64,000 nucleotides of DNA, from NCBI GenBank assembly GCA_030682795.1, contig JAUXNJ010000019.1:94627-158626 (forward strand), in the 5' to 3' direction. The position numbers were made by a program, and so were the translations under genes. The notes beneath the pieces are model-generated. The model was not told where the DNA came from. It did no database searches and worked only from the letters and a program-made list of their open reading frames with translations. This DNA comes from Sphingobacteriaceae bacterium. GTDB taxonomy: Bacteria > Bacteroidota > Bacteroidia > UBA7662. This document shows positions 1 to 64,000 of this stretch, in pieces (positions within the stretch are counted from its first letter, which is position 1; every line of letters starts with the position of its first letter).

Positions 1-153
1 CTTGCGTGCTGCGGCACTTGGCTCGCATGAAATCTCCTTCGCCATACAGCTCGAATCGAAAGAAAGAATTCCCCGTCGCAAGATGGTTAAAATAAAATGC
101 CCCACTTTTTAGTTAATTTAGCCCCCGCTATCATAAAATAAATTGCTTAGCTA

Positions 154-1536
154 ATGAAAAGCAACAAATTGATTCTCACAGGAGCAGTACTTGCTGGCTC
201 CTTATTTTTGGGAGCATGCTCTCAAAAATCAAGCAAAACCGGTTGGAACTACAATGACCCCAAAAACGGTGGCTTCGAAGTTGTAAAATACAAAGAACAA
301 CAAACAGGCCCGGGTCTGGTGCTCGTTCAAGGTGGTACTTTTGTCATGGGTGCAACCGAGCAGAATATTGCGCACGACTACGACAACATTGCTCGTCGGG
401 TGACTGTAGCATCCTTTTACATGGACGAATCGGAAGTGTCGAATGTAGATTGGCTAGAATATACCTATTGGTTGGGTCGCGTTTTTGGCGAAACCTATCC
501 GGAGGTGTACAATGCAGCCTTGCCCGACACCACTGTTTGGCGCCGTGATTTGGCGTTTAACGAGCCGTTTGTAGACAACTATTTGCGTCACCCTGCCTAC
601 CAAAACTACCCGGTAGTAGGTGTGAGCTGGAAACAGGCCAACGATTATTGCGTATGGCGTACCGACCGTGTAAACGAGCAAATTTTAGTAGATCGCGGCT
701 ACATTAAAGCCAATCCGAACCAGTACGGTGAAGAAAACTTCAATACAGGTGCTTATTATGCCGGTTTGTATCAGCCAGAGGTGCGCAAGGCCCGTAAAGA
801 CCTTAACCCAAACAGCGATACCCGCAACATTCGTCCCGAAGATGGCATCATGTTGCCTGCATACCGCCTTCCAACAGAAGCGGAATGGGAATATGCTGCA
901 CAGGGTTTGATAGGCAACTCTGATCGTGAAAACATCAGCGACCGCCGCTTGTACCCTTGGAATGGACATGGCGTACGTTATGCCAAAGGCAAAGCCCAAG
1001 GCGATATCCAAGCCAACTTTAAGCGTGGTCGTGGTGACTATATGGGTGTAGCCAACCGTTTGAACGACAATGCAGCGCCTACCGCACCAGTGAAATACTA
1101 CTGGCCTAATGATTATGGTTTGTACAACATTGCGGGTAACGTAAACGAGTGGACTGCCGATATTTATCGCCCAATGACCTATACCGATGCCGAAGACTTT
1201 AACACTTTCCGCGGTAATGTGTATACCTTGCCTAAAAAGGACGCGGACGGTTATATGGAAAAAGATAGTTTAGGGCGTGTTGCGCGTGAACTCGACTTCA
1301 AGCGTTACAGCAACCCTAATGTAATCGACTACCTCGATAGCTTGGCCATGTACAATGAGCGGAACAGCTTGGTTTCAAACCAAACCCGCGTGTACAAAGG
1401 TGGTAGCTGGAGAGATTTGCCTTACTGGTTGAACCCAGGTACCCGTCGTTACCTCGACGAGAACATGAGCCGCGACGACATTGGTTTCCGTTGCGCCATG
1501 ACCCGCGTAGGTAGTCCGGGCGGCAAAAAGCGCTAA
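154..1536 (+). CDS. Gliding-motility-type lipoprotein with formylglycine-generating-enzyme (SUMF1/FGE-sulfatase) fold (GldJ/GldK family)
   Basis: Lipoprotein signal (LFLGAC-S). N-terminus 'TGWNYNDPKNGGFE' and 460-aa length are typical of the Bacteroidota GldJ/GldK family. No gldLMN follows, so GldJ-like is more likely than GldK. Confidence 0.55.
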   Translation: MKSNKLILTGAVLAGSLFLGACSQKSSKTGWNYNDPKNGGFEVVKYKEQQTGPGLVLVQGGTFVMGATEQNIAHDYDNIARRVTVASFYMDESEVSNVDWLEYTYWLGRVFGETYPEVYNAALPDTTVWRRDLAFNEPFVDNYLRHPAYQNYPVVGVSWKQANDYCVWRTDRVNEQILVDRGYIKANPNQYGEENFNTGAYYAGLYQPEVRKARKDLNPNSDTRNIRPEDGIMLPAYRLPTEAEWEYAAQGLIGNSDRENISDRRLYPWNGHGVRYAKGKAQGDIQANFKRGRGDYMGVANRLNDNAAPTAPVKYYWPNDYGLYNIAGNVNEWTADIYRPMTYTDAEDFNTFRGNVYTLPKKDADGYMEKDSLGRVARELDFKRYSNPNVIDYLDSLAMYNERNSLVSNQTRVYKGGSWRDLPYWLNPGTRRYLDENMSRDDIGFRCAMTRVGSPGGKKR

Positions 1537-1540
1537 GTGC

Positions 1541-2191
1541 ATGCAGCATTGGATTGCTAGCACCGAAGCATATGTAAAAGCACAACTGCAAGGCGCAGAA
1601 GGCGGGCACGACTGGTGGCATGTTTACCGGGTGTGGCAGCTGAGCAAGCGCATCGCGATACAAGAAAGCGCCGACACACTCATTGTAGAGTTGTCGGCGC
1701 TTTTGCATGACATAGCCGACGCTAAATTCCACGATGGCGACGAGGAGCTGGGGCCGGCGCGGGCTACAACCTTCTTGGAGCAATTAGGCGTGGATGCCGT
1801 ACGGGTGGCGCACATCGGCAACATCATCCGCTTTATGTCATACAAAGGCGGTCACAACGAAGGGGCGTTTTACTCACCCGAATTTGCGGTAGTGCGCGAT
1901 GCCGACCGCCTCGATGCCATCGGTGCCATTGGCATTGCCCGCACCTTTAATTACGGCGGTTTCCGCAACCGGGCCTTGTACGACCCAGCCATCGCCCCAC
2001 AACCCGGCATGAGCAAAGAAGCTTACAAAAACAGCACGGCTCCTACCCTCAACCACTTCTACGAAAAACTTTTGCTGCTCAAAGACGGCATGCTTACCGC
2101 AACGGGGAAGCAGTTAGCTGCCGAGCGCCATGCCTATATGCAAGCCTTTGTACACCGTTTTAAGGCCGAGTGGGAGGGCCTCGATGGCTAA
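1541..2191 (+). CDS. HD-domain phosphohydrolase
   Basis: H...HD motif (LLHDIADAKFHDGDEE) in a 216-aa ORF. Confidence 0.55.
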   Translation: MQHWIASTEAYVKAQLQGAEGGHDWWHVYRVWQLSKRIAIQESADTLIVELSALLHDIADAKFHDGDEELGPARATTFLEQLGVDAVRVAHIGNIIRFMSYKGGHNEGAFYSPEFAVVRDADRLDAIGAIGIARTFNYGGFRNRALYDPAIAPQPGMSKEAYKNSTAPTLNHFYEKLLLLKDGMLTATGKQLAAERHAYMQAFVHRFKAEWEGLDG

Positions 2192-2585
2192 GTCGCTTCA
2201 CGTAAGCTGCGCCATCATCGAAAAAGATGGCTTGGTGCTGGCCGCCCAACGCAGTGCTGCCATGAAAATGCCGCTCAAATGGGAGTTCCCAGGTGGTAAA
2301 ATAGAGGCAGGCGAAAGTCCTGCCGCCGCCCTGCTCCGCGAAATCCGTGAAGAATTAGGGCTAGAAATTGAGCTGCTGCGAGCCCTTGAACCGCAGGCTT
2401 TTCGGCAAAGTCCCGCGCTCGAAATCGTACTTTACCCCTTCATCGCCCGAATTACGGCTGGTGCGCTGGAGCTGGCCGAACACGCCCAGGTAAAGTGGTG
2501 TACCACTGACGAGTTGCAAGCATTGGACTGGGCGGGAGCGGATGTGCCGGTGGTTAACACCTACTTATCTATTCGAAAGACATAA
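2184..2585 (+). CDS. NUDIX hydrolase (MutT-like)
   Basis: Nudix box GGKIEAGESPAAALLREIREELG. Start moved to ATG at 2184 (MAKSLHV...), overlapping the HD gene's stop. Confidence 0.65.
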   Translation: MAKSLHVSCAIIEKDGLVLAAQRSAAMKMPLKWEFPGGKIEAGESPAAALLREIREELGLEIELLRALEPQAFRQSPALEIVLYPFIARITAGALELAEHAQVKWCTTDELQALDWAGADVPVVNTYLSIRKT

Positions 2586-2607
2586 AAAAAGCGGCCCGTA
2601 GACCGCT
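2583..2607 (-). terminator. Rho-independent terminator for DoxX gene (minus strand)
   Basis: Hairpin AGCGG-N8-CCGCT; on the minus strand it is followed by a T7 run. Confidence 0.45.
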
Positions 2608-2625
2608 CCCAAAAAATGAAAAAAA

Positions 2626-2982
2626 TTATGCTGCCTGTTTAGAGGCGTAGAAGAAAGCTGCACCGGCGAGGGCCAGGTCTTTCAGCACCCCCGACATGGC
2701 CATTTGATCGCCGCCCATCACGGCTGGCAGGTGAATGCTCAGCACAAAAACCACCAACAATACGCCTAGCAAGGTAGCGGCCAATTGCGCCATCTTACCC
2801 AGCATGATCGCTAGAGAAGCTGCCACCAAACAAGCGCCCGTGAGGTACACCCAAATCACACCGCCGGGAATGGCGGAAGGAACCATGCCCGCCATGTCGT
2901 TGGCCGCCATAAAATGCATCAATCCAAAAATGGCGAAGGGGAGGGCAAACAGGTATTTGCCAATTACATCTAAGTTTTTCAT
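2626..2982 (-). CDS. DoxX-family membrane protein
   Basis: Three to four TM helices with a DoxX-like N-terminus (MKNLDVIGKYLFALPFAIFGLMHF). Start chosen at the internal Met. Confidence 0.5.
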   Translation of the reverse strand: MKNLDVIGKYLFALPFAIFGLMHFMAANDMAGMVPSAIPGGVIWVYLTGACLVAASLAIMLGKMAQLAATLLGVLLVVFVLSIHLPAVMGGDQMAMSGVLKDLALAGAAFFYASKQAA

Positions 2983-3077
2983 ACAACAGGTGTTTAAAAG
3001 GTTTAATATGTGAATACATATGTAATTGCAAACTAGCCAATTACACATTCACAAAAAAATCTTTGACACCTAAGTTA

Positions 3078-3569
3078 TCAACGGAATAAAAGCAGCACCT
3101 GGCCCTTTTCAACCGTATTTCCGACTTCCACAACCAGCTTATCCACAATGCCTTGGCCAGGAGATTTGAGTACATTCTCCATTTTCATAGACTCGAGCAC
3201 CAAAAGCGGGTCGCCTTTTTGCACTTCTTGTCCAGGCTCGGCCACCAAGCGCAGCACCAGTCCCGGCATCGGCGCCTTCAACTCATTGATTTTCTGCACC
3301 GCCCCAGCATCAATGCCGAGCTTGTTGAGCATGAGGTCGAGTTCGGTTTTGAGCGTTACTTCAAAAGTGCTTTGGTTCACACGCACTTGCAGGTTCTGGC
3401 CTTCTTGGCCGAGCAACTCCACCTGATAGCCCTTGCCATTCACCAGCAAATGCAGGCGGTCGGCATCGAGCCTGATGGCGTCGGGTTGCAGCTTTTTACC
3501 ATTCACCAAAAGCTCGTTTCCTTGCTTCTCGATGCTAAATTTTTTGCCCTGGAGTGTTACTTCAAACAT
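3078..3569 (-). CDS. Biotin/lipoyl-attachment domain protein (BCCP-like, standalone)
   Basis: C-terminal biotinyl domain with the E-S-M-K-M motif (LVLESMKMEN) and hammerhead flanks. Confidence 0.6.
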   Translation of the reverse strand: MFEVTLQGKKFSIEKQGNELLVNGKKLQPDAIRLDADRLHLLVNGKGYQVELLGQEGQNLQVRVNQSTFEVTLKTELDLMLNKLGIDAGAVQKINELKAPMPGLVLRLVAEPGQEVQKGDPLLVLESMKMENVLKSPGQGIVDKLVVEVGNTVEKGQVLLLFR

Positions 3570-3646
3570 CTTTCACGTATTTGCGTTGCCAAAACTACTA
3601 AAAATGCCCAAATTTGGCGTTATTAGCTGGCTATAATTGCATTTGC

Positions 3647-6100
3647 ATGTATAAACATCGACTCCTTTTCGTACCAGTCTTGGCTCTTTTGCTCGGCTGT
3701 AACAGCAATAAAGCCATTGTAGAAGTGGCTGAACCCGTTCAACCCGAAAAATACGTTCCCCATGTGCACGACGACTACCGGGCGAGTCGTCCGCTCGACA
3801 TGAAAATGCTGCATACCAAGCTCTACCTCAAGCCCGACTTTAGCAAAGCCTGGATGTATGGCACGGCCTACCTCACCGTTACACCACACTTTTATCCATC
3901 TCGGAAAATTAGTCTGGATGCCAAAGGCTTCCAAATAAACCGCGTGGAGCTGGTGGGCAGCGACTTCTTCAAGCCCTTGCAATACCAATACGACGGCAAG
4001 CAACTGCACATTGAGCTCGACCATACCTACAGCGCTGGGGTAAAAGTGCAATTGCTCATTGATTACATTGCCAAGCCCAACGAACTCAAGGATGTAAACG
4101 GCAGCAGTGCCATTCAGGGGGCAAAAGGCCTCTATTTTATCAATCCCGATGGCGCCGACAGCACCAAGCCCGTGCAACTCTGGACCCAAGGTGAAACCGA
4201 AAGCAATTCTTGCTGGTACCCCACCATCGACGCACCCAACCAAAAAACTTCCCAGGAAATTTACCTGACCGTAGATACGAGCTTCGTGACTTTGTCGAAT
4301 GGCGAGCTGGTATACAGCACCGACAATGGCGACGGCACCCGCACGGACTATTGGGAGCAAAAGTTGCAGCACGCACCCTACCTTACCATGCTCGCCGTGG
4401 GCAAGTTTCACGTGGCCCGCGAAAAATGGCGTGGCAAAGAAGTATCGTACTATGTAGAGCCCGAATTTGCTGCAACCGCCGCCAAAACCTATCCCAATAC
4501 CGTAGAAATGCTGGAGTTTTACAGCAATTTGTTGGGGGTGCCGTATCCTTGGGACAAATACGCACAAATTTCGGTACGCGATTATGTATCGGGTGCGATG
4601 GAAAACACCGGCGCTGTAATTTTTGGCGAATGGGCCCAGCGCACCGAGCGCGAACTGCTCGATGGCAGCTCAGAGAGCACCGTGGCCCACGAAATGTTCC
4701 ACCATTGGTTTGGCGATTTGGTGACTGCCGAAAGCTGGAGCAACCTCGCCATCAACGAAAGTTTCGCTACCTATGGCTCTTACCTGTGGGATGAGCATAA
4801 ATACGGCGCCATGGAGGCCGACCGTGGCTTGTATGGCAACCTCAACGGCTATCTCAGTGAATCGAAGCGCAAGCAGGTAGATTTGGTGCGCTTTTATTAC
4901 GAAGACAAAGAGGAGATGTTTGATAGCCATTCCTACGCCAAAGGCAGTCGCATTTTACACATGCTGCGCAAGGAAGTGGGCGACAAAGCCTTTTTTGCCT
5001 CCCTCAAACTCTTCCTAACCCGCCATGCCCATCAAGCCGTAGAAATACAACAGCTGCGTTTGGCTTTTGAAGAAGTAACGGGCCGCGACCTCAACTGGTT
5101 TTTCAACCAGTGGTTTTATGCCAAGGGCCATCCGGTGCTCGACTTTAACTACGGCTACGATGCCGAAACGAGCGAAATTGTGCTCAAAATCACCCAAAAG
5201 AAATCGGGTGAAGGCGTGCCTTTGTACCGTTTGCCGATGCGCGTGGACATTTACACCGCGGATAGCAAGACCACCCAAGCCATTGTGCTGAGTCGTGAAT
5301 CGCAGGAATTCCGCTTTAGAAGCGAGCGGCCCTTGCTGGTGAATGCCGATGCTGACAAAATGCTGCTTTGCGAAAAAACCGAAAACAAAACCCGCGAGCA
5401 GTACCTCGTGCAGTTCCAACGGGCGCCGTTGTTTGTAGACCAATACGAGGCGTTGATGTATTTGCGCAACCTCAAAACCGATCAACAGGCCCGCAGCAGC
5501 TTTATGGATGCCCTGCAGCACGAGTTTTGGTTCATGCGCCAATATGCCATCCAACAATTCGACTTTAGCGATTGGAAAAAAGATGCCAATCTTTTGGTAT
5601 TGCTGCAAAAACTCGCCAAAAGCGACCCCAACAGCTCGGTGCGTGCCGCAGCGGTAGCCAAATTAGGCGAAGTAGATGCCTTGGCTTACGGTCCGTTTTT
5701 CTTAGAAGTACTCACCCAAGACAGCTCTTTCCGCGTGATTGGCGCCGCTTTGCCGCTGTATGCCAAAACCGATTCGGTAAAAGTAATGGACATTGCGCGC
5801 AGCCTCGAGCCACACCGTTCGGTGCGCAACCAAGTGCTCGAAATTTACGCAGCTTACGGCGATGCCAGCATGGCCGACTTCTTCGAAAGCAGCTTTGCCT
5901 CGGCACAAGGCTGGGGCAAGGTAGCCGTGCTGCAGCGTTACAGCCAGCTGGCGCTCCGCCTCGACAACGACGCCCTCACCACCAAAGCCTTGGCCTTTAT
6001 GAAGAGCGTTCCGAGTCGCAGCAACAACGTTTATCTCTCGCGTATCGCCTCCCAGGAAAGCACCAAATTGGCGGCTTTGTTACCACCGGCTGAGTACTAG
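3647..6100 (+). CDS. M1-family zinc aminopeptidase (aminopeptidase N-like) lipoprotein
   Basis: GAMEN motif, HEMFHHW (HEXXH) followed by NESFATY glutamate. Lipoprotein signal LLGC. HEAT-like C-terminal domain. Confidence 0.8.
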   Translation: MYKHRLLFVPVLALLLGCNSNKAIVEVAEPVQPEKYVPHVHDDYRASRPLDMKMLHTKLYLKPDFSKAWMYGTAYLTVTPHFYPSRKISLDAKGFQINRVELVGSDFFKPLQYQYDGKQLHIELDHTYSAGVKVQLLIDYIAKPNELKDVNGSSAIQGAKGLYFINPDGADSTKPVQLWTQGETESNSCWYPTIDAPNQKTSQEIYLTVDTSFVTLSNGELVYSTDNGDGTRTDYWEQKLQHAPYLTMLAVGKFHVAREKWRGKEVSYYVEPEFAATAAKTYPNTVEMLEFYSNLLGVPYPWDKYAQISVRDYVSGAMENTGAVIFGEWAQRTERELLDGSSESTVAHEMFHHWFGDLVTAESWSNLAINESFATYGSYLWDEHKYGAMEADRGLYGNLNGYLSESKRKQVDLVRFYYEDKEEMFDSHSYAKGSRILHMLRKEVGDKAFFASLKLFLTRHAHQAVEIQQLRLAFEEVTGRDLNWFFNQWFYAKGHPVLDFNYGYDAETSEIVLKITQKKSGEGVPLYRLPMRVDIYTADSKTTQAIVLSRESQEFRFRSERPLLVNADADKMLLCEKTENKTREQYLVQFQRAPLFVDQYEALMYLRNLKTDQQARSSFMDALQHEFWFMRQYAIQQFDFSDWKKDANLLVLLQKLAKSDPNSSVRAAAVAKLGEVDALAYGPFFLEVLTQDSSFRVIGAALPLYAKTDSVKVMDIARSLEPHRSVRNQVLEIYAAYGDASMADFFESSFASAQGWGKVAVLQRYSQLALRLDNDALTTKALAFMKSVPSRSNNVYLSRIASQESTKLAALLPPAEY

Positions 6101-6145
6101 TTACTCCGCCTGCTTTTCCACAGAAAAAACAGCCTGTGGATAATT

Positions 6146-6177
6146 TGCACAGCTGCAGTTTTTTAATTACTTTTGCA
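6146..6177 (+). promoter_or_regulatory. Candidate Bacteroidota sigma-A promoter (-33 TTG / -7 TAnnTTTG) for rimP-nusA-infB
   Basis: TTG at 6146 and TACTTTTG at 6170-6177 with about 21-bp spacing, 45 bp upstream of the rimP ATG. A perfect 8-bp hairpin GAGGGGAC-cgaaa-GTCCCCTC at 6191-6211 lies in the leader. Confidence 0.3.
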
Positions 6178-6222
6178 TCGAAATTGAGTGAGGGGACCGA
6201 AAGTCCCCTCTTTCATTTGAGT

Positions 6223-6690
6223 ATGATAAACGCAGTTAGAAACAAGGTTTTACAAACGTTAGAGCGCCTTTTGGCCGACAATGCCCATTTTGTGGTAGAA
6301 GTGAAAATTTCGCCCGATTTGAAGCGCATTGGGGTAGCCTTAGATGGCGACACAGGTGTGGACATTGATTTTTGTGCGGCAGTAAGCAGGGAACTCGGCA
6401 ATGAGCTCGAGACCTTGGAAGATTTAGGGGCCTATGTGTTGGAGGTAAGTTCGCCTGGAGCGGATGCGCCCATGAAGTTGCTACGGCAGTTTCCCAAGCA
6501 TGTTGGTCGCGAGTTAAAAGTAGTGCTCAACGACGGTACGGAGTTCAAAGGCATCCTCGAGGAGGTGGCCGGAGACCAGCTCCACATCGTTTACAAGCAC
6601 AAAGAAAAAGGCAAAAAGGCTGAAGAACGCACCCGTGTGCTGCCTTTCAGCGAGATTGAATATGCAAAAGTCATTATATCCTTTAAATAA
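6223..6690 (+). CDS. rimP: Ribosome maturation factor RimP
   Basis: About 155 aa with RimP N- and C-domains. Conserved rimP-nusA-infB synteny. Start moved to the internal ATG at 6223. Confidence 0.7.
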   Translation: MINAVRNKVLQTLERLLADNAHFVVEVKISPDLKRIGVALDGDTGVDIDFCAAVSRELGNELETLEDLGAYVLEVSSPGADAPMKLLRQFPKHVGRELKVVLNDGTEFKGILEEVAGDQLHIVYKHKEKGKKAEERTRVLPFSEIEYAKVIISFK

Positions 6691-6696
6691 GAAAGC

Positions 6697-7935
6697 ATGA
6701 ACAGCAGCGAACTGATCGAATCCTTTTCGGAGTTTAAAGAACTCAAGAATATCGATCGCGCTACCATGATGCGCGTTTTAGAAGACGTATTCCGCAGCAT
6801 GGTTCGCCGCAAATTCGGTACCGATGAGCACTTCGACATTATCCTCAACACCGAAAAAGGTGATTTGGAGATTTGGAGAAACCGCGAGGTAGTGGAAGAC
6901 GATTCAGAATTTGTTGGTCAATCCGACAAAATTACCCTGACCGACGCCCAGAAAATTGAGCCCGATTTTGAAGTAGGAGAAGAAGTATCCGACGAAATTA
7001 AGCTCGAAGAGTTTGGTCGCCGCGCCATTTTGGCCGCCCGTCAAACCTTGGTGCAGCGCATTTTGGAGCTCGAAAAAGACAATATCTACCAGAAATACAA
7101 AGACCGTGCGGGTGAAATCGTAACGGGCGAGGTGTATCAGATTTGGAAGAAAGAGATGTTGATCCTCGACGACGAAGGCAACGAGTTGATTTTGCCGAAG
7201 ACCGAGCAGATTCCTGCCGACTTCTACAAAAAAGGCGATGCCGTTCGTGGGGTTGTGTTGCGGGTAGAGACCCAAAATACTACGCCGCGCATCATCATTT
7301 CGCGTACAGCACCAGCCTTTTTGGCCCGCTTGCTCGAATTAGAGGTGCCCGAAATTTTCGACGGACTCATCACCATCAAAAACATTGTTCGTGAGCCAGG
7401 GGAGCGCGCCAAAGTAGCCGTAGAAAGCTACGACGACCGCATTGACCCAGTAGGTGCTTGCGTGGGTATGAAGGGTTCACGCATCCACGGCATCGTGCGC
7501 GAGTTGCGCAACGAGAGCATCGACGTGATCAACTTCACCAACAATATGCAGCTGTACATCCAGCGGGCTTTGAGTCCAGCCAAGATCAGCAGCATGGAGC
7601 TCGACACCGAGCGCAACAAAGCCAGCGTTTACCTCAAGCCCGACCAAGTGTCGTTGGCCATCGGTAAGGGCGGTCACAACATCCGTTTAGCAGCCAAGCT
7701 CACGGGCCACGAAATTGACGTATTCCGCGACATTGTGGAAGACGACAGCGACGTGGACTTGGACGAATTTGCAGACGAAATCGACAGCTGGATCATCGAC
7801 GAACTGAAGAAAATCGGTTTGGACACGGCGAAATCCGTACTGGCTGTTGGTCCCGAAGAACTCGTGCGCCGCACCGAGTTGGAAGAGGAGACTGCCGCAC
7901 AGGTGCTGGCCATTCTCCGCGCAGAATTTGAATAA
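6697..7935 (+). CDS. nusA: Transcription termination/antitermination factor NusA
   Basis: NusA N-terminal domain, S1 and KH domains (GxxG loops IGKGG) and acidic C-terminus. Synteny with infB. Confidence 0.85.
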   Translation: MNSSELIESFSEFKELKNIDRATMMRVLEDVFRSMVRRKFGTDEHFDIILNTEKGDLEIWRNREVVEDDSEFVGQSDKITLTDAQKIEPDFEVGEEVSDEIKLEEFGRRAILAARQTLVQRILELEKDNIYQKYKDRAGEIVTGEVYQIWKKEMLILDDEGNELILPKTEQIPADFYKKGDAVRGVVLRVETQNTTPRIIISRTAPAFLARLLELEVPEIFDGLITIKNIVREPGERAKVAVESYDDRIDPVGACVGMKGSRIHGIVRELRNESIDVINFTNNMQLYIQRALSPAKISSMELDTERNKASVYLKPDQVSLAIGKGGHNIRLAAKLTGHEIDVFRDIVEDDSDVDLDEFADEIDSWIIDELKKIGLDTAKSVLAVGPEELVRRTELEEETAAQVLAILRAEFE

Positions 7936-7976
7936 GCATAGCGTTGCAAAGCGCAGATTACCAATAAATAGAGGGA

Positions 7977-10900
7977 ATGTCAGAAGGAAGTATCAGGATA
8001 AAAAAAGCGGCCACCGAGTTTAACATCAGTGTTGGCCACGTGGTAGACCACCTTGCAGCCAAAGGCTTTGAAGTGGATGCCAATCCGAACGCCAAAATCA
8101 CCGACGAGATGTACGGTGTGTTGCTCCGCGACTTTGGTCAGGATAAGAAAATAAAAGAGCAGGCTGCTCAAATCAGCATTGGCGTCAACAAAAAGGAAGA
8201 CGTGGTATTGGATAAGAAGGCTTTTGGGCCTGCTACTGCCACACCCTCCGAGCCAGAAGCCGATGAAGTGCTCATTAAGGGCATGAACAAGGCAGCCGCC
8301 ACCGAAGCCAAACCTGCGCCGAAGGCGGAGGAAGCGCCTGTGGCTGCCAAGCCCGTGGCCGAAACGCCCGCGCCTGCCGCCAAAGCAGCTGTTGAAGCCG
8401 AAAAAACCGGTTTGAAAGTGCTCGGTAAAATCGACCTCAGCACAGCGGGCAAGCCCAAGGCCAAGCCTGCGGCTGAAGCACCCAAGGCAGCAGCCCCTGA
8501 GGCAGCGCCAAAGGCAGAAGCCCCTAAAGTAGCAGCGCCAGCCGCCGCACCGGCATCCCCTCAGCCGGAAGCACCCAAGGCCGCTACACCTGCCGTTCCT
8601 GAGGCACCAGCAGCTCCTGCTGCCAAAGCAGAAGCCGCTCCGCAAGTTGCAGCTCCTGTAGTTCCAGCGGTAGAAAAGCCCAAAGAAGCAACAGCCGAGG
8701 CCAAGCCAGCCGCCGCGCCAGAAGCAGCTGCACCAGTGGCCGAAGCAAAAGCTGCTACACCAGTAGCTGCGCCAGCCGCCGCTCCAAAAGCGACTGAAAA
8801 GCCTGCCGCACCCGCTGCAACAGGCGAGGACGAAGATGTGGTACGTGCCAAAGCCGACAAGCTGCAAGGCACCACGGTATTGCGCACCATCGACCTCAGT
8901 CAATTCGAAAAGCGCAAGCCGGTAGCCAGCTCTAGCGATAGCAGCGTGGGCCGCCGCAAGCGTAAGCGCAAAGACGGTCCTGCCGGAGCAGCCCCTGCCA
9001 CAGGCGCTACCCCAGCAGCCAATGTAGATCGCCCGTTGCGTTCACCAAATGCCCCTGGCACCATGCCACAGCGTCCGCAAGGCAACCGTCCACATGGCGG
9101 TGGTGGCCCTGGCGGTGGACAAGGCGGCAACCGCAGAGGTCCAGCAGCACCACTCGGACCAAAAGCCGAGCCGACAGAAAAGGAAATCCAAGATCAGATC
9201 AAGGCCACGATGGCCCGCCTACAAGGTGGTGCTAAAGGTGCCAGCAGGGCCAAATACCGCAAACAACGTCGTGATGACCATGCGCTCCGTGATGGAGCTG
9301 ATCTCAACGAAGATGGCAAAATGAAGTTGCAGGCCACCGAGTTCCTCACCACGGGTGAACTCGCTGGTTTGATGGACGTGCCGGTTGGGGAAGTCATCAT
9401 GAACTGCTTCTCGCTCGGCTTGGTGGTAACCATCAACCAGCGCCTCGATGCCGAAACCATTACATTGGTGGCCGATGAATTTGGCTACGATGTAGAGTTC
9501 ATTTCTGCCGACGCCAATGAGCCGATGATTGAGGAAGAGGACGATGCAGACAACATGACCGACCGTTCGCCGATTGTGACCATCATGGGTCACGTTGACC
9601 ACGGTAAAACCTCCTTGCTCGACTTTATCCGCAAAGAAAACGTAATTGCTGGGGAAGCTGGTGGCATCACCCAACACATTGGCGCCTATGCGGTGCAACT
9701 CGCCAATGGCAAGCAAATCACCTTCCTTGATACCCCGGGTCACGAAGCCTTTACGGCCATGCGAGCGCGTGGTGCCAAGGTAACCGACATTGTGGTGATT
9801 GTGATTGCGGCCGACGACAGCGTCATGCCACAAACCAAAGAAGCCATCAGCCACGCACAAGCGGCCAATGTGCCTTTGATATTCGCCATCAACAAGGTTG
9901 ACCGTCCAGGTGCCAATCCTGAGCGCATCCGCGAACAACTTTCGGCCATGAACATTTTGGTAGAAAGCTGGGGTGGTAAATACCAAGACCAAGAAATATC
10001 GGCCAAGTTTGGTCAGAATGTAGACGCTTTGTTAGAGAAGATTTTGCTAGAAGCTGAAATCCTCGAGCTCAAAGCCGACCCTAAAAAGCGTGCTGTGGGC
10101 ACCGTAATTGAAGCCTCCCTCGACAAGGGCCGTGGTGTAATTACCACTGTGCTCATCGAAGGCGGTACCCTCGAAATGGGAGATCCTATTTTGGCAGGTG
10201 CCAACTTTGGTAAGGTAAAGGCCTTGATGAACGAGCGCGGACAGCGCATCACCAAGGTAGGACCATCGCAGCCAGTGCAAATCCTCGGTTTCAACTCGGC
10301 CCCAACCGCCGGTGATCGTTTTTACGTAACCGAATCGGATGCCGTGGCCAAGGACGTAGGTACCAAGCGCATGCAGTTGTTGCGTGAGCAGGGCATGCGT
10401 ACCAAGAAACACATCACCCTCGATGAAATCGGTCGTCGTTTGGCCATTGGCAACTTCAAAGAGCTCAACCTCGTTGTAAAAGGCGACGTGGACGGCTCGG
10501 TAGAAGCCTTGGCCGACAGCTTGATGAAGCTGAGCACCGACCAAATCCAGGTAAACGTGATTCACAAAGGGGTGGGTCAGATCAGCGAAAGCGACGTAAT
10601 GCTCGCATCTGCTTCCGACGCCATCATTGTGGGCTTCCAGGTGCGGCCGCTCGCCTCTGTGCGTAAGCTCGCCGAGCAGGAAGAAATCGACATCCGTACC
10701 TACAGCATCATTTACGATGCTATCGACGAGATTAAGTCGGCCATGGAAGGCATGTTGGCCCCTACTTTCGAAGAGAAAGTGGTGTGCAACGTCCAAATCC
10801 GCGAGGTCTTCAAAATCTCCAAGGTGGGCACCATTGCAGGTTGTATGGTTACCGATGGCAAAATCACCCGCAACACCAAAGTACGGGTGCTCCGCGATGG

Positions 10901-11069
10901 CATCGTGATCCACACCGGCGAACTCGAATCACTCAAGCGCTTTAAGGACGATGTGAAAGAAGTGCTCAAAGGTTACGAGTGCGGCTTGAACATTGCGAAC
11001 TTCAACGACATCCAAGAAGGCGACATCATCGAAGGATATGAGCGCATTGAGGTGAAGGGCAAGTTATAA
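7977..11069 (+). CDS. infB: Translation initiation factor IF-2
   Basis: GTPase G1 motif [12 protein letters not shown], with DTPGH and NKVD motifs. Long A/P/K/E-rich N-terminal linker. Confidence 0.9.
8200..9000 (+). repeat. Low-complexity Ala/Pro/Lys/Glu-rich coding repeats in the IF-2 N-terminal region
   Basis: Reiterated [13 protein letters not shown] units; GC-skewed antisense pseudo-ORFs arise here. Confidence 0.7.
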
Positions 11070-11090
11070 GTCATTCCAATATCCCAGCGA

Positions 11091-11124
11091 AGGCTGCTTT
11101 CTGAAAAGGAGGCAGCCTTTTGCA
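11091..11124 (+). terminator. Rho-independent terminator after infB
   Basis: Hairpin AGGCTGC...GCAGCCT followed by TTTTG. Confidence 0.5.
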
Positions 11125-11307
11125 TTTGGTTAATCTTTAATAGGGTTGAAGCAAAGAGATCATAAAACAATCGAAAATAGCGCCATTGAGTGCTCCGAAG
11201 AATTGCACAATGCCAAGAAATGACCATAGTTTACCTCATGGAACCTGAGCCGATACTTGCACGTTAAAATACTTGTACACTAATTCCTAATCAATTAAGT
11301 TTACAAA

Positions 11308-11535
11308 ATGCTTAAAAAGATGCGCCACGTAACCATTTACACTACCGATAAAGAGTATAGCCATTTTATTGAATTGGCCAGAAATTTACATTATGTAAAA
11401 CGCATTGAAACCGATGAAGAAGATGACGCTCAAAATGTAATACAAAACATCCAAACAGGCTTGGAAGAGGTAAATCAGTTCAAAAAAGGAGCGTTAAAAA
11501 CCACATCAGCTCAAGATTTTTTAAATGAGTTATAG
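11308..11535 (+). CDS. Small acidic protein, putative antitoxin
   Basis: 75 aa, acidic (DEEDD), overlapping the downstream RelE-superfamily gene by 11 nt. Confidence 0.35.
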   Translation: MLKKMRHVTIYTTDKEYSHFIELARNLHYVKRIETDEEDDAQNVIQNIQTGLEEVNQFKKGALKTTSAQDFLNEL

Positions 11536-11851
11536 CGTTGAGCTCACAGAAAACTTCAAAAAAGAAGTCAAGCGCCTCTTAAAAAAATATCCGTCGCTCA
11601 AAGGCGAACTCGTTGTTCTTTTCAATGAACTCAGCATTCACCCAACCGTTGGCACACCGTTAGGCAACGACATTTACAAAATCAGATTGGCTGTTGCCTC
11701 TAAAAACAAAGGCAAATCCGGCGGTGCCAGAGTTTTGTCATTTGTGAAAGTTACCAAAACAACTGTACTTCTTTTCAGCATTTACTCCAAAGGGGAAGTG
11801 GATAGTCTTACCGACAAACAAATACAGGAGCTCATTAAAAAACACTTATAA
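11525..11851 (+). CDS. RelE/ParE-superfamily toxin (Gp49/HigB-like)
   Basis: 108 aa. The motif KGKSGGARVLSF resembles the conserved GKSGGYRVIY of the Gp49/COG3657 toxin family. Confidence 0.5.
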   Translation: MSYSVELTENFKKEVKRLLKKYPSLKGELVVLFNELSIHPTVGTPLGNDIYKIRLAVASKNKGKSGGARVLSFVKVTKTTVLLFSIYSKGEVDSLTDKQIQELIKKHL

Positions 11852-11917
11852 GCTCGACATTGGGCAGACTCCTCGTGTTCTTATTTCTTTCCCCTTTTTA
11901 TAGTTCAAGTTCCAAGC

Positions 11918-12508
11918 ATGCCTTTCACCCTTAGTTTAGTCGAAACCACCGCCGCCATTTTTGGCGTGCTCAGCGTAATTTTAGCGCGTTATGCGCACAT
12001 TGGGGTGTTTCCTACCGGCTTGGTGAGCACCCTACTTTACATCTACATTTGTTTTGGGGCAGGCTTGTATGCCGATATGGGCGTGAATGCCTGGTACGCC
12101 AGCATGAGTGTGTATGGCTGGTGGCGGTGGACGCGACCGGTGGCGGGCGAGCAGGTACGGCCTATAGCCTTTGCGAGTCGCCGCGACTGGCGTGTTTTTG
12201 GACTATTGAGTGGCGGCAGTTTGCTCGCTATTTACTTCCTGCTCGCGCGTTACACCGACAGCACTGTACCCTTGGCCGATGCTTTTACCACGGCTGTCGC
12301 CATCGGGGGGATGTATTTGATGGCCGAGAAAAAAGTCGAAAATTGGCTGGCTTGGATCGTGGTAGATGTGGCCTCCATCTTTTTATACGCCTACAAAGGT
12401 TTACCGGTGAGCAGCATGCAGTTTGTTTTTTTTACCATTCTAGCCCTTTGGGGATGGCACAGCTGGCAAAAGGTGGCAACGGCAGCCCCTGAAGTCAACC
12501 TTCCTTAA
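11918..12508 (+). CDS. pnuC: Nicotinamide riboside transporter PnuC
   Basis: 196-aa multi-TM protein with the PnuC-typical Trp-rich segment YGWWRW. Confidence 0.65.
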   Translation: MPFTLSLVETTAAIFGVLSVILARYAHIGVFPTGLVSTLLYIYICFGAGLYADMGVNAWYASMSVYGWWRWTRPVAGEQVRPIAFASRRDWRVFGLLSGGSLLAIYFLLARYTDSTVPLADAFTTAVAIGGMYLMAEKKVENWLAWIVVDVASIFLYAYKGLPVSSMQFVFFTILALWGWHSWQKVATAAPEVNLP

Positions 12509-12807
12509 TCCACCGGAAGCACCCGTACACGCTGTTCAGGTGCACATCCCTCACAGGACCATGGTACTCCCTTTTTTTGCATTGGCAGTACCCGCACTAC
12601 TTCTTCGGGTAAAGGCCAATAATACACCAGCAAGGAGAGCATCCATAAAATGAGCATGACACATAGTGACCGTAAAATGGCTTTCCGTATACACATGCCC
12701 TTATTTACGAGCCAAATGCACAGTCGGATTGCCCCAGTCTCTATTTCTTCAGCTGCGGAAACGAATTAGAAAAACACTATTTCGTGCTTTAATGTTAATT
12801 TCGCAAC

Positions 12808-13224
12808 ATGGACGAAGCCACTATCCTCGCACACATCAATTCCAAATTGCCCGGCACCTTGGGTGAAAGTTTGGGCATGCACTTTACCGTAGCCCGTGAA
12901 GGTTACCTCGAAGCCACCATGCCCGTTGACCAACGTACCGTGCAGCCTTACGGCATTTTACACGGCGGATCTTCGGTGGCCCTGGCCGAAACCCTCGGCA
13001 GTGTTGGTTCTAACATGCTGGCGGGTGAAGGCTTGGTGGCGGTAGGACTCGAAATCAACGCCAACCACATTCGGGCGGTGCGCTCGGGCCTAGTAACGGG
13101 CAAAGCCAGCATCCTGCACAAAGGCCGCCAAACCCATGTGTGGGACATTAAACTATACGACGAGCGCGAGCACCTGGTATGCGTTTGTCGCTTCACCGCT
13201 GCCATCGTAAACAACCGCGCCTGA
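12808..13224 (+). CDS. Hotdog-fold (PaaI/YbdB-type) thioesterase, candidate 1,4-dihydroxy-2-naphthoyl-CoA hydrolase
   Basis: LHGGSSVALAETLGS motif of PaaI-type thioesterases. Lies immediately upstream of menF-menD-menB. Confidence 0.55.
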   Translation: MDEATILAHINSKLPGTLGESLGMHFTVAREGYLEATMPVDQRTVQPYGILHGGSSVALAETLGSVGSNMLAGEGLVAVGLEINANHIRAVRSGLVTGKASILHKGRQTHVWDIKLYDEREHLVCVCRFTAAIVNNRA

Positions 13225-13225
13225 T

Positions 13226-14374
13226 TTGATCCACACCTCCATCAAGCGCATTGCCTCTTTGCAAAAGCTGTTCAACACAGCTGTGGCCAGCTCCTTTCCA
13301 ATGGTTAGCTACCGCCTGCCTGGTGCCGCGGAGCCCGAAAGCTGCTTGCAGCTCGACGAGCAGCCCTTGTTTTGGAGCGAAGGGGCGGCAGATGGCTTTG
13401 TTGTAGCGCCTTTCGACTTTCCCAATACCGCAGCCCGCTGGTTGCGGCGCGATTTGGCCTTTACCGGTTTTCAGTTTGACCCTGCCCAAGCCCGTACGGG
13501 TATGCTGCACACTGGGCAATTACTTCAGCTTTCGGCTTTTTACGAGCAATTGGGAGAAACAACTGCGCAAGAATGGTCGGCTGTAACGCTTGACGCGGGG
13601 AAAACCGTTTCGCAAGCCGACTACCTGGTGCAGGTGCAGGCAGCCTTAAGCGCCATTGCTAGGGGAACCATGCAAAAAATAGTGCTCTCACGGGTAAAGC
13701 AAGTGCCTTTGGCACCCGATGCCCATCCCGCCCAGCTGTTCGAAAAGCTCTGTAGGGCTTATCCACAAGCTTTTGTAAGTCTGGTAAGCGTACCTGGTCT
13801 CGGCATTTGGCTCGGGGCCTCGCCCGAATTGCTGCTCAAAAGCGATGGTGAAGCTTTCGAAACCATGTCGTTGGCTGGTACCCGGTCGGCGACTGGTGAA
13901 ATGCAGCCCTGGACCGACAAAGAAATGCGGGAGCAGTCCGTGGTAACCGACTACATCCGCGAAAAACTCAGTGCGGCAGGCTTAGCAGTAGCTGTTTCGC
14001 CACAAGAAACCGTGCAAGCAGGACAGGTTTTTCACTTGCGCAACCTCATCAGCGCCCGCGGCCACGCCAGTCATTTTGCCTTGGTGCAGGCTTTGCACCC
14101 CACTCCGGCGGTCTGTGGCCTTCCCGTTGATGCAGCACGCAACTACCTGCAGTTCCACGAAGCCCACCAAAGGGGTTTGTACGGTGGCTTCCTTGGCCCG
14201 GTGGATGCCCAAGGTCAGGCCCAGCTCTATGTAAATTTGCGTTCGATGGAACTTCACAAGGGCTCCGCGAGCTTGTATTTAGGTGGAGGCATTGTGGCCG
14301 GCTCGGTACCAACGGCCGAATGGGAAGAAACCGAGCACAAAGCTGCCACATTACTGCGTATCTTGCAGCACTGA
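13226..14374 (+). CDS. menF: Isochorismate synthase (menaquinone pathway)
   Basis: Chorismate-binding C-terminal signature (GGGIVAGSVPTAEWEETEHKA). Synteny with menD and menB. Confidence 0.7.
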   Translation: MIHTSIKRIASLQKLFNTAVASSFPMVSYRLPGAAEPESCLQLDEQPLFWSEGAADGFVVAPFDFPNTAARWLRRDLAFTGFQFDPAQARTGMLHTGQLLQLSAFYEQLGETTAQEWSAVTLDAGKTVSQADYLVQVQAALSAIARGTMQKIVLSRVKQVPLAPDAHPAQLFEKLCRAYPQAFVSLVSVPGLGIWLGASPELLLKSDGEAFETMSLAGTRSATGEMQPWTDKEMREQSVVTDYIREKLSAAGLAVAVSPQETVQAGQVFHLRNLISARGHASHFALVQALHPTPAVCGLPVDAARNYLQFHEAHQRGLYGGFLGPVDAQGQAQLYVNLRSMELHKGSASLYLGGGIVAGSVPTAEWEETEHKAATLLRILQH

Positions 14375-14390
14375 TACGCTTTTTGAAAGC

Positions 14391-16048
14391 ATGCCCCAGC
14401 ACGACAAACAACATTTGAGCGATTTACTGTACTTGCTGCAGCAATACGGCCTGCAACAGGCGGTACTTTGTCCCGGCTCCCGGTCTGCTCCCCTTACCCT
14501 CGCCTTTGCGCGGCAAAACAGCATCCACTGCAGCACAGCGGTAGATGAACGCTCCGCTGCCTACATTGCGCTTGGCAAGAGTTTGGCTACGGCGCAGCCC
14601 ACCGCTTTGGTGTGTACTTCGGGGACTGCCCTGCTCAATTTTGCGCCTGCAGTGGCCGAGGCCTTTTACTTGCGAGTGCCGCTATTGATTTTATCGGCCG
14701 ACCGGCCCGCAGCTTGGGTGGATCAGTTAGATGGACAAACCATTCGGCAAGACCAAATACTCGCTAAACATACTGTTTTTAGTGCCACTTTGCCCGAACG
14801 CAGTGATACCGATATCGACCGCTGGCATGCCGCAAGGCTTGTGCAAGAGGCTTGGAACAAAGCGATTCAGCTGCGCGGACCAGTGCACTTAAACATTCCA
14901 TTGCGCGAACCGCTGTATGAGTCATTGCCCACCAGTACTGACTTGCCCAAGGCCTTGCAATGGCAAGCAGCCTTGCCGCAAATGCAATTACCTGGCACTA
15001 TACTCGAACGTTGGCTGCAGGCCAAAAGCATTTTGCTGGTTGGTGGCCAACAAGCCCCCAATACCCAACTACAGGCCGCGCTCAACCAGGTGTTAAAAGA
15101 CCCACGGGTGGTGCTTTTAAGCGAGCCTGTAAACAACTTACAAGGCGGCATCGAGCAACATGAAGCCATTTGCGCCACAAAACCTGCCCAATTACAGGCC
15201 GATTTATTGATCAGCTGGGGCGAGCAAGTGGTGGCTAAGCAGCTTAAAATTTGGCTACGCAGCTATCCCGCCACCGAACATTGGCGGCTTGGGGTAGATG
15301 GCCAAATAGCCGACCCCTACCGGCAATTGCAAATGCTCGTGGCCATGGATCCAACTACTCTTTTCAGTGGAGTAGCACAGTTACCAGCAGGATCAGGCCA
15401 TTACCAGCAGCTTTGGAAGCAGGCTGAGGCCAGCATCCACCATAAAATTCAGCCCTTTTTTGAGGCGCTACCTTTTGGAGATTTAAAAGTGATGTTCCGA
15501 ATGGCACAAAAGCTCGGTGCTACCGATGCTTTGCACCTCGGCAACAGCACCCCAATACGCTATTGGCAGATGTTACCGCAGCCGCCGGCACTGGCTTGGT
15601 TGCATGCGAACCGCGGCACCAGCGGCATCGACGGTGTGAGTAGTACAGCATTGGGCTTTGCCAGCGTGGTGGACCATACCACTTGGTTGATAACGGGTGA
15701 GCTCAGTTTTGTGTACGACCTCAATGCCTTCAGCAGCAGCGAGCGGCCCAAAAACCTCAAAATCCTTGTGATCAACAATGGCGGTGGCGATATTTTTAGA
15801 CTCATCGACGGTCCGAGCACCCAGCCCGAGCGTGAAACTTACTTTGCCACCCCGCGCAACATCGATGTGCAGTCACTGGCCAAAGGCTGGGGCGTCACTT
15901 CATACTTGGCTACCGATGAAGTATCTTTGCAAAATGGCTTGCAAGCCCTGCGCGATAGCCAAGAAACCGCCATTTTAGAAGTCCGCACCGAACCTTCGGT
16001 GAACCAAAACGTTTATAAAGCTTACCAACAACTCATAAAAAGCAACGC

Positions 16049-16052
<4 letters not shown>
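14391..16052 (+). CDS. menD: 2-succinyl-5-enolpyruvyl-6-hydroxy-3-cyclohexene-1-carboxylate synthase
   Basis: TPP-enzyme architecture and men synteny. Start moved to ATG 14391 (MPQHDK...) just after the menF stop. Confidence 0.7.
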
Positions 16053-16873
<821 letters not shown>

Positions 16874-16957
16874 GCTAGTGGCGGACGAAGCGACTGGACC
16901 AAAGGAGAAACCAACCTTCTCCGCGCCCTCCGTGTGCTCCGTATTTTACAATATTTT

Positions 16958-16980
16958 AGGCCCCGCAAGGGGCTTTTTTC
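16958..16980 (+). terminator. Rho-independent terminator after menB
   Basis: GCCCC-gcaa-GGGGC hairpin followed by T6. Confidence 0.6.
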
Positions 16981-17027
16981 ATGACTTTCAATCCGATCAA
17001 AAGAATCAGTAAAGTAGGACCCTTGGA

Positions 17028-17648
17028 TTATGTATTGTCTGTACTAGTGAGTACAATCAAATCAAAATACATCAGGCGTGTTAACAGCTCTTTTTCAGGT
17101 GGCTGATTTGTATACTCCTTTTCTTGATCCTCTGAACTGAACAACACCTCAAAGCCATTGCGTTTGTAATACCTCAACGGTGCCTCTTCGTTATAAGCAT
17201 CGACTACCATAAAGCGACAGCCTGTTTTGTTTGCGTTATCTATAAACCAAAATTTAATGAAGTCCATCAATTGATCGCCAACTGATTTCTCTTCACCGGC
17301 TAGTTTACGGAAAGCGGTACCCACGCCTAATCGTCCGATTAGCACAGCAGGATAGCTTTTCATTTGCTTCTGTCTTGGAATTTCGGCATTTACTTTTTTC
17401 TTCCTTGCATTGGGAAGAGAATATGTTTTGATGCTATCGTTTGCAATGGTAAATGCTGCTACGATCTGCTTATCGTCTTCGTCCAGCGTGAAACAGTAGC
17501 TTTTTCCCAGCAGTTCTGCGGTGTAATGCAGCACATCCGAAGCAAAAAAATCATTTAAATCGGCATTTCCACAATCAAAGGATTGGCAATACGCCAGCGT
17601 TTCGGCGTCGTAAGGCTTCAATGTGCATTTTTCAAAAAGAAAGCCCAC
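17028..17648 (-). CDS. GNAT-family N-acetyltransferase
   Basis: 206 aa with GNAT-like acetyl-CoA binding region (RLGVGTAFRKLAG...YYKRNGFE). Confidence 0.45.
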   Translation of the reverse strand: MGFLFEKCTLKPYDAETLAYCQSFDCGNADLNDFFASDVLHYTAELLGKSYCFTLDEDDKQIVAAFTIANDSIKTYSLPNARKKKVNAEIPRQKQMKSYPAVLIGRLGVGTAFRKLAGEEKSVGDQLMDFIKFWFIDNANKTGCRFMVVDAYNEEAPLRYYKRNGFEVLFSSEDQEKEYTNQPPEKELLTRLMYFDLIVLTSTDNT

Positions 17649-17649
17649 C

Positions 17650-17812
17650 GTCTCTTCTTAAATCTTCGCTTTCGCCAGTATTTTGGCTGATACCGCGGCT
17701 TGTTTAGAAAATTTGACGGTCGATTTTTTAGCTACGGCAGCATTCGCTTTTCTATTGAATGCGCTAGCAACTTCCTTTTTTAAAACAGGTACTACTTTAA
17801 TTGCGTTTGCCA
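17650..17812 (-). CDS. 51-aa Lys/Ala-rich small protein (not in ORF track), possible antitoxin or partner of the GNAT gene
   Basis: Manual translation MANAIKVVPVLKKEVASAFNRKANAAVAKKSTVKFSKQAAVSAKILAKAKI. Its stop lies 1 nt before the GNAT start codon. Confidence 0.2.
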
Positions 17813-18181
17813 TGGTAACACGCTTTGAATCAAAACAAATATAACAAGCTTTATCAACTTAAACTAAACGACTTTAGTTTGTTTCACTGTACCATTTCTG
17901 TAAAATATTGAATCGACTTTAACATTAAATGCAAAAGCTCATGTAAACGCTCCGCATTTTAAAAAAACTAGAAGGCCCCTCCAGAAGCTTTTTCCATGCC
18001 TCGTTGAAGTGCAGAAAAAGTTAAATTAGGGCTACATTATTTAAGTTTAGGGGCCTAAAGTTAAAAAAGCGCTTTGGACAGCATACGCAACCAAATCGTC
18101 CTCATACTTGACTGAGCTAGCCTTTTCCCAGCGCGTGCTCAAAACGGCATTTTGCAGCCGCTTTATATCCACACTAGAAAA

Positions 18182-19129
18182 TCAACCCCTAAAATCGTAA
18201 ATCAACGCCGGCCGCTGCGTAATCTCATGATAACTCACCACCCCTTTGCGGAAGTAATGAAACACCATGCTTTTGCGGGTGCGGGCGCGGTCAAGTTGCG
18301 GGTTGCCGCCATGGAAGAGGTTAGCGTGCCAAATCAGGATATCGCCTTTTTTGGCTTGGAAAACAGTCTTTTGCAGGCCCAGCTCCGCGATGCGGGCCGC
18401 CATGAAGTCTTCGTACACGCTGTAGTCCTTGTCGCCAATGAACCAGCGGTTGCCTTCGTTTTGGTAGTCGGCATTGAGGTAATACGGCAACTTGTGGCTG
18501 CCTGGATAGTAGTGCAGCGGTCCGTTGTTGTCGTCAATGTCCTCGAGCGCGAACCATACGCCAAGCATGCCGCCGGCGGGGTAGGTGGTCATGTGGATGC
18601 TGTCGCTATGCGTATGCTGCTCGCTGCCGGTGAGGAAGTTGATGCTGTGGAAAAGCCGCGCCTCGCCTTGCAGCAGCACGCTCAGCAGCTCGAGGAGCTC
18701 AGGACGGAGACCCTTGCTGCGCACATTTTCGGAGCGCAAAATAAGCTGGGTGAGTTTGTTGCGGTAGCGGTAATGGATTTTGCCCGAATTAAACAGGGCT
18801 TCAATTTCGGAGTTGATCGCATCTACCTCTTCGCCCTTTAAAAAACCACGGATCACGGCAAAGCCTTGTTCGGGATAGGCGCGCAACGAGGCCTGACTTT
18901 CTGTATCGACTTGTGCGAACAGTTGGCATTTTTCGATGGCCGCTGCAGTTGGCAGGGGTAAATGCTGCTGCGGCAACTGCTTAAAATCGGCACTCGAAAC
19001 CGGTGAAAAATACCGCTTGTTCAGCTTCAACTGTCGGTACGCCGCCTCGTTGTGCCGCAGCAAATGCGGTTGAAAGAGGTTGTAAGCGGCATAGGTGATT
19101 TTAAGGCGACGAAGCAAAGCGGTTAGCAT
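18182..19129 (-). CDS. Phytanoyl-CoA dioxygenase (PhyH) family Fe(II)/2-oxoglutarate oxygenase
   Basis: H-x-D...H metal-binding motifs (HTHSDSIH ... HGGNP) and PhyH-like length. Confidence 0.6.
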   Translation of the reverse strand: MLTALLRRLKITYAAYNLFQPHLLRHNEAAYRQLKLNKRYFSPVSSADFKQLPQQHLPLPTAAAIEKCQLFAQVDTESQASLRAYPEQGFAVIRGFLKGEEVDAINSEIEALFNSGKIHYRYRNKLTQLILRSENVRSKGLRPELLELLSVLLQGEARLFHSINFLTGSEQHTHSDSIHMTTYPAGGMLGVWFALEDIDDNNGPLHYYPGSHKLPYYLNADYQNEGNRWFIGDKDYSVYEDFMAARIAELGLQKTVFQAKKGDILIWHANLFHGGNPQLDRARTRKSMVFHYFRKGVVSYHEITQRPALIYDFRG

Positions 19130-19263
19130 GTTCGAAAATACGGAGAAGGGGTGAAAGTTGGATGCCTATTGATTTAGTTAAGGACCTTCTAGCAGGCTAG
19201 GTTACTCTGACAAAGAAAAATGTCAGAAAAATTGTAAATTGTGACGACCAATAAGGAGAAATC

Positions 19264-19509
19264 ATGGGGGCTATAGAGCTGAAATCTGACTTGCACAAAA
19301 TGCTCGACCAAATCGAGAATGAACAGTTGCTCAGAACCATTTATGACTTTTTGAAGGAGCGGACTAACGCCCCTGAGGGTGCCATTTGGGAGTCATTGAC
19401 GGAGGAGCAAAAAAAAGAGGTTCAATTGTCTTATGAAGAATCTCAAGTAGAAGAGCCATTAATAGCTTGGGAGGAGCTTAAGAAAAAGCACCCATGGAAG
19501 TCCTCGTAA
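19264..19509 (+). CDS. Putative antitoxin (ParD/addiction-module component-like)
   Basis: 81-aa acidic protein whose 3' end overlaps the downstream ParE-like gene by 16 nt. Confidence 0.4.
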   Translation: MGAIELKSDLHKMLDQIENEQLLRTIYDFLKERTNAPEGAIWESLTEEQKKEVQLSYEESQVEEPLIAWEELKKKHPWKSS

Positions 19510-19778
19510 CACCGAGAGCAGCGCAAAAATTTGAAGCGCTTGTTGCTTTTATTACCCATAAATGGGGTGAAAAAGCGGCTTCAGCTTTCATTCAAAATAT
19601 GGATGCTGCATTTTCCCAGCTTCAATCCTATCCTTTACTGGGAGCAATAGAGCATCTCGACATCAGAGGGCTTCAGGTATCTGCCCAAACAAGGATATTC
19701 TATCGAATACGAAATAATAAAATCATCATTATTTCTTTTTTCGACGTCAAACAGCACCCTAAAAAGCGGCTTGGTTAG
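19494..19778 (+). CDS. ParE/RelE-family toxin
   Basis: 94 aa. The C-terminal IFYRIRNNKIIIISFFDVKQH resembles the ParE beta-sheet core. Confidence 0.5.
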   Translation: MEVLVTPRAAQKFEALVAFITHKWGEKAASAFIQNMDAAFSQLQSYPLLGAIEHLDIRGLQVSAQTRIFYRIRNNKIIIISFFDVKQHPKKRLG

Positions 19779-19782
19779 CGTT

Positions 19783-20073
19783 CTAACCGTTTAAAATATC
19801 CGCATAGGAAGCATCCCCCTCCATCACCTTTTTGGCAAAGGGACAAAGCGGCAGCACTTTGATGCCTTTAGCGCGGGCAAAAGCAGCACCGGCTGCCACC
19901 AGTTTTTTGCCGGCTCCTGTGCCGCGCAGGGCGTCGCTTACTTCGGTGTGGTCGATGATGATGCGCTCGCTGCCCGACCATACGTAGGTCATTTCAGCAA
20001 GCTTTTGGCCGGCTTCTTCTACATAAAAAGCACCTCTGTGGCCATCTTCGCGGTGTTTGATGTTGATTTCCAA
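19783..20073 (-). CDS. Small GNAT-like (YjdJ-type) N-acetyltransferase
   Basis: 96 aa. GTGAGKKLV...KGIKVLPLCPF matches the minimal GNAT (Acetyltransf_CG) family. Confidence 0.45.
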   Translation of the reverse strand: MEINIKHREDGHRGAFYVEEAGQKLAEMTYVWSGSERIIIDHTEVSDALRGTGAGKKLVAAGAAFARAKGIKVLPLCPFAKKVMEGDASYADILNG

Positions 20074-20099
20074 GGCTAAATATAATAATAAAACATGGA

Positions 20100-20375
20100 G
20101 GTCACGGAGAGGGGGATGTCGATTCTTGATTTGCGATTTCGATTAGCGATTTATGATTTGGTAGTGAAGTAAATGTTTACACCTGCATATGACTATCATA
20201 CTGCGCAGCCTCCTAAACGCAAGGGCCCGCTCTGTCTTTGAGCGACCAAAGGGAGCGGTCTGTTAGGGAGCTACCGGCGACCGGTCTGTTAGCAAACCAA
20301 AGGTTTGCTGTCTGAAAAGCGAACCGCAAGTGAGCGGTCTGTAAAGCGACCGAAGGGAGCGCTCTATACACTATC
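20100..20375. repeat. Partial copy of a complex intergenic repeat element (same family as 38571-39260 and 44238-44905)
   Basis: Shares the GATTTCGATT/GATTTATGATTT module, 'ctgcgca...gggccCgctctgtct' and reiterated '(g)agcggtctgt(a)aagcga' modules with the other copies. Confidence 0.55.
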
Positions 20376-20383
20376 TTTGCAAG

Positions 20384-21448
20384 ATGTCATCTACTACCAA
20401 AACCGACATCCGTGCACTGAACCAGGCGGAACTCACCGAGGCGATCACCGCCATGGGCGAAAAGGCTTTCCGTGCCAAACAGGTGTACGAATGGCTGTGG
20501 AGCAAGGGGGCTCGATCGTTCGACGATATGACCAACCTTTCGGTAGCACTACGGGCGCAGCTCAACGAACGCTTTACCATCAACCACATCCACATCGACG
20601 AAGAGCAAAAAAGCAACGACGGCACCATCAAAAATGCCGTGAAGCTGTTCGACGGCCGGGTGGTAGAATCGGTCCTCATTCCCACCGACACCCGCATCAC
20701 CGCTTGCATCAGCAGCCAGGTGGGTTGCAGCTTAGACTGCACCTTCTGCGCCACCGCCCGCCTCAAGCGCATGCGCAACCTCAATCCCGACGAGATTTAC
20801 GACCAAGTTGTAGCCATCCGCCACCAAGCCGAGCAGTATTTCGACCGACCACTGACCAACATTGTGCTCATGGGCATGGGCGAACCCCTGCTCAACTACA
20901 ACAACGTACTGGCCGCTATCGAAAAAATCACTTCGCCCCAAGGCCTGGGCATGTCGCCACGGCGCATCACCCTCAGCACGGTGGGCATCACCAAAATGAT
21001 TCGCAAGCTGGCTGATGATGGGGTGAAATTCAAACTGGCCGTGAGTCTGCACTCGGCCATCGACGAAAAACGCTCGAAGCTGATGCCCATCAACGAAACC
21101 AATACCCTCGAGGAGCTGGTGGCTTCGTTGCTGTACTGGTACGAAAAAACTGGAAGCCGTGTTACCTTCGAATATGTGGTTTGGCGGGGAATCAACGACG
21201 GGGAAGAAGACATCCGCGCCTTGGTAAAACTCTGCAAAAAACTACCATGCAAGGTCAACATCATTGAATACAACCCCATCGACGACGGTATTTATCAGCA
21301 GGCCGACCGTGCCCGGGTAGATGCCTACATCAATGCCTTAGAAAAAGCCGGAGTTACCGCGGTGGTGCGTCGGTCGCGCGGCAAAGACATAGATGCTGCC
21401 TGTGGCCAGCTGGCCAACAAAAACCTCAGCATCGAAGCAGCACCATAA
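20384..21448 (+). CDS. rlmN: 23S rRNA (A2503-C2)/tRNA methyltransferase RlmN (radical SAM)
   Basis: CSLDCTFCAT radical-SAM CxxxCxxC cluster and RlmN-like length and ends. Confidence 0.85.
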   Translation: MSSTTKTDIRALNQAELTEAITAMGEKAFRAKQVYEWLWSKGARSFDDMTNLSVALRAQLNERFTINHIHIDEEQKSNDGTIKNAVKLFDGRVVESVLIPTDTRITACISSQVGCSLDCTFCATARLKRMRNLNPDEIYDQVVAIRHQAEQYFDRPLTNIVLMGMGEPLLNYNNVLAAIEKITSPQGLGMSPRRITLSTVGITKMIRKLADDGVKFKLAVSLHSAIDEKRSKLMPINETNTLEELVASLLYWYEKTGSRVTFEYVVWRGINDGEEDIRALVKLCKKLPCKVNIIEYNPIDDGIYQQADRARVDAYINALEKAGVTAVVRRSRGKDIDAACGQLANKNLSIEAAP

Positions 21449-21449
21449 G

Positions 21450-21480
21450 GCCGCCTTACCGAAGCAAGACGGCCCTTTTA
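21450..21480. terminator. Possible bidirectional terminator between rlmN(+) and the PII-like gene(-)
   Basis: GGCCG...CGGCC inverted repeat with flanking T/A runs; weak. Confidence 0.3.
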
Positions 21481-21789
21481 TCAATTATACTTTTCGGGCC
21501 GAAGCACCTCAACGGTCTGCACAAAGGCCACAATGCCATATTTTTCGAAATACTGATCACTCAGCAACTCCATGAGTTGTGCTGCCTTGGTTTCATTGGT
21601 CAGGGTATCGATGCGAATGTTGCGTCCTTCCCAACCGCTGAAATGCCGTACATGCAGTCCTTCACCCGCAACTTCTGCCATGGTATAGCCTTGAATGCCA
21701 CAAGCCTTTAAGTCGGAGATCAGTCTTTCTGCCAAAGCGTCCAGTGCAATGATGGTGATCATTTTCACCGGTTTCAAATGGTTATTCAT
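21481..21789 (-). CDS. PII-like signalling protein (SbtB-like)
   Basis: 102 aa with PII fold pattern (MITIIALDA...GIQGYTMAEVAGEG...). ATGA overlap with the upstream permease gene. Confidence 0.5.
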   Translation of the reverse strand: MNNHLKPVKMITIIALDALAERLISDLKACGIQGYTMAEVAGEGLHVRHFSGWEGRNIRIDTLTNETKAAQLMELLSDQYFEKYGIVAFVQTVEVLRPEKYN

Positions 21790-22754
21790 GCGTATATGAT
21801 TTGAGCGATGTAAAGATATAAGGGAAGGCCGATGGTTACATTAAAAGGAAAGGCAATGGCCAAACTTCCGGTAAGGTAGAGGGTTGGATTGGCTTCTGGG
21901 ATGGCAATGCGCACCGCTGCTGGCGCCGCAATGTAAGAGGCACTGGCACACAGCAAGCCAAACAAGGTAGCTCCACCCATAGAGAGGCCTGCCCACTGCG
22001 CCATAAACACCCCCATGGTGGCATGCAACACAGGCATCACCAGGCCGTAGCCCAAGAGAAAAAACCCCACCTTTTTTAATTCAAACAAACGACGACCGGC
22101 AACCAGACCCACTTCTAACAAAAACAAACAGAGCACGCCGCGAAACAAGCCATCGTACATGGGCGCTACCTGCTCAAAACCTTCCTTTTGGGTAATTAGC
22201 CCTATACCTAGGCCGCCCAGAAGCAAAATGGTGCCTTTGTTGGTGAACAGTTCGTGTAGCACCTTTCCCATGCCTTGCTGACTTTGCGGTGCATGGCGGC
22301 GCGCCAGCCAAATGGAGAGTAAAATGGCTGGTACTTCCATGATGGCGAGGATAGCCGGCATAAAGCCTTCGAAAGAGATGCTCATGAGCTCCAGAAAAGC
22401 CAAACCTTCGGAGAAGGTCACTGCCGAAACCGAGCCGAAATGGGCGGCGATAGCGGCCGCATTGGCGTTGTCGAACTTACCGAGCTTGGTAAGGATCACA
22501 AAAGACACCGCCGCAATGATCAAGCAGGCGGCAATGGCAGCAAGCAGGGGCTTGTAGAAATCGGCGAAGGCCACATCCGAGAGCTTTACCCCGCCCTTCA
22601 GGCCAATGGCAAATAAGAGATAGATGGTTAAGCCCATGTACATGCCCTCGGGAAATTTCAAATCACTTCGGAGCAGGGTGGCTAAGATGCCGAGTAAAAA
22701 GGCCAGGACCATTGGAGAGGTCAAACTGGCAAACAGCGCGCTTCCTAGTTCCAT
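21786..22754 (-). CDS. SbtA-like (DUF897) permease, putative Na+-dependent bicarbonate transporter
   Basis: 322-aa, about 10-TM protein with internal duplication. Paired with the PII-like gene and a beta-carbonic anhydrase, as in SbtA/SbtB systems. Confidence 0.45.
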   Translation of the reverse strand: MELGSALFASLTSPMVLAFLLGILATLLRSDLKFPEGMYMGLTIYLLFAIGLKGGVKLSDVAFADFYKPLLAAIAACLIIAAVSFVILTKLGKFDNANAAAIAAHFGSVSAVTFSEGLAFLELMSISFEGFMPAILAIMEVPAILLSIWLARRHAPQSQQGMGKVLHELFTNKGTILLLGGLGIGLITQKEGFEQVAPMYDGLFRGVLCLFLLEVGLVAGRRLFELKKVGFFLLGYGLVMPVLHATMGVFMAQWAGLSMGGATLFGLLCASASYIAAPAAVRIAIPEANPTLYLTGSLAIAFPFNVTIGLPLYLYIAQIIYA

Positions 22755-22756
22755 GG

Positions 22757-23422
22757 TTAAGGCTTTGGTAAGGTTGCCAAATAGTTTTCAGGCAAAAACT
22801 CAACTTTGCCCGATTCGAGGTGGTAAACGGCGCCCACAATTTTTGTTTGTCCACTTGCCACCGCTTTCGACAACACCGGTTCGAGGTTCTGTAGCTGGGC
22901 TACTTGCATGGCTACATTTACTTTCACAGCGTTATCAATGCGATTTCCCTTTAAGTGAGCACTTGCTTGGGCAGCAGGTTTGATGGCATTGATCAAGGTT
23001 ACGATATGCCCGGGTACATCTGGCACCTTACAGGCAGCGGCTACCGCCCCGCATTCGGTATGCCCCAAAACCACAATCAACTTGGCACCGAGTACAGCAT
23101 TGGCAAACTCAATGCTTCCCCAAGAAGCATGGGTAGATACCTGTCCCGCGGTACGTACGATGAAAATGTCGCCTAAGCCTTGGTCGAAAATAATCTCGTT
23201 CGGCACCCGTGAATCGGAGCAGCCTACCACAATGGCAAAGGGGTTTTGTCCAGTGGCCACTTCCTTTACCCGCTTAGGACTTTGGTTGGGCCGTACCGAT
23301 TGGCCTTTGTAAAAGCGTTCGTTGCCTGCCTTTAGCAAGACTAAGGCCGAATCGGCACTCATTTGGGCGTAAGCGCAGAGGCTTAAGCTAAACCCTAAAA
23401 ATGTCAATAGCACGTATTTCAT
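22757..23422 (-). CDS. Beta-class carbonic anhydrase, secreted
   Basis: Beta-CA zinc ligands (CSDSRV ... HTECGAV). Signal peptide begins at the second Met (MKYVLLTFLGFSLSLCAYA). Confidence 0.75.
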   Translation of the reverse strand: MKYVLLTFLGFSLSLCAYAQMSADSALVLLKAGNERFYKGQSVRPNQSPKRVKEVATGQNPFAIVVGCSDSRVPNEIIFDQGLGDIFIVRTAGQVSTHASWGSIEFANAVLGAKLIVVLGHTECGAVAAACKVPDVPGHIVTLINAIKPAAQASAHLKGNRIDNAVKVNVAMQVAQLQNLEPVLSKAVASGQTKIVGAVYHLESGKVEFLPENYLATLPKP

Positions 23423-23509
23423 AGCTGGTTTTTTTAAACGCCACAAACCTACGGCGGCCCAAAACATATATTTCATTTATGTTTTCTATATTTGGCATAA
23501 GATTTTATT

Positions 23510-24451
23510 ATGAACTACACCTTGCATCAACTGCTGATCCTGGCGAAAGTGGCGGAGTGCCAAAGCATCACCCGCGCGGCCGAAGCCTTGCATTTATCGC
23601 AGCCTGCTGTTTCAGTTCAGCTAAAAAATTTGCAAGAACAATTCAAAATCCCTTTGTTTCACATTCGGGCCAAAAGGGTATTTATGACCGATTTTGGCAA
23701 TGAATTGGTACAAACCACCCTTGAAATTGCAGCACAACTCGAAAGTTTCAACTATCGGGCAAAGGGAGCCAGCGGCAAACTCAGCGGGAAGCTCAGCATC
23801 AGTATTGTATCGACTGGCAAATACATCATGCCCTATTTTTTGCAGTCCTTTCTAGCACAAAATCCAGAAGTTGAATTACGCATGGATGTGACCAACAAGG
23901 CAGGCGTCATCAGCGCACTCGATCATAGCGATGCCGAGCTGGCCTTGGTATCGGCCTTGCCGCGCCAATTAAAAATAGCTGAATTGCCCTTGCTGCAAAA
24001 TCACCTCTTTTGGGTGGTAGGACCACAGTTTCAAATCGAAAAAGCCAGCTATTCGCCAGAGATCCTGAAAACAATGCCCCTCATTTTTAGAGAAGCTGGT
24101 TCAGCTACGCGCGCAGTAATGGAACAGGTGTGTGATCGAAAAAAAGTAGGCGGCACCAAAGAGCTGGTGCTCACCACGAATGAAGCGATTAAACAAGCGA
24201 TCATGGCGGGATTAGGCTGTTCGGTTATGCCGCTTATTGGACTCAAACACGAACTCGCTAGCGGTGATTTACAACTGCTGCCGGTTAAAGGCTTGCCGGT
24301 AGTTACACAATGGCGACTTATTTGGTTGAGTACGCGTCCCCTATCGCCCGTAGCTGCGGCTTACCTGGCCCACCTGCAAAACAACCGGGAGCAGGTGTAC
24401 GAGGAGCATTTTGCATGGACCAGTGCGTACCTGCACCCGGTCAAACTTTAA
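23510..24451 (+). CDS. LysR-family transcriptional regulator (divergent from the CA-SbtA-PII operon)
   Basis: N-terminal LysR HTH (ITRAAEALHLSQPAVSVQLKNLQ) and C-terminal substrate-binding domain. Confidence 0.8.
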   Translation: MNYTLHQLLILAKVAECQSITRAAEALHLSQPAVSVQLKNLQEQFKIPLFHIRAKRVFMTDFGNELVQTTLEIAAQLESFNYRAKGASGKLSGKLSISIVSTGKYIMPYFLQSFLAQNPEVELRMDVTNKAGVISALDHSDAELALVSALPRQLKIAELPLLQNHLFWVVGPQFQIEKASYSPEILKTMPLIFREAGSATRAVMEQVCDRKKVGGTKELVLTTNEAIKQAIMAGLGCSVMPLIGLKHELASGDLQLLPVKGLPVVTQWRLIWLSTRPLSPVAAAYLAHLQNNREQVYEEHFAWTSAYLHPVKL

Positions 24452-24466
24452 AGACTTTTTTGCAGG

Positions 24467-24916
24467 CTATTTTTCGTTGTCCGTACCTATACGCTTCCAA
24501 ATGGTAAGCACATGTTTGTCACCTGCCCTGGTTTCAAAATAAGCCGGACGATACGCCTTAGGTGCGGCAAAACAGGCCTCCAAGGTATCTCCTTTTAATC
24601 GAAAAATGCCGTTGCGTTTAAGCCCGGCATCGTCATTACCCGCCACCCACACATCGAGGTGCTTGGGATAAAACATTTCTTCGTAGCGGTATTTGCCCAG
24701 TGATAAGGTAACCTCTCCTTCTTGATACACTTCAAAGCCCCCGTCTTCTACCTCTAATTCAACCGTTGCAATTTTATAATCGGGATACACCACCCCGTCA
24801 ATCTCCACATGTAAAAGCTTCCATTTACCTTCTAAATTGGCCCCAGTGGGGTGTGAATTGAGGCAGGCTGTAAGGCCCAATGAAAGCAATAACCAAAATC
24901 CGATTCGTATTAACAA
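24467..24916 (-). CDS. Lipoprotein with lipocalin-like (TIGR03067-type) domain
   Basis: Lipobox LTAC; 'EGKWKLLHVEIDG' resembles the TIGR03067 N-terminus. Confidence 0.35.
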   Translation of the reverse strand: MLIRIGFWLLLSLGLTACLNSHPTGANLEGKWKLLHVEIDGVVYPDYKIATVELEVEDGGFEVYQEGEVTLSLGKYRYEEMFYPKHLDVWVAGNDDAGLKRNGIFRLKGDTLEACFAAPKAYRPAYFETRAGDKHVLTIWKRIGTDNEK

Positions 24917-25061
24917 CTTGTAAATAATTAGGGGTGATTAAACCCAGCCTATATTAACCGAAATGCAGGACAGATAGTTTAACGCTTGCAAAAAAACCAT
25001 ATTTCTATCAAAAACAAAAACGCCCCGATAAATCGAGGCGTTCTGTTGTTAAAAATTAACG

Positions 25062-25844
25062 TTAAGGTAAGGTAATGGTACGTGTTCGGCCATTCATAGT
25101 TACTGTGGCCTGGTTGTCGCAGCTGCCGTTTCCAAAGTCAATGGTACGACTGTTGTTGCCGCGGGTGGTGGTCATCACGCCGCTCACCAGCCAATTGCAG
25201 CTCACTTCTTTGCGCAAGGGGGTGGTGATGGTTTGGCTGGAAGTGAGACCATTGCGGGTATTGCTACTGCCGCCGCTGATCAAAAATACATCGTCGCTAC
25301 GTAGCGGGGTTGCATAGCCAGCAATCATTTCGATGCTGCGGGTGGCAGTGCGTTGCATGCTGTCGTTGGTAGGACTCACCAGTAGCAAAGTGCTAGTACG
25401 ACTGAGCAGCGGATTGCCGTTGTTGAGGCTGTGTGAGCCGCTGATGCTGCCAGTAACGGCATGGTCGTTCACAAAATAATTGGTAAAGGCCACGCTGAAA
25501 CTGCTGCCTGCTTGGCGGCGTTGTCCGGTGTAGCTGATTACAACCACCCCTCTGCGGAAGCGCCCATCGGCACACAAGCAGTTGGTAGTGCCGTAGTCGA
25601 TGGTGATGGTGCGCGGCGTGGTAGTAGTGTCGCGGGTAACGGTGGCGCAAGGAGCCGGCGGAAAGCTTTCGGGGGTGTCGTTGAGGAACATCTCGTCAAA
25701 AGTGCCCTCGTCAATGGTCAATAAATTTTCGAATTGCGTGCTTTCGTCGGCCGAGCGCTGCTCGTCTTGGTCGAGATTTTCTTTTTGGCAGGCGCTTAAA
25801 GTCACTAAAAGCACAGCTGCTACGGTTAGTATTTTTTTCATCAT
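25062..25844 (-). CDS. Thr/Ser-rich lipoprotein, function unknown
   Basis: Lipobox LSAC; no recognisable domain. Lies directly downstream of the metal ABC fusion genes. Confidence 0.35.
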   Translation of the reverse strand: MMKKILTVAAVLLVTLSACQKENLDQDEQRSADESTQFENLLTIDEGTFDEMFLNDTPESFPPAPCATVTRDTTTTPRTITIDYGTTNCLCADGRFRRGVVVISYTGQRRQAGSSFSVAFTNYFVNDHAVTGSISGSHSLNNGNPLLSRTSTLLLVSPTNDSMQRTATRSIEMIAGYATPLRSDDVFLISGGSSNTRNGLTSSQTITTPLRKEVSCNWLVSGVMTTTRGNNSRTIDFGNGSCDNQATVTMNGRTRTITLP

Positions 25845-25915
25845 TTCGGTTTTAGGAAATCAACAGGCATATGACGCCACAAGGAGCGCAAGGTTTAACG
25901 ACGAAGCTACTTCTT

Positions 25916-27418
25916 TTATGGCAGAAGCCGCACTTGTGCTTTTTCGGCAATGCTGAGGGGGAGCGAAAACGACTGTTCTTCAGAACTTAGTTCTAAGTCC
26001 CTTTCGCTGCGCGCTCGCAATTGCAACACCTGGTTGGGCGAGATACCGAGCTTCCACAAGGCAGAAGTCACCGCGGCGCTCTTTTGGGTACTCAGCACCA
26101 TCACCTGTTGGCCCGGCTTCACCTCTGCTAACAACACGGTTGTTTTGCTCCGCTGTGGGATGGGCGAACCATGTGGGTCGGTGGTAGGGAAACCTAAGCG
26201 CGCTTCTACTTCTTGCAAAAACACCTCGGGCAAGCGGTGCTCAAATTGCTCGGCTTGACCGTGAATTTGATTGCTTTGCAAGCCCATTTCCTGCACCAAA
26301 TAACTTTCCCAGATGCGGTGGGCGCGAATGAGTTGGTAGGCCCGTTCCAAACCGGCGGCACTGATTTGAATATTGTTTTGTTGCACCGGCTCCAGCCATT
26401 TCCGGCGCTGCAATGCCAGCAGTTTGCGTCGCAGCTGCCGCTCATTAAGTCCAAAGGCAGCTGCGGTTTCGGGCAAAGACTTCAACCCTTTTTCCTGCAG
26501 TTTTACCAGGGCTTTCAAAACATCTTCTAATGCCTGTAATTTCTGCCTCTTCGCCTTGCGAATACGTAGCAACAGCAATCCCTTCTTAGGAGAAAAGAGC
26601 ATGGCCAATAAATAAAATGCAGTGGCCACGAGGGTCATGGCCGGACCCGGAGTGGTTTCCCAAATGATGGCGAATATTAACCCCATACTGGCCGAAAGCA
26701 CCCCTACCAAAGCCGATAAGGCCAGCACCACCGGCAAGCGATTGCTGAGCAAGAGGGCGGTGGAAGCGGGAATGATGAGCATGGCTACTACCAAAATCAC
26801 CCCAACCGATTGCAAGGAGGCCACCACGGCAAAACTCAACAACATCATCATAAAATAATGCATGAGGTTGGCATTGATGCCTGTTGTGGTAGCCATAACC
26901 GCCTGAAAAGTGGTGACGAAAAAATATCTGTAAAAAGCCAAAATGCACAGCAGCGTATAAACCATGATGAGGCCGGTGAGCCAAATGTCCTGATCGGCAA
27001 TGCCCAACACATTGCCAAAAAGGAAATCCTTCATATCGAGGTGCACACCTTCTTGTCGCGTTACCGCCGAAATGCCGATGATGCCCAAGGCAAACATGGC
27101 CGAAAACACAATGCCAATGGCCGCGTCTTCCTTGGTTTTAACGTTACGCTGCAGCCAGGTGATGCTGAGGGCGGCGAGCAATCCTGCCACCACCGAACCA
27201 GTAAAGAAGGCAAAAATGCTGTGGCCCGCAATGAGGAAGCCCACCACCACCCCGGGCAAGATGGCGTGCGAGAGCGCATCACCGATGAGCGACATGTTCC
27301 GCAACACGATGAAAACGCCCAGGAGCCCGCAGGTAATGCCCACGAGCACCGAAGCAAGCAAGGCCCGCTGGGCATAGGCATAGCCAAATACGTCGGAAAG
27401 TTCTTGCCAGTGATTCAT
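25916..27418 (-). CDS. Fusion protein: metal (Zn/Mn/Fe) ABC transporter permease (ZnuB/MntB/TroC-like) plus C-terminal DtxR-family repressor with FeoA domain
   Basis: N-terminal about 280 aa is a multi-TM ZnuB-like permease (GDALSHAILPG). The C-terminal about 210 aa has a winged HTH, the DtxR motif RAHRIWESYL, DPHGSPIP and an FeoA/SH3-like tail. Confidence 0.7.
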   Translation of the reverse strand: MNHWQELSDVFGYAYAQRALLASVLVGITCGLLGVFIVLRNMSLIGDALSHAILPGVVVGFLIAGHSIFAFFTGSVVAGLLAALSITWLQRNVKTKEDAAIGIVFSAMFALGIIGISAVTRQEGVHLDMKDFLFGNVLGIADQDIWLTGLIMVYTLLCILAFYRYFFVTTFQAVMATTTGINANLMHYFMMMLLSFAVVASLQSVGVILVVAMLIIPASTALLLSNRLPVVLALSALVGVLSASMGLIFAIIWETTPGPAMTLVATAFYLLAMLFSPKKGLLLLRIRKAKRQKLQALEDVLKALVKLQEKGLKSLPETAAAFGLNERQLRRKLLALQRRKWLEPVQQNNIQISAAGLERAYQLIRAHRIWESYLVQEMGLQSNQIHGQAEQFEHRLPEVFLQEVEARLGFPTTDPHGSPIPQRSKTTVLLAEVKPGQQVMVLSTQKSAAVTSALWKLGISPNQVLQLRARSERDLELSSEEQSFSLPLSIAEKAQVRLLP

Positions 27419-29181
27419 CGGCTGCGGTTGAATTGTTGGGCCTGGTCGTACATGGGCTGGGTGCCGCTAAAGGTGCGCAGGATGTTGGCTTCGGTGACCA
27501 CCTCGGCCGGCGATCCAAAGGCCACCAAGCGGCGGTTGATCATAATCACCTGGTCGAAATAGGCTTGCGCCTTGCTTAAATCGTGGTGAATCATGACCAC
27601 GGTTTTGCCCTCGGCCACCAGGCGGCGGAGAATCTGAATGATTTTTTCCTCGGTGGTCACGTCTACCCCTACAAAAGGCTCGTCGAGGAAATACAGCTGG
27701 GCCTCTTGCGCCAGCGCCCGGGCCAAAAACACCCGCTGCTGCTGTCCACCCGAGAGCTCGCCAATTTGCTTGTGCAGCAGTTGCTCGAGTTCCAACTCCT
27801 GAATGTGCTGCAGTGCTTTGGCTTTGTCGGTGCTGTTGAGCGACTGAAACGGCCGTTTGTGGGGGTAGCGACCCATGAGCACGAGGTCGTACACGGTAGC
27901 GGGGAAGGTCCAGTCGATTTCCTCCTTCTGCGGCACATAGGCAATGTGGGTTTGCACCGCTTCTACCGGCAAGCCGCCGATGGTAATGGCGCCACGGTCG
28001 GTTTTGAGCAGGCCCAAAATGCTTTTGAAGAGGGTGCTTTTGCCGGAGCCGTTCGGACCAATGAGTCCGTACAACTTGCCCTGCTCGAGCTGCAAATCAA
28101 AGTGGTTGAGGATAACTTTATCGTCGTACGCCACAGTGAGGCCGTTGATGTGGATGGGGTGCTGTGCCGGCAAATCGCTGCTGTTCTTCCGCTGTATGCG
28201 CACGGCCAGTACGGCAAAGGCCAAGGCAAAAAAGCCGGCAATGATCAGCAGCATGAGCAAATCGGTACGGCGACTGTTGGCCGCGCCGCTGCCTTGGAGA
28301 CCTTCGAGCAGGGTGTCGGCATTGTGGCGGAGCATGCTCAAATAAGTGTCGGCGCCGCTGCCCTTGGGCCCCATGCTGTCGGCATACATACTGCCGCCAA
28401 TACGGATGCCGGCGTCGGCAGCTACTTGCTGCAGCAGCTTGGGGTTGATGGTGCTTTCGATGAAAAGGGCCGGTAAATTTTCGGCCTCGATGGTGCGGAT
28501 GAGGTCATGGAGGTCGCTTACCCGCACTTCGGCATCGGTGGTGGTGCCAAGTACCGACAATACCCGCATGCCATAGCGGTTGCCAAAGTAGCGAAAGGCG
28601 TCGTGGGTAGTGGCAATGATGCGGTGTTCGGCGGGAATTTGGGCGATGCGACCTTCGATATAGGTGTGGAGGGAAAGCAATTGCTGGTCGTAAGCCTCAA
28701 AATTGCGTTCTATATCGGCGGCATGGGCGGGCAACAAGCGCTGCAAACCGTTGGCCATGTTGCGAATGTAGATGCGGCCGAGCAGCGGGTCCATCCAGGC
28801 ATGCGGGTCGTAGCTGTTGGCGTGCTCAGCACTGCCAATGGGCGTGATGCCGTCGCTGGCGGTCACCAAAAGCGCTTTGCCCCCGGCCTGGTCGATGAGC
28901 TTCTTGAGCCAGCCTTCGAGGTTGAGACCATTTTCAATGATCAGATCCGCCTCAGCCAGCAGCCGAGCATCGCCGGGAACGGCTTCGTAGATGTGCGGAT
29001 CGGCCCCTAGCGGCAGCAAGGATATTACTTCGCAATGCTCCCCTGCCAACTGCTGTGCCATGTCTGCCAAAAAGCTGGTGGTGGCTACCACTTTCACCAC
29101 TGGAGCCTGTGCCGCAGTGCTGCTGGAGCTTAAAACGCCCACCATCAAAAGCAGAAAAAACAATGTGCTACGGCCTTGCAT
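27415..29181 (-). CDS. Fusion protein: metal ABC substrate-binding protein (ZnuA/TroA-like) - TM anchor - ABC ATPase (ZnuC-like)
   Basis: Signal peptide. TroA-like SBP motifs (LLPLGADPHIYEAVPGD; HDAFRYFGNRYG). One TM helix. Then Walker A GPNGSGKST, signature LSGGQQQRV and Walker B LYFLDEP. ATGA overlap with the permease-DtxR gene. Confidence 0.7.
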   Translation of the reverse strand: MQGRSTLFFLLLMVGVLSSSSTAAQAPVVKVVATTSFLADMAQQLAGEHCEVISLLPLGADPHIYEAVPGDARLLAEADLIIENGLNLEGWLKKLIDQAGGKALLVTASDGITPIGSAEHANSYDPHAWMDPLLGRIYIRNMANGLQRLLPAHAADIERNFEAYDQQLLSLHTYIEGRIAQIPAEHRIIATTHDAFRYFGNRYGMRVLSVLGTTTDAEVRVSDLHDLIRTIEAENLPALFIESTINPKLLQQVAADAGIRIGGSMYADSMGPKGSGADTYLSMLRHNADTLLEGLQGSGAANSRRTDLLMLLIIAGFFALAFAVLAVRIQRKNSSDLPAQHPIHINGLTVAYDDKVILNHFDLQLEQGKLYGLIGPNGSGKSTLFKSILGLLKTDRGAITIGGLPVEAVQTHIAYVPQKEEIDWTFPATVYDLVLMGRYPHKRPFQSLNSTDKAKALQHIQELELEQLLHKQIGELSGGQQQRVFLARALAQEAQLYFLDEPFVGVDVTTEEKIIQILRRLVAEGKTVVMIHHDLSKAQAYFDQVIMINRRLVAFGSPAEVVTEANILRTFSGTQPMYDQAQQFNRSR

Positions 29182-29253
29182 GCCACAAAGATAGGTTGTT
29201 TTTAGGTTTGTCTAAAAAATAATTTTGGAGATGCTGTTTATTGCTGGTTGGGC

Positions 29254-29280
29254 ATAAAAAAAGCCGCATCAGCGGCTTTT
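29254..29280 (-). terminator. Rho-independent terminator (minus strand) after the LTXXQ protein gene
   Basis: AAGCCGC-atca-GCGGCTT hairpin followed by T7 on the minus strand. Confidence 0.55.
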
Positions 29281-29295
29281 GGGAAATGAGCGGTA

Positions 29296-29685
29296 TTATT
29301 CAGACTGAGGCTGGCCCAATCGGCCTCTATGTTTGGCTCTTTTGGCCTCCATTTTCTGCTTCCGAAGTACTTTGTCTGCTTGGTAACGTGTTTTTTGCTC
29401 GGCATCGAGCACTTCCAGTATAGCTACTTCTTGCGCTTGCTGGGCCTGGTTCATTTCCTGACGGGCCTGACGAGCAGCTTCCTGCTTTTGGGCAATGGTA
29501 AGTTCGGTTTTCACGAGTTCGGGTTGCAAACGGGCCTGCTGATCTTGCGTTAACTGGTATTTTTTGCTCAAATGGTTTACCTTCATGCTGGCCTTTTCTT
29601 CGGGCGTTTTGGCAGGTGCAGCCTCTTGGGCTTGGGCGGCGCTCACTACAAAAGCAAGGGCGGCCATCAACATTAATTTTTTCAT
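29296..29685 (-). CDS. Periplasmic LTXXQ-motif (Spy/CpxP-like) protein
   Basis: Signal peptide MKKLMLMAALAFVVSAAQA, helical Q/K/E-rich body, LTQDQ motif. Confidence 0.4.
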   Translation of the reverse strand: MKKLMLMAALAFVVSAAQAQEAAPAKTPEEKASMKVNHLSKKYQLTQDQQARLQPELVKTELTIAQKQEAARQARQEMNQAQQAQEVAILEVLDAEQKTRYQADKVLRKQKMEAKRAKHRGRLGQPQSE

Positions 29686-29857
29686 AACAAAAAGATTTAA
29701 TGGTGGTGTGACCGCCATTCTGCCCTTGGGTTTAATCACAAACGTTAAGGAATGTCAAAGCAAAGGGCCTTTTTTTAACCAAAAGGAAACGCTTTCTACC
29801 TATTATTGTTAGGTCTATATAGTAACTTTGTTAAAACCTTAAATAATAAATCAGCTT

Positions 29858-30466
29858 ATGGCATTCGAATTACCAGCACTTCCCTATGCGCACAACGCGC
29901 TCGAACCTAATATCGACACAGCAACCATGGAAATCCACCATGGCAAACACCACGCTGCTTACGTAAACAACCTCAACGCTGCCATCGCAGGCACCGAAAA
30001 CGAAGGCAAATCGCTCGAAGATTTGATGGCCAACATCAGCAAATTGCCAGCAGCCGTTCGTAACAACGGTGGTGGTCACTACAACCACAGCTTGTTCTGG
30101 ACCGTGATGAGTCCGAACGGCGGTGGCGAACCTACAGGCGACTTGGCAGCGGCTATCAACAGCACCTTCGGTTCGTTTGCAGCCTTCAAAGAAGAATTTG
30201 CCAAGGCAGGCGCAACCCGTTTTGGCTCAGGCTGGGCGTGGTTGTGTGTTGAACATGGCAAATTGAAAGTGTGCAGCACCCCTAACCAAGACAATCCTTT
30301 GATGGATGTGGTGACCGATTGCAATGGCACACCGATTCTCGGATTAGACGTTTGGGAACATGCTTATTACCTCAACTACCAGAACCGCCGTCCCGACTAC
30401 ATCACGGCCTTTTGGAATGTGGTGAACTGGGCAGAAGTGGCTCGTCGCTACGCGGCAGCGCTCTAA
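29858..30466 (+). CDS. sodA: Fe/Mn superoxide dismutase
   Basis: Classic N-terminus [13 protein letters not shown]...[10 protein letters not shown] and C-terminal DVWEHAYY. Confidence 0.9.
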
Positions 30467-30488
30467 GCCAGTCAGCTAATACTTACCA

Positions 30489-30520
30489 AGCCGGTTTCGT
30501 TTTCGAAGCCGGCTTTTTTA
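30489..30520 (+). terminator. Rho-independent terminator after SOD
   Basis: AGCCGGTTTCG ... CGAAGCCGGCT hairpin followed by TTTTTTA. Confidence 0.65.
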
Positions 30521-30634
30521 TTGGATGTCATGGCTGTTAGGATGGGGAGGCGGTTCTCTGCCGTGCAGCGGCTTATTCTCCGCAAATTTGCGGTGATTGT
30601 GCTGCCTATTCGCTGCACCATCTTGAAGACCAAC

Positions 30635-31126
30635 TCAATAAGGATAGGCCGGCGCCACCAGCATGGTCCACCAGGCATACCACAGCACCATCCCCACCAG
30701 CAGCAAAACGGCATGGCGGGGAGCAAAACGGCTGGTGTAAAAGGCGGCTGTACCATCAGTCCAACGCAAGTTGGAGGCCCGGGCATGCAGGCGCACGAGC
30801 GGCACCAAACTCACAAAACTCAGCCACCAAAAGGGGTCGGGCAGAAAGCTCAGCAGCAGTCCCAGCACATACAACACATTCATGCTTTTTTGCTGGGGAT
30901 CGGCCTGGCCATCGAGGCGACTCATGCTCGCCGCCAGGTCGTGGAAAAAGAAGATGGAAAAAGCGGCCCGCACAATGGGGAGCACCGAACACTGCTCGCG
31001 CTGACCCAGGTAACGCCACATTTTGTACATAAACCAAAAGCTGTACAGCCCCATGGTGCCCACATTGAGCAAAATAAACAGGCCTTTCGAACTCAAACTC
31101 TCAGCTGGCGGGTTCACTTGACTCAT
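30635..31126 (-). CDS. Membrane protein, function unknown
   Basis: 163 aa with 4 predicted TM helices. ATGA overlap with the upstream S10 peptidase gene. Confidence 0.35.
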   Translation of the reverse strand: MSQVNPPAESLSSKGLFILLNVGTMGLYSFWFMYKMWRYLGQREQCSVLPIVRAAFSIFFFHDLAASMSRLDGQADPQQKSMNVLYVLGLLLSFLPDPFWWLSFVSLVPLVRLHARASNLRWTDGTAAFYTSRFAPRHAVLLLVGMVLWYAWWTMLVAPAYPY

Positions 31127-32619
31127 TGCAAGGTTTGTTTGTAGAAGTCTTTTACATCCTTGGTAAAGGTCCGCAAATCGCGCTCGCGGCTGTACATCAT
31201 GTGGCCGCCTTCGTAATACTTCATTTGCAGGTTATTGCGCAATTCACCGCGTACAAACATATGGTCGAGGGTGTATTGGGTGGCGAAATAGGGCGTGGCC
31301 AAGTCGTAATATCCATTGCAAATGAGCACTTGCAGCGCAGGGTTTTTGTGGATGGCCGCCGCCAACACCGCTGAATTGTCGAGGTAGCGGTTGGTGGCCT
31401 CACCATAGTTCCAGGGCTGCACCTTGCCGGTGAGGATTTCGTACACCTGATCGGGGAAAGGATATTTGAGGGTGCTGCCCAGATGCTGGTTGATCGCCAT
31501 GGTGTAGCCGCCAAAAATGCTGCGATTGTAGCTCGGGTCGTACTCATAGCTGTCGCCGGCATCGAGGCGGTCGAGGCCCTTGATGGTGCCATCGAAGCGG
31601 CCCACCGTTTCACCGCGGTCGCGCAGCAGCTCTTTGGTAAACTCCGAGGTACTTATGCGGAAATGGTAGCCGCGTAAAAAACTGTCGCTGAGACCGAGGA
31701 GGGCTTGCATGCGGGCCGAAAGACTGCTCTTTTCAGCCTCCGTAAGGCGGTCGCCTTTGAGCAACGCCGAACTGTATTCGCCCAGCGCAAAGGCTTCGGC
31801 ATCGGCCAAAACGCTTTTGAGATTGGGATACTGGGTTTTATTAAGTTTGCCATGGTACCAAGCCGTGGCTGCAAAACTCGGCAAGTAGAGCGGATAGGGC
31901 AGGTCGTTGCCCGGTGCCGACCGCAAGGTTTGGAAATTGAGCACCGCCGACACCAGCACTATGCCGTTGAGGTACATGCCATGGCGGTCTTGCAGGTAAC
32001 CCGACAAGCCCGCGGCCCGCGTGGTGCCATAACTCTCTCCTGCCAAAAACTTGGGTGAGGCCCAGCGGCTGTTTACCGAGGTGTATTTGTAGATGAAGTC
32101 GCCCACCGAGCGTAAATCTTCGCTGTAGCCTGTAAACTCCTTTTTATCGGTGCCTTCGGCCGGCCTGCTGTAGCCTGTTTGCACCGGATCAATGAACACC
32201 AAATCGGTATGCTCAAGCCAAGTATATTCATTGTCTACCAATGCGTACGGCGGCTTCACCGACTCCCCATCGGCCGTCATGGGCAGGCGTTTGGGACCCA
32301 GCGCACCCATGTGCAGCCAAACCGAGCTCGAGCCCGGACCGCCATTGAAGGCAAAGGTAATCGGGCGCTTATCAGCTGTTTGCCCAGATCGCACATAAGC
32401 AATGTAAAAGATGTCGGCTATTTTTTCGCCTTTTTCGTTGAACTGCTCTTGGTGGCCGGCGGTGGCGCTGTAATTAACCACCTTGCCATTCAGTTGCATG
32501 CTGAGATTGGTGGTAACGGGCGCAGGCCAGTTAATCCCCGATTTGGTTTCTTTTTTCTCGCCTTGAGCGAAAGCGGTCGCAGCCGCAAGCATCAACAAAA
32601 GCAATAAACGCATTTTCAT
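31123..32619 (-). CDS. S10-family serine carboxypeptidase, secreted
   Basis: Signal peptide; GESYG active-site motif (GESYGTTRAAG); length typical of bacterial S10. Confidence 0.65.
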   Translation of the reverse strand: MKMRLLLLLMLAAATAFAQGEKKETKSGINWPAPVTTNLSMQLNGKVVNYSATAGHQEQFNEKGEKIADIFYIAYVRSGQTADKRPITFAFNGGPGSSSVWLHMGALGPKRLPMTADGESVKPPYALVDNEYTWLEHTDLVFIDPVQTGYSRPAEGTDKKEFTGYSEDLRSVGDFIYKYTSVNSRWASPKFLAGESYGTTRAAGLSGYLQDRHGMYLNGIVLVSAVLNFQTLRSAPGNDLPYPLYLPSFAATAWYHGKLNKTQYPNLKSVLADAEAFALGEYSSALLKGDRLTEAEKSSLSARMQALLGLSDSFLRGYHFRISTSEFTKELLRDRGETVGRFDGTIKGLDRLDAGDSYEYDPSYNRSIFGGYTMAINQHLGSTLKYPFPDQVYEILTGKVQPWNYGEATNRYLDNSAVLAAAIHKNPALQVLICNGYYDLATPYFATQYTLDHMFVRGELRNNLQMKYYEGGHMMYSRERDLRTFTKDVKDFYKQTLQ

Positions 32620-32784
32620 AAAGCTGTTTTAGGAGCACCAAAATAGGCCTTTCTCGGCAATAAGTGTAAAACGTTTGTGCAAATGCAGCCCGTTTTTTAC
32701 CTTTCGGTAATATACCAGCTGGTAATATCCGTTTTCCATCCGCACCCAAAAAGCACAGCAGGCCTTTTACCTAAAACCGAGCAT

Positions 32785-33087
32785 ATGCAACGCATCCAAT
32801 CTTTCCGTGAATTTTACCCCTACTACCTCAGCGAACACAGCAAAGCCACTACAAGGGCCTTGCATTATGTGGGGACTACGCTGTTTTTTGTATTGCTCAT
32901 TACCGGCATCCTGCGTGGACAATGGTATTATTTTGCCTTATTACCCGTGGTGGGCTACGGCTTCGCCTGGGCGGGTCATTTTTTCGTGGAGAAAAACAAA
33001 CCGGCTACGTTTCAGTACCCCTTGTGGAGCCTGGCCTCAGATTTTGTGATGTATTTTCAGTGGCTCAGCGGCCGACTGAAGCTTTAA
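32785..33087 (+). CDS. DUF962-type small membrane protein
   Basis: MQRIQSFREFYPYYLSEH... with 2 TM helices. Start set at the internal ATG. Confidence 0.4.
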   Translation: MQRIQSFREFYPYYLSEHSKATTRALHYVGTTLFFVLLITGILRGQWYYFALLPVVGYGFAWAGHFFVEKNKPATFQYPLWSLASDFVMYFQWLSGRLKL

Positions 33088-33594
33088 TCAGTCCTTTTTA
33101 GGCGCCTTAGGCTTCTTTGCCGCAGCGGCTTTCGCCGGCTTGGCTTCGGCCTCGGGTGCAGCTACTTTGGCGGCTGGCGCAGCTTCGGCGGCAGCTTCAG
33201 CTTCGGCAGCACTGAAATCGAGCATTGGCGCTAAAATCACATACCACTTCATGAGCTTGCGCATATCGCTTACATACACCTGCTCGCGATCGTAATTGGG
33301 CACCAAAGTTTCAAAGGTTTTGATGATGTCGGCATTGTCGGCTTTGGTCAAATCCATGCCCGACAAATCCACCTTTTCAGCCTTCATGCGCTTGAAGATG
33401 TCTTTGAGGGCTTCTTGCTCTTCACTGGTGTAAACACTGATGTCTTCCAAAGCAGCTACTTTGCTGGTGCCAGGGATGACGCTCCGCTTGGCAGTGCCAT
33501 CGAGGGCTTCTACAATAAAACCTCCTTTGGTGGTGCTGAGCACCTTGAACAAGCCTGGCTTGCCGGTAATGTTTACAATTCCTTTTAAATCCAT
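33088..33594 (-). CDS. DUF5606-like protein with Lys/Ala-rich histone-H1-like tail
   Basis: MDLKGIVNITGKPGLFKV N-terminus conserved in Bacteroidota; C-terminal AEAAAKPAKAAAAKKPKAPKK. Confidence 0.4.
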   Translation of the reverse strand: MDLKGIVNITGKPGLFKVLSTTKGGFIVEALDGTAKRSVIPGTSKVAALEDISVYTSEEQEALKDIFKRMKAEKVDLSGMDLTKADNADIIKTFETLVPNYDREQVYVSDMRKLMKWYVILAPMLDFSAAEAEAAAEAAPAAKVAAPEAEAKPAKAAAAKKPKAPKKD

Positions 33595-33657
33595 CTTTCT
33601 TACTTAGCGGGCTGCTAATTTAGGGCGATTCCTCGAATAATCATAAAAAGCCAAGTA

Positions 33658-34017
33658 TCAGCGCTGCTTTTTATCGCGCAGGAGGTGCTCGTTGAACTGC
33701 TCCACCAGGTCGTAATACTTCTTGCGCCAGTGCTCGGCTTCGTGCAGGGCGGTGTTGAGGCTCTCTTGCAGACTGTTGAACTCACTTTCGCTCATGAAGC
33801 CGCCGCCATACTCCCGAATCTGCCTTTCTCCCAGCAATTCGCTGAAGGGATAGTTGAGCACCTGCCGCAATTGTTCCAGCACGGCGGTGTCGATACTCGG
33901 CTTTTCGAACAAGGCGTAAACGAAAGGCCTGCTGCGGCCTAAGCGCCGGGCAAGGTCACTTACCGAAATGCCGCGGTCGCTGACCACCGACTTCACTATC
34001 TCGCCTGCGTGTTTCAT
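33658..34017 (-). CDS. Small HTH DNA-binding protein
   Basis: HTH-like segment ISVSDLARRLGRSRPFVYALF. Confidence 0.35.
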   Translation of the reverse strand: MKHAGEIVKSVVSDRGISVSDLARRLGRSRPFVYALFEKPSIDTAVLEQLRQVLNYPFSELLGERQIREYGGGFMSESEFNSLQESLNTALHEAEHWRKKYYDLVEQFNEHLLRDKKQR

Positions 34018-34134
34018 TTTACAAAATTGACACCCAGACCGTCAGCATTATTTTACAAAACTGCTTGTGTTTGTTTACAGATTTGTATAAATTTGACTTA
34101 AGACTTTAGGAACCGGAATTCCTGTCGCAACAAA

Positions 34135-34162
34135 CAAAGGGCCCGCAAATGCAGGCCCTTTG
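34135..34162 (-). terminator. Hairpin downstream of purF (possible bidirectional terminator)
   Basis: CAAAGGGCC-N10-GGCCCTTTG stem of 9 bp with T-rich flank on the minus strand. Confidence 0.4.
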
Positions 34163-34183
34163 TCGTTTAATACGCGTTCCTGT

Positions 34184-36082
34184 TTAATAAGAGCGCTGGT
34201 TGTTCTTCTCTATGTAATTGATAAAGGCGCGATTGACTACCCGATTGCCTCCTGGCGTTGGGTAATTGCCGCTGAAGTACCAGTCGCCATGATGCGCGGT
34301 TGCCAAGTGCAGGTTGTCGATGGTCTGAAACAGCACCTCCACCGGTACATTCAAGCCCTCCGGCGTTACCAGCTGTGCAATTTTGGCGCTGATTTCGGCC
34401 TCGGTAAACTGGTCGTAAATTTTCTTCACGTGATTTACCATTTGGTGCGGCTCGAGTTTCTCCTGGCTTTTGCATAGCAGGTACACATCGTTGATGAGGT
34501 TCCACTGCCCGCGCTCTTCGAGCATGGCGATGGCCGCGCGGAAGGCCACAAACTCGCCCATGCGGCTCATGTCGATGCCATAGCAGTCGGGGTAACGGAT
34601 TTGCGGCGCAGAGCTCACAATCACAATCTTTTTAGGCTTGAGGCGACTCAATATGGTGATGATGCTTTGCTTGAGCGTGGTACCGCGCACAATCGAATCG
34701 TCGATCACCACCAGGTTATCGCGGCCCGGAGCAAGGATGCCGTAGGTGGTATCGTACACGTGGGCCACGAGCTCGTCGCGCTGACTGTCGTTGGTAATGA
34801 AGGTCCGCAGCTTGGCGTCTTTAATGGCCGCCTTCTCTACCCGTGGGCGCAGTTGCAGCAGCCAGTGCAGACGTTCGGCATCGATGTTATTGCCCATTTT
34901 GGCAATTTCGGTGGCTTTGTATTGGTTCAGGTGGTCTTCCAAGCCCTTCACCATGCCATAAAAGGCGGTTTCGGCCGTATTGGGGATGTAACTGAACACA
35001 GTATTTTCGAGGTCTTGTGCTACACTCTTTAAAATACGCGGCACCAGCAATTCGCCGAGCTTTTTGCGCTCGTTGTAGATGGCGATGTCGTTGCCCCGCG
35101 AGAAATAAATGCGCTCAAAACTACATTGTGCCGGTTTTTGCGGCTCCAGGATCTCGTCCATGCTGATGCGGCCGTCCTTGCGGATGATGAGCGCATGCCC
35201 AGGTTTGATTTCCTGGATGTCGTCGATGGGCACATTAAAGGCGGTGAGGATGGCGGTGCGCTCTGAAGCTACCACGGCAATTTCTTCGTCGCGGTAAAAA
35301 TAGGCAGGACGAATGCCGTTCGGGTCGCGGAGTACAAAGGCGTCGCCGTGACCAAACAGCCCGGCCATGGCATAGCCGCCATCCCAGTATTTCGACGCCC
35401 TTTTGAGGATGCGCACAATGTCGAGTTCGCGGCCAATGCGCTCCTGCATTTCGAGCTTATCAACGCCCTGCGCACGGAAACGCGCTACCAGTTCGTCGTT
35501 TTCTTCGTCGAGGAAATGGCCAATTTTCTCCATCACCGTAACCGTATCGGCTTTTTCTTTGGGGTGCTGCCCCAATTCCACCAGCTGATTAAAGAGCTCC
35601 TCTACATTGGTCATGTTGAAGTTGCCCGCGACCACCAAATTCCGTGTTTTCCAATTGTTCTGGCGCAGAAAAGGGTGACAAGCTTCGATCGAATTTTTAC
35701 CGTGGGTGCCGTAACGGAGATGCCCCAGCAACAACTCGCCCATATACGGCAGCTCGCGTTGCATGCGGTTTACGTCGTCAAAAATGCTGGCATCAGCGGC
35801 TTTGGCTTCTTCAAAATTGGCGTAAATGCGACTAAAAATATCTTTGATGGGCTGGTTACTGATGCTGCGCACCCGGCTGATGTAGCGCTCACCCGGCGCC
35901 TGATCGAGTTTGATGCTGGCCAAACCCACCCCATCTTGCCCGCGGTTGTGCTGCTTTTCCATCAGCAAATACTGCTTGTTTAGGCCGTAGAGGGCTGTAC
36001 CATATTTTTCGTGGTAATAGGAGATTGGCTTCAGAAGCCGGAGAAGTGCGATTCCACACTCGTGTTTGATGCTGTCGCTCAT
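34184..36082 (-). CDS. purF: Amidophosphoribosyltransferase (long, Bacteroidota-type)
   Basis: N-terminal propeptide plus catalytic Cys (MSDSIKHECGIALL), Ntn glutamine amidotransferase and PRTase domains. Confidence 0.85.
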   Translation of the reverse strand: MSDSIKHECGIALLRLLKPISYYHEKYGTALYGLNKQYLLMEKQHNRGQDGVGLASIKLDQAPGERYISRVRSISNQPIKDIFSRIYANFEEAKAADASIFDDVNRMQRELPYMGELLLGHLRYGTHGKNSIEACHPFLRQNNWKTRNLVVAGNFNMTNVEELFNQLVELGQHPKEKADTVTVMEKIGHFLDEENDELVARFRAQGVDKLEMQERIGRELDIVRILKRASKYWDGGYAMAGLFGHGDAFVLRDPNGIRPAYFYRDEEIAVVASERTAILTAFNVPIDDIQEIKPGHALIIRKDGRISMDEILEPQKPAQCSFERIYFSRGNDIAIYNERKKLGELLVPRILKSVAQDLENTVFSYIPNTAETAFYGMVKGLEDHLNQYKATEIAKMGNNIDAERLHWLLQLRPRVEKAAIKDAKLRTFITNDSQRDELVAHVYDTTYGILAPGRDNLVVIDDSIVRGTTLKQSIITILSRLKPKKIVIVSSAPQIRYPDCYGIDMSRMGEFVAFRAAIAMLEERGQWNLINDVYLLCKSQEKLEPHQMVNHVKKIYDQFTEAEISAKIAQLVTPEGLNVPVEVLFQTIDNLHLATAHHGDWYFSGNYPTPGGNRVVNRAFINYIEKNNQRSY

Positions 36083-36311
36083 GCCGGGTGGCCTGTTTTA
36101 AAGAAGAAATGCAAAGGTACGGATTTCCGCGGCGTGCAGGTAGTCCGATGCAAGGGAAACAGCAGAAGTTGGGCTTTCGTTCCCGCGGCGGGCTGGCAAT
36201 AAGCCGGGCCAGCATCCTCCCGCAGGCTCCCCCGCTGAAAAAGCCCAAGCAGCAGCAAGCATGTACCAATAATCAACCAACATTTTACGTTTCTATCCCT
36301 TAGCTTTGTGA

Positions 36312-38573
36312 GTGATGATGAAAAAAGTTGTTTTAATGGGGCTCTGCTGGCTAGCTGCACTGCAAGTGGAGGCGCAGGTGCCGGTGGGACAATGGCGGGT
36401 GCATTTGCCGTATGCCTTTGCCACGAGTGTAGAAGTAACCCCTGAAATGGTGTATTGTGGCACCAAACAGGGCCTTTTTACTGTTGCTAGAAGCGATTTT
36501 GAGTTGCGTACCTTGTCGCGTATCAACGGACTTACCGACCAGGGCATCACCTACCTGCGTTACAGTGCCGACTACCAAACCCTCATCATCACCTATGAAT
36601 CGGGCAACATTGATTTGCTGCGCAACGGGCGTTTCACGCGCATCGACGCCATTGTACGGGCTAATTTGCCTGGCAGCAAACGCATCAACCATGTGCACTT
36701 AAAAGGGCGATTTGCCTATTTGAGTTGCGCTTTTGGCATTGTAGAGCTCGACTTACAACGTACTGAAATTCGTAATACCTTCATCATCGGTCCAGAAGGC
36801 AGTCGCCTGCCCGTAAGTGCCCTCACCGATGATGGGATAAACTTTTACGCGGCTACCGATAGTGGCATGTTTGTGGCAGCACTAAATGCGCCCAACCTCA
36901 GCAACTACGCCTTTTGGCAGCCAGAAGCCACTTTTAGAGGCACTAAACTCACCCACATCGACTATTTCGATAGTGCCGTGGTAAGCATCCAGGGCGATGA
37001 GTTGCTGCGTTACCGCAATGGTAGCTGGATTGGCCAGGTGCTGGATGCGGGCTTTCCCAATACCAGCTTGACTGTGCGCAACGGGCACCTACTGGTAACC
37101 AATGTGTTCCGTGTAAACGAGGTATTTGCCGATGAAACCTTCGCTGGTACCGCCTCCGACCCACGTATTCAAAATCCACGCCTCGCGGTGCGCTCCGGTA
37201 TTTTTACCTGGATGGCCGATGATGGCGGTGGTTTATTTCGCTATTTCGAGGGCATTGGAGAGCAACTCCTACCCAATGGTCCCTTAACCGAAAAAGCTGT
37301 GCACCTTTCGGCCGACCGCGCCGGGGTATTGGTGTCGGCAGGTGGCTTTAACTCGGTTTTGGCCAATCGCTACTCGCAGGAAGGGGCTTTTCAATTTCAA
37401 AACGAAAAATGGACCGTGCTCAACCGCAGCACCCTCTCGGCAAATAATAAGTTCTTCGACGTAATTCAGGCCAAATACGACCCCTTTACGCCAGGTTTAA
37501 AATACCTGTTACCTTGGGGAGGCGGCTTGGTGGCAGTGCGCGATACCAGCATCCAGGCCGTTTACACTCCCGTAAATTCAAGTTTAGAATATATTTCGGG
37601 CAGCATCGACCCCAATACCGGCATTGGCGATACCCGGGTGGGCGGCATCGACTTCGATGCGCAAGGCAATGTATGGATGAGCAATTACGGCGCCTCTCGT
37701 CCCATTTCAGTTTTGCGGCGTAATGGCAATTGGGAAAGCTTTTCACTCGGACCATTCAATGAGGTGATTGATATGTTGGTTGACAATGCTGGCAACAAAT
37801 GGGTGCGCTCACGCAGCGGTGGCGTGGTGGTTTTGGATCGGGAAAACAGTCGTTATGTGAACCCTAACACCGCCGAAGGCAGCGGCGGCTTGCCGAGTCC
37901 TATTGTAAATTGTATGGCCAAAGACAAAAGCGGGGCCATTTGGATAGGCACAGCGGAAGGTCCCATTGTGTTTTTCAATCCCAATATCGTTTTCCGCGAT
38001 CGTTACGACGGCCAGCGCATCCGCATCCAGCAAGAGCAATTTGTGGGTTTTTTATTGGGAAATGAAGTGGTTACTGCCATTGCCATAGATGGTGCCGACC
38101 GCAAATGGTTTGGTACCGCCAATGGGGTTTGGTTGTTTTCGGCCGATGGCACCACACAAATCCACCACTTCACTACCGAAAACAGTCCGATTTTATCAAA
38201 TGTAATTACGTCCCTCGCCATCCACCCAGTTACCGGAGAGGTGTTTATTGGCACCGACCGCGGGGTGATATCGTACCGAGGAACGGCCACAGAGGGGGCG
38301 GCAACGCATAGCGATGTCAAGGTTTTTCCCAATCCCGTACGGCCCGATTACGAGGGCCTGGTGTCGGTGAGTGGCTTGGTAACCAACAATTGGATAAAAA
38401 TTACCGATATCAGCGGCAATTTGGTGTACCAAACACGTGCCGATGGGGGACAAATCAGCTGGAATGGCCGGGATTTGAAGGGACAGCGGGTGGCGTCGGG
38501 CGTTTATTTGGTATTTTCGACTTCAGATTTTGGGGAGGAGACGGTGGCGGCGAAGGTGGTTTTTATACAATAG
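36312..38573 (+). CDS. Secreted beta-propeller (two-component-regulator propeller repeats) protein with T9SS C-terminal sorting domain, PorZ-like
   Basis: Signal peptide, repeated Reg_prop-like blades, C-terminal CTD (KVFPNPVRPDYEGLVSVSGL...GVYLVFS). Confidence 0.55.
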   Translation: MMMKKVVLMGLCWLAALQVEAQVPVGQWRVHLPYAFATSVEVTPEMVYCGTKQGLFTVARSDFELRTLSRINGLTDQGITYLRYSADYQTLIITYESGNIDLLRNGRFTRIDAIVRANLPGSKRINHVHLKGRFAYLSCAFGIVELDLQRTEIRNTFIIGPEGSRLPVSALTDDGINFYAATDSGMFVAALNAPNLSNYAFWQPEATFRGTKLTHIDYFDSAVVSIQGDELLRYRNGSWIGQVLDAGFPNTSLTVRNGHLLVTNVFRVNEVFADETFAGTASDPRIQNPRLAVRSGIFTWMADDGGGLFRYFEGIGEQLLPNGPLTEKAVHLSADRAGVLVSAGGFNSVLANRYSQEGAFQFQNEKWTVLNRSTLSANNKFFDVIQAKYDPFTPGLKYLLPWGGGLVAVRDTSIQAVYTPVNSSLEYISGSIDPNTGIGDTRVGGIDFDAQGNVWMSNYGASRPISVLRRNGNWESFSLGPFNEVIDMLVDNAGNKWVRSRSGGVVVLDRENSRYVNPNTAEGSGGLPSPIVNCMAKDKSGAIWIGTAEGPIVFFNPNIVFRDRYDGQRIRIQQEQFVGFLLGNEVVTAIAIDGADRKWFGTANGVWLFSADGTTQIHHFTTENSPILSNVITSLAIHPVTGEVFIGTDRGVISYRGTATEGAATHSDVKVFPNPVRPDYEGLVSVSGLVTNNWIKITDISGNLVYQTRADGGQISWNGRDLKGQRVASGVYLVFSTSDFGEETVAAKVVFIQ

Positions 38574-39260
38574 ACCGCTCGCTGGCGCTCGCTTTACAGA
38601 CCGGTCGCTGGTGCTCCCTTTTCAGACATCAGACCGCTGCGCTTTTCAGATGGACTAGGCTCTTGCGTTTATTAGTAGGCGGTCCTTGAGTTCATCGAAG
38701 GGTGGTCCCTGAGTTCATCGAAAGGTTATCACAGAGGCCTGTTTTAAGGCTTTGTTTGGTTTTTAATGGCTATTGCCCGTTGAATGGGCTGTTAGGGTGC
38801 AGGTAGAGGCTGGAAGTAAGGAGGTTTCACCTTTCCTTGAATTAGGCTGGGCTCGGAGCAACACAGACGGCTGTTTGCACAGCCGGGTTTCAAAACAACG
38901 GCCTGCTATTTGAAAGACCGCTCGCTGGCGCTCGCTTTACAGACCGGTCGCTGGTGCTCCCTTTTCAGACATCAGACCGCTGCGCTTTTCAGATGCAGAA
39001 GGCTCTTACGGTGAGGCATTTTGCGGCTGAATGGGCCTTTTTGGTTGATTTAGGATTGTTTTTTTAAAGCCAAATCGCCAATCATAAACCCCACTTCCCC
39101 TTTGAATTTTCAACTTTGAACCCCCCAGGTATTCTAAACCCTCTATGTAAATCCGCCAGAGCCTGCTCTATCTGAAAAGCGAGCGCCGCTCGCGGTCTGA
39201 TGTCTGAAAAGCCGGCGCAGCCGGCGGTCTGAAAAGTAAGCGCAGCGAACGGTCTTATCC
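38571..39260. repeat. Complex intergenic repeat element, inverted relative to the copy at 44238-44905
   Basis: Contains two identical 80-bp direct repeats (38571-38650 and 38917-38996), internal 22-bp duplications (ggtccttgagttcatcgaagg x2), reiterated 'ggtctg(a/t)aaagcg' modules, and a GATTGGCGATTT motif in reverse orientation. Confidence 0.8.
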
Positions 39261-39275
39261 GTAAATTCGCAACAA

Positions 39276-39992
39276 ATGCAACATAAACTCCGCGCCATTG
39301 TATTACGCAGCACGCCTTACAGCGACAGCAGTGTAATTGTGCGCATGTTTACCGACGAGCTGGGCATGCAGTCGTACCTCATCAATGGGGTGCGCAAAAA
39401 AAAGGCGAGCATCACCCCGGCCATGTTGCAGGCCCTGACTTTGGTAGAAATTGAGGCTTATCACAAAGAAAACAGCGGATTGCAGCGACTCAAAGAACTG
39501 CATGTGTACCCCGTTTTGGAGCAATTGCAGCTTTCGCCCCGGCACCATGTAGCCGCTACCGTGGTGGCCGAGTGTTTCAGCCGGGCCATTCGCGAGGAAA
39601 GCGCCCATGAAGAGCTGTTTCGCTGGATGCAGCGCCAAATTGTGGGACTTGATGCCAGCGATGCGCCCGGAGTAGAGGCCTTGGCCTTACTCACCCGCCT
39701 TACCCAATGGCTCGGCTTTCAGCCGCACAACGAGGCCTACAGCAAAGAAGCCTGGTTAAATCTGTCGGAAGGGGTGTTTGAAAACAGCCGCGACCACACC
39801 TCCACCTACGCCAATCCCCAAACCGCCCGACAGCTGGGGCATTTTTTGGCCACTGACGCCTTTGAACCCGCTAATTTACCCGGTAAACGCTACCTCGACG
39901 ACCTGCTGCGGCTGTATCAGTTGCACAGCGCTGGTTTTAGTCTGCCCCGCTCGCTCGACCTCTTCCGCGACATGGTACTCACAGACTTATAA
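39276..39992 (+). CDS. recO: DNA repair protein RecO
   Basis: RecO N-terminal OB-fold signature (LRAIVLRSTPYSDSSVIVRMFT...GMQSYLINGVRK) and typical length. Confidence 0.75.
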   Translation: MQHKLRAIVLRSTPYSDSSVIVRMFTDELGMQSYLINGVRKKKASITPAMLQALTLVEIEAYHKENSGLQRLKELHVYPVLEQLQLSPRHHVAATVVAECFSRAIREESAHEELFRWMQRQIVGLDASDAPGVEALALLTRLTQWLGFQPHNEAYSKEAWLNLSEGVFENSRDHTSTYANPQTARQLGHFLATDAFEPANLPGKRYLDDLLRLYQLHSAGFSLPRSLDLFRDMVLTDL

Positions 39993-40143
39993 GCAAGGCT
40001 TTATGCATAGGCATATACCCAATGTACGTTACTTGTCAGCCTCCTTCCCTCCAAATAATACAAATTGTTAAAATTTCTTTAACTCCCCTCTCGTTATAGA
40101 CGATGCGCATTAAAATTGATACATTCGCTTTTTAACCCTGCCT

Positions 40144-41439
40144 ATGAAGTCCATCAGCAAGTATCGTTATTGGTTTTTAGGCGCTGGTCTGGCCCTCGGC
40201 ATAGCGCTTTATCAGTTTGTTTTCAAAACCGATGTTTCGGGGGTGGAGCTCGAAGCAGAAGTACGCCGCGGCACCTTCGAAAGTGTGGTTTTTAGCGCTG
40301 GCGAACTGCTGGCCAAAAACTCGGAGAACATCAACGGTCCCGATGGCCTCCGCCAAATCGGCATCTGGCAGGTCAAAATCCAGGACCTCATACCCGAAGG
40401 CACGGTGGTAGAAGCAGGCGATTATGTAGCCGCACTCGACCAGAGTGAAATCAGTGGCAAGATCAAAGACACCGGTGCCGAGCTCGAAAAGGCCGAATCG
40501 CAATTTTTGCAGGTGAAGCTCGACACCACCTTGAACATGCGCAGCTCGCGCGACGAACTGTTGAATCTCGAGTTCCAGCTGCAGCAGAAAGAAATCACCC
40601 TCGAACAATCGCGTTTTGAGCCCCCCGCCATCATCCGGCAGGCCGAATTAGATTTAGAAAAAGGCCGGCGCGACCTCAAGCAGGCCAAAGAAAATTACCA
40701 GGTAAAACAGCAGCAAGCCGCCGCCAAGATGGCCGAAGCCCAAGCCACCCTGCAGCAGGTACGCAATAAAATGGAGATGCTCCAAAAGGTGGGCAGCACC
40801 TTTACCATCACCGCGCCCAAAGCCGGCATGGTAATTTACATGCGCGAATGGGGTGGCAGCAAGAAAAAAGTAGGCTCCACCATCTCCCCCTGGGACCCCG
40901 CCGTGGCTACTTTGCCCGATTTGCGGGAGATGTTGTCGAAGACATACGTAAACGAAGTCGACATCCGCAAGGTGCAAAGCGGACAATTGGTGCGCATTGG
41001 ACTGGATGCTTTTCCCGATTTACAGCTGCAGGGCAAGGTAACCCAGGTGGCCAATGTGGGTGAGCAGCGCGGCAATACCGACGCCAAGGTGTTTGAAGTG
41101 GTGATTGAATTACTCGAAACCGACAGTACCGTGCGACCGGGCATGACCACCGGCAACCGAATTGTTACCAGTACCCTGGCCGATACCCTCATTGTGCCTT
41201 TGGAAGCCATTTTTGTAGAAGAAGGGGTGCAGTTTGTGTACCTCAAAACCGGCTTAAGCATTGAAAAGGTGCAGGTAAAAATCGGCGAGTCGAACGAAAA
41301 CGAAGCCGTGCTCGTGGCAGGTTTGCGGGAAGGTGACAAAGTGCTCCTCAACAAGCCGGCTGGTGCCGAGAACAAAAAAATAAAGCTGCTAGCAACACCA
41401 AGCCTGGCCAATGAACAAGCGGGAAAGACAGCTCAGTAA
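40144..41439 (+). CDS. HlyD-family periplasmic adaptor (membrane fusion protein) of an efflux system
   Basis: N-terminal TM anchor, long coiled-coil, beta-barrel/lipoyl-like segments. Confidence 0.75.
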   Translation: MKSISKYRYWFLGAGLALGIALYQFVFKTDVSGVELEAEVRRGTFESVVFSAGELLAKNSENINGPDGLRQIGIWQVKIQDLIPEGTVVEAGDYVAALDQSEISGKIKDTGAELEKAESQFLQVKLDTTLNMRSSRDELLNLEFQLQQKEITLEQSRFEPPAIIRQAELDLEKGRRDLKQAKENYQVKQQQAAAKMAEAQATLQQVRNKMEMLQKVGSTFTITAPKAGMVIYMREWGGSKKKVGSTISPWDPAVATLPDLREMLSKTYVNEVDIRKVQSGQLVRIGLDAFPDLQLQGKVTQVANVGEQRGNTDAKVFEVVIELLETDSTVRPGMTTGNRIVTSTLADTLIVPLEAIFVEEGVQFVYLKTGLSIEKVQVKIGESNENEAVLVAGLREGDKVLLNKPAGAENKKIKLLATPSLANEQAGKTAQ

Positions 41440-42775
41440 TCTCCACATTGCCTTGGAGGCCTTGCTGGCCAACAAAGTGCGGTCGATGCTCACGGCCCTC
41501 GGCATCATTTTCGGGGTGGCGGCCGTGATTGCCATGCTGGCCATAGGCAACGGGGCGCGACAGGAGATTTTGGAGCAAATTCGGCTCGTGGGCGTGAACA
41601 ACGTGGTGATCAACTCGGTTTTTGAGCAGGATCAGGGCGATTTGAGCGCCGCCGAGCAGCAGCAGCCCAACCGCTTTAGCAGGGGATTGCACCTCAGCGA
41701 TGCCGATGCCATCCTCGAAATTTTGCCCTCGGTTACGGCCGTGAGTCCGGAGGTGGTATACGAAACCGAAATCATTCGCGAAGGCTTCAAGCGCAGCAGT
41801 CGGGTGGTGGGCGTTACCCCGGCTTATTTTGAGATCTCCAATTTATTGTTGGCGGATGGACAGGGCTTCACCGAGGAGCAGCTGTTGAAAGGACAAGCGG
41901 TTTGCATTGTGGGGGCTACCATCGCCAAGCGCTTCTTCAACAAAGAGCCGGCTTTAGGGAATTACATCAAGGTGGGCAACCATTGGCTCAAGGTGGTGGG
42001 GGTGCTCGAAGAGACCGCAGTGAGTGAAAAAGCCATCGAAAACCTGGGCATCCGCGACTTCAACAGCGATGTGTATGCGCCTATCAAGACCGTTTTAAGC
42101 AGGTATGTAAACCGGGCCTCGGTGTTGCAAGGCGGTGGCGGCGACGATGTGATTTTTGTGAACGGTGGCATGATCAGCTTTGATGGGGAGGAGGAAGAGG
42201 GCAAAAAGAAAAAGAAGAAAAACTACCACCAACTCGACCGCTTGGTAGTGCAGGTGGGGGCTTCGGAGGAGGTAAAAGCCACTACGGATGTGTTGCTGCG
42301 GATGCTCAGTCGCCGGCACAACGAGGTGGTAGATTTCGAAATCAGCATTCCCGAGCAGTTGCTCAAGCAGCAGCAGCGCACCAAAGATATTTTTAACCTG
42401 GTGTTGGGCGCCATTGCGGGTATTTCGCTGCTCGTGGGCGGCATCGGCATCATGAACATCATGTTGGCTTCGGTGCTCGAGCGCACGCGGGAAATCGGTA
42501 CCCGGCGGGCTTTGGGCGCGCAAAAAAGCGACATCATCATGCAGTTTATGTTTGAGGCCGTGCTCATTAGCTTGGGCGGCGGTGCCATCGGCGTGGTGCT
42601 CGGCGTGCTCATGGCGCTGCTGATTGATGCTTTCACCGACATCCAGACCATTGTTTCGCCTTTTTCTGTGTTTTTATCGTTTGGGGTGTCGGCCACGGTA
42701 GGACTCATTTTCGGCATCACCCCTGCCCGGCGGGCGGCCGAGCAAAACCCCATTGAATCGCTTCGTTATGAATAA
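41411..42775 (+). CDS. ABC transporter permease, FtsX/MacB-type (no ATPase domain)
   Basis: MacB-like topology (TM1, large periplasmic domain, 3 C-terminal TMs). Unusual GEEEEGKKKKKKN insertion. Confidence 0.7.
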   Translation: MNKRERQLSNLHIALEALLANKVRSMLTALGIIFGVAAVIAMLAIGNGARQEILEQIRLVGVNNVVINSVFEQDQGDLSAAEQQQPNRFSRGLHLSDADAILEILPSVTAVSPEVVYETEIIREGFKRSSRVVGVTPAYFEISNLLLADGQGFTEEQLLKGQAVCIVGATIAKRFFNKEPALGNYIKVGNHWLKVVGVLEETAVSEKAIENLGIRDFNSDVYAPIKTVLSRYVNRASVLQGGGGDDVIFVNGGMISFDGEEEEGKKKKKKNYHQLDRLVVQVGASEEVKATTDVLLRMLSRRHNEVVDFEISIPEQLLKQQQRTKDIFNLVLGAIAGISLLVGGIGIMNIMLASVLERTREIGTRRALGAQKSDIIMQFMFEAVLISLGGGAIGVVLGVLMALLIDAFTDIQTIVSPFSVFLSFGVSATVGLIFGITPARRAAEQNPIESLRYE

Positions 42776-44237
42776 AGTGTGCACGCTTTTGCTGTTCATG
42801 CTGCTTGGTGCAGCCGATGGCTTTGCCCAACAGCCCGAAGTCCTTCGCCTGCCCGACGTGATCGGCATGGCGCAGTTGCGGTCGCCGGCCTATTTGCGGG
42901 CGCGCACCACCTATGAAAACAATTACTGGCAATACCGCAATTTTAAGGCGGGCATGTTGCCACAGCTCACAGCTTTTGGTACCATACCCAATCTCAATCG
43001 CAGCATCGAGCGCATTACTTTGCCAGATGGGGCTGATGCCTTTGTAGATCGCTCGCTCGTGACTTCCGCTGCCAACCTCAGCTTGAGTCAGAACGTGCCC
43101 TGGACTGGCGGGCGTTTCAGCTTCTTCAGCAGTTTGCAGCGCATCGATTTGTTGGGCAACAACACCAACAGCTCCTACCTGGGCACACCCTTTTCGGTCA
43201 GCTATTTCCAAGACAACATCTTTTATAACCGTTTTAGATGGGAGCGCCAAACCGAGCCCTTGCGCTATCAGGAGGCCACACGTGGTTACGTAGAGCAGCT
43301 CGAGGAAATTGCCATTGAAGCCAGTCGCTTGTATTTTGAGCTGTTGTTGGCCGAAAACAACCAACAATTGGCCCTCATTAATTTGGCCAATACCGATACC
43401 CTCTTTCGCATCTCTGAGGGACGCTACCAGCTGGGTAAAATCGCCGAAAACGATTTGTTGCAGATTGAGTTGTCGCTGCTCAATGCCCGCAACCGGTTGG
43501 CCGAAACCAACCTCGATTTAGAGCTGCGGATGCAAGACCTCAAGCGCTACCTCAACCTGCCCAACAGTCAACAAATTGCCCTCGAAGTACCCGATCGGGT
43601 GCGCTTTTTTGAAGTGCAGCCGCCCATGGCCCTGGAGCAAGCCCGTAAAAACCGGCGGGCGGTGCTCGAGTTTCGGCGGCGGCGCTTAGAAGCCGAGCAA
43701 ATGATTGCACAAAGTCGCGGCGACAATGGGGTGCAGCTGGGAGTGAATGCCAATTTTGGGGTAACGCAGCGCGGTACTACATTGGGGAGCGTGTATGTAA
43801 ATCCGCAGGACCAGCAAACCTTGGCCCTCACCATGAGCATCCCCTTGATCAATTGGGGGGTAACGCGTTCGCGGATTCGCATGGCCGAGGCCAACCGCGA
43901 ATTGGTGGAAGTAAATGTGCAGCAAGAGGAGATCAATTTTGAGCAAGAGATTTTGTTGCAGGTGATGCGCTTTAACATGCTCAAAGACCAGCTGCTGGTG
44001 GCCGCCAAAGCCGATACCATTGCGCAGAAGCGTTTCGACGTGACCAAAGAGCGCTATCTGATAGGCAAAATTTCGATCACCGACCTCAACCTGGCCGTGC
44101 AAGAGAAAGATTTGGCGCGGCAAGCCTACATCAATATGCTGCGGACGTATTGGCAGTCGTATTATTTACTGCGGCGGTTAACGCTGTATGACTTTGATAG
44201 AGGCGTGGAAATAGGGGTGAAGATGGCGGATTTTTGA
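42753..44237 (+). CDS. TolC-family outer-membrane efflux protein
   Basis: Signal peptide and two tandem TolC repeats with coiled coils. Confidence 0.75.
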   Translation: MNRFVMNKVCTLLLFMLLGAADGFAQQPEVLRLPDVIGMAQLRSPAYLRARTTYENNYWQYRNFKAGMLPQLTAFGTIPNLNRSIERITLPDGADAFVDRSLVTSAANLSLSQNVPWTGGRFSFFSSLQRIDLLGNNTNSSYLGTPFSVSYFQDNIFYNRFRWERQTEPLRYQEATRGYVEQLEEIAIEASRLYFELLLAENNQQLALINLANTDTLFRISEGRYQLGKIAENDLLQIELSLLNARNRLAETNLDLELRMQDLKRYLNLPNSQQIALEVPDRVRFFEVQPPMALEQARKNRRAVLEFRRRRLEAEQMIAQSRGDNGVQLGVNANFGVTQRGTTLGSVYVNPQDQQTLALTMSIPLINWGVTRSRIRMAEANRELVEVNVQQEEINFEQEILLQVMRFNMLKDQLLVAAKADTIAQKRFDVTKERYLIGKISITDLNLAVQEKDLARQAYINMLRTYWQSYYLLRRLTLYDFDRGVEIGVKMADF

Positions 44238-44905
44238 TTGGCGATTTCGATTGGCGATTGGCGATTTCGATTGGCGATTGGCGATTTGGAGGAAAGAACC
44301 ATCTGTATATCTACAGATAAGGGCCATTAAACGCAGATCCACCAACGCCAGTGCCCGGTGGATTTATGATTTCCGTGGGCTGATTTCAGATTTATGATTT
44401 AACGGTGAAATAAATCTCTAGATCTGCTAATTGTGATGATTCTGCGCATAGTCATTTACGCCAGGGCCTGCTCTGTCTCTCAGCGAGCAACGCGATGGTC
44501 CCTGAGCCCCGTCGAAGGGCGGTCTGTAAAGCGAGCCGCAGGCGAGCAGTCTTTCAAATAGCAGGCCGTTGTTTTGAAACCCGGCTGTGCCAACAGCCGT
44601 CTGTGTTGCTCCGAGCCCAGCCTAATTCAAGGAAAGGTTAAATCTCCTTGCCATCAGCCTCTACCTGCACCCTAACAGCCTATTCAACGGTCAACGGCCA
44701 TTAAAAACCAAAGAAAGCTTTAAAAACAGCCCTCTGTGATAACCCTTCGACTGCTTTGCGCTCAGGGACCGCCCTTCGATGAACTCAGGGACCACCTCCT
44801 AATAAGCGCAAGAGCCTACTCCATCTGAAAAGCGCAGCGGTCTGATGTCTGAAAAGGGAGCGCCAGCGACCGGTCTGTAAAGCGAGCCGCAGGCGAGCGG
44901 TCTTT
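44238..44905. repeat. Complex intergenic repeat element, inverted partner of 38571-39260
   Basis: Begins with tandem (GATTGGCGATTTC)n at 44238-44290. Carries the same 'gcctgctctgtct' and 'ggtctg(a/t)aaagcg' modules and is reverse-complementary to 38640-38920 over about 300 bp. Confidence 0.8.
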
Positions 44906-44926
44906 CCCTATCTTAGCTACCTAATC

Positions 44927-45565
44927 ATGGTACAAGACGTAGATCATTATTTGGTAGATGGCTGCATGCGCTGTTCCCTTGGCGGCACACCGCAGTGTAA
45001 GGTGCACGCCTGGAAAGACGAGCTGGTGGCTTTGCGGCACATTGCTTTGGCCAGCGGCCTCACCGAAACGGTGAAGTGGGGCGTGCCTTGCTATACGTAC
45101 AACGACAAAAACGTTGCCGTGGTGAGCGCCTTCAAGGAATACGCTAGCTTGAGCTTCTTCAAAGGCGCCTTGCTGCCCGATCCCGAAAATTGGCTGGTGC
45201 AGCGCGGCGAAAACGCCCAAGCCACCAAGCTGCTGGCCTTTACAGATGTGGAGGTGATCTTCGAAAAAGAAGAAGTCATCAAAAGCTACCTCCTGAATGC
45301 CATAGAAATTGAAAAATCAGGCAAAAAAGTGGTTTTTGAGAAGGCACCAGAGCCCCATCCCGCCGAATTGCTACAGAAATTTGAGGAGGATGCCGCCTTC
45401 AAACAAGCCTTCTTTGCGCTTACGCCGGGCCGTCAACGGGGCTATGTGCTCTACTTTTCGGAGGCCAAGCAGGCCAAAACGCGTTTGATGCGCATTGAAA
45501 AGTATGTAGAGCAAATTAAAAAAGGCATTGGCATGCTCGACCATTACAAGGCGAAAAAGGAGTAA
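44927..45565 (+). CDS. YdeI/OmpD-associated family protein (DUF1801-like)
   Basis: N-terminal C-x-x-C...C motif and YdeI-like C-terminal half. Confidence 0.45.
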   Translation: MVQDVDHYLVDGCMRCSLGGTPQCKVHAWKDELVALRHIALASGLTETVKWGVPCYTYNDKNVAVVSAFKEYASLSFFKGALLPDPENWLVQRGENAQATKLLAFTDVEVIFEKEEVIKSYLLNAIEIEKSGKKVVFEKAPEPHPAELLQKFEEDAAFKQAFFALTPGRQRGYVLYFSEAKQAKTRLMRIEKYVEQIKKGIGMLDHYKAKKE

Positions 45566-45750
45566 GCAGGGGGTGGTGAATCTGAATCCACCTATAGCCT
45601 ATTTGCCTGCACGCCAGTCGATAACCACAGAGTAGGGAAGCTAAATTTTAAATTTTTTCTTGGCACCCTAAATAATAAGTAAACAGTTGTTGCGTATTTT
45701 AACGGTGCCAAAACAGCGGCTCGCTATCGCTTCTACAAAAATATACTGCT

Positions 45751-46152
45751 ATGAAAAAAGCCCTCCTACTGCAACTCTCCCTCGCCCTGGTGCTGTTGAG
45801 CAGCTGCGCTAAAAACATCCATGTTAACTACCAAAGCGACTCGGCAAATACAGGCAAGGTGGTGCTAAAACCGGCTGAACCCACCAATCGCACCTATGTA
45901 ACCTTTAACGACAGCTTGCTTGTGAACAAAAAGTACGTGAAGTCGGTAACCATCCACAACGTGCCAAGCGGTGAACACCACGTGCATTATACGTCGAACA
46001 ACTATGCGTACAAAGAAAAAATAGACGGTAAGATGACCGTTAATGTGGACAACAACCGCGTGATTACCAAGCTGATTGAAGTGCCTCCTTACAGTGCGGG
46101 TTATTGGATTGGACTGCTCATTAGCTTGCCTATTTTGGTGTTTGTGCTTTAG
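45751..46152 (+). CDS. Lipoprotein with C-terminal TM anchor, unknown function
   Basis: Lipobox LSSCA; AT-richer codon usage. Confidence 0.35.
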   Translation: MKKALLLQLSLALVLLSSCAKNIHVNYQSDSANTGKVVLKPAEPTNRTYVTFNDSLLVNKKYVKSVTIHNVPSGEHHVHYTSNNYAYKEKIDGKMTVNVDNNRVITKLIEVPPYSAGYWIGLLISLPILVFVL

Positions 46153-46304
46153 GTAAAAGCTGAGACAGCTTTCCGCTTTGTTACCTAGGCAAGCCCTTAG
46201 CTGCGCAAACTTGCCCCTAAATGTCAGATCTGTGGCTCGCATCAGCGAGTTACCGCAAGCACTTATACCGCAATAGCACTTTTCATTCCATTTATCAGAA
46301 TACC

Positions 46305-46934
46305 CTAATTTGTTGGCGGTGGCGGCGGGGGTTCAAAAGAAGCCTGAAAATCCGCCATCTCCTTCGGATACAAAATGCAAAGGAGGTCCTGGTATTTTTC
46401 GATTGCCTCTAACCTATGCCCTAAACCTTTGGTTCTGAGAAGCACTTTACCGGAATGGGCAGGACTCGTCAATAAGAATAAACTACTATGTATGGCTTCC
46501 TGGTTCGAGCTGTCAATGGCTGCAAACATGCTTTCAAGTGGGTAGCCCAAGGCCTCGGCAGGATAATATACCCGCGGAAAACACCATCTTTCTTCCTCTC
46601 CAATGAGGTTGACCATTTTTTCAAGAAACTCAATGAAAAGGCTATCGTTAGATTTGGTGAGCTGGAGCTGGTCGAAGCCCTGGCCTTTGCATACCGACAA
46701 ATTCACAACCACATTTAAAGTGTCACCCGCCGCCATGTATTTCGAAAACTCGGTATAATGCTGATGAAGATTAAAAGGCTCCTTTTGTTTTGCGCCTTCT
46801 TCTATACAGCCATACAGCCATACAGTAGCCACCAAGCTGCCTAAAAAGCCTTTTTTTAAATTCACAAACAGCTCGGTACAGCGCATCGTCGATTTCAGAT
46901 ATTCTAATATACGTGCTCCTTTTGGTTCAACCAA
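46305..46934 (-). CDS. Hypothetical protein (poly-Pro C-terminus)
   Basis: ORF only; no recognisable motif. Confidence 0.25.
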   Translation of the reverse strand: MVEPKGARILEYLKSTMRCTELFVNLKKGFLGSLVATVWLYGCIEEGAKQKEPFNLHQHYTEFSKYMAAGDTLNVVVNLSVCKGQGFDQLQLTKSNDSLFIEFLEKMVNLIGEEERWCFPRVYYPAEALGYPLESMFAAIDSSNQEAIHSSLFLLTSPAHSGKVLLRTKGLGHRLEAIEKYQDLLCILYPKEMADFQASFEPPPPPPTN

Positions 46935-46976
46935 TTGCTAGGGGCCCGTTTTTTAAACAACAGCCTGTAGCCATGT

Positions 46977-47366
46977 TCAAGGACCAACCTTTTCTAGCCA
47001 GTAATTCAAAGTCAATCCCAAAGCTCCTAGAAAAAACAGGGATGGTAAGAGCCAGCGAAAAATCTTCCGAAACGCCCTAAGGGCATCCAGCTCCTCTTGG
47101 CCCAAGCGCGAGCCTTGTAAAATGGGATCAAATTTCGAAAGGGGCAAAAAGCCGTACCACAAATCTACCAAGTTGACCCAGGGTAAGGTGCGGCTTTCGA
47201 AAGGCTTTGCATTGCCCCAGCGCCTGAGGTGCTTGGCCAAGCGGCGCAGCTCGCTGATGGTGCGTAAGTAAAAATTAAAGAGTGTCACAGTGATTGCTAA
47301 ACCAATGGCAAGGATAGGGGGACCATAGGTTTCGATGTGGGGCCATATTTGGTGCAGCTTTTGCAT
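46977..47366 (-). CDS. Hypothetical membrane protein
   Basis: Three hydrophobic segments; ORF only. Confidence 0.25.
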   Translation of the reverse strand: MQKLHQIWPHIETYGPPILAIGLAITVTLFNFYLRTISELRRLAKHLRRWGNAKPFESRTLPWVNLVDLWYGFLPLSKFDPILQGSRLGQEELDALRAFRKIFRWLLPSLFFLGALGLTLNYWLEKVGP

Positions 47367-47589
47367 GGATGGATTGAAGATAGTGATTTACTGGTTGTAC
47401 TATTTCCATTCAAAATGTATTTCTGAAACGTCGCTAAACTTGGAGATGGCTTCAAATCAGTCTGATATTTTGCCACTTTGGCATCAGACATCTTTCCTTC
47501 CCAATAGATTGTGTTCAACTTTGACTTATAGGGGACAGGTTACAGGTGTATGGGTGCCACCGTTAGGAGCTGTCAAAGGTTTCGTTCCC

Positions 47590-49179
47590 TTATGGATAAG
47601 CTATTAATTTCAAGCTAAATGGCGGCCAATCTTCAAATTCATTTCTACCTTCGAGAACAAGCTGACCTCCTCTAGGGGTAATCCACTTGCTTCTTAATCG
47701 CCCTTTTCCTGCAGGCTCAATATGATGTACAGGCCCAAAATGAGTATTAAGTGCCTCCATAAGTTGCTCTTGCACAACGGCCATGTACTGGGTAATGGGC
47801 TTTCTATCTGCGAAAATATGCTGCAATCCTGTTCTGAGGTATGGTTGCGTTTCTACAAATTCTAAACGACATCCCAGCCACACGCTATCAGAAGCTCGAA
47901 ACACATGTTCTGTCTTAATGGTAAGTATGGAATCGATAACAGCCCGGTGCATTTGTGTGAATTGCTGCACGGGCGGGTTTTGAATGGGTAAATAATACCC
48001 AACCCCTGTGCCTTGTCTGCTTTTTTGCATATTAGTACTGCCCCTAAACGCCTCAAGTTCATTCACACGTTTAAAATCAGCTATTTGACCAGAAAGAAGC
48101 TCGAAATAGCCCTGCCAGTTTGGTGTATGCTGATAAAGAAGCGTGTCGTAAAGCAATGTCCATTTTTGAAGGTGGAGCAATTCGCCTTTTATTTGCAGCA
48201 CCGTATAATGAACATTGTCTGAATGTCCGTATTCAAGCAAGCGCGAACTATCGTTGGGGTTGAGTCCTCGATATGCATTGTGCCAACGGCTATAAATGCG
48301 TTTAGGACCAAGATCAAGCAGAGGAATCCACTCATTTCCGGAATACTTTGCCACCAAAAGCCGTGTGCTATCATTTATCACATGTAAAAGCTGCCCATTG
48401 GCTACCCAACTCCGATGCAAGCCTAGCCTACTGGTATCAAAAGAATAGTACTCTCTTTCTGTGGTATCAGCCCAAATAGTAGTCTCTCCTTGCGGTTCAA
48501 CAGGAGGAAAAGCAGCAGGGCGGCGCCGTTTTTGGTAGCGATAGGCAGGAGGACAAGGCAAAAGATCCCGTGGATCAGCTATAAGACTAAGTGCACTACT
48601 GTAATCGAGGTAATATTTCCCTTGAAACCGGGTCATTCGGTCACTGCTGTAAGGCGTAATGTATTGTTTTTTCGTTTTTTTATCGATGAACCACGTGCAA
48701 GATCCCCATTCTCCGTAATCTCTATAGTATACGCGATACCGTTCATCTTCATACACTTGATTACTCCGTTTTCGGTATTCTAGCCAGCCGTCTTTCTTTA
48801 AATCGAAGCGATAGCTCCGGTTGTGCATGTAAGGAAGCAAATGTAATTGATCATTTTGTACGTATAAATCGAGGTAAATAGTGTTTTTGCGTACCACATC
48901 GGGCAGCGGTAGTTCACGCAAAAGCTCGCCTGAACGATTAAAAACAAATAGCCGAAACCAATCAGTATTGTGTGGTTGTGGGTCCCGTTCTGTCATCGTC
49001 ACATACCAATGCCCGTCGAAATCGGCCAAATGGGAGATATAAAAATAGCACCCAGGTGTTTGAACCCCGCGTACATCAAGCGTCAGGCTGTCATGTTGTA
49101 ACTCTAATTGGGGATGAGGGCGATCTTGCGCTTGGGTAATGGCCCCACAACACCAGAACATAAACACCAAGCCGAGCAT
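47590..49179 (-). CDS. Secreted 529-aa protein of unknown function
   Basis: The second in-frame ATG (49179) gives a clean signal peptide MLGLVFMFWCCGAITQAQ; the ORF track starts 17 codons upstream (49230). Trp/Tyr-rich, no known domain recognised. Confidence 0.4.
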   Translation of the reverse strand: MLGLVFMFWCCGAITQAQDRPHPQLELQHDSLTLDVRGVQTPGCYFYISHLADFDGHWYVTMTERDPQPHNTDWFRLFVFNRSGELLRELPLPDVVRKNTIYLDLYVQNDQLHLLPYMHNRSYRFDLKKDGWLEYRKRSNQVYEDERYRVYYRDYGEWGSCTWFIDKKTKKQYITPYSSDRMTRFQGKYYLDYSSALSLIADPRDLLPCPPAYRYQKRRRPAAFPPVEPQGETTIWADTTEREYYSFDTSRLGLHRSWVANGQLLHVINDSTRLLVAKYSGNEWIPLLDLGPKRIYSRWHNAYRGLNPNDSSRLLEYGHSDNVHYTVLQIKGELLHLQKWTLLYDTLLYQHTPNWQGYFELLSGQIADFKRVNELEAFRGSTNMQKSRQGTGVGYYLPIQNPPVQQFTQMHRAVIDSILTIKTEHVFRASDSVWLGCRLEFVETQPYLRTGLQHIFADRKPITQYMAVVQEQLMEALNTHFGPVHHIEPAGKGRLRSKWITPRGGQLVLEGRNEFEDWPPFSLKLIAYP

Positions 49180-49481
49180 ATGTTGTTTAATGATCCGCTT
49201 TTGGTAATGGTATGTTTGGTTCAAATACATTTAGCTTTTTAGGTAAAGAAGTGCGGAATCAGCCTTCGAAATCTTGCAATAAATTCACAAACCAGAGAAA
49301 AACATTGGATGATGTCCACATGGCCTTGGAATGTACTTTGTATGAACTAAGTTAAGCAATGAAGCTGTAACAAACCACAGCTTAAGGCCTTTTGCCGAAT
49401 TATTGCATTTCGGTGACACCAGGTCGTTCGCCTGGAACTGCTTTGTAAAGACAGCAAATAACCTTATTTGGAGAAGTTTGA

Positions 49482-49622
49482 CTACTTAAAATGTCCCGGC
49501 ATCCGCTGCAATTCCATCAGCTTCGCCCTCAGCTTTTCCATTTCGTTGCTTTTGTTGGTTTTGAAGCGCAGGATAGGGAAATCGTACTTCTCCAGGATGC
49601 GGTCTTTCATTTGATCGCGCTC
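49482..49622 (-). pseudogene. Truncated remnant of a DUF559 (Vsr-like endonuclease domain) gene
   Basis: Only the C-terminal about 45 codons are in frame (…RDQMKDRILEKYDFPILRFKTNKSNEMEKLRAKLMELQ), resembling the DUF559 C-terminus (…G..VLRF.N.EV…); upstream is frameshifted or absent. Confidence 0.3.
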
Positions 49623-49650
49623 GGCTTATTGGCTGCCGGTTTGGTGGAAT

Positions 49651-50445
49651 TCATTTTATAAATACATGTTCATAATGGTATTCTAAAAACAGCTTCGACG
49701 GGATAAACTTATCTGGAATTTGAATTTTTATATTGTCAAAAGCTTTGAAATAAGCCTGGACTGCCATTTCGCTTTCAAAATCCATGAAAGCCTTTGATAA
49801 GCAAACTTTAAAGTCACTAGTTATGGTCATGTAGCCTTTATCAAACGCCCGGTCGTGCAAGGCATTCAGACAAAGTCCATTTCGTGGATTTAACCTTTCC
49901 TTTTCATTTTTACTCCAAGGAACAATATGGCTCGCAACTAATAAGGCCGGGATTGACAAACCTGTGATACAGCATTTAGAATAGTAATTATTTAGAACCA
50001 TGGTTCTAAAAACAGATTGATTAACCCTGGCTTGAACCTGGCGCATTGCTGACTTACCTTCCAAATCTTTAATATCTAGCAGTATATCGGCATATTTTTT
50101 GGCAATGGTGGTTTTTTGTCTTTCTGCCAAAATTTCCTCGCTCTTAAAAACCAACTCTTCTTGGTTGCTATAAAACTCATCCCAAATGGGCTGTACTTGA
50201 TTCATCCCACCTTTCAGTCCACCAATACCCCTCGCTTGGAGTCCTGGGTCGCAACTGGCAAAATTTCCCAAACGCATACCAATTGAACTAGGTGTCCTGT
50301 CCAAGAGATTAGCCAAATCAATTATCTCAGGGTTATGCTTGTGCATTTTCCCAAAGGGTAACTTCAAATAAAGATTAAAGGCTAAAATTAGCTCTTCACG
50401 AGTCCAGAGGTTTTTGGGCATGGAGGTTTCAACTTGCTTGAACAA
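49651..50445 (-). CDS. HNH endonuclease (HNH_2-type), putative type IV/modification-dependent restriction nuclease
   Basis: C-terminal HNH_2 motif (ALLVASHIVPWSKN...NGLCLNALHDRAFDKGYMTI) with a roughly 130-aa N-terminal domain of unknown fold. Confidence 0.5.
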   Translation of the reverse strand: MFKQVETSMPKNLWTREELILAFNLYLKLPFGKMHKHNPEIIDLANLLDRTPSSIGMRLGNFASCDPGLQARGIGGLKGGMNQVQPIWDEFYSNQEELVFKSEEILAERQKTTIAKKYADILLDIKDLEGKSAMRQVQARVNQSVFRTMVLNNYYSKCCITGLSIPALLVASHIVPWSKNEKERLNPRNGLCLNALHDRAFDKGYMTITSDFKVCLSKAFMDFESEMAVQAYFKAFDNIKIQIPDKFIPSKLFLEYHYEHVFIK

Positions 50446-50914
50446 AAATTAAGTAATTAAAATTAGTTGATTTATTCGGGCATTTGATATGTAAAAACAT
50501 GATTTGTTACGTTTTTATTAAGACGGGCATGTGATCGCATAAGCTGCTTATTAATTGCATTAAAAATTCTATATTTTGAGCTCGGCTGTCATTAACAATG
50601 GTTTCTGTTTTCGTGTGAGCCGCAGTTCAGTATTGCCTTTTGCGTTGGCCAATTCTTCTTTAAACTCCGTGAGATAGGTTAGAGTTGGATTAAGTGTAAT
50701 TCGCTCATACTATTCTCTAATCTGCGGTATGGAGCTTAGCAACTATTCACTTCATTCGCTTATTGGTGAAAGGCACGAGAATCAGCACATAATGCCTCTC
50801 TCTTGGCATTGTACGATTCTAGAAAAGCCTCTATTACTGCCTTTCAGGCTTTGAAAACTGGCTTTAAATCTAGCATTTGATACATTTTCACTTTTTACTG
50901 TTGAAAACTTGTCT

Positions 50915-50931
50915 TGGACATTTTTTGTCCA
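50915..50931 (+). promoter_or_regulatory. Candidate C-box operator palindrome upstream of the RM controller gene
   Basis: Perfect inverted repeat TGGACA-ttttt-TGTCCA about 50 bp upstream of the HTH gene. A second IR AACTAA-N9-TTAGTT lies at about 50957-50977. Confidence 0.35.
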
Positions 50932-50979
50932 TAAACAACAAATCCTTAGTTTTGAAACTAATAGTCCGTTTTAGTTACG

Positions 50980-51297
50980 ATGAAAAATATCAAAAGTTTT
51001 GGCGAGCATTTGAGGTCATTAAGAGAAAATGCGGGGTTAACTCTCAAAACAGTTGCAGAACAAATAGGCGTAGACACGTCTCTACTTGCAAAAATTGAAC
51101 GAAATGAAAGACAACCTTCAAAAAGCCTCATCAAAGACGCAGCATTATTTTTCAAAGTCGATGAAAAAGAATTGACAAAACTGTATTTAAGTGACGTTAT
51201 AGCCTATAAAATTTTAGATGAAGAGGGCGACATAAGTATTCTAGAAGTAGCTGAGACGAAAGTGAAATATCTAACTGCCGTTAAAAATGAAAAATGA
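50980..51297 (+). CDS. XRE-family HTH protein, probable RM controller (C) protein
   Basis: HTH (LTLKTVAEQIGVDTSLLAKIERNER). Directly upstream of, and overlapping, the C5-methyltransferase gene. Confidence 0.55.
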   Translation: MKNIKSFGEHLRSLRENAGLTLKTVAEQIGVDTSLLAKIERNERQPSKSLIKDAALFFKVDEKELTKLYLSDVIAYKILDEEGDISILEVAETKVKYLTAVKNEK

Positions 51298-52600
51298 AAT
51301 CACAGTCATCGAATTATTCGCAGGGGTTGGCGGGTTTCGACTTGGTCTAGAAGGTTGGCAAGGAAAATCCGCTTCTTCCTTTTATCAAAAAGCATTGGAA
51401 TCCTCATACAAAGTGATTTGGAGCAATCAATGGGAACCTTCTACAAAAGCTCAACACGCATCATTGGTTTATGAAAGTAAATTTGGCAAGCAGGATCATT
51501 CTAATGAAGACATAGCTCAGGTGGATGTATCTAGCATACCAGATCATGATTTACTTGTTGGAGGTTTTCCTTGTCAAGACTATTCTGTTGCAACTACTTT
51601 AAAAAACTCAAAAGGTTTAATAGGTAAAAAAGGTGTTCTTTGGTGGAGTATTCATAAAATATTGAGCGATAAAAAGAATAAACCAAAGTACTTATTTCTT
51701 GAAAATGTTGACCGTCTCCTAATCTCTCCATCAGGCCAGCGCGGAAGGGACTTTGCAATAATTCTCAAGAGTTTAAACGACCTTGGCTATGCTGTCGAGT
51801 GGAGAGTAATTAATGCTGCAGATTACGGGATGCCTCAAAGAAGACGAAGGGTTTTTATTTTGGCCTATCTCAATTCCACCGACATTTACCAACAGTTACA
51901 GGAAACCTCGCCTGTAGATTGGATTTTGGAAGAAGGAACCCTCGCCGATGCTTTACCCGTGACATCAAAGATGATGTTATTTCCAACAGAATTTAAATTG
52001 GTTGGAGATGTTGTACATATATCTGATCATTTTAATAAAGATAAAAATGTGGGGGTTTTTGAAAACACTGGAGTTATGCTTAACGGAGTAGTGACTACCA
52101 TCAAAACAGTACCAAGCTATGGTGGTGAACAGACTTTGTTAGGTGATATTCTTCAAAATGGCGAAGTATCCTCCGAATTTTACATTGATAAAGAGGACTT
52201 AGACAAGTGGCATTACCTTAAAGGACCTAAAAAGGAACTTCGCAAAAACGCTGATGGCTTTGAATATCATTATAATGAAGGAGGGATGATTTTTCCTGAT
52301 TCGCTTGACAAACCGTCCAGAACCATAATAACAGGTGAAGGAGGTAAATCCCCTTCAAGATTCAAGCACGTCATACATACTTCAAAAGGATATAGGCGCT
52401 TGTCTCCAGTGGAATTAGAAAGATTGAACATGTTTCCTGATAATCATACCAAACTAGAAGGTGTAAGCGATGCAAAAAGAGCCTTTTTCATGGGTAACGC
52501 ATTAGTAGTTGGGGTAATTGAGAAAATTGGCATTTCTTTATGTCAAAAAATTTCCCAAAATGTTAGCTTACAATCCGGAAAACAAGAGGTCTGTAGTTGA
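51287..52600 (+). CDS. DNA (cytosine-5)-methyltransferase
   Basis: Motifs I (FAGVGGFRLG), IV (GGFPCQDYS), VI (ENV), VIII (QRRRRVF) and X (GNALVVGV). Confidence 0.9.
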   Translation: MKNEITVIELFAGVGGFRLGLEGWQGKSASSFYQKALESSYKVIWSNQWEPSTKAQHASLVYESKFGKQDHSNEDIAQVDVSSIPDHDLLVGGFPCQDYSVATTLKNSKGLIGKKGVLWWSIHKILSDKKNKPKYLFLENVDRLLISPSGQRGRDFAIILKSLNDLGYAVEWRVINAADYGMPQRRRRVFILAYLNSTDIYQQLQETSPVDWILEEGTLADALPVTSKMMLFPTEFKLVGDVVHISDHFNKDKNVGVFENTGVMLNGVVTTIKTVPSYGGEQTLLGDILQNGEVSSEFYIDKEDLDKWHYLKGPKKELRKNADGFEYHYNEGGMIFPDSLDKPSRTIITGEGGKSPSRFKHVIHTSKGYRRLSPVELERLNMFPDNHTKLEGVSDAKRAFFMGNALVVGVIEKIGISLCQKISQNVSLQSGKQEVCS

Positions 52601-53978
52601 TTACGCCAAACGCTTAATAAATAAGACACTACGGGAGGCCTGCGAATCAAATATACTAGAACACAATTTCAAGGGTAAAGGAAATTTTGGTCAAGTACTT
52701 GAGAAATTCTATTTCGGATATGAGCCAAATTCGAATTCTGAGCCAGATTTCAGACATATCGGATTAGAACTCAAATCTACTCCGCTAAAAACGCTGAAAA
52801 CTGGAGAAATAAGGTCGAAGGAACGTTTGGTCCTGAACATTATTAATTACAACTCTATAGTTAACCAAAACTTTGATGGTAGTGATTTTTGGAAAAAGAA
52901 CGCCCAGCTTCTTATAATTTTCTTTTTGCACGAACCTAATATCAAGATTCTAGACTATACGATAAAACTTGTTGATGAGTGGGGATTTTCAGAGACGGAT
53001 TTAAAGGTCATAAAAAAAGACTGGCAAATTATCAGGCAGAAAATACAAGAAGGTAAGGCTCATGAACTATCTGAAGGAGATACTTTGTACCTAGCTGCAT
53101 GCACGAAAGGTGCAAATGCCCAATCGCTACGACAACAACCTCATTCACCAATCCCCGCCAAACAACGCGCCTTCTCTTTGAAACAAGGTTATGTGAACCA
53201 CATTATTGCTACACTCGCAGGAGAGTCCTCCATAAGATATGGCAAGTTAATTCCATCCTTAAACGAATTTACCGAGGAATCCCTTGAAGAAATAATCCTA
53301 AAAAAATTCAAACCATACTATACCAAGAACGTGGAAGAAATTTCTACACTTACTGGAATCAAGCTAAATATGAGTGCGAAAAACTTCTATTCAAAGCTTA
53401 CGCATGCAATCTTAAATATAGACCTTAAAAAAGAAATTGAAGAGCTTGCAAAAGCAAATATTGAAGTCAAAACTATTCGAGTGGAAAAAAACGGCCAGAT
53501 AGAACAATCTGTTTCTTTTCCTGCATTTGAGTTTATTACTCTTTATAATGAACACTGGATTACCAGCGAATTAAAAGAGAAAATTGAAAAGAAATTTCTT
53601 TTTATTTTCTTCAAACATGATGGTTCCTGCTACAGATTAGAAAAAATCAAATTCTGGAACATGCCGTTGACCGACAGAAATGAGGTGCGAAAAATTTGGC
53701 TCAAAACCAAATATGTAGTCCAGAATGGTGACGTTTTCAATGAATATGACAGAGACAGCTTTGGAAATATACGATTGTCGATAAAAGGGCACAAAATTAA
53801 AAAGAATAATTTTCCTAAGATCAGCGATAGTCGCATTTGTCATGTCCGACCACATGGTAGGGATTCTACTGAAACATATCCGCTTCCAGTTCAAGACAAA
53901 AAATTAAACGAAATGGAATATACTAAACAATGCTTTTGGCTCAACAATACATATGTACGTGATGAGATTTATCTGTGA
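52560..53978 (+). CDS. Type II restriction endonuclease, Sau3AI/MutH-like
   Basis: N-terminal MutH-type catalytic motif EPDFRHIGLELKSTPL (D...E-x-K). The 473-aa length is close to the roughly 490-aa R.Sau3AI (N-terminal catalytic plus duplicated C-terminal domain). Overlaps the MTase 3' end. Confidence 0.55.
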   Translation: MLAYNPENKRSVVDYAKRLINKTLREACESNILEHNFKGKGNFGQVLEKFYFGYEPNSNSEPDFRHIGLELKSTPLKTLKTGEIRSKERLVLNIINYNSIVNQNFDGSDFWKKNAQLLIIFFLHEPNIKILDYTIKLVDEWGFSETDLKVIKKDWQIIRQKIQEGKAHELSEGDTLYLAACTKGANAQSLRQQPHSPIPAKQRAFSLKQGYVNHIIATLAGESSIRYGKLIPSLNEFTEESLEEIILKKFKPYYTKNVEEISTLTGIKLNMSAKNFYSKLTHAILNIDLKKEIEELAKANIEVKTIRVEKNGQIEQSVSFPAFEFITLYNEHWITSELKEKIEKKFLFIFFKHDGSCYRLEKIKFWNMPLTDRNEVRKIWLKTKYVVQNGDVFNEYDRDSFGNIRLSIKGHKIKKNNFPKISDSRICHVRPHGRDSTETYPLPVQDKKLNEMEYTKQCFWLNNTYVRDEIYL

Positions 53979-54192
53979 TATGAGAATTCCGTTTCAAATT
54001 GACCCCCTTCGTGTTGGATTAGTTTTGGGGGAGTTTACAACAATAGCATCTTGACTGTCGATCTTAGCCTTGCTACTAGCGTTTTGCATCTACCCGAAGA
54101 TGGCGATTTCGTCGCACTTCACTGTCAACCAAGCACAAAGCTTGATTTAACCTCTGAACCGCCACTTTTGGGCAGGTGGTGTTGGTGGCTGT

Positions 54193-55047
54193 TCATGTTA
54201 TATTATAATAAGATTTCCATCTAGTTCTTGAGCGTAAATTTACAGTCGATATGTAATCATTTAGTGGTCTAAGTCTGGGTTCTGGTCTTGGTATAATACC
54301 TGTTTTAAAAGTTAGACGCCCATCAATAATATTGTAGCAAGAAGCAAAAAAGTCTTTAGCTGGTTGTGGCCATGCAGCTCCATAACCATGTTCACATTCT
54401 AAAAACTTTCTAACACAAAATATAACTAAATCAGAAATTTGAATCATTGGGTTTTTAGTGGAATCTATAGGATAGCTAAACTCTACAACCCTTTTGACCC
54501 TATGTGTTGCAACTGTTAAAAATCGTCTATCATAAAGAATAGTTTCAATATCTGTATGATGATTTTCTTTTTTATCTAAAATCATTAATCCTCTAGCTGA
54601 ACTGCCAAGTTTTCTTTTAATATGGTCGTTGAATTGAGTTATTAAATAATCAAAGCCCAATAAATATGGGGATTTAGAATTGAATGCGGTAGCTACAGCG
54701 CAAGTATTAGCATGAATTAAAGGTTTCGAAAAAGCAATGATATGAACATTATGAGTATGATCTACAAGAATATTTAAAACATCAAATGCTAGTTGATTTC
54801 GTTTAACTCTCGCATGTCCAGCAAAATGCCCAGCGCCATTTGGAGATAAAAGTTCATGCGCGTGTAACTCAAAATTTAGCGGAACTGCTCCTGCAAAATA
54901 TCTGTCTATTATTGTTACAAACTTTTGTTGTGTTGGATTCCATTTTTCATCACTGACAGTTAATCCGCCCATTACAAAAATTGGCTGTTCAGTATTTAGT
55001 AAATCATCTCCAGTATCTCCAGTTTCATCAATATAAAGGAAGTGCAT
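54193..55047 (-). CDS. DUF3800-family protein
   Basis: Hallmark N-terminus LYIDETGDTGDD (DUF3800 'YIDESG'); 284 aa; AT-rich. Confidence 0.5.
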   Translation of the reverse strand: MHFLYIDETGDTGDDLLNTEQPIFVMGGLTVSDEKWNPTQQKFVTIIDRYFAGAVPLNFELHAHELLSPNGAGHFAGHARVKRNQLAFDVLNILVDHTHNVHIIAFSKPLIHANTCAVATAFNSKSPYLLGFDYLITQFNDHIKRKLGSSARGLMILDKKENHHTDIETILYDRRFLTVATHRVKRVVEFSYPIDSTKNPMIQISDLVIFCVRKFLECEHGYGAAWPQPAKDFFASCYNIIDGRLTFKTGIIPRPEPRLRPLNDYISTVNLRSRTRWKSYYNIT

Positions 55048-55289
55048 AGTTATATTTTATTCAGAGTTTCTCTTAAGTGGCTACTAACTGCATGCTTTAC
55101 GTAAGGAGAATAGCCAGTTAAAAGTAGCTTCATCGGTTATTTGCTTTTGCAATATAACTTATGAAAGCTGTTGTTGATGCGCATGGGCATAAAAACATTT
55201 CAGCAACCAGCAAATGGGCGGTGCGGACGTGGTTTTTGGCACGTTGGGTGTTTGAATGGGCTTGGCGGGGGCCGGCGCTTCGACGAGGC

Positions 55290-55736
55290 TCAGCGACCGG
55301 TATTTTCTTCCACCACCCGCTTGTAATTATCCATAATCGCCTGCCAGCCGGCGCGCTGCATGTCGATGGGATTTTCGGTTTCGGCATCGAAGGTTTGTGT
55401 AACGAGTACCTGCTCATCGGCGCCGGTTGCTGAGGGCATCGAAGCATCAAAGGTAATGCGCACGGTGCGGCCGTCGGCGAGGTGGTAGGCAATGAGGGCT
55501 TCGGGTTCCACAGCATCGTAAATGCCTTCAAAATCGAAGGCGAAGGAGCCGTCGCGGGCGGCCATGCGGTAGTTGAAGCTGCCGCCCACACGCAAATCGT
55601 TGGTGGCGGCAGGACAATGCCAGCTGGGGTCGGCAAAGTTCCACTGCATGATGTGCTCGGGCTGGGTCCAGTAGGCCCAGGCTTTAGCGAGGGGGGCTGC
55701 CATGGTTATTTGGAGGGTGACTTTTTCGAAGGACAT
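55290..55736 (-). CDS. SRPBCC/AHSA1-like (activator of Hsp90 ATPase homolog) domain protein
   Basis: 148 aa; N-terminal ITMAAPLAKAWAYWTQPEHIMQW typical of the AHSA1/SRPBCC family. Confidence 0.55.
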   Translation of the reverse strand: MSFEKVTLQITMAAPLAKAWAYWTQPEHIMQWNFADPSWHCPAATNDLRVGGSFNYRMAARDGSFAFDFEGIYDAVEPEALIAYHLADGRTVRITFDASMPSATGADEQVLVTQTFDAETENPIDMQRAGWQAIMDNYKRVVEENTGR

Positions 55737-55841
55737 GGGCTTTCTTTTAAGCCAAATTACGGGTTTTTGGTGAACATTGTGCCCTTGTAGGCTTTGGCAC
55801 TGGCCCAGCTTGATAGTTCAGCGCCGCTGTTTGTGTTTAAA

Positions 55842-56210
55842 TTACAACAGCTTCGGAACAAAAACCAAGAGCCCAATGCTGGCGGCGGTGATGGCACTCA
55901 GTAGAACGCCAGCTGCGGCCAAATCTTTGATGGTTTTAATTTTGCTGTTGGTTTCGGTCGTCATAAAGTCGGCCAGGTTTTCGATGGCGGAATTAAAGAT
56001 TTCGGCCATAAACACCAGTCCAATCGCAAAAATAACGGCCATCCACTCAAAAGCATTCAGCTCAAAAAACAAAGAAGCAGCTATAACAAGCACCGTTGCG
56101 GCCAGGTGCACGCGTGCATTGTGCTCTTCTTTGAACAGAATTTTCAGTCCGTTAAAAGCGTAGCCGAAGCTTTGGAGGCGTTGGCTGATGGAAAAGGCTG
56201 CTTTTTTCAT
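55842..56210 (-). CDS. dgkA: Diacylglycerol kinase / undecaprenol kinase (DgkA family)
   Basis: Three TM helices with conserved E...N...E...D pattern (EEHNARVH; AEIFNSAIENLAD). Confidence 0.65.
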   Translation of the reverse strand: MKKAAFSISQRLQSFGYAFNGLKILFKEEHNARVHLAATVLVIAASLFFELNAFEWMAVIFAIGLVFMAEIFNSAIENLADFMTTETNSKIKTIKDLAAAGVLLSAITAASIGLLVFVPKLL

Positions 56211-56378
56211 GTGGGAATTTAGAGGTTCTTTCGATTCGTCCGTCAAGAATAACCGCAAACATTCAACTTTTATGAAGCATTAAATCCGTTGATTTTTCTA
56301 AATGCTAGGCTGCCTATTCCGGAAGGCTCATGACAACCATCGTTTGATATGCCGTGCGCTCTAGCCCATTTGCTTCTA

Positions 56379-56936
56379 TCAAAGCTTCTTAATCAACTTA
56401 AGGGAACGCAAGTCGTATATATGAATCTCGCTTTTGTCTGTCCTATCGTATTTAAAATTGCCGTTTGAATCAAAATAGCCCGTCACCACCAAGGTGGCGG
56501 TAGATGAATTAACCGTCCACCTCTTTGTGAAAAAGCTGCTGTCCGTCAGTTGTGTTGTTTCTGTGCCATCAGTGGAAATTATAATGATTTGCTTTGGGTC
56601 ATTCCAGTCCACGCCCTTTTTACCATCTAAATCCACCGTATGCGCGCCTACAATCATGAGATTAATGCCGAAGCTGTCAATTTTCACTTGCTCAATTTCT
56701 TCGATGTAGCCGCCACGTGGGAAATCTATCCGTTTTGATTGTCCTGTGGATGTATTGATAAATAATAGATGCTTGCTTTGGGTATCGTACATTTTGCCCC
56801 AGTTCTCAATAGATGCTATGACATAATCGGTGCCTTTAATTTCTTTGAGTTTGTTGAAGAGCACATAATTGTTTTTGTCTTGCCCAAACGTAGCGGAAGC
56901 AAGGGTTGTGAACAAAATGACCAATAGCTGTTTCAT
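56379..56936 (-). CDS. Secreted/lipoprotein of unknown function
   Basis: Signal peptide MKQLLVILFTTLASATFG; AT-rich. Confidence 0.3.
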   Translation of the reverse strand: MKQLLVILFTTLASATFGQDKNNYVLFNKLKEIKGTDYVIASIENWGKMYDTQSKHLLFINTSTGQSKRIDFPRGGYIEEIEQVKIDSFGINLMIVGAHTVDLDGKKGVDWNDPKQIIIISTDGTETTQLTDSSFFTKRWTVNSSTATLVVTGYFDSNGNFKYDRTDKSEIHIYDLRSLKLIKKL

Positions 56937-57198
56937 AGATTCTTTGGTTTTTGTTGGATGTTTGATGCTTGAAATTACTTCAAGAGCCATTTAAGCTCCG
57001 CATTGTTAAACCCAACAGGTGCAGCAAAATTGTGCAGCAAAGTAAATTCTAACCAAAATGTGCTGCTATCTATAGCATTGATAGGCCCGTCACAAAAAAG
57101 GAACCGCAGCTCTTTTTTTATTGGGAGGGTTATGGTTTTGATCATAAAGACGCGATGAATCGCAGCTCTGCACGGTAGATGCGCGATGAATCGCGCGT

Positions 57199-58335
57199 CT
57201 ACTCGTGCTGCATCAAGGTCTCATACCCGCCGTCGGACAAAAACTGCTGCTTTTGCATGAGGCGGAGGTCACTGGCCATCATGTCGGCAACGAGCTCGGC
57301 CAGACTGTGGCGCGGCTCCCAGCCCAGCTTGGTGCGGGCTTTGGTGGCGTCGCCAATGAGCAGCTCTACTTCGGTGGGTCGGAAATAACGCGGGTCAACT
57401 GCTACGAGGGCATCGCCTACCTGCAGTTTGCAGCTGCGAATGCCCAAACTGGCCAAACGCGCCGTATCTATACTGCTCACCAGGCCGGTTTCAGCCAAAT
57501 CACTGCCTTCGAAACGAATACCGATGCCGAGCTCGGCGAAGGCCATCTTCACAAAATCGCGCACATAGGTGGTTACCCCGGTGGCAATCACAAAATCCTC
57601 GGGCTCGTTTTGCTGCAGCATGAGGTACATGGCCTCTACATAATCTTTGGCATGGCCCCAGTCGCGCTGGGCATTGAGGTTGCCCACGTATAACTTGTCT
57701 TGCATGCCGAGCACAATTTTGGCAGCGGCACGGGTGATTTTGCGGGTTACAAAGGTTTCGCCGCGCAAAGGCGACTCGTGGTTAAACAAAATGCCGTTGC
57801 AAGCATACATGCCGTAAGCCTCGCGGTAGTTCACGGTAATCCAGTAGCCATACATCTTGGCCACGCCATAAGGCGAACGCGGATAAAAAGGCGTGGTTTC
57901 ACGTTGCGGCACTTCTTGCACCAAGCCGTACAACTCCGAAGTCGAAGCCTGGTAAATGCGGGTTTTTTGGGTCAGGCCGCAAATGCGCACGGCCTCCAAA
58001 ATACGCAAGGGCCCCAGGGCATCGGCATTGGCGGTGTACTCGGGCGTTTCAAAGCTCACCTGCACATGACTCATGGCCGCGAGGTTGTAAATTTCGTCGG
58101 GCTGCACCTCCTGGATGATGCGAATTAAATTGGTGCTGTCGGTGAGGTCGCCATAATGCAACTTGAGCCGCACCCCTTTGTCGTGCGGGTCCTGGTACAA
58201 ATGGTCGATGCGATCGGTATTAAAAAGCGATGCGCGGCGCTTGATGCCGTGCACCATATAGCCTTTGTTCAACAAAAACTCGGCGAGGTAAGCCCCGTCT
58301 TGTCCGGTAATGCCGGTGATTAATGCGGTTTTCAT
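57199..58335 (-). CDS. gmd: GDP-mannose 4,6-dehydratase
   Basis: N-terminal Rossmann [15 protein letters not shown], catalytic YxxxK region, full-length GMD. Confidence 0.9.
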
Positions 58336-58412
58336 GGTCGATGTAGCAGAAAAACGGCTTCCGCCCGGGGGCCTGGCCGGTAGCAGCGGTGAAGCTGCCG
58401 GGTGAATTCGCT

Positions 58413-60998
58413 TTATTTGGTGAGGACGAGTTTTTGGGTGTTGATGCCTCCCGCCCCCTGCAGTTGCACGAGGTAGAAGCCGGCTGCGAAATTAGCCAAA
58501 TCGAGCGATACTTGGTCTTCGCCAATGGCCAAACTGCGCTCGAGCAACAACCGTCCGCTTTGATCGCGGATGATCAACTGCCGTTCGGCACTGGCCTCCT
58601 GTAGCTGGATGTTTACACTGCCCTGGCTGGGATTAGGGTACAGCCTGAAGCCCGGCGCCTCGGTTTCGAACAAGCCCAAGGGCACATCCCCATAACTAAT
58701 ATTGGTGAGGTAGAGGTTGCCGCCAAAGGCATTGCGGGTTACAAACTTGATGGCCGTCTTCTGAAAAACAGGAATCACCTGGGGGATGCGCACCATGCGC
58801 CAGTGAGAAGCCTGGGTGGGTTCTAATCCTGCGCCATAAGTCACCATTTCGGTGCCGCCGGTGCTGTAAACGCGGGTCCAGTTGCTGCAGTCGTTGCTCA
58901 CATACACAAACAAACTGTCGTTAAATCCCGCCCGGTTGCGGTAAGCCATGCGGAAGTGCAGGTCTACATTGCCGCTGCCGCCGGTGGGAATGAAGTACGG
59001 ACTCAACAGCTCATCGAGCTGGCCTTGGGCGGGACTGTAGTTGTTCATCCGCACCTTTACCGCACTCGAGGTACCTGGCAAACCCACCACATTGTGGCTT
59101 TCCCAGGTAATGAGGTCACCCCCTGGATTGTTAATGAGCCAGTCGCTGTTTAACACCGCCGGTACAGCGAAGTCTTGGTGCCTCGCATTGTCGCGGTTGC
59201 CAAAGGCGGTATTGCCGTCCTGCCGGCGCATGCGAATGGTGAAGTAGTTGTTAATGGTGTCGCGTTCGGCCGCACCACTGAGGCGCAAGCGGGCGTACAA
59301 TTCGCTGTAGGTGCCGGTAAAGGGACCGTTAATAGGCAGCACCACGGTGGTGGTTTGTCCCGCCGCCAAATTGCCCGTCCAGTTCACCGTGCTGTTGTAA
59401 TTACCCATGCCATACTGCACATCAAAAGCGGTAACGGCCTGCTGGCCCACATTTTTTACCTCAATGGTTTCGGTGATGCTGCTGGCAGCACAAAAGCGAT
59501 CGCCGTCTTTGCGACCCACTACCCGTTGAATGGCGATGTCGCGGGGACTGGTATTGGGCGCCACGGGCGTAAAGGTTTGTGCCAAAAAGTTGTATGCCGC
59601 CTGTATATCGATGATGCCGCGGCCATAGGCATTGTCTTCGCCAACCGTGCCCAAATCGATGGCCGTTTGGTACAAGGCATTGAGTTTTTGTCGCGGTGAC
59701 GCCTCCGGAAAAGCCTCTCCCAGCAGCATCACAGCGCCGGCAACGTGCGGACTGGCCATGCTGGTGCCGGTGTAGAGCGCATAGCCGCTTTCGTTCACAG
59801 CCGAACGCACATTGGTGCCTGGGGCAGATACTTCTGGTTTGATGTTGAGCGGTGCCGATGGCGCACAAATGGTTGGTCCACGGCTCGAGGTGCTATTGAT
59901 GGGGAAAGACGCATTGCTCGCATCGAGGTTGCCTACAGCGAAATTGCGCAGACTGTCGACCGCAACTGCCCCGTAGCCGCCGGCGGTGCCAGCGCCCGGA
60001 CCGTCGTTACCCGCGGCAAACACATTGGCAATGCCCGAAGCCTCTAAAGCCGCAAAGGTGCCGTTGATGGCGCCACAAGCTGCTCCGTTGGCCGGAAATC
60101 CCCATGAATTGTTGATCACATCGGCAGCATCCTGGGTGGTGGCGGTATTGCCGTCGGGATTGATGGCAAATTGGTAGGCGGTGATCAGGTTCTGCAAGCT
60201 GCCGCCGCTGGGAATGATGTCGTTGCTGAAAAAGTAGCCCGATGGCGCCACACCGATGGTATCTCGATTGCTTTTTTGCAAGCCGATGATGGTGCCGGCC
60301 ACGTGGGTGCCATGCTCCTGGTCGCGGTCAATCGGAATCACATTGCCAAAGAAGCTTCTCCAGCCCTGCGCCAGCGGAAAGCGGTTGCCCAAAAACTGTT
60401 CGCGAAGGGCGGGGTGCTCGCTGCGGGTGCCCGAATCGTACACATAAACGCGCTGGTTGAGACCGCTGTAGCCCAAATTCCACATGAAGGGGGCTTTGAT
60501 GGCACGGTGACCAATTTCATTGCCGTTGGGTGATTCGGGCGAATATTCTACAAAAGTGCCGGGATTGAGGGTGGGCAAGGTAGCATCCAACATCAAATAA
60601 GCCGGGGGATTGAGCTGCTGTAGCTCGGCGAGCTTGTCGGCCCGCATTTCCAAAAACAAACCGTTGCACAACCAAACCGACTTTAACTCCCGCACGCTGC
60701 CGTTGGCCTGGAGGCTTTCGAAAGCACCCAACCAAGGGGCCACCACGCGCTCGGTATGGGCAGGCCCCACCTTCAAAACGGTGCTCACGCGCTCGTCTTT
60801 GCTAGCGCGACGGGCCTCAAAAGCCACCACCAGGCTGTCGTAATTGTAAGTGTTGTAAAAAAACAGCACTACCGGCAGATAGCTGCCTTTATCGTTTTGG
60901 CGCTCACGCAAAGCCTGCGTTACTTCATCTTCAACAATTAATTGCGCTTGCGCTGCAAAGCCGAGTAGGAGCAGCGGTAACCAGAAGAACTTTTTCAT
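58413..60998 (-). CDS. S8-family subtilisin-like serine peptidase with T9SS C-terminal sorting domain
   Basis: Signal peptide; catalytic D/H/S ([25 protein letters not shown]); C-terminal CTD ([20 protein letters not shown]). Confidence 0.8.
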
Positions 60999-61096
60999 TT
61001 TAGAGAAAATGTTGGATGTGAAAGGTAAAAATACAGAAGTGGACTGGTACCTACAAGCTTTCGCCCGTTCCAGGGGGATGAAACGGGCGAAATGGG

Positions 61097-63184
61097 TTAG
61101 TTGCTAGCGCGGTAGCGGATATTCACCGTCTGCAAAAACTCCTGTTTTCCGCCTGGCGCGATTTCGAACTTCCAGCGCTGCACGCCTAGTTCAGGCAGCA
61201 ACTCTGCCGCAGGCACGGCACTGTAGTCGATTTGCAAATCGCCCTGGTTAGAAGTGGGCACCTGGTCGTCGAGCACCACCTGCACGGCCACTTCTTTGCT
61301 GCTACGCACCACCAAGAGGCTTACCACCTCCTGCCGCACCTGGCCGCTCATGGCCCGGCGGCTTTTTTCGTCGCGCTGCTGCACCCGCACAGCCTGCAAA
61401 CCGGGGTCGCGGCCGAGTCCTACTAGCAACGTATCGCTCAAACTGCCCGTGTTCAACCAGGTTTTGCCCACATAGGTGCCTTGATAATACACCGTAGCAG
61501 GACCATCTAGCAGTTGCAGCAGACCAAAATTGTCGATTTCAGCAGTTAAAAAGGCCTCTTTACTTACCCGAGGTACAAGGTGGTACACAAAGCGGGCATA
61601 GATTTCGGTTTTTTTGATTTCAATTTGTTGCGGTTCCCCGTCGCTTAGCAAGGTTTGCGCGCTTCCCAAGCGGTATTCGAGCAAAGCATCGGGTTTGGCA
61701 ATGAGTTCTTCAATCAAAAATTGCATCTGTCTGGCAGGCAGTCCACCAGTTGCTATTGGTAAATTGGTGCTACCGCGTACCCGAATGCCATCTATAAAAT
61801 ATTCCTGAGCATCCCCCCTACTGCCGCGCACTTGCAAGGGAGCGCCATTTTGATTGAAATACACGCCTCCGTTAGTTGCAGCAATGCTGTTGACATCGCG
61901 GGTAGGTAAAGCTGCTATTTCTTCTCTAGTGATAGAGCCACCTTGTCGCGTTTCATCTTTCGAAATCAAGGGCTGTTCGTAATCCTGCACCACCACCTGC
62001 ATCAAAGAGGTCCCCGACATTAATTTTAAGTCATAAAAAGTGCTTTTATCGGCATTCACCTGCACCTTTCGGAATTTAGCAGGGTTGAAGCCGATATAAC
62101 TCACCCGCAGTTCGTAAAGACCGGGTTGCAGTTTGTCGAAGTGGTATTTGCCATCAATATCCGAAGTAGTACTGCTTTGTAGCTTATCGTCGCGCCACAG
62201 CTGCACCTGTGCAAAGGGAATGCCTTCTTTCGGCTTCATCTCGTCCAACACTTTGCCCGCGAGCTTGCCCGTGCGTTGCTGGTAGGTTTGGTTTTGGATG
62301 GGCGCCGATGGCTGCAAAAGCTTGCCGGGATGGTTCACCCCCAGCACCCATTTTTGTAATTCAGGTTTGGTGCTGCTCAGAAAGGGGTTGGCGGTGCTGA
62401 GCACCAGCGGCACGTTCTTCCAGTCTTCTCCCCCAAACTGCATCACTTCGGCCTGGTACACTACCTCCATGGGCTTGCCAATGGCGCTTACCCGGAATTC
62501 GTAAGTGGGTTTCCAGCTGGCGGCTTCGTCGAAATATTTTAACACCAGGGTTTGCTTGTGCGGCTTGCTGGCTTTGAGGTGGAGGTAGAGGCCTTGACTT
62601 GCGGGCTGAACGATGGGCTGCAACTGGTTCATTTGAGCATACAGGGCCCGTAACTCTTCTTGCTTGGCATCAATGCGGCGACTCAAGGCAGTGCGCATAC
62701 GGCGCAAATCGAGCAGGCGTTGCCTGTAAAAATCGGCCCCTTCGCGCAAAGTTTGTACGGCATTGGTGCGGTTTTGCTCGAGGCCGCTGTTTTGAAGAAG
62801 GATTTTTTCTTCCTGTTCGTAAACGGCCATCTCGTTTTTTAAGTCTTGGATGCCGTGTTGAAGCGCTTTTTCCTCGCGTTCGAGCTGTGCCAAAGCGGCT
62901 TTGTCGCTCTTCACCGGCACTTCAATGAGGGCAGAGCGCAGCGAAAGCAGGGTGACTTCGCCAAGTCCCGACACCTGCAAACTCGCCGGCTGCAAATGTT
63001 TCGACAAGCCTTTCAACAGCACCACGGTTTCGCCCGCGGGCAACTGCAACTCGGCCGTGCGGGTAATTTGGGCGCCTGTAAAAAAGAGGGTCACTTCGCT
63101 GATACTGCTACGCAGCTGGAGGGTGTCGAGGGCGCCGGCTACCCCTGGGAGTAGCAGCAGCGCGAGTAGTAGGTTGTGTTTCAT
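61097..63184 (-). CDS. Secreted DUF4139/MuiA-like protein with carboxypeptidase-regulatory-like domain and coiled coils
   Basis: Signal peptide, long coiled-coil N-terminal half, CarboxypepD_reg-like segment (DIDGKYHFDKLQPGLYELRVSYIGF). Confidence 0.35.
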   Translation of the reverse strand: MKHNLLLALLLLPGVAGALDTLQLRSSISEVTLFFTGAQITRTAELQLPAGETVVLLKGLSKHLQPASLQVSGLGEVTLLSLRSALIEVPVKSDKAALAQLEREEKALQHGIQDLKNEMAVYEQEEKILLQNSGLEQNRTNAVQTLREGADFYRQRLLDLRRMRTALSRRIDAKQEELRALYAQMNQLQPIVQPASQGLYLHLKASKPHKQTLVLKYFDEAASWKPTYEFRVSAIGKPMEVVYQAEVMQFGGEDWKNVPLVLSTANPFLSSTKPELQKWVLGVNHPGKLLQPSAPIQNQTYQQRTGKLAGKVLDEMKPKEGIPFAQVQLWRDDKLQSSTTSDIDGKYHFDKLQPGLYELRVSYIGFNPAKFRKVQVNADKSTFYDLKLMSGTSLMQVVVQDYEQPLISKDETRQGGSITREEIAALPTRDVNSIAATNGGVYFNQNGAPLQVRGSRGDAQEYFIDGIRVRGSTNLPIATGGLPARQMQFLIEELIAKPDALLEYRLGSAQTLLSDGEPQQIEIKKTEIYARFVYHLVPRVSKEAFLTAEIDNFGLLQLLDGPATVYYQGTYVGKTWLNTGSLSDTLLVGLGRDPGLQAVRVQQRDEKSRRAMSGQVRQEVVSLLVVRSSKEVAVQVVLDDQVPTSNQGDLQIDYSAVPAAELLPELGVQRWKFEIAPGGKQEFLQTVNIRYRASN

Positions 63185-63399
63185 GGCGCTTACATTTAAA
63201 GGTTAAATTCATAGCCATAAGTTAGGGCGCGGCGAAGCTTTTCGGTACCGCCTTTTGGCGATGTGACAAAGCGCTGACCGAATTGTGACAAGGCGGTGAT
63301 GATGTGGAATGCGGAGGACAGAAAACCCTGCCTTCGTTTTGTTTTTAATTTACTTGTAAAAGTTCTGCAATTTTCCGAACTTTACGTTGTTGGGTTCAC

Positions 63400-63741
63400 A
63401 TGGAAATAATAGCCAAAGCCAAGCTTGAGAAATTGAAGCGCAAAAATCGCGGCAATACTGCGCTCGGCACGGCTATAGATACCCTCATTGAAGACTTAGA
63501 GCAAACTAGCTGCTTGACTTTTGAACAGTTAAAGCAGATACGGCCAGACGCAGATTTAGTACACAATGATGGCTTTTGCTTTTTTGATATTCATGTCCAC
63601 AGGACCATGATATTGATTGAATTTGAAGATACCGGTGAAGCAACCATTGTTTGGTGCGGGAGCCATGACGAATATGAGCTAACCTTCAAAAACAACAAGA
63701 ATACCATTAGAAAATGGTTAGAGAAACAAGGATGGATTTAA
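63400..63741 (+). CDS. higB: HigB-family type II toxin (RelE-like mRNA interferase)
   Basis: 113 aa. The C-terminal ...IEFEDTGEATIVWCGSHDEYELTFKNNK resembles the HigB core (…V.HV.TH.EYDK…). Confidence 0.5.
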   Translation: MEIIAKAKLEKLKRKNRGNTALGTAIDTLIEDLEQTSCLTFEQLKQIRPDADLVHNDGFCFFDIHVHRTMILIEFEDTGEATIVWCGSHDEYELTFKNNKNTIRKWLEKQGWI

Positions 63742-63758
63742 TATGAATCAACAAACAT

Positions 63759-64000
63759 ATGAAAGAGCAACTAGACTTAAATAGCATTTTGAAAGCCGGT
63801 AAACTTACCAGTGCGTTGGATTATGAACGTGCGTTGGTACTGGATAAAAAGTTGCGCTTGCTGGCCAAGGAGGATGCCCATTGGGGAGAAGCACGTCAAA
63901 AACTACGTGGCATCCTTAAGAACTACGAACAAATACACTGGTCGAAAACCGCGCAAATCAATGCAGCTCAAATAAGCGAAAGCGATGCAGCCGAACGGAT
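63759..64000 (+). CDS. higA: HigA-like antitoxin (partial, runs off window end)
   Basis: ORF MKEQLDLNSILKAGKLTSALDYERALVLDKKLRLLAKEDAHWGEARQKL... begins 18 nt after the HigB-like stop; the HTH domain is expected beyond the window. Confidence 0.4.
   Translation, partial: MKEQLDLNSILKAGKLTSALDYERALVLDKKLRLLAKEDAHWGEARQKLRGILKNYEQIHWSKTAQINAAQISESDAAER

What the first reader, a model, noticed from the sequence alone, without database searches (positions are those of the whole stretch)
21481..24451. Periplasmic beta-carbonic anhydrase + SbtA-like permease + PII-like protein operon with divergent LysR: putative inorganic-carbon uptake module in a heterotroph
The three minus-strand genes are tightly packed (3-nt gap, then ATGA overlap). 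The signal-peptide-bearing beta-CA could hydrate CO2 in the periplasm to feed the DUF897/SbtA-like permease, whose partner is a 102-aa PII-fold protein. This mirrors cyanobacterial SbtA/SbtB, where SbtB is a PII-like adenyl-nucleotide/cAMP sensor. The divergent LysR gene would be the CbbR/CmpR-like regulator. Such a combination in Bacteroidota may serve anaplerotic bicarbonate supply.
Basis: partly seen in the sequence, partly recalled or inferred. Interest (0 to 1): 0.6.

Follow-up and report, generated by a model that had tools for sequence, protein, structure and literature searches.

The report
Bicarbonate-uptake operon in a heterotrophic bacterium
A soil or water Bacteroidota bacterium carries a four-gene module (an exported carbonic anhydrase, an SbtA-type bicarbonate permease, a small PII-type regulator protein and a LysR switch) that looks like a trimmed-down, non-photosynthetic version of the cyanobacterial bicarbonate pump; relatives of the module occur in many heterotrophic phyla, but none has been tested in the lab.

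Summary
Three tightly packed minus-strand genes encode a beta-carbonic anhydrase with an N-terminal signal peptide, a full-length Sbt_1/PF05982 permease and a 102-aa PII-like protein. A LysR gene is transcribed divergently. The LysR protein is closest to the cyanobacterial CO2-response regulators NdhR/CcmR and CmpR.

In the 80 best genome loci (about 14 phyla), a PII-like gene follows the permease in 59. An adjacent beta-CA occurs in 13, in different gene orders, nearly always with a Sec or Tat export signal. purK-purE (a bicarbonate-using step) is sometimes adjacent.

Differences from cyanobacterial SbtA/SbtB:
- no long cytoplasmic 5-6 loop;
- a T-loop 5 residues shorter;
- no redox C-terminal loop;
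- only 2 of 4 modelled HCO3- ligands kept.

Most likely function is bicarbonate capture and import for anabolic carboxylations. Transport itself is untested, and one heterotroph SbtA-like protein failed in E. coli. I rate it a new variant of a known kind, of moderate interest.

The parts
21481..21789 (-). PII-like (SbtB-like, TTHA0516-type) protein, 102 aa; start overlaps the permease stop by 4 nt (ATGA)
   Evidence: ORF; PF00543 65 bits; best PDB TTHA0516 (3e-21), then SbtB7001 (1e-7); AF2 model pLDDT 84.9, Foldseek top 50 all TTHA0516/SbtB/CPII; T-loop 12 aa versus 17 in SbtB; NCBI calls it 'hypothetical protein' MDP2188307.1
21786..22754 (-). SbtA-like permease (Sbt_1/PF05982, TC 2.A.83 type), 322 aa, 5+5 inverted-repeat fold, short 5-6 loop
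   Evidence: PF05982 387.7 bits, profile positions 1-308 of 308; Synechocystis SbtA E 1e-33 in two blocks that skip SbtA residues ~160-212; AF2 pLDDT 83.7, TM 0.82-0.91 to 7egl/8zor/7cye, next fold ASBT TM ~0.6; NCBI name 'sodium-dependent bicarbonate transport family permease'
22757..23422 (-). Beta-carbonic anhydrase, 221 aa from M19 (the ORF is open up to 23476); Zn/catalytic motifs CSDSR (C68, D70, R72) and HTEC (H121, C124) in 221-aa numbering
   Evidence: PF00484 136.7 bits; best PDB M. tuberculosis beta-CA 2a5v/1ym3 (2.6e-37); motif positions; NCBI protein is 221 aa
23366..23422 (-). Predicted Sec signal peptide of the CA (MKYVLLTFLGFSLSLCAYA, cleavage after AYA)
   Evidence: hydropathy (11-residue window up to 2.0) and sequence inspection; orthologous CAs in other loci also carry Sec or Tat signals. 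No SignalP was available, so this is a heuristic call
23423..23509 (.). 87-bp divergent control region between the CA and lysR genes
   Evidence: sequence holds -7-like boxes in both directions and two overlapping dyads
23444..23451 (-). Bacteroidetes-type -7 box TAGGTTTG (consensus TAnnTTTG) for the CA-permease-PII operon
   Evidence: Read from sequence. The consensus comes from established knowledge of Bacteroidetes promoters and was not tested here
23487..23494 (+). Bacteroidetes-type -7 box TATATTTG for lysR
   Evidence: Read from sequence; inference
23461..23485 (.). Inverted repeat AAAACATA-N9-TATGTTTT, which contains a T-N11-A LysR-box pattern
   Evidence: 11-nt arms, 91% complementary; perfect 8-nt arms
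23477..23500 (.). Dyad TTATG-N14-CATAA next to the lysR start, overlapping the lysR -7 box; positionally conserved in five Bacteroidota loci
   Evidence: ungapped alignment of window, L010, L012, L013 and L015 keeps T10, A12-T13-G14 and A27-A28, A30-T31, A33-A34-T35
23510..24451 (+). LysR-type regulator of the CbbR/NdhR/CmpR subgroup, 313 aa, divergent from the operon
   Evidence: HTH_1 plus LysR_substrate; best NCBIfam CbbR (190.9 bits, below the equivalog cut-off of 450); best PDB NdhR/CcmR 5y2v (1e-42) and CmpR 5z49 (2e-26); orthologues (E 1e-94 to 1e-99) divergent from the same operon in L010, L012, L013, L015

Best explanation
The locus is an inorganic-carbon acquisition module of a heterotrophic Bacteroidota bacterium (a Sphingobacteriaceae MAG).

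Proposed mechanism:
1. The beta-carbonic anhydrase is exported to the periplasm. There it hydrates CO2, both environmental CO2 and respiratory CO2 leaking out of the cell, to HCO3-.
2. The SbtA-like elevator-type permease imports that HCO3-, probably with Na+.
3. [quoted passage not shown] It thereby gates or plugs the permease according to energy or carbon status.
4. The divergent CbbR/NdhR-like LysR regulator binds the dyads in the 87-bp intergenic region and adjusts operon and own expression to carbon status.
5. The imported bicarbonate feeds anabolic carboxylations: PurK, acetyl-CoA, pyruvate or PEP carboxylases, carbamoyl-phosphate synthase.

Shown here by computation: gene structure, family and fold membership, catalytic residues, and recurrent synteny.

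Inferred: export of the CA, bicarbonate and Na+ as substrates, PII-permease binding, and the regulator's signal.
For: Operon anatomy:
- 2-nt gap and 4-nt overlap between the three genes.
- No convincing internal terminator.

Family and fold:
-.
- CA catalytic motifs CxDxR and HxxC are present.

Guilt by association, in the best 80 of at least 596 matching stretches from the one-genome-per-species collection (about 14 phyla):
- A PII-like gene sits directly after the permease in 59 of 80 loci.
- A beta-CA is adjacent on the same strand in 13 of 80, against roughly 0.1% expected for a gene present once or twice per genome. The orders differ: CA-Sbt(-PII) in Bacteroidota and Leptospiraceae; Sbt-PII-CA or Sbt-CA in Verrucomicrobiota, Planctomycetota and Balneolaceae.
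- 15 of the 16 CAs linked to the permease gene in these loci start with an export signal. It is Sec-like in Bacteroidota, Leptospira and Verrucomicrobiota, and twin-arginine RRxxLG in Planctomycetota.
- purK-purE (PurK consumes HCO3-) lies directly upstream on the same strand in L065 and L069 and divergently in Thermus L079.

Regulator:
- Closest to NdhR/CcmR and CmpR.
- A conserved dyad sits in the intergenic region.

Published context:
- Cyanobacterial SbtA1 and SbtA2 share only ~25% identity, yet both import HCO3- and both pair with a PII-like SbtB (PMC13187645). Function can therefore persist at the 28% identity seen here.
- The adenine-pocket residues of SbtB7001 (bioRxiv 10.1101/762807) are largely kept: I14, G34, T36, N57, L63, V87, R48.
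Against: - No transport data exist for this clade. The only heterotroph SbtA-like protein tested, from Labrenzia alexandrii, gave no H14CO3- uptake in E. coli (PMC4275256).
- Of the four docked and mutagenised HCO3- ligands of Synechocystis SbtA (S114, Y140, S324, S327; PMC8352866), only S114 and S324 are kept (S110, S273). Y140 is L or V and S327 is A throughout the clade, and D325 is an invariant Y.
- The T-loop is 5 residues shorter than in SbtB, and T-loop arginine R43 is H46. Docking may therefore differ.
- The CA is absent from most loci, even among close relatives (L087, L088), so it is an accessory part.
- LysR linkage is confined to some Bacteroidota.
- CA export was judged by eye and hydropathy only.
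- Heterotrophy of the whole organism was not checked beyond the 64-kb window.
Confidence: 0.7

Rival explanations
1. The permease belongs to the SBT fold family but carries a different anion or solute. The neighbouring CA and PII-like protein then serve a general pH/CO2 or energy-sensing role, not bicarbonate import.
For: - Two of four modelled HCO3- ligands are replaced across the whole clade, and D325 becomes Y.
- Identity to SbtA1 is only 28%.
- Labrenzia SbtA-like was negative for uptake.
- Most loci have no CA.
Against: - The only recurrent enzyme partners are bicarbonate-related: an exported beta-CA in different gene orders and purK-purE.
- The partner PII groups structurally with the carbon-related SbtB and CPII proteins.
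- The regulator is NdhR/CmpR-like.
- SbtA1 and SbtA2 are equally divergent from each other and both carry HCO3- (PMC13187645).
- The published HCO3- site is a docking model, not an observed ligand (PMC8352866).
Confidence: 0.12
2. The module works for pH or ion homeostasis, not carbon supply. The permease moves HCO3- (and Na+) outward or bidirectionally, and the periplasmic CA buffers the periplasm, for example in alkaline or CO2-rich habitats.
For: - SbtA belongs to the CPA/AT superfamily, which also holds Na+/H+ antiporters (Foldseek tail hits NapA and KefC).
- SbtB has been proposed to act as a valve that prevents back-leak through SbtA, which implies the carrier is reversible (bioRxiv 10.1101/2023.08.10.552651).
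- Some loci carry a different LysR protein whose N-terminus looks NhaR-like by eye (L063); this resemblance is my own reading and was not tested.
Against: - All characterised family members are net importers driven by ion gradients (PMC8352866, PMC13187645).
- Linkage to purK-purE points to a demand for bicarbonate.
- The window's regulator resembles low-CO2-response regulators.
Confidence: 0.1
3. The host is a cryptic autotroph or mixotroph, and the operon is part of a true CO2-concentrating mechanism that feeds RuBisCO or another fixation pathway.
For: - The regulator is CbbR-like.
- SbtA-family genes are enriched in autotroph genomes (PMC10880623).
- Some related loci come from phototrophic lineages: Chloroflexus, Roseiflexus, Chloroherpetonaceae.
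Against: - No RuBisCO, carboxysome or other fixation genes in the 64-kb window.
- The source is a Sphingobacteriaceae MAG.
- Most related loci belong to typically heterotrophic groups: Verrucomicrobiota, Planctomycetota, Leptospira, Bdellovibrionota, Thermus.
Confidence: 0.04

Closest known systems
Cyanobacterial SbtA/SbtB (SbtA1 of Synechocystis PCC 6803, PDB 7CYE/7CYF/7EGK/7EGL; SbtA2/SbtB2 of marine Synechococcus)
   Same: - Same Pfam family and the same 5+5 elevator fold (TM 0.82-0.91).
- Same gene order: permease, then a PII-like gene.
- The Na+-site region (FGS...S) and two HCO3- ligands are kept.
- The PII partner keeps the adenine pocket.
- Control by a CbbR-family LysR regulator.
   Different: - 28% identity.
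- No ~50-aa cytoplasmic 5-6 loop.
- Y140 to L, S327 to A, D325 to Y.
- T-loop 12 instead of 17 residues.
- No CGPxGC redox loop.
- An exported beta-CA is built into the operon.
- The host is not photosynthetic.
- No functional data.
TTHA0516 of Thermus thermophilus HB8 (PDB 2CZ4, structural-genomics 'putative PII-like signaling protein')
   Same: - Closest solved relative of the 102-aa protein (E 3e-21, 39% identity, TM 0.82).
- Same short T-loop with the W-E-G-x-N-I-R motif.
- Its 87%-identical orthologue in a Thermus MAG lies 4 nt after an SbtA-like gene.
   Different: - Thermus has no adjacent CA; purK-purE are the neighbours.
- I found no functional study of it: a full-text search for TTHA0516 returned nothing.
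CPII, the PII-like protein associated with carboxysome/DAB loci in Thiomonas intermedia (PDB 5D4L-5D4P)
   Same: PII-like fold with similar structural score (TM ~0.8). It is a carbon-related PII protein that binds ADP/AMP and bicarbonate (PDB titles).
   Different: It partners a different transporter type (DAB/CHC-type CO2 hydration complex) in a chemoautotroph. Sequence match is weak (E 5e-3).
NdhR/CcmR and CmpR, LysR regulators of the cyanobacterial CO2-concentrating mechanism
   Same: Best solved homologues of the window's LysR protein (1e-42 and 2e-26). They regulate sbtA and cmp bicarbonate-transporter genes.
   Different: The window protein scores below NCBIfam's CbbR equivalog cut-off (190.9 versus 450). 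Its effector and operator are unknown. The candidate operator here is TTATG-N14-CATAA and AAAACATA-N9-TATGTTTT.
Inorganic-carbon uptake systems of heterotrophs (DAB/MpsAB of Staphylococcus aureus, Vibrio cholerae, Bacillus anthracis) and periplasmic CAs that support bicarbonate uptake (Rhodopseudomonas palustris alpha-CA)
   Same: - The same physiological logic: supplying HCO3- for anabolism at air-level CO2 (PMC6689103, abstract).
- An extracellular CA assisting uptake of inorganic carbon (PMC10880623).
   Different: Unrelated proteins: DAB is a vectorial CA coupled to a proton-pumping subunit, and the R. palustris enzyme is an alpha-CA. Neither has a PII partner in the same operon.

Membership tests
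SBT family (Pfam PF05982 Sbt_1 / TC 2.A.83, SbtA-type bicarbonate transporters) | Full-length match to the family profile above the curated threshold | tested here: met
   387.7 bits versus cut-off 27, profile positions 1-308 of 308
SBT family (Pfam PF05982 Sbt_1 / TC 2.A.83, SbtA-type bicarbonate transporters) | Ten-helix 5+5 inverted-repeat fold with broken TM4/TM9 crossover, as in PDB 7CYE | tested here: met
   AF2 model pLDDT 83.7, with broken helices at 96-107/111-123 and 259-270/276-284. Foldseek TM 0.82-0.91 to 7egl/8zor/7cye; next fold ASBT TM ~0.6
SBT family (Pfam PF05982 Sbt_1 / TC 2.A.83, SbtA-type bicarbonate transporters) | Na+ site at the crossover (main-chain O of F110, G111, A112, A320, S322 in Synechocystis SbtA) | tested here: inconclusive
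   Aligned residues are F106, G107, S108, C269, S271. G, S and S are invariant in 83 clade members. The ligands are backbone atoms, so sequence alone cannot decide
SBT family (Pfam PF05982 Sbt_1 / TC 2.A.83, SbtA-type bicarbonate transporters) | HCO3- ligands S114, Y140, S324, S327 (docked and mutagenised, PMC8352866) | tested here: inconclusive
   S110 and S273 are kept and invariant. Y140 becomes L/V and S327 becomes A in all 83 sequences. An invariant Y274 replaces D325. So 2 of 4 are kept; the published site is a docking model
SBT family (Pfam PF05982 Sbt_1 / TC 2.A.83, SbtA-type bicarbonate transporters) | Na+-dependent HCO3- uptake activity | not testable with these tools
   Needs H14CO3- uptake or complementation of CA-free E. 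coli. The only tested heterotroph homologue (Labrenzia) was negative
SBT family (Pfam PF05982 Sbt_1 / TC 2.A.83, SbtA-type bicarbonate transporters) | Long disordered cytoplasmic loop between TM5 and TM6 (cyanobacterial SbtA1, residues ~166-212) | tested here: not met
   The alignment jumps from query 156-163 to SbtA 160-212; the loop region is 20-42 aa across the clade. The loop is reported as not functionally critical (PMC13187645), so this separates a sub-type and does not exclude family membership
SbtB (PII-like regulator of SbtA) | Trimeric PII ferredoxin-like fold (beta-alpha-beta x2) with a T-loop | tested here: met
   PF00543 65 bits. AF2 elements E6-16, H17-29, E36-40, E57-64, H66-84, E87-95, with a flexible 41-56 segment. 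Top 50 Foldseek hits are TTHA0516, SbtB or CPII. The trimer state was not modelled
SbtB (PII-like regulator of SbtA) | Encoded immediately downstream of, and co-transcribed with, the sbtA-type gene | tested here: met
   4-nt ATGA overlap; same arrangement in 59 of 80 species loci
SbtB (PII-like regulator of SbtA) | Adenine-nucleotide pocket residues (SbtB7001: I11, S30, G31, T33, N59, L65, I90; T-loop S42, R43, R46) | tested here: inconclusive
   Kept: I14, G34, T36, N57, L63, V87, R48. Changed: S30 to Q33, S42 to L45, R43 to H46. Binding was not measured
SbtB (PII-like regulator of SbtA) | T-loop of SbtB length (~17 residues between GxG and N-I-K) that inserts ~20 A into the SbtA cleft | tested here: not met
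   12 residues here and 11-13 in all 50 non-cyanobacterial PII-likes aligned (38 with 12, 12 with 13, 1 with 11, TTHA0516 included), against 17 in SbtB6803 and SbtB7001
SbtB (PII-like regulator of SbtA) | C-terminal CGPxGC redox R-loop | tested here: not met
   The protein ends ...VLRPEKYN with no cysteines. The motif is also absent from many genuine SbtBs such as SbtB7001 (bioRxiv 10.1101/762807)
Beta-class carbonic anhydrase (PF00484) | Zn ligands Cys-His-Cys plus the Asp-Arg dyad (CxDxR ... HxxC) | tested here: met
   CSDSR at 68-72 and HTEC at 121-124 of the 221-aa protein; PF00484 136.7 bits; M. tuberculosis beta-CA 2a5v E 2.6e-37
Beta-class carbonic anhydrase (PF00484) | Extracytoplasmic location (signal peptide) | tested here: inconclusive
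   An n-h-c pattern MK / YVLLTFLGFSLSL / CAYA|Q and hydropathy up to 2.0. 15 of the 16 CAs linked to the permease gene in other loci show Sec- or Tat-type leaders by inspection. No dedicated predictor or experiment was available
CbbR/NdhR/CmpR subgroup of LysR-type regulators | HTH_1 plus LysR_substrate architecture, divergent from the target operon, with a T-N11-A-type dyad in the intergenic region | tested here: met
CbbR/NdhR/CmpR subgroup of LysR-type regulators | Score above NCBIfam's CbbR equivalog cut-off | tested here: not met
   190.9 bits versus 450. It is the best-scoring model, and NdhR and CmpR are the best PDB hits, so the protein is a relative and not an equivalog

The most novel reading that the evidence does not exclude
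Exported beta-CA + short-loop SbtA-like permease + short-T-loop PII (TTHA0516 type) may form a distinct, horizontally mobile 'periplasmic CO2 trap'. It would be used by many heterotrophic phyla (Bacteroidota, Leptospiraceae, Verrucomicrobiota, Planctomycetota).

In this reading, respiratory CO2 escaping the cytoplasm is re-hydrated outside the inner membrane and pumped back as bicarbonate. That would replace or outperform a cytoplasmic CA and allow growth at very low CO2.

The TTHA0516-type PII proteins would then be a separate carbon-sensing PII subfamily with their own docking mode and possibly their own ligand (for example bicarbonate, as in CPII).
Probability: 0.3. Interest if true: 0.6.

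Novelty: new variant of a known kind. Interest (0 to 1): 0.45.

Why it matters
[quoted passage not shown] Here at least ~600 matching stretches turned up in a one-genome-per-species collection, mostly from heterotrophs and usually with a PII partner.
- If the module imports bicarbonate, it is a widespread and so far uncharacterised route by which heterotrophs secure HCO3- for anabolism at air-level CO2. That bears on dark CO2 fixation budgets and on CO2-dependent growth, including in Leptospira.
- It would offer compact SbtA/SbtB variants (no long loop, no redox loop), with a matched external CA, for engineering bicarbonate uptake.
- It would give a function to the orphan structure 2CZ4 and to proteins that PGAP currently names 'hypothetical'.

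Tried and rejected
- Canonical nitrogen PII (GlnB/GlnK) reading of the small protein: rejected. GlnK and GlnB score E 0.05-0.7 against 3e-21 for TTHA0516, and none appears among the top 50 structural hits.
- CA start at 23476 (239 aa): rejected in favour of M19.
- Regulatory RNA in the locus: none found in Rfam at E <= 0.1.
- Internal terminators: one weak consensus hit inside the permease ORF, fewer than in shuffles.
- Alpha-CA next to SbtA-like genes in the CA-less loci: the PROSITE-type signature found none. Gamma-CA was not screened.
- Second CA, PII or Sbt paralogue in the window: none.
- Autotrophy genes in the window: none among 30 ORFs scanned.
- Literature: nine full-text searches found no description of a CA-SbtA-PII operon in heterotrophs and nothing on TTHA0516. 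Two probably relevant subscription papers are not in the library: Selim & Alva 2024, which I tried to fetch and could not, and Scott et al. 2020, which I know of only from memory. Prior mention therefore cannot be excluded.
- PII homologue search by word index returned only 19 close relatives. The wider picture came from HMM searches on the fetched loci.

Full report
**1. What is in the sequence**

- PII-like protein, 21481-21789(-), 102 aa.
- Permease, 21786-22754(-), 322 aa.
- Beta-carbonic anhydrase, 22757-23476(-).
- LysR-type regulator, 23510-24451(+), 313 aa.

The permease stop and the PII start share ATGA. The CA stop and the permease ATG are separated by 2 nt (TAA-CC-ATG), not 3.

The CA ORF is over-extended, and the real start is M19 (ATG at 23422). 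Three lines of evidence support this:
- NCBI's own protein is 221 aa (MDP2188309.1).
- Orthologues are 221-229 aa.
- A Bacteroidetes-type -7 box (TAGGTTTG, 23444-23451, minus strand) lies inside the extension.

From M19 the protein begins MKYVLLTFLGFSLSLCAYA|QMS. That is a short basic n-region, a 13-residue hydrophobic core (hydropathy up to 2.0) and an A-x-A cleavage motif.

The window comes from a Sphingobacteriaceae MAG. Its other genes are ordinary Bacteroidota content: rlmN, men genes, IF-2, T9SS cargo and PorZ, peptidases, metal ABC transporters. No carbon-fixation genes are present.

**2. Family and fold**

Pfam assignments:
- Sbt_1 (PF05982): 387.7 bits over the entire 308-position profile.
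- P-II: 65 bits.
- Pro_CA: 136.7 bits.
- HTH_1 plus LysR_substrate for the regulator.

Permease:
- Against solved structures it matches only Synechocystis SbtA (E 1e-33). The match comes in two blocks that skip SbtA residues ~160-212, the long cytoplasmic 5-6 loop.
- Its AlphaFold model (pLDDT 83.7, pTM 0.85) superposes on five SbtA structures at TM 0.82-0.91 and 27-29% identity. The next fold, ASBT, reaches only TM ~0.6.

PII-like protein:
- Its best sequence matches are TTHA0516 of Thermus thermophilus (PDB 2CZ4, E 3e-21), then SbtB of Cyanobium PCC 7001 (1e-7) and Synechocystis SbtB (1.4e-3). GlnK and GlnB score only 0.05-0.7.
- Its model (pLDDT 84.9) has the beta-alpha-beta-beta-alpha-beta PII topology with a low-confidence T-loop at 41-56.
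- All 50 best Foldseek hits are TTHA0516, SbtB or the carboxysome-associated CPII.

Carbonic anhydrase:
- It carries the CxDxR and HxxC zinc/catalytic motifs.
- It is most similar to M. tuberculosis beta-CA 2a5v/1ym3.

LysR protein:
- Its best NCBIfam model is CbbR, at 190.9 bits, below the equivalog cut-off of 450.
- Its best solved relatives are NdhR/CcmR (5y2v, 1e-42) and CmpR (5z49, 2e-26). These are the two cyanobacterial regulators of inorganic-carbon uptake genes.

**3. How it differs from cyanobacterial SbtA/SbtB**

I used the residues reported for Synechocystis SbtA (PMC8352866).

- Na+ site region: F110/G111/A112/A320/S322 aligns with F106/G107/S108/C269/S271.
- Four docked and mutagenised HCO3- ligands: S114 and S324 are kept (S110, S273). 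Y140 is L136 and S327 is A276.
- Across 83 clade members: S110, S271 and S273 are invariant; position 136 is always L, V or M; position 276 is always A; and D325 is replaced by an invariant Tyr.

The clade therefore has its own fixed crossover motifs, H-[FY]-G-S-V-S and S-A-S-Y-I-A-A-P.

In the PII-like protein:
- The adenine-pocket residues defined for SbtB7001 (bioRxiv 10.1101/762807) are mostly kept: I14, G34, T36, N57, L63, V87, R48.
- S42 and R43 are L45 and H46.
- The T-loop between G-x-G and N-I-[KR] is 12 residues here. It is 11-13 residues in all 50 non-cyanobacterial PII-likes aligned and in TTHA0516, against 17 in both SbtBs.
- There is no C-terminal CGPxGC redox loop.

**4. Is the gene association real? 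Comparative evidence**

The best 80 loci (45-63% identity) come from about 14 phyla. They include Bacteroidota, Rhodothermota-type lineages, Leptospirales, Verrucomicrobiota, Planctomycetota, Deinococcota (including Thermus and Meiothermus), Chloroflexota, Gemmatimonadota, Armatimonadota, Myxococcota, Bdellovibrionota, Actinomycetota, Nitrospirota and a few Proteobacteria.

PII-like partner:
- A PII-like ORF lies directly after the permease in 59 of 80 loci (HMM search).
- One further locus is truncated 75 bp after the permease.

Carbonic anhydrase:
- A beta-CA lies adjacent on the same strand in 13 of 80 loci. It also does in four loci fetched through protein look-ups (L002, L004, L086, L089).
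- The gene orders differ: CA-Sbt-PII or CA-Sbt in Bacteroidota and Leptospiraceae; Sbt-PII-CA or Sbt-CA in Verrucomicrobiota, Planctomycetota and Balneolaceae.
- For a gene present once or a few times per genome, immediate adjacency in ~16% of loci across several phyla is roughly two orders of magnitude above expectation. That estimate is my own and is not corrected for phylogeny.
- 15 of the 16 CAs linked to the permease gene in the other loci (one of them, L009, lies about 2 kb upstream) start with an export signal. The signal is Sec-type or lipoprotein-like in Bacteroidota, Leptospira and Verrucomicrobiota, and twin-arginine (RRxxLG) in Planctomycetota. Only the Balneolaceae enzyme looks cytoplasmic (by inspection).
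- Different gene orders and different export routes leading to the same pairing argue for a functional link between an extracytoplasmic CA and this permease.

Other recurrent neighbours:
- purK-purE, directly upstream on the same strand in L065 and L069 and divergent in Thermus L079, with purE alone seen at the truncated end of L057. PurK consumes HCO3-.
- Small MarR-like regulators.
- LysR genes.

LysR linkage:
- The window's LysR orthologue (E 1e-94 to 1e-99) is divergent from the operon in Cyclobacteriaceae (L010, L013), Chryseolinea (L012) and Flavihumibacter (L015).
- It is absent from other close relatives (L002, L086-L088).

Two further points:
- The TTHA0516 orthologue (87% identity) in a Thermus MAG sits 4 nt after an SbtA-like gene. 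The orphan structure 2CZ4 therefore belongs to this system.
- Permease identity of 60-67% between Bacteroidota and Leptospiraceae, with the same gene order, suggests the cassette has been transferred between phyla.

**5. Control region**

With the corrected CA start, the divergent intergenic region is 87 bp (23423-23509). It contains:
- -7-like boxes in both directions: TAGGTTTG for the operon and TATATTTG at 23487-23494 for lysR.
- An inverted repeat AAAACATA-N9-TATGTTTT at 23461-23485.
- A dyad TTATG-N14-CATAA at 23477-23500 that overlaps the lysR -7 box.

The arms of that second dyad sit at the same distance from the lysR ATG in all five LysR-linked Bacteroidota loci. This fits an autoregulating LysR-type operator. 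The region is AT-rich, however, and part of the conservation could reflect promoter elements, so I treat it as a candidate only. No Rfam family matches the locus.

**6. Mechanism and confidence**

The best-supported reading (about 0.7) is a bicarbonate capture-and-import module:
1. The exported CA converts CO2 to HCO3- in the periplasm.
2. The SbtA-like carrier imports HCO3-, probably with Na+.
3. The PII-like trimer senses adenine nucleotides and gates the carrier through its T-loop.
4. The NdhR/CmpR-like regulator tunes expression.
5. The bicarbonate serves anabolic carboxylations.

Supporting context from the literature:
- SbtA1 and SbtA2 share only ~25% identity, yet both transport HCO3- and both pair with a PII-like protein (PMC13187645).
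- SbtA-family transporters are active in autotrophic Proteobacteria (PMC10880623).
- Heterotrophs are known to need dedicated HCO3- supply systems at air CO2, for example MpsAB (PMC6689103).

Against it:
- There are no transport data for this clade.
- The only heterotroph SbtA-like protein tested (Labrenzia) was negative in E. coli (PMC4275256).
- Half of the modelled HCO3- ligands are replaced.
- The T-loop is shorter.
- The CA is an accessory component, not a fixed one.

Rival readings are a different substrate (0.12), a pH/ion-homeostasis or efflux role (0.10), and part of a true autotrophic CCM (0.04).

**7. Novelty**

The parts are recognisable, and three of the four are already named by PGAP: 'sodium-dependent bicarbonate transport family permease', 'carbonic anhydrase' and 'LysR family transcriptional regulator'. 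The PII-like protein is still called 'hypothetical protein'.

I did not find the following described in the searchable literature:
- an exported-CA + SbtA-like + short-T-loop PII cassette;
- its breadth among heterotrophic phyla;
- its link to the orphan structure 2CZ4.

[quoted passage not shown] Two possibly relevant subscription papers could not be read: Selim & Alva 2024 (not held) and Scott et al. 2020, which I know of only from memory.

I therefore file it as a new variant of a known kind, of moderate interest.

Noticed in passing
window 25916-29181 (-): The metal ABC importer has unusual fusions. One 588-aa protein combines the ZnuA-type binding protein (PF01297) with the ABC ATPase. 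The next, 500-aa protein combines the ABC-3 permease (PF00950) with a DtxR-type Fe_dep_repr_C domain. The two genes overlap by 4 nt.
   Followed up: no
window ~46000-56000: A low-GC islet (GC 0.36-0.45 against ~0.52 elsewhere) looks like an acquired restriction-modification/defence island. It carries an HNH_2 endonuclease (49651-50445), a C5 cytosine methylase (51287-52600), a MutH/Sau3AI-like endonuclease (52518-53978) and a DUF3800 protein (54193-55047).
   Followed up: partly
window 19264-19778 (+): A ParE-family toxin (19494-19778, PF05016, E 5e-10) is preceded by an overlapping 81-aa ORF with no Pfam hit. This is probably a type II toxin-antitoxin pair.
   Followed up: partly
L079:2340-5236 (Thermus sp. 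MAG); L065 and L069 (Verrucomicrobiota): The orthologue of the orphan PDB structure TTHA0516/2CZ4 (87% identity) lies 4 nt after an SbtA-like gene. purK-purE (the HCO3--consuming step of purine synthesis) are divergent neighbours in Thermus and lie directly upstream on the same strand in two Verrucomicrobiota loci.
   Followed up: partly
L009:1163-5278 (Chloroherpetonaceae MAG): This locus has two PII-like ORFs, one at 3017-3319 upstream of the SbtA-like gene and one at 4976-5278 downstream. A signal-peptide beta-CA sits about 2 kb upstream. The stretch between the CA and the first PII-like ORF was not examined.
   Followed up: no
L004/L005 (Leptospira licerasiae) and L089 (Leptospiraceae MAG): Leptospira carries the same CA-permease pair, with 60-67% permease identity to the Bacteroidota protein. 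The PII gene is present in L089 and absent in L. licerasiae. This suggests cassette transfer between phyla and loss of the PII gene in some lineages.
   Followed up: partly
L086:4857-5357 (-): In a 75%-identical relative, a 166-aa Biotin_lipoyl protein is encoded convergently just after the CA-Sbt-PII operon. By size and domain it may be a biotin carboxyl carrier protein, but that is my guess. It is a single observation and may be coincidence.
   Followed up: no
window 13226-16873 (+): Three consecutive genes match chorismate-binding, TPP-enzyme and enoyl-CoA hydratase families. From the domain order I read them as the menaquinone genes MenF, MenD and MenB. They lie upstream of the locus and appear unrelated to it.
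   Followed up: no

Follow-up and report, generated by a model that had tools for sequence, protein, structure and literature searches.

The window, meaning the whole 64-kb stretch of DNA, from a Bacteroidota bacterium, that we analyzed, carries two adjoining open reading frames on the minus strand: gene 1 at 27415-29181, encoding 588 aa, and gene 2 at 25916-27418, encoding 500 aa. As an earlier sequence-only reading had pointed out, the start of gene 2 overlaps the stop of gene 1 by ATGA (...AGC CGA TGA / ATG AAT CAC...), and translational coupling of the two genes is supported. Of the domains proposed for the two proteins, Pfam recovered ZnuA (PF01297, residues 31-293, 265 bits) and ABC_tran (PF00005, 358-503, 106 bits) in gene 1, and ABC-3 (PF00950, 13-275, 241 bits) and Fe_dep_repr_C (PF02742, 355-422, 77 bits; 77-79 bits) in gene 2. 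A Thr-rich lipoprotein had been described as following the two genes; the gene is there (25062-25844), but it is not part of the importer system, since it lies beside the cassette in no other locus compared.

That frameshifts or missed stops, introduced by assembly or annotation, have joined four ordinary genes is so improbable that we exclude it: what speaks for an artefact is the prior suspicion of MAG-derived sequence and the existence of split versions in relatives, whereas fused ORFs of the gene 1 and gene 2 types each turn up in over 120 independent protein clusters at 90% identity (drawn from NCBI, JGI, ENA and Logan assemblies), the closed isolate genome of Pontibacter sp. G13 (CP134696.1) carries both, about 25 metagenome loci carry the same fused ORFs, and the linker lengths are conserved. 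The earlier observation of the two fusions is confirmed.

A binding protein tethered to its ATPase

The features of gene 1 are as follows.

27415-29181, minus strand: gene 1, binding protein/TM helix/ATPase fusion, 588 aa (ORF, Pfam, NCBIfam, homologue clusters, AlphaFold model)
29104-29181, minus strand: signal peptide, aa 1-26 (...AQA|P); hydrophobic segment 6-24, model helix 3-19, cleavage site inferred from the AQA motif
28294-29103, minus strand: periplasmic cluster A-I metal-binding domain, aa 27-296, with His63/His127/His193/Asp268 (PF01297)
28261-28293, minus strand: flexible periplasmic tether, aa 297-307; pLDDT below 50 at 300-305, variable among homologues
28192-28260, minus strand: single TM helix, aa 308-330 (hydropathy 2.91; model helix 308-330)
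28156-28191, minus strand: short cytoplasmic linker, aa 331-342 (AlphaFold model)
27418-28155, minus strand: ATPase (NBD), aa 343-588, with intact Walker A, signature, Walker B and H-loop (PF00005)

PF01297, PF00005, hydropathy and the AlphaFold model agree on the order first proposed for this protein, from signal peptide through binding protein and TM helix to ATPase. Both the hydropathy scan and the model find one signal peptide and one TM helix, which supports the coherent topology that had been suggested, with the binding protein in the periplasm, the ATPase in the cytoplasm and one helix between them.

The best solved relatives of the binding domain are 8svc, 5kzj and TroA (1toa/1k0f). 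Its four ligands, H63, H127, H193 and D268, are invariant in 32 homologues and align with the DPH, DPHxW, HDAF and D motifs of TroA, and the model contains a long interdomain helix (151-180). The periplasmic tether of homologues can hold low-complexity inserts of up to ~130 aa. The TM helix, on the other side of the tether, is present in all 119 scorable homologues, and Walker A follows the end of the helix at a distance of 45-50 residues in 116 of these proteins and of 58 in the other three. Within the ATPase, G375-T383 (GxNGxGKST), S477-Q480 (SGGQ), D500/E501 and H532/H533 are invariant; the best models are of the MntA type (230 bits), and PsaB (7kyo) matches with an E-value of 5e-51. This part of gene 1 has no Cys and ends just past the NBD, without the zinc-sensing tail (CxxxHxxCC) of the ZnuC type.

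Split relatives that are 41-56% identical to gene 1 (L116, L120, L131, L133-136 and L154) encode a free-standing binding protein that ends in a TM helix followed by 4-6 residues, with the ATPase starting within a few bases; this terminal helix is the same one found in gene 1. Because these relatives pair a tail-anchored binding protein with an abutting ATPase gene, the comparison shows that the gene 1 fusion arose through loss of the stop codon between the two. The fusion forms a narrow Bacteroidota clade, and among 80 genome loci from other lineages no single ORF joins the binding protein to the ATPase. In the searchable literature we found no description of a binding-protein/TM/ATPase fusion, and it is this protein, to which the earlier reading gave too little weight, rather than the permease-DtxR fusion, that is the poorly described part of the locus.

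A permease fused to a DtxR-fold module

Gene 2 divides into five parts.

25916-27418, minus strand: gene 2, permease/DtxR-fold fusion, 500 aa (ORF, Pfam, NCBIfam, homologue clusters, AlphaFold model)
26579-27418, minus strand: ABC-3 permease domain, aa 1-280, nine TM helices, Asp47/His51 site (PF00950, helix pattern in model)
26528-26578, minus strand: basic connector helix, aa 281-297; in the model a continuous helix from the membrane into DtxR helix 1
26354-26527, minus strand: winged-HTH-fold domain, aa 298-355, diverged sequence with invariant E298-D299-x-L-K (model helices 315-322 and 326-338 plus wing)
26144-26353, minus strand: DtxR metal-binding/dimerization domain, aa 356-425, with H367, E371, H386, E390, E393 and H394 (PF02742)
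25919-26143, minus strand: SH3-like (FeoA-like) C-terminal domain, aa 426-500 (model beta strands 438-498; NCBIfam; Foldseek)

The permease matches PsaC (7kyp) both by sequence (E 2e-51) and by Foldseek (E 5e-15). Its D47 and H51 are invariant among homologues and correspond to Asp46/His50, the coordination site of PsaC (PMC8346216). Given that a second, YtgD-like ABC-3 permease gene is absent from the window locus, from L081-L091 and from similar loci, a permease homodimer is implied, and the importer would probably assemble as (gene 1)2(gene 2)2.

Behind TM9, the connector attaches the DtxR module to the membrane, unlike the soluble regulators. Helix 281-309 is unbroken in the AlphaFold model (pLDDT 83-90), and the connector is exactly 17 residues long in 120 of 121 homologues, with a mean net charge of +6. 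The ligand D299 sits on DtxR helix 1, continuous with the connector. Together with H367, E371, H386, E390, E393 and H394 it is invariant in 47 homologues, and the ligands align with H79/E83/H98/C102(E)/E105/H106 of DtxR and H77/E99/E102/H103 of MntR.

The sequence-only reading had called this a complete DtxR regulator with an FeoA/SH3 domain. The fusion itself, the PF02742 match and the quoted motifs RAHRIWESYL and DPHGSPIP are all present, but neither the DNA-binding model PF01325 nor the FeoA model PF04023 matches the window protein even at E<=10, while a free relative scores 64.9 bits with PF01325. The winged HTH and the SH3-like domain of the window protein are therefore assigned from the full-length NCBIfam MntR alignment (residues 296-496), the AlphaFold model and Foldseek, which aligns ~210-220 columns of the module to three-domain repressors. 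The alpha2-alpha3-wing unit has a pLDDT of 83-90 and can be overlaid at 2.0 A on DR2539, an Mn repressor that binds DNA. Many gene 2 homologues carry a precomputed PF04023 match; the SH3-like domain is missing from some homologues of ~420 aa, and the winged-HTH fold is never deleted.

Conservation is distributed very differently in fused and free proteins. Column identity in the dimer/metal domain is 0.60 for fused proteins versus 0.72 for free regulators, whereas in the recognition helix it is 0.23 (121 fused proteins) versus 0.77 (120 free regulators, with the strongly conserved helix TAASVTDMLKKL in Bacteroidota). Likewise, PF01325 is precomputed for all 120 free regulators and for only one of 120 fused proteins. 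The winged-HTH domain of the fused form as a whole has a column identity of 0.31 and a net charge of +3.8, its helix-3 region being strongly basic, and close relatives combine near-identical operators with unrelated exposed helix-3 residues. The HTH sequences of permease-DtxR fusions from other phyla have diverged to a similar degree, so this divergence is not by itself proof that DNA binding has been lost.

A conserved operator and promoter upstream of gene 1

Three features lie between gene 1 and the upstream gene.

29186-29193, minus strand: Bacteroidetes-type -7 promoter box TATCTTTG (TAnnTTTG), read from sequence; separated by 5 nt from the operator before it and by 4 nt from the ATG after it
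29199-29218, minus strand: predicted MntR-type operator, a conserved 20-bp perfect palindrome TTTTTAGACAAACCTAAAAA, core TTTTAG-N6-CTAAAA at 29200-29217
29259-29280, minus strand: terminator-like hairpin AAAAGCCGCTGATGCGGCTTTT followed by a T-run (9-bp inverted repeat)

The hairpin closes the upstream gene (29296-29739), insulating the operon. The operator, found where the earlier reading had advised looking for a DtxR/MntR box, occurs once in the 64-kb window. Of 43 distinct related loci, 32 have a box with at most one mismatch in the 200 nt upstream of the operon's first gene, compared with a background of 1 match in 275,302 nt. Across 41 distinct operator sites, 38-40 retain TTTAG and 40-41 retain CTAAA.

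TAnnTTTG is the Bacteroidetes promoter consensus. Five close relatives (L085, L087, L089, L090 and L123) have the same succession of operator, TAnnTTTG and, within ~5-8 nt, the ATG; L083 and L088 keep the order of operator and promoter box with a longer leader. Comparison across these loci shows a predicted Bacteroidetes-type promoter, its upstream half covered by the conserved palindrome, from which transcription of the operon would start.

Comparison also identifies the palindrome as the general MntR box of the Bacteroidota, because it precedes Nramp/MntH genes and free dtxR genes as well. Nramp-Usp genes of Flavobacterium sp. 83 and of a Chitinophagales MAG have it 32-70 nt upstream, and it also stands upstream of free dtxR in L164 and L167 and in locus types B, C and D. 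Its position in front of the two genes places the importer in a predicted manganese regulon.

Comparison with known importers and regulators

The locus shows the features of a cluster A-I importer (Tro/Psa/Znu/Ytg class; TCDB MZT family) save for separate polypeptides. Our best overall explanation, in which we have slightly better than even confidence, is that its two coupled polypeptides make up a complete high-affinity ABC importer for divalent metals, of the TroABCD/PsaABC/YtgABCD class. Treponema pallidum TroABCD-TroR, Streptococcus pneumoniae PsaABC and Paracoccus AztABC share its three functional modules (a TroA-type His3Asp site, a PsaC-type nine-TM permease with an Asp/His site and a PsaB/MntA-type ATPase) and DtxR-family regulation. 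Those systems differ from the fused window locus in having a separate polypeptide for each of the four functions and a binding protein that is either soluble or anchored by a lipid.

The permease-DtxR fusion, which had been thought unusual, is an already known architecture: such fusions are reported in 11 phyla, and the repressor part of Chlamydia YtgC-YtgR is cleaved off (PMC5599777). We also found them in Cyclobacteriaceae, Desulfobacterales and Planctomycetota. As in C. trachomatis YtgC-YtgR (CT069), an ABC-3 permease is in frame with a C-terminal DtxR domain whose metal ligands are conserved, and as in YtgABCD the fusion shares its operon with a cluster A-I binding protein and an ATPase. 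Unlike YtgABCD, the window locus has one permease and no YtgD, its binding protein and ATPase are also fused, and an SH3-like third domain is present. Also in contrast to YtgC-YtgR, its operator is the general MntR box, which Nramp genes and free regulators share, and the recognition helix of the fused module is not conserved.

Three other comparisons are informative. In OpuA and GlnPQ a binding domain is tethered to the translocator, fixing two per complex (PMC3971661). The window protein has a tethered binding domain too, carried on the ATPase by way of an additional TM helix of its own, in a PsaC-like, type II-like importer, whereas OpuA and GlnPQ carry it on the permease of a type I importer. 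In E. coli ZnuBC, a zinc sensor domain at ZnuC's C-terminal end locks the transporter when metal is sufficient (PMC12236471), a functional analogy within the same importer class for the role that we favor for the fused module; the ZnuC sensor is a small Cys/His motif on the ATPase, whereas here a whole DtxR-fold module on the permease would do the gating. Finally, free Bacteroidota MntR regulators (PF01325+PF02742+PF04023) share the three-domain fold, the metal ligands and the operator with the window locus, but are soluble and have a conserved recognition helix, in contrast to the variable basic helix 3 of the membrane-attached module.

The transported metal

The transported metal is most likely Mn2+, with Zn2+ as a less likely alternative. 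The operator is shared with the Nramp/MntH regulon and the best ATPase models are of the MntA type. The fused module has MntR-type ligands, with Asp at the position of DtxR M10 and Glu at that of C102, and an Fe/Mn SOD gene adjoins the locus. Arguing against fixing Mn2+, the His3Asp site is TroA/AztC-like and the best model for the binding protein is the zinc protein AztC.

A model for import and its control

Gene 1 is exported by its signal peptide, placing the His3Asp binding domain in the periplasm, and the single TM helix with its short tethers returns the chain to the cytoplasm, where its remainder is the ATPase. Gene 2 supplies the nine-TM ABC-3 permease with its Asp/His coordination site. 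With sufficient cytoplasmic Mn2+, a metal-loaded dimer of the DtxR/MntR family would sit on the box and block RNA polymerase. We infer the stoichiometry, the gating and where the additional TM helix sits in the complex.

The suggestion that the operon carries its own repressor is made doubtful by the general nature of the box, by the recognition helix and by operons that encode both a free and a fused DtxR (L092, L098, L108 and L164). Assuming that a conventional free MntR-type regulator is encoded elsewhere in the genome, it is probably this protein that reads the box, a reading that we favor by a modest measure. The fused module, welded to the permease by a rigid basic helix of fixed length and keeping its metal sites and dimer interface, would not be the operon's sequence-specific repressor; it would be a built-in cytoplasmic metal sensor, a post-translational throttle like the zinc-sensing domain of ZnuC. 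We prefer this combination because the module keeps its ligands and fold while its recognition helix is unconserved. The lack of a PF01325 match, the coexistence of free and fused forms and the fixed connector continuous with DtxR helix 1 speak for it as well. Several observations pull the other way: no free DtxR gene was found in the 64-kb window, the winged-HTH fold is retained and basic, which fits nucleic-acid binding, and the closest characterized fusion, YtgC-YtgR, binds its own promoter in vitro and is cleaved in vivo (PMC5599777).

These same observations keep alive a rival that we consider rather unlikely, autoregulation in the manner of YtgC-YtgR, in which the fused module, freed by proteolysis or still tethered, would bind Mn2+, Fe2+ or Zn2+, dimerize and sit on 29200-29217, coupling transporter abundance to repressor dosage. 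In Chlamydia the same architecture has been found by experiment to bind the promoter, to repress it and to give rise to a 28-kDa cleavage product (PMC5599777); moreover, all metal ligands are invariant, the intact, basic winged HTH superposes on DNA-bound DR2539 at ~2 A, and window-type loci without a free dtxR beside the operon still keep the operator. Against this, an unconserved recognition helix faces an operator that hardly varies, free MntR regulators use the same box at Nramp genes and dtxR operons, and the two forms would be redundant where single operons encode both. PF01325 goes undetected, the 17-residue helical connector resembles structural coupling rather than a cleavable linker, and gene 2 homologues have no conserved internal Met from which the DtxR module could be translated separately.

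Far less probable is membrane sequestration, in which the fused module would heterodimerize with free MntR through the dimerization domain and draw soluble repressor off to the membrane, depending on transport or on metal, tuning the whole Mn regulon. Mlc-PtsG and MalT-MalK are the comparisons for such a trigger transporter. The dimerization and metal domains of the two forms are similar and equally conserved, both forms are co-encoded in type B loci and in L164, and the fused DNA-reading helix is unconstrained. The scheme is purely inferential, however, and most related loci are of the window type, with no adjacent free regulator gene.

Returning to the free MntR as reader, we tentatively extend the sensor role to the fused DtxR modules of Bacteroidota in general: they may no longer be transcription factors and may instead be Mn2+ sensors, rigidly coupled to the last TM helix, that gate the transporter or sequester the free MntR that reads the operator. 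We would put this at somewhat short of an even chance. If it is true, the locus would encode a self-contained importer of two polypeptides that captures its metal, pumps it and limits itself, and the widespread 'YtgR-like' fusions would not all be repressors.

Two fusion genes encode a metal importer

Translation of the window gave two ORFs on the minus strand, overlapping by ATGA:

27415-29181, minus strand: gene 1, an ORF of 588 aa joining a binding protein, a transmembrane (TM) helix, and an ATPase
25916-27418, minus strand: gene 2, an ORF of 500 aa joining an ABC-3 permease and a DtxR-fold module

The coordinates, the overlap, and the domain composition are all as a sequence-only reading of this DNA had described them. 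Gene 1 matches the Pfam families ZnuA (residues 31-293, 265 bits) and ABC_tran (358-503); the top-scoring NCBIfam models for its ATPase and binding protein are of the MntA, AztC, and MntC types. Gene 2 matches ABC-3 (13-275, 241 bits) and Fe_dep_repr_C (355-422, 77 bits), and the NCBIfam MntR model covers residues 296-496, bearing out the DtxR homology proposed for its C-terminus.

The same reading had allowed for an assembly or frameshift artefact, which the recurrence of both fused ORFs in independent sequences rules out. A PF01297-PF00005 fusion of ~580 aa is present in 120/120 of the best protein clusters, at identities down to 47%, and the gene 2 architecture recurs in at least 120 clusters. 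The two-gene cassette is also found in the closed genome of Pontibacter sp. G13 and on three other long contigs, with different neighbors in each and no second permease gene at the cassette; the same holds for ~25 metagenome loci.

The binding protein is tethered to the ATPase by one TM helix

Hydropathy and the AlphaFold model agree that gene 1 encodes a single signal peptide and a single TM helix, as had been proposed.

Layout of the gene 1 protein (AlphaFold, mean pLDDT 87)
Residues 27-296: binding domain, containing a long interdomain helix, as is typical of cluster A-I proteins (AlphaFold)
~11 residues after the binding domain: disordered tether (AlphaFold)
Residues 308-330: TM helix (AlphaFold and hydropathy)
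~12 residues between TM helix and ATPase: linker (AlphaFold)
Residues 343-576: ATPase, as modeled (AlphaFold)

Across 32 aligned homologues, His63, His127, His193, and Asp268 are invariant, as are the Walker A, signature, Walker B, and H-loop columns. The four ligands match, in motif and in spacing, the DPH / DPHxW / HDAF / D metal-ligand motifs of T. pallidum TroA; the site is of the TroA/AztC His3Asp type, unlike the His2GluAsp site of PsaA. The gene 1 translation has neither a ZnuA-type His-rich loop nor a ZnuC-type zinc-sensing tail.

Every one of the 119 scorable homologues has the TM helix; 45-50 residues separate it from Walker A in 116 of these, and 58 residues in the other three. The periplasmic tether is variable, with low-complexity inserts of up to ~130 aa. 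Some of the homologues of 660-721 aa (P0021-P0036) have 60-130 aa of acidic or Asn/Gln-rich low-complexity sequence inserted in this tether, such as GSGAQQETGSG repeats or NNDRNNDRNE.

Origin and spread of the gene 1 fusion

Among the matches listed in a survey of genome contigs, none of 80 loci from other lineages encodes a binding protein and an ATPase in one ORF; the matches listed, which fell on generic motifs, included no Bacteroidota fusions, so that for gene 1 the survey serves as a negative control only. The junction alone (gene 1 residues 250-372), searched against 1.84 billion representatives, returned about a dozen junction-spanning representatives at 50% identity, a rough count, the remaining matches being tails of unfused binding proteins. 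From these two results, we take the fusion to form a narrow and mainly Bacteroidota clade.

The closest split relatives of gene 1 (loci L116, L120, L131, L133-136, and L154 from other genomes or metagenomes; 41-56% identical) encode binding proteins that already end in a C-terminal TM helix followed by 4-6 residues, with the ATPase start codon a few bases from the binding-protein stop. Given that a tail-anchored binding-protein gene abuts the ATPase gene in these relatives, the fusion is best explained by the loss of one stop codon between them. Readthrough or recoding of the stop codon in split relatives whose two ORFs share a frame need not be invoked, since every ATPase ORF begins with its own Met directly after the stop.

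In a set of operons that combine dtxR with a binding protein and an ATPase, fused or split (L096, L111, L116-L120, L131, L133-L136, L154, and L167), the 2.5-5 kb that follow contain no permease gene. Their permease must be encoded elsewhere, an uncommon arrangement for ABC importers.

The binding-domain fusions covered in reviews, such as OpuA and GlnPQ, are to the permease and not to the ATPase (PMC3971661); in gene 1, by contrast, the binding domain is carried on the ATPase. Our literature search found no description of a binding-protein/ATPase fusion, though one may exist. We regard this fusion as a new and testable part of the locus.

The permease carries a DtxR-fold module

The permease part of gene 2 matches PsaC by sequence (E 2e-51) and by fold in Foldseek. 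In the AlphaFold model, its last TM helix (residues 257-275) is followed by a continuous helix, 281-309, that passes into DtxR helix 1, and then by alpha2, alpha3, the wing, the dimerization helices, and an SH3-like beta domain (pLDDT 83-90). Foldseek aligned ~210-220 columns to three-domain Mn/Fe repressors; with DR2539, a Mn repressor whose DNA complex was also matched, 128 columns aligned at 2.0 A. All the DtxR/MntR metal ligands are present and invariant among homologues in the MntR-type pattern, which has Asp at DtxR-Met10 and Glu at DtxR-Cys102; the known ligand numbers of reference DtxR and MntR fell on the right residues.

The connector that joins DtxR helix 1 to the membrane is strongly basic and exactly 17 residues long in 120 of 121 proteins. 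An internal start that would let the regulator be translated on its own can be set aside: none of the Met columns is conserved among the homologues, Met273 occurring in only 19% and the others in at most 15%.

The sequence-only reading had offered the permease-DtxR fusion as its main novelty. This claim fails because the arrangement is that of Chlamydia trachomatis YtgC-YtgR, whose C-terminal domain is cleaved off the permease and binds and represses the ytg promoter, and such fusions have been reported in 11 phyla (PMC5599777). Our genome-contig survey also yielded them from other phyla, in Desulfobacterales and Planctomycetota, as well as in Cyclobacteriaceae. The observation stands and its interpretation is supported in part; the permease-DtxR fusion is of a known kind. 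In two of the loci found, L004 (Desulfobacterales MAG, 7755-10492) and L005 (Planctomycetota MAG, 7631-10365), both members of a tandem ABC-3 permease pair are fused to a DtxR-like domain, so that each half of a heterodimeric permease carries a regulator module.

A conserved MntR box lies upstream of the operon

The DtxR/MntR box that had been suggested upstream of gene 1 is present:

29199-29218: predicted operator, a perfect 20-bp palindrome, TTTTTAGACAAACCTAAAAA

The palindrome lies 17 nt ahead of the gene 1 ATG and directly adjoins a Bacteroidetes-type -7 box, TATCTTTG. The window contains the palindrome once, against 0.30 expected, by itself weak evidence. Of 43 distinct related loci, however, 32 have the box in the 200 nt ahead of their first operon gene when one mismatch is allowed, and 38 when two are, against a background of one match in 275,302 nt; the nominal binomial P of ~1e-91 is not a true probability because the loci are related. 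TTTAG and CTAAA are nearly invariant in 41 distinct sites. In operons led by a free dtxR, the box sits before dtxR instead. A scan for sigma-70 promoters and terminators did no better than shuffled sequence, as expected for a Bacteroidetes-type promoter.

The box also precedes Nramp-Usp (MntH-type) genes, at a distance of 32-70 nt, in Flavobacterium sp. 83 and in a Chitinophagales MAG, and it stands ahead of the free dtxR genes of L164 and L167. Since it fronts both kinds of gene, we take it to be the general Bacteroidota MntR box and the window operon to belong to a manganese regulon.

These Usp-fused Nramp genes (L165, Flavobacterium sp. 83, 2937-4808; L166, Chitinophagales MAG, 6918-8783) are another fusion of a transporter to a cytoplasmic domain in the same regulon. 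Also recurrent in the manganese loci is a gene for a PF13557 (Phenol_MetA_deg) outer-membrane channel, found between the two fusion genes in L164 (7532-8335) and beside Nramp in L165 (2099-2851) and L166 (8791-9537); in L165 the box lies within the promoter region common to both genes. Its product is a candidate outer-membrane Mn2+ channel.

The recognition helix of the fused module is under relaxed constraint

The DNA-binding family PF01325 matches 120/120 free regulators (the best 120 of more than 8000 matches) and has a precomputed match in 1/120 of the best fused modules. It does not match gene 2 of the window, and the most obtained on fusions from other phyla was E ~0.1, for two of four tested. 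Column identity in the recognition helix is 0.77 in free regulators, a highly conserved segment, versus 0.23 in fused modules; in the dimer and metal domain the values are similar, 0.72 and 0.60. Close relatives have near-identical operators yet unrelated exposed helix-3 residues. These alignments show relaxed constraint on the fused recognition helix, which is not in itself proof that DNA binding is lost. The mismatch between operator and recognition helix is a second new and testable part of the locus. Free and fused DtxR occur together in four operons, and some contigs hold both.

Neighboring genes

Two lipoprotein-like ORFs with no family match beyond the lipobox lie downstream on the minus strand (25062-25844 and 24467-24916), with a strong terminator-like hairpin at 25017-25044 after the first. 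They may be co-transcribed with the operon in the window but are not conserved with it elsewhere. The Thr-rich lipoprotein at 25062-25844, mentioned in the sequence-only reading, is missing from every other locus, and we rejected it as a third component. Farther on, at 22757-24451, a beta-carbonic anhydrase whose N-terminus is hydrophobic and signal-like adjoins a divergently transcribed LysR-family regulator.

Directly upstream of the operon, 29296-29739 (minus strand) encodes a small exported protein; it contains an LTXXQ-like motif, LTQDQQ, and has no significant match in Pfam. The divergent gene at 29858-30466 (plus strand) encodes an Fe/Mn superoxide dismutase, and the intergenic region between these two contains no MntR box. 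Elsewhere in the window, GC falls to 0.36-0.43 at 48001-56000 (~0.52 elsewhere), so this segment may be a foreign island; at 8001-10000, GC is 0.574 and the AT skew is unusually high (0.26).

Regulation and transported metal

Our analyses show or strongly support a complete two-polypeptide importer of the TroA/PsaBC class with a DtxR-family operator overlapping its promoter. As to how it is controlled, we lean, without great confidence, towards a reading in which a free MntR would read the box and the fused DtxR-fold module would sense cytoplasmic metal and act on the transporter itself. As a precedent for a fused sensor, ZnuC has a zinc-sensing domain that, with zinc bound, locks ZnuBC (PMC12236471); the ATPase of the window has no such domain.

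The main rival, which we consider possible but distinctly less probable, is that the fused DtxR is released as in YtgR and represses its own operon. The Chlamydia precedent supports this rival, as do the intact, basic wHTH fold of the fused module and the fact that no free DtxR is encoded within the 64-kb window. Sequestration of free MntR in a heterodimer with the fused module is a minor alternative.

The transported metal is most likely Mn2+, given the MntR-type sensor ligands, the Nramp regulon, and the adjoining Fe/Mn superoxide dismutase gene. Zn2+ is a less likely alternative, suggested by the His3Asp binding site and the similarity to AztC.

Implications

We found no description in the literature of an ABC importer whose binding protein is linked to the ATPase by a TM helix of its own. 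This architecture is predicted to fix two receptors per transporter and to add a tenth helix to each half-transporter; for these reasons the minimal two-chain system is attractive for structural and single-molecule study of the coupling between receptor docking and ATP hydrolysis in metal importers of type II. Natural split and fused versions one stop codon apart provide a ready-made evolutionary experiment. The MntR box defines a predicted Bacteroidota operator and regulon, comprising Nramp-Usp, the PF13557 outer-membrane channel, and these ABC operons, that can aid annotation. Finally, with an invariant operator set against a fused recognition helix that is unconstrained, free-living bacteria that can be cultured, among them Pontibacter sp. 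G13, allow a direct test of a question long open in Chlamydia: by what means a membrane-fused DtxR acts on DNA, if it does so at all. The same contrast raises the possibility that post-translational gating by metal extends beyond ZnuC.

Follow-up and report, generated by a model that had tools for sequence, protein, structure and literature searches.

The window analysed here, a 64,000-nt stretch of DNA, contains a PorZ-like gene whose stop codon lies at 38571-38573, followed by recO with its start at 39276, and, on the far side of the recO-efflux block, a TolC gene with its stop codon at 44235-44237, followed by ydeI with its start at 44927. An earlier note on this DNA, made from the sequence alone, had claimed that the intergenic spaces on both sides of the block are completely filled by copies of one repeat element, and the boundaries of open reading frames and repeats bear this out: the PorZ-recO and TolC-ydeI spacers (~690 nt each) are wholly occupied by repeat material. 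By a nhmmer-type profile and repeat comparison we located a third family member at 20112-20375 (plus strand), which consists of a heptamer leader, a head (20218-20237) and five hairpin modules, and the rlmN ATG lies 9 nt past its end. The 64-kb window thereby contains six arrays at three loci, and the repeats found in it are solely family members at these loci. Family copies are also present in related genomes. The proposal that this is a multi-copy structured family is therefore upheld by the third copy and by the relatives, the element being neither unique to one locus nor a matter of low-complexity similarity only. With only three independent loci observed, this could be a small family.

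An element begins with a leader that is AT-rich and of short period (GATTNNN heptamers or TTGAA/TTCAA repeats), followed by a connector, a head of ~35 nt (CGCMAGRGCCTGCTCTRTCT, also ..CGCMAGRGCCYGCTCTRTCT) and a head-to-tail array of 1-5 modules that terminates in GGTCT near a gene boundary. Each module of ~26 nt (25-32 nt) is made up of a conserved, single-stranded linker, GGTCTG-WAAA (G-GTCTG-WAAA), and a 6-7-bp hairpin with the formula GNGANC-loop(3-6)-GNGANC, where positions 1, 2, 5 and 6 pair and covary and positions 3 and 4 form a central tandem G.A/A.G, with Watson-Crick pairs there in a minority of modules. GTCT flanks every module on both sides, as G-GTCT on the 3' side. The ~25-nt GTCTGAAAAG modules and the 22-23-nt ggtccYtgagttcatcgaagg units that had been noticed before are both real, and the type-B module (GGTC-CCTGAG-loop-TCGAAGG) is built on the same logic as type A.

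The PorZ-recO spacer opens with array U-L1a (38572-38667, minus strand), a head (CGCAAGAGCCTAGTCCATCT) with 3.5 hairpin modules (nhmmer E = 4e-23), the final GGTCT of which shares bases with the PorZ-like stop codon on the complementary strand. It is followed by the left copy of a core (38668-38914, plus strand), which comprises two type-B hairpin modules (38681-38724, formula GGTCCYTGAG-TTCAT-CGAAGG) and ~190 nt, and has terminator-like hairpins on both strands (38734-38753, plus; 38885-38868, minus). Array U-L1b (38915-39010, minus strand) is a 96-nt direct repeat of 38572-38667, so that the identical 80-bp direct repeats described previously extend to 96 nt at 96% identity, the first ~80 nt being identical. 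A central leader region (39011-39153), common to two back-to-back elements, holds a single minus-strand GATTGGCGATTT unit (39072-39083) plus TTGAA-type repeats on the plus strand (about 39100-39122), and array U-L2 (39154-39257, plus strand), a head with three hairpin modules, ends 18 nt from the recO ATG.

The TolC-ydeI spacer starts with leader P (44229-44290, plus strand), which contains 7-8 GATTGGC/GATTTC heptamers, the first of which provide the final codons of TolC, stop codon included. The connector and head start (ACGCCAGTGCC; 44291-44355, plus strand) are orthologous to positions 8330-8395 of the related locus L011. Nested within the head is a second leader (GATTTNN heptamers ... CTGCGCATAGTCATTT; 44356-44457, plus strand), which is flanked by an 11-nt repeat, ACGCCAG(T/G)GCC; L011 lacks it in this spacer and has an 86% identical, reversed copy behind PorZ. 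Array U-R1 (44458-44555, plus strand) has a head, a type-A module, a type-B module and a further type-A module; the second copy of the core (44556-44806, minus strand) matches 38668-38914 at about 92% identity in the opposite orientation; and array U-R2 (44807-44906, plus strand), a head with 3.5 modules, stops 20 nt short of the ydeI ATG, its final 36 nt repeating 44520-44555. The core sequence was found in the window genome alone and is absent from all relatives examined. Not every part assigned previously to both copies is present in both: the short tandem array of GATTGGCGATTT is found on the right (44229-44290) but is represented on the left by the one minus-strand unit, and the 'ctgcgca' block occurs on the right and at 20.2 kb but is missing on the left. 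The spacers hold short open reading frames only; a 33-aa frame shared by the core copies was rejected as coding, given its three non-synonymous differences and TTG start.

Support for the hairpin comes from covariation. In an alignment of 21 distinct modules, 76% of the cells were paired compared to 62.5% in shuffles, none of 500 shuffles being as high; pair 11-25 was CG13/GC4/UA3/UG1, pair 14-22 was GC14/AU4/CG2/GU1, and slid controls gave only 20-41% pairing. With 30 modules, counted on stems delimited by hand, flanking cells were paired in 116/120 cases (0/5000 shuffles as high) and tandem GA/AG was present in 21/30. Covariance-model matches to the modules were confined to the arrays. The hairpin is kept on one strand only, because the opposite strand would turn G.A and G.T into C.T and A.C. 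A double-stranded DNA binding site in the form of a direct repeat (GCGAGC..GCGAGC) was rejected, since the variable positions are complementary, not identical (GGGAGC..GCGACC, GCGAAC..GTGAGC). Whole-array folding energies were no better than those of shuffles (z +2.4 to -3.2, with no consistent signal, from ViennaRNA, which credits G.A stems little), apart from the array upstream of rlmN (z = -3.2). Rfam 15 gave no match at the gathering threshold over the whole window and, at E <= 5 over 38400-45100, two chance-level matches only (E = 3-4). Of the earlier suggestions, that of a structured repeat is supported by the covarying ~26-nt hairpins; Rfam and whole-array folding lend that of a structured RNA no support.

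In relatives the same three spacers also hold family members, composed of other modules, and in more distant relatives the spacers are short and lack the family. The PorZ-recO spacer measures 702 nt in the window, 506 nt in L011, 195 nt in L012 and 153-196 nt in the sister species; in the relatives whose RecO is 69% identical it is 89 nt long and free of the family. The TolC-ydeI spacer measures 689 nt in the window, 244 nt in L011 and 103, 226 or 251-258 nt within one species, and its 103-nt and 251-nt alleles occur in strains whose flanking genes are 99.5-100% identical. The orthologous rlmN array contains five modules in the window, four in L035 and one in the sister species, and across relatives its stems change with the hairpin preserved. 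Identical modules or module pairs recur at non-orthologous loci; for example, the pair GGGAGC..GCGACC and GCAAACC-AAA-GGTTTGC lies at the rlmN locus in the window, and the sister species has it at the ydeI locus. The modules turn over rapidly in number and identity, even among ~99.5% identical strains. Compared to L011, the added blocks are bounded by the 36-nt array-end repeat (44520-55, 44871-906) and the 11-nt head repeat ACGCCAGKGCC, that is, by family repeats, which points to recombination between family sequences as the origin of the lineage-specific block. Turnover would proceed through the conserved linkers and heads, which would recombine or undergo gene conversion with one another, and a 351-nt block of core and array would have been copied between the two spacers, in opposite orientation, in the window lineage, thereby creating the 384-nt inverted repeat. 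Whole-spacer allele differences could be due to homologous exchange with diverged donors and not to local turnover.

Database searches returned no family outside this lineage: GGTCTGATGTCTGAAAAG had nine matches in 185,579 species genomes, all in unrelated contexts; CTGCGCA-N7-WWACGCMAGRGCC had 18 matches in JGI metagenomes, all by chance; and neither blastn against plasmid and phage collections nor a viral collection scan with a core 21-mer gave a match. Exact matches to the conserved P-II protein came from the same sample only. Judged by its sequence, the repeat family is apparently lineage-restricted, non-coding, modular and extragenic. A CRISPR array was rejected: the conserved part spans only 10-11 nt, the variable part is a constrained hairpin of 15-18 nt, there are 1-5 units and no cas genes lie nearby. 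The linker GCGGTCTGAA resembles the Neisseria uptake sequence GCCGTCTGAA, a resemblance treated as coincidence because the linker motif is restricted to arrays.

Proteobacteria and Firmicutes account for most of the known mosaic extragenic repeats. Few have been described in Bacteroidota, and we know of none made up of head-to-tail covarying hairpins with a conserved tandem G.A. BOX elements of Streptococcus pneumoniae (boxA-boxB(n)-boxC) are likewise ordered intergenic mosaics near gene starts, predicted to be structured, with a middle module variable in number, whereas our family has no mutually complementary terminal modules and no sequence relationship to BOX, belongs to a different phylum and has modules that are individually hairpinned. 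BrickBuilt of Porphyromonas gingivalis (Klein et al. 2015, PMC4596501) belongs to the same phylum and is likewise strictly intergenic, species-limited and modular, with a leader, imperfect tandem units of ~23 nt in variable number and a tail; many copies are partial, and lengths run from tens of nt into the hundreds. Our family too has a leader and arrays of variable length, but we found no inverted ends and no conserved tail beyond GGTCT(TTC), where BrickBuilt shows a defined tail and small terminal inverted repeats; moreover, the published description does not present the BrickBuilt bricks as hairpins that covary individually and are joined by conserved linkers, and it is by this description that the two are set apart. 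With REP/BIME elements (PMC3733652, PMC2817692) the family shares extragenic palindromes that are short and imperfect and bear a conserved unpaired flank, mosaic assembly, stems that vary with pairing kept, vertical persistence and local turnover, and indeed our modules are short imperfect palindromes with covarying 6-7-bp stems, all intergenic. In contrast to the GTAG/CGTC tag of REPs (PMC3733652), the flanks are GTCTG-WAAA (5') and G-GTCT (3'); modules within arrays are all head-to-tail, whereas REPs mostly form inverted dimers and rarely head-to-tail ones (PMC3733652), the only inverted arrangement being that of whole arrays in the PorZ-recO spacer; the stem, unlike that of REPs, has a conserved tandem G.A; and three loci were seen, with none of the associated RAYT genes of REP/BIME known for the family. 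The heptamer leaders recall TAACTGA repeats of Beggiatoaceae, Cyanobacteria and some Bacteroidetes and the cyanobacterial STRR (PMC4679880), which are also tandem intergenic heptamers by gene boundaries (GATTGGC/GATTTNN in our case) of strain-variable number, but the sequence differs, and our heptamers form just a part of a larger element, at its end distal to the start codon.

Taken together, we consider it probable that the spacers are nests of a new extragenic repeat family of the BIME/BOX/BrickBuilt kind, with hairpins that act on one strand and a putative function. The hairpins would act as single-stranded nucleic acid, most likely as transcript hairpins in leaders or trailers of the flanking genes, or alternatively as single-stranded DNA recognised by a propagation enzyme. 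Any role at the RNA level is one that we infer, and the covariation among paralogous modules could reflect a requirement of the copying mechanism rather than host function. Two more specific forms, unlikely even when taken jointly, would make the strand-specific arrays a class not described before and no mere junk, either as mobile ~26-nt tandem-G.A hairpins served by an HUH-type enzyme at fixed nests or as multi-hairpin leaders of transcripts, in which the GGUCUG(A/U)AAA linkers, present in each repeat, and the G.A hairpins would recruit an RNA-binding protein controlling the adjacent genes.

We give little credence to a mobilisation of REP-like elements as single-stranded DNA. If a Y1/HUH (RAYT- or IS200/IS605-like) enzyme recognised the irregular hairpin and cut and pasted a module or array next to GTCT, repeated insertion there would build head-to-tail arrays, and this would fit a strand-specific, imperfect hairpin with a conserved flanking motif, the GTCT bordering every module on both sides, and the near-identical modules at non-orthologous loci and in different genomes. 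DNA mini-hairpins of the d(GCGAAGC) type, studied by Hirao and Yoshizawa, are reportedly very stable. C-GNA-G loops (GCA, GAA, GTA) and tandem sheared G.A in a Y-GA-R context typify such mini-hairpins, which would also fit. However, no transposase gene is found among the genes of the window and the ~20-kb related loci examined; known REPs differ in tag and in dimer orientation, as noted above; and the family is confined to the same three spacers across species rather than scattered. The earlier suggestion of a MITE-like element was not supported in the sense of a classical MITE: leader end and GGTCT end have no inverted similarity, the inverted pairs from the repeat search being whole arrays in opposite orientation and not element termini, and at the L011 site we found no target-site duplication, as the bounding repeats are family sequences and not target DNA.

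Similarly doubtful is that the arrays are gene-proximal regulatory leaders, either multi-hairpin 5' UTRs of recO, ydeI and rlmN (serving stability or giving an RNA-binding protein a platform) or part of a -33 promoter architecture. At 3/3 independent loci an array is co-oriented with the downstream gene, its end is followed after 5-16 nt by a conserved TAnnTT(T/C/A)G box at a distance of 4-22 nt from the ATG, and the gene-proximal module keeps its position in three species, with compensatory stem changes (T-A to C-G). Yet some arrays face the 3' end of the PorZ-like gene, some strains without an array upstream of ydeI or recO retain the gene, and the three downstream genes have no common function. 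Nor was a promoter consensus found upstream of the arrays: a scan and visual search of the leaders gave no conserved Bacteroidota-type or sigma-70-type promoter, and a visual search for the Bacteroidota TTG/TAnnTTTG motif within leaders found nothing conserved between copies. It is very improbable that array and core form small RNA genes, starting near the head and running through the modules to a terminator-like hairpin at the start of the core: both cores carry the hairpin CGGCTGTGC(A/C)AACAGCCG with TCTGTGTTGC, 25-30 nt downstream of an array on the same strand, but the U-tract is weak (the terminator scan gave weak terminator-like hairpins only), the core occurs in the window genome alone, other members run into genes without a terminator, and Rfam gave no match.

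The nest reading also accounts for what had been taken as two inverted ~670-bp copies able to invert or delete the recO-TolC block. The inverted homology is real, but it covers only about 384 nt of two composite spacers (38572-38946 vs 44903-44520, 90.1% identity, blastn E = 5e-147); 39011-39257 and 44229-44519 share module types and are not inverted copies, and arrays 39154-39256 and 44807-44904 are in direct orientation with 75% identity. Such arms, 5.6 kb apart and with exact runs of 25-47 nt (the longest 47 nt), might serve as a recombination switch or instability hotspot inverting the recO-efflux segment, or deleting it through direct modules, which we regard as remote: gene order and orientation are the same in 13/13 related loci, neighbouring genes are not recombinases, recO as a housekeeping gene is an improbable target of phase variation, and the core that forms the arms is absent from every relative, making the inverted arrangement recent and specific to the window lineage. 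RecA-dependent inversion through the 90% identical arms is only conceivable. We infer that the bracketing is a by-product of two adjacent repeat nests and not a switch, and these inverted repeats should not be read as evidence that a recO-efflux cassette moves or inverts.

Should an enzyme or RNA-binding protein recognise the hairpins, their strict GNGANC-loop-GNGANC formula offers a concrete test substrate. The family also marks spacers that differ between strains ~99.5% identical in flanking genes, and is thus a source of promoter-proximal variation and a possible strain-typing marker. Finally, the repeats break short-read assemblies at module boundaries: short-read contigs from the source sample end at two of these, 20279 and 39202, a hint that the family is multi-copy or polymorphic in that sample.

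Both spacers flanking the recO-HlyD-permease-TolC segment, namely the 702 nt between the end of the PorZ-like beta-propeller gene (38573) and the start of recO (39276) and the 689 nt between the HlyD/MacB-FtsX/TolC genes (up to 44237) and ydeI (DUF1801/OmdA; from 44927), consist of repeat material throughout, in agreement with the earlier note. Self-comparison of the window returned a single strong inverted pair (38572-38946 vs 44903-44520; 384 nt, 90.1% identity, E ~5e-147, longest exact run 47 nt), a 96-nt direct repeat in the left spacer (38572-38667 and 38915-39010; 96% identity), a weaker similarity in direct orientation (39154-39256 and 44807-44904; 75%) and a third related stretch at 20112-20380, upstream of rlmN. 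No further repeats were found in the 64-kb window besides these left, right and 20-kb copies. The repeats are real and well past chance. The earlier note had described two inverted ~670-bp copies: the 384-nt block is indeed inverted, but the remainder consists of additional family modules in direct orientation.

Alignment of all copies resolved a modular element whose parts always come in one order: a leader, a connector (~60-70 nt), a head (..CGCMAGRGCCYGCTCTRTCT) and an array of 1-5 modules lying head to tail and terminating in GGTCT. The leader is built either of AT-rich, short-period GATTGGC/GATTTNN heptamers (44229-44290, 44356-44400 and 20121-20160, plus a single minus-strand unit at 39072-83) or of the TTGAA/TTCAA type (~39100-39122). 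The left spacer holds two back-to-back elements, of which the minus-strand one (array-core-array) extends into the PorZ stop codon, the terminal GGTCT of its reversed array overlapping the complement of that codon, and the plus-strand one stops 18 nt short of recO. A single plus-strand element makes up the right spacer, with a second leader nested in its head, bordered by an 11-nt repeat (ACGCCAGKGCC), and with an extra 351-nt core and array block that has a 36-nt array-end repeat at its borders. In the core, which is 247 nt long (38668-38914 and 44556-44806), two second-type modules (GGTC-CCTGAG-loop-TCGAAGG) are accompanied by a ~190-nt part with weak terminator-like hairpins on both strands. 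Both copies of the core contain a 33-aa TTG-start ORF (MKPGCANSRLCCSEPSLIQGKVK..), at 38792-38893 (minus strand) and 44574-44675 (plus strand), which is probably non-coding because its few inter-copy differences are non-synonymous. At the TolC end, the final 2-5 codons and the stop are themselves heptamer repeat (44217-44237 in the window; likewise the TolC 3' ends of the sister-species loci L038-L047) and differ by spacer allele (..VVISDF, ..VKMADF, ..VKTLDF or ..VKEERF, each followed by the stop); the repeats therefore rewrite the C-terminal tail of TolC.

The earlier note had also proposed a structured repeat, which the modules bear out. Thirty distinct modules from four genomes, written out by hand, share the formula G-GTCTG-WAAA followed by GNGANC, a 3-6-nt loop and GNGANC. 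At arm positions 1, 2, 5 and 6, 116 of the 120 cells are paired, compared with a mean of 95 after partner shuffling, and none of 5000 shuffles was as high. The pairs themselves covary: at position 2, C-G accounts for 16 modules against 6 G-C and 5 T-A, and at position 5 the counts are 22 G-C, 5 A-T and 2 C-G. An independent count of 21 modules agrees (0/500 shuffles as high; covariation score 0.384 vs 0.136; slid controls 20-41% paired). A simple direct-repeat protein site is ruled out by the complementarity of the variable arm positions. Arm positions 3 and 4 form a tandem G.A/A.G in 21 of the 30 modules, with most others Watson-Crick. The constraint is strand-specific: the opposite strand would have C.T in place of each G.A, and A.C wherever a G.T occasionally occurs, so that the structure belongs to the sense strand of the array. 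Most loops are C-GCA-G, C-GAA-G, AAA, GCCA, one C-UUCG-G, or GNRA-like; loops of these kinds, like Y-GA-R tandem sheared pairs, are stable in DNA as well as in RNA, so the data cannot tell which nucleic acid matters. A covariance model of the module matched only within arrays, and the folding energies of whole arrays were unremarkable. The linker GCGGTCTGAA (e.g. 39222-39231) likewise occurs only inside arrays, and for this reason its likeness to the Neisseria DNA uptake sequence GCCGTCTGAA, one base off, is probably a coincidence.

Short-read contigs of the source sample are exact matches to the window, but break off at module boundaries (20279 and 39202). In the related locus L011 (92% RecO identity) the family occupies both spacers without the core: the TolC-ydeI spacer is a simple 244-nt element with 73% identity to the rlmN copy of the window, and the PorZ gene is followed by a leader-head-module in reverse orientation, which shares 86% identity with the second, nested leader of the window. 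The orthologous rlmN element of L035 (~82% nucleotide identity) has four modules vs five in the window, with different stems and an unchanged hairpin formula. A sister species, represented for example by assembly GCA_044349495.1, was sampled at ten 20-kb loci (97-99.9% identity among themselves, 83% to the window), and here family members are confined to the same two spacers; one lone module lies upstream of its rlmN. Its PorZ-recO spacer measures 153, 173, 195 or 196 nt and carries either a minimal reversed plus forward array or variable-number reversed type-B arrays (modules of the second type), while its TolC-ydeI spacer measures 103, 226 or 251-258 nt. Between strains carrying the 103-nt and the 251-nt allele, identity is 99.7-100% over the 3'-terminal 600 nt of TolC and 98.8% in ydeI. 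Leader heptamer number also varies, L043 (14968-15000) having one GATTTAT more than L040 in strains ~99.9% identical. Modules are shared between loci, as a two-module block (GGGAGC..GCGACC, then GCAAACC-AAA-GGTTTGC) is found at the window rlmN locus and at the sister-species ydeI locus. More distant relatives (69% RecO or 89% RlmN identity) have spacers of 89 nt and 31 nt that lack the family, and scanning 185,579 species genomes, the JGI metagenomes and collections of viruses, plasmids and phages for exact motifs returned nothing related. These results restrict the family to a genus-level clade, where it stays at particular spacers and its content turns over rapidly.

Where material has been added in this lineage, the junctions consist of family sequence (36 nt and 11 nt) rather than target duplications. 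Modules would be gained, lost and exchanged by recombination or gene conversion at the conserved linkers and heads, and the 384-nt inverted repeat probably originated when one spacer received the array-core-array block of the other, once this lineage had parted from L011, or when the block came from another copy in the genome. In all three independent loci the arrays face the downstream gene and end 5-16 nt upstream of a conserved TAnnTT(T/C/A)G box that lies near the ATG, and the gene-proximal module keeps its position across species with its stem altered in a compensatory manner. Because of this placement we favour a role as transcript hairpins or promoter-proximal architecture. We offer it as a hypothesis since the loci number only three, one set of arrays is directed at the PorZ 3' end, and some strains have no arrays; the main alternative is propagation by an ssDNA enzyme. 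The Bacteroidota-type -7 boxes before the rlmN, recO and ydeI ATGs (TATCTTTG, TAAATTCG and TATCTTAG; 20371-20386, 39259-39278 and 44910-44929) are kept across species and lie just 4-10 nt from the ATG, which suggests that the mRNAs have no leader or a very short one, or else that the boxes are not promoters.

Inversion mediated by the repeats, as raised in the earlier note, is possible in principle by homologous recombination but unsupported: the order PorZ-recO-HlyD-permease-TolC-ydeI has one orientation in 13/13 related loci, the core that forms the inverted arms occurs in this genome only, and no recombinase gene adjoins the recO-TolC segment. The gene-bracketing geometry is probably incidental. 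A MITE-like nature is contradicted by the lack of inverted ends and of target duplication, and the family fails the defining test of CRISPR. No Rfam family fits. Canonical REPs carry a GTAG or CGTC tag and form inverted dimers, whereas this family lacks the tag and is arranged head to tail. In its mode of working it resembles BIME/REP, BOX and above all BrickBuilt of P. gingivalis, which is comparable in having a leader, variable 23-nt bricks and a tail and in being intergenic and species-limited; the heptamer leader recalls STRR and TAACTGA intergenic heptamers. The family is a genuine new one within the known mosaic-extragenic-repeat kind, with an unusually clear hairpin grammar and striking strain-to-strain variation.

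The RecO of the window is identical to MDP2188324.1, a protein of a MAG that NCBI labels 'Sphingobacteriaceae bacterium'; the best named RlmN homologues (~71% identity) are from Fulvivirga and Cyclobacteriaceae (Cytophagales), and the label may be imprecise. In the sister species (L048-L057) rlmN comes directly after menB (ECH), separated from it by a canonical terminator, and the window (16874-20383) and L035 have ~3.5 kb of additional genes there, including PhyH and acetyltransferase genes, with a Fic gene in L035. Between ydeI and an epimerase gene, ~11 kb of the window (45700-57150) is missing in the sister species, where the epimerase gene directly follows ydeI. In it lie genes for an HNH endonuclease, a C5 DNA methylase, a MutH/Sau3AI-like nuclease and a DUF3800 protein, along with several ORFs without a Pfam match, and it has the appearance of a restriction-modification or defence island that is strain-specific.
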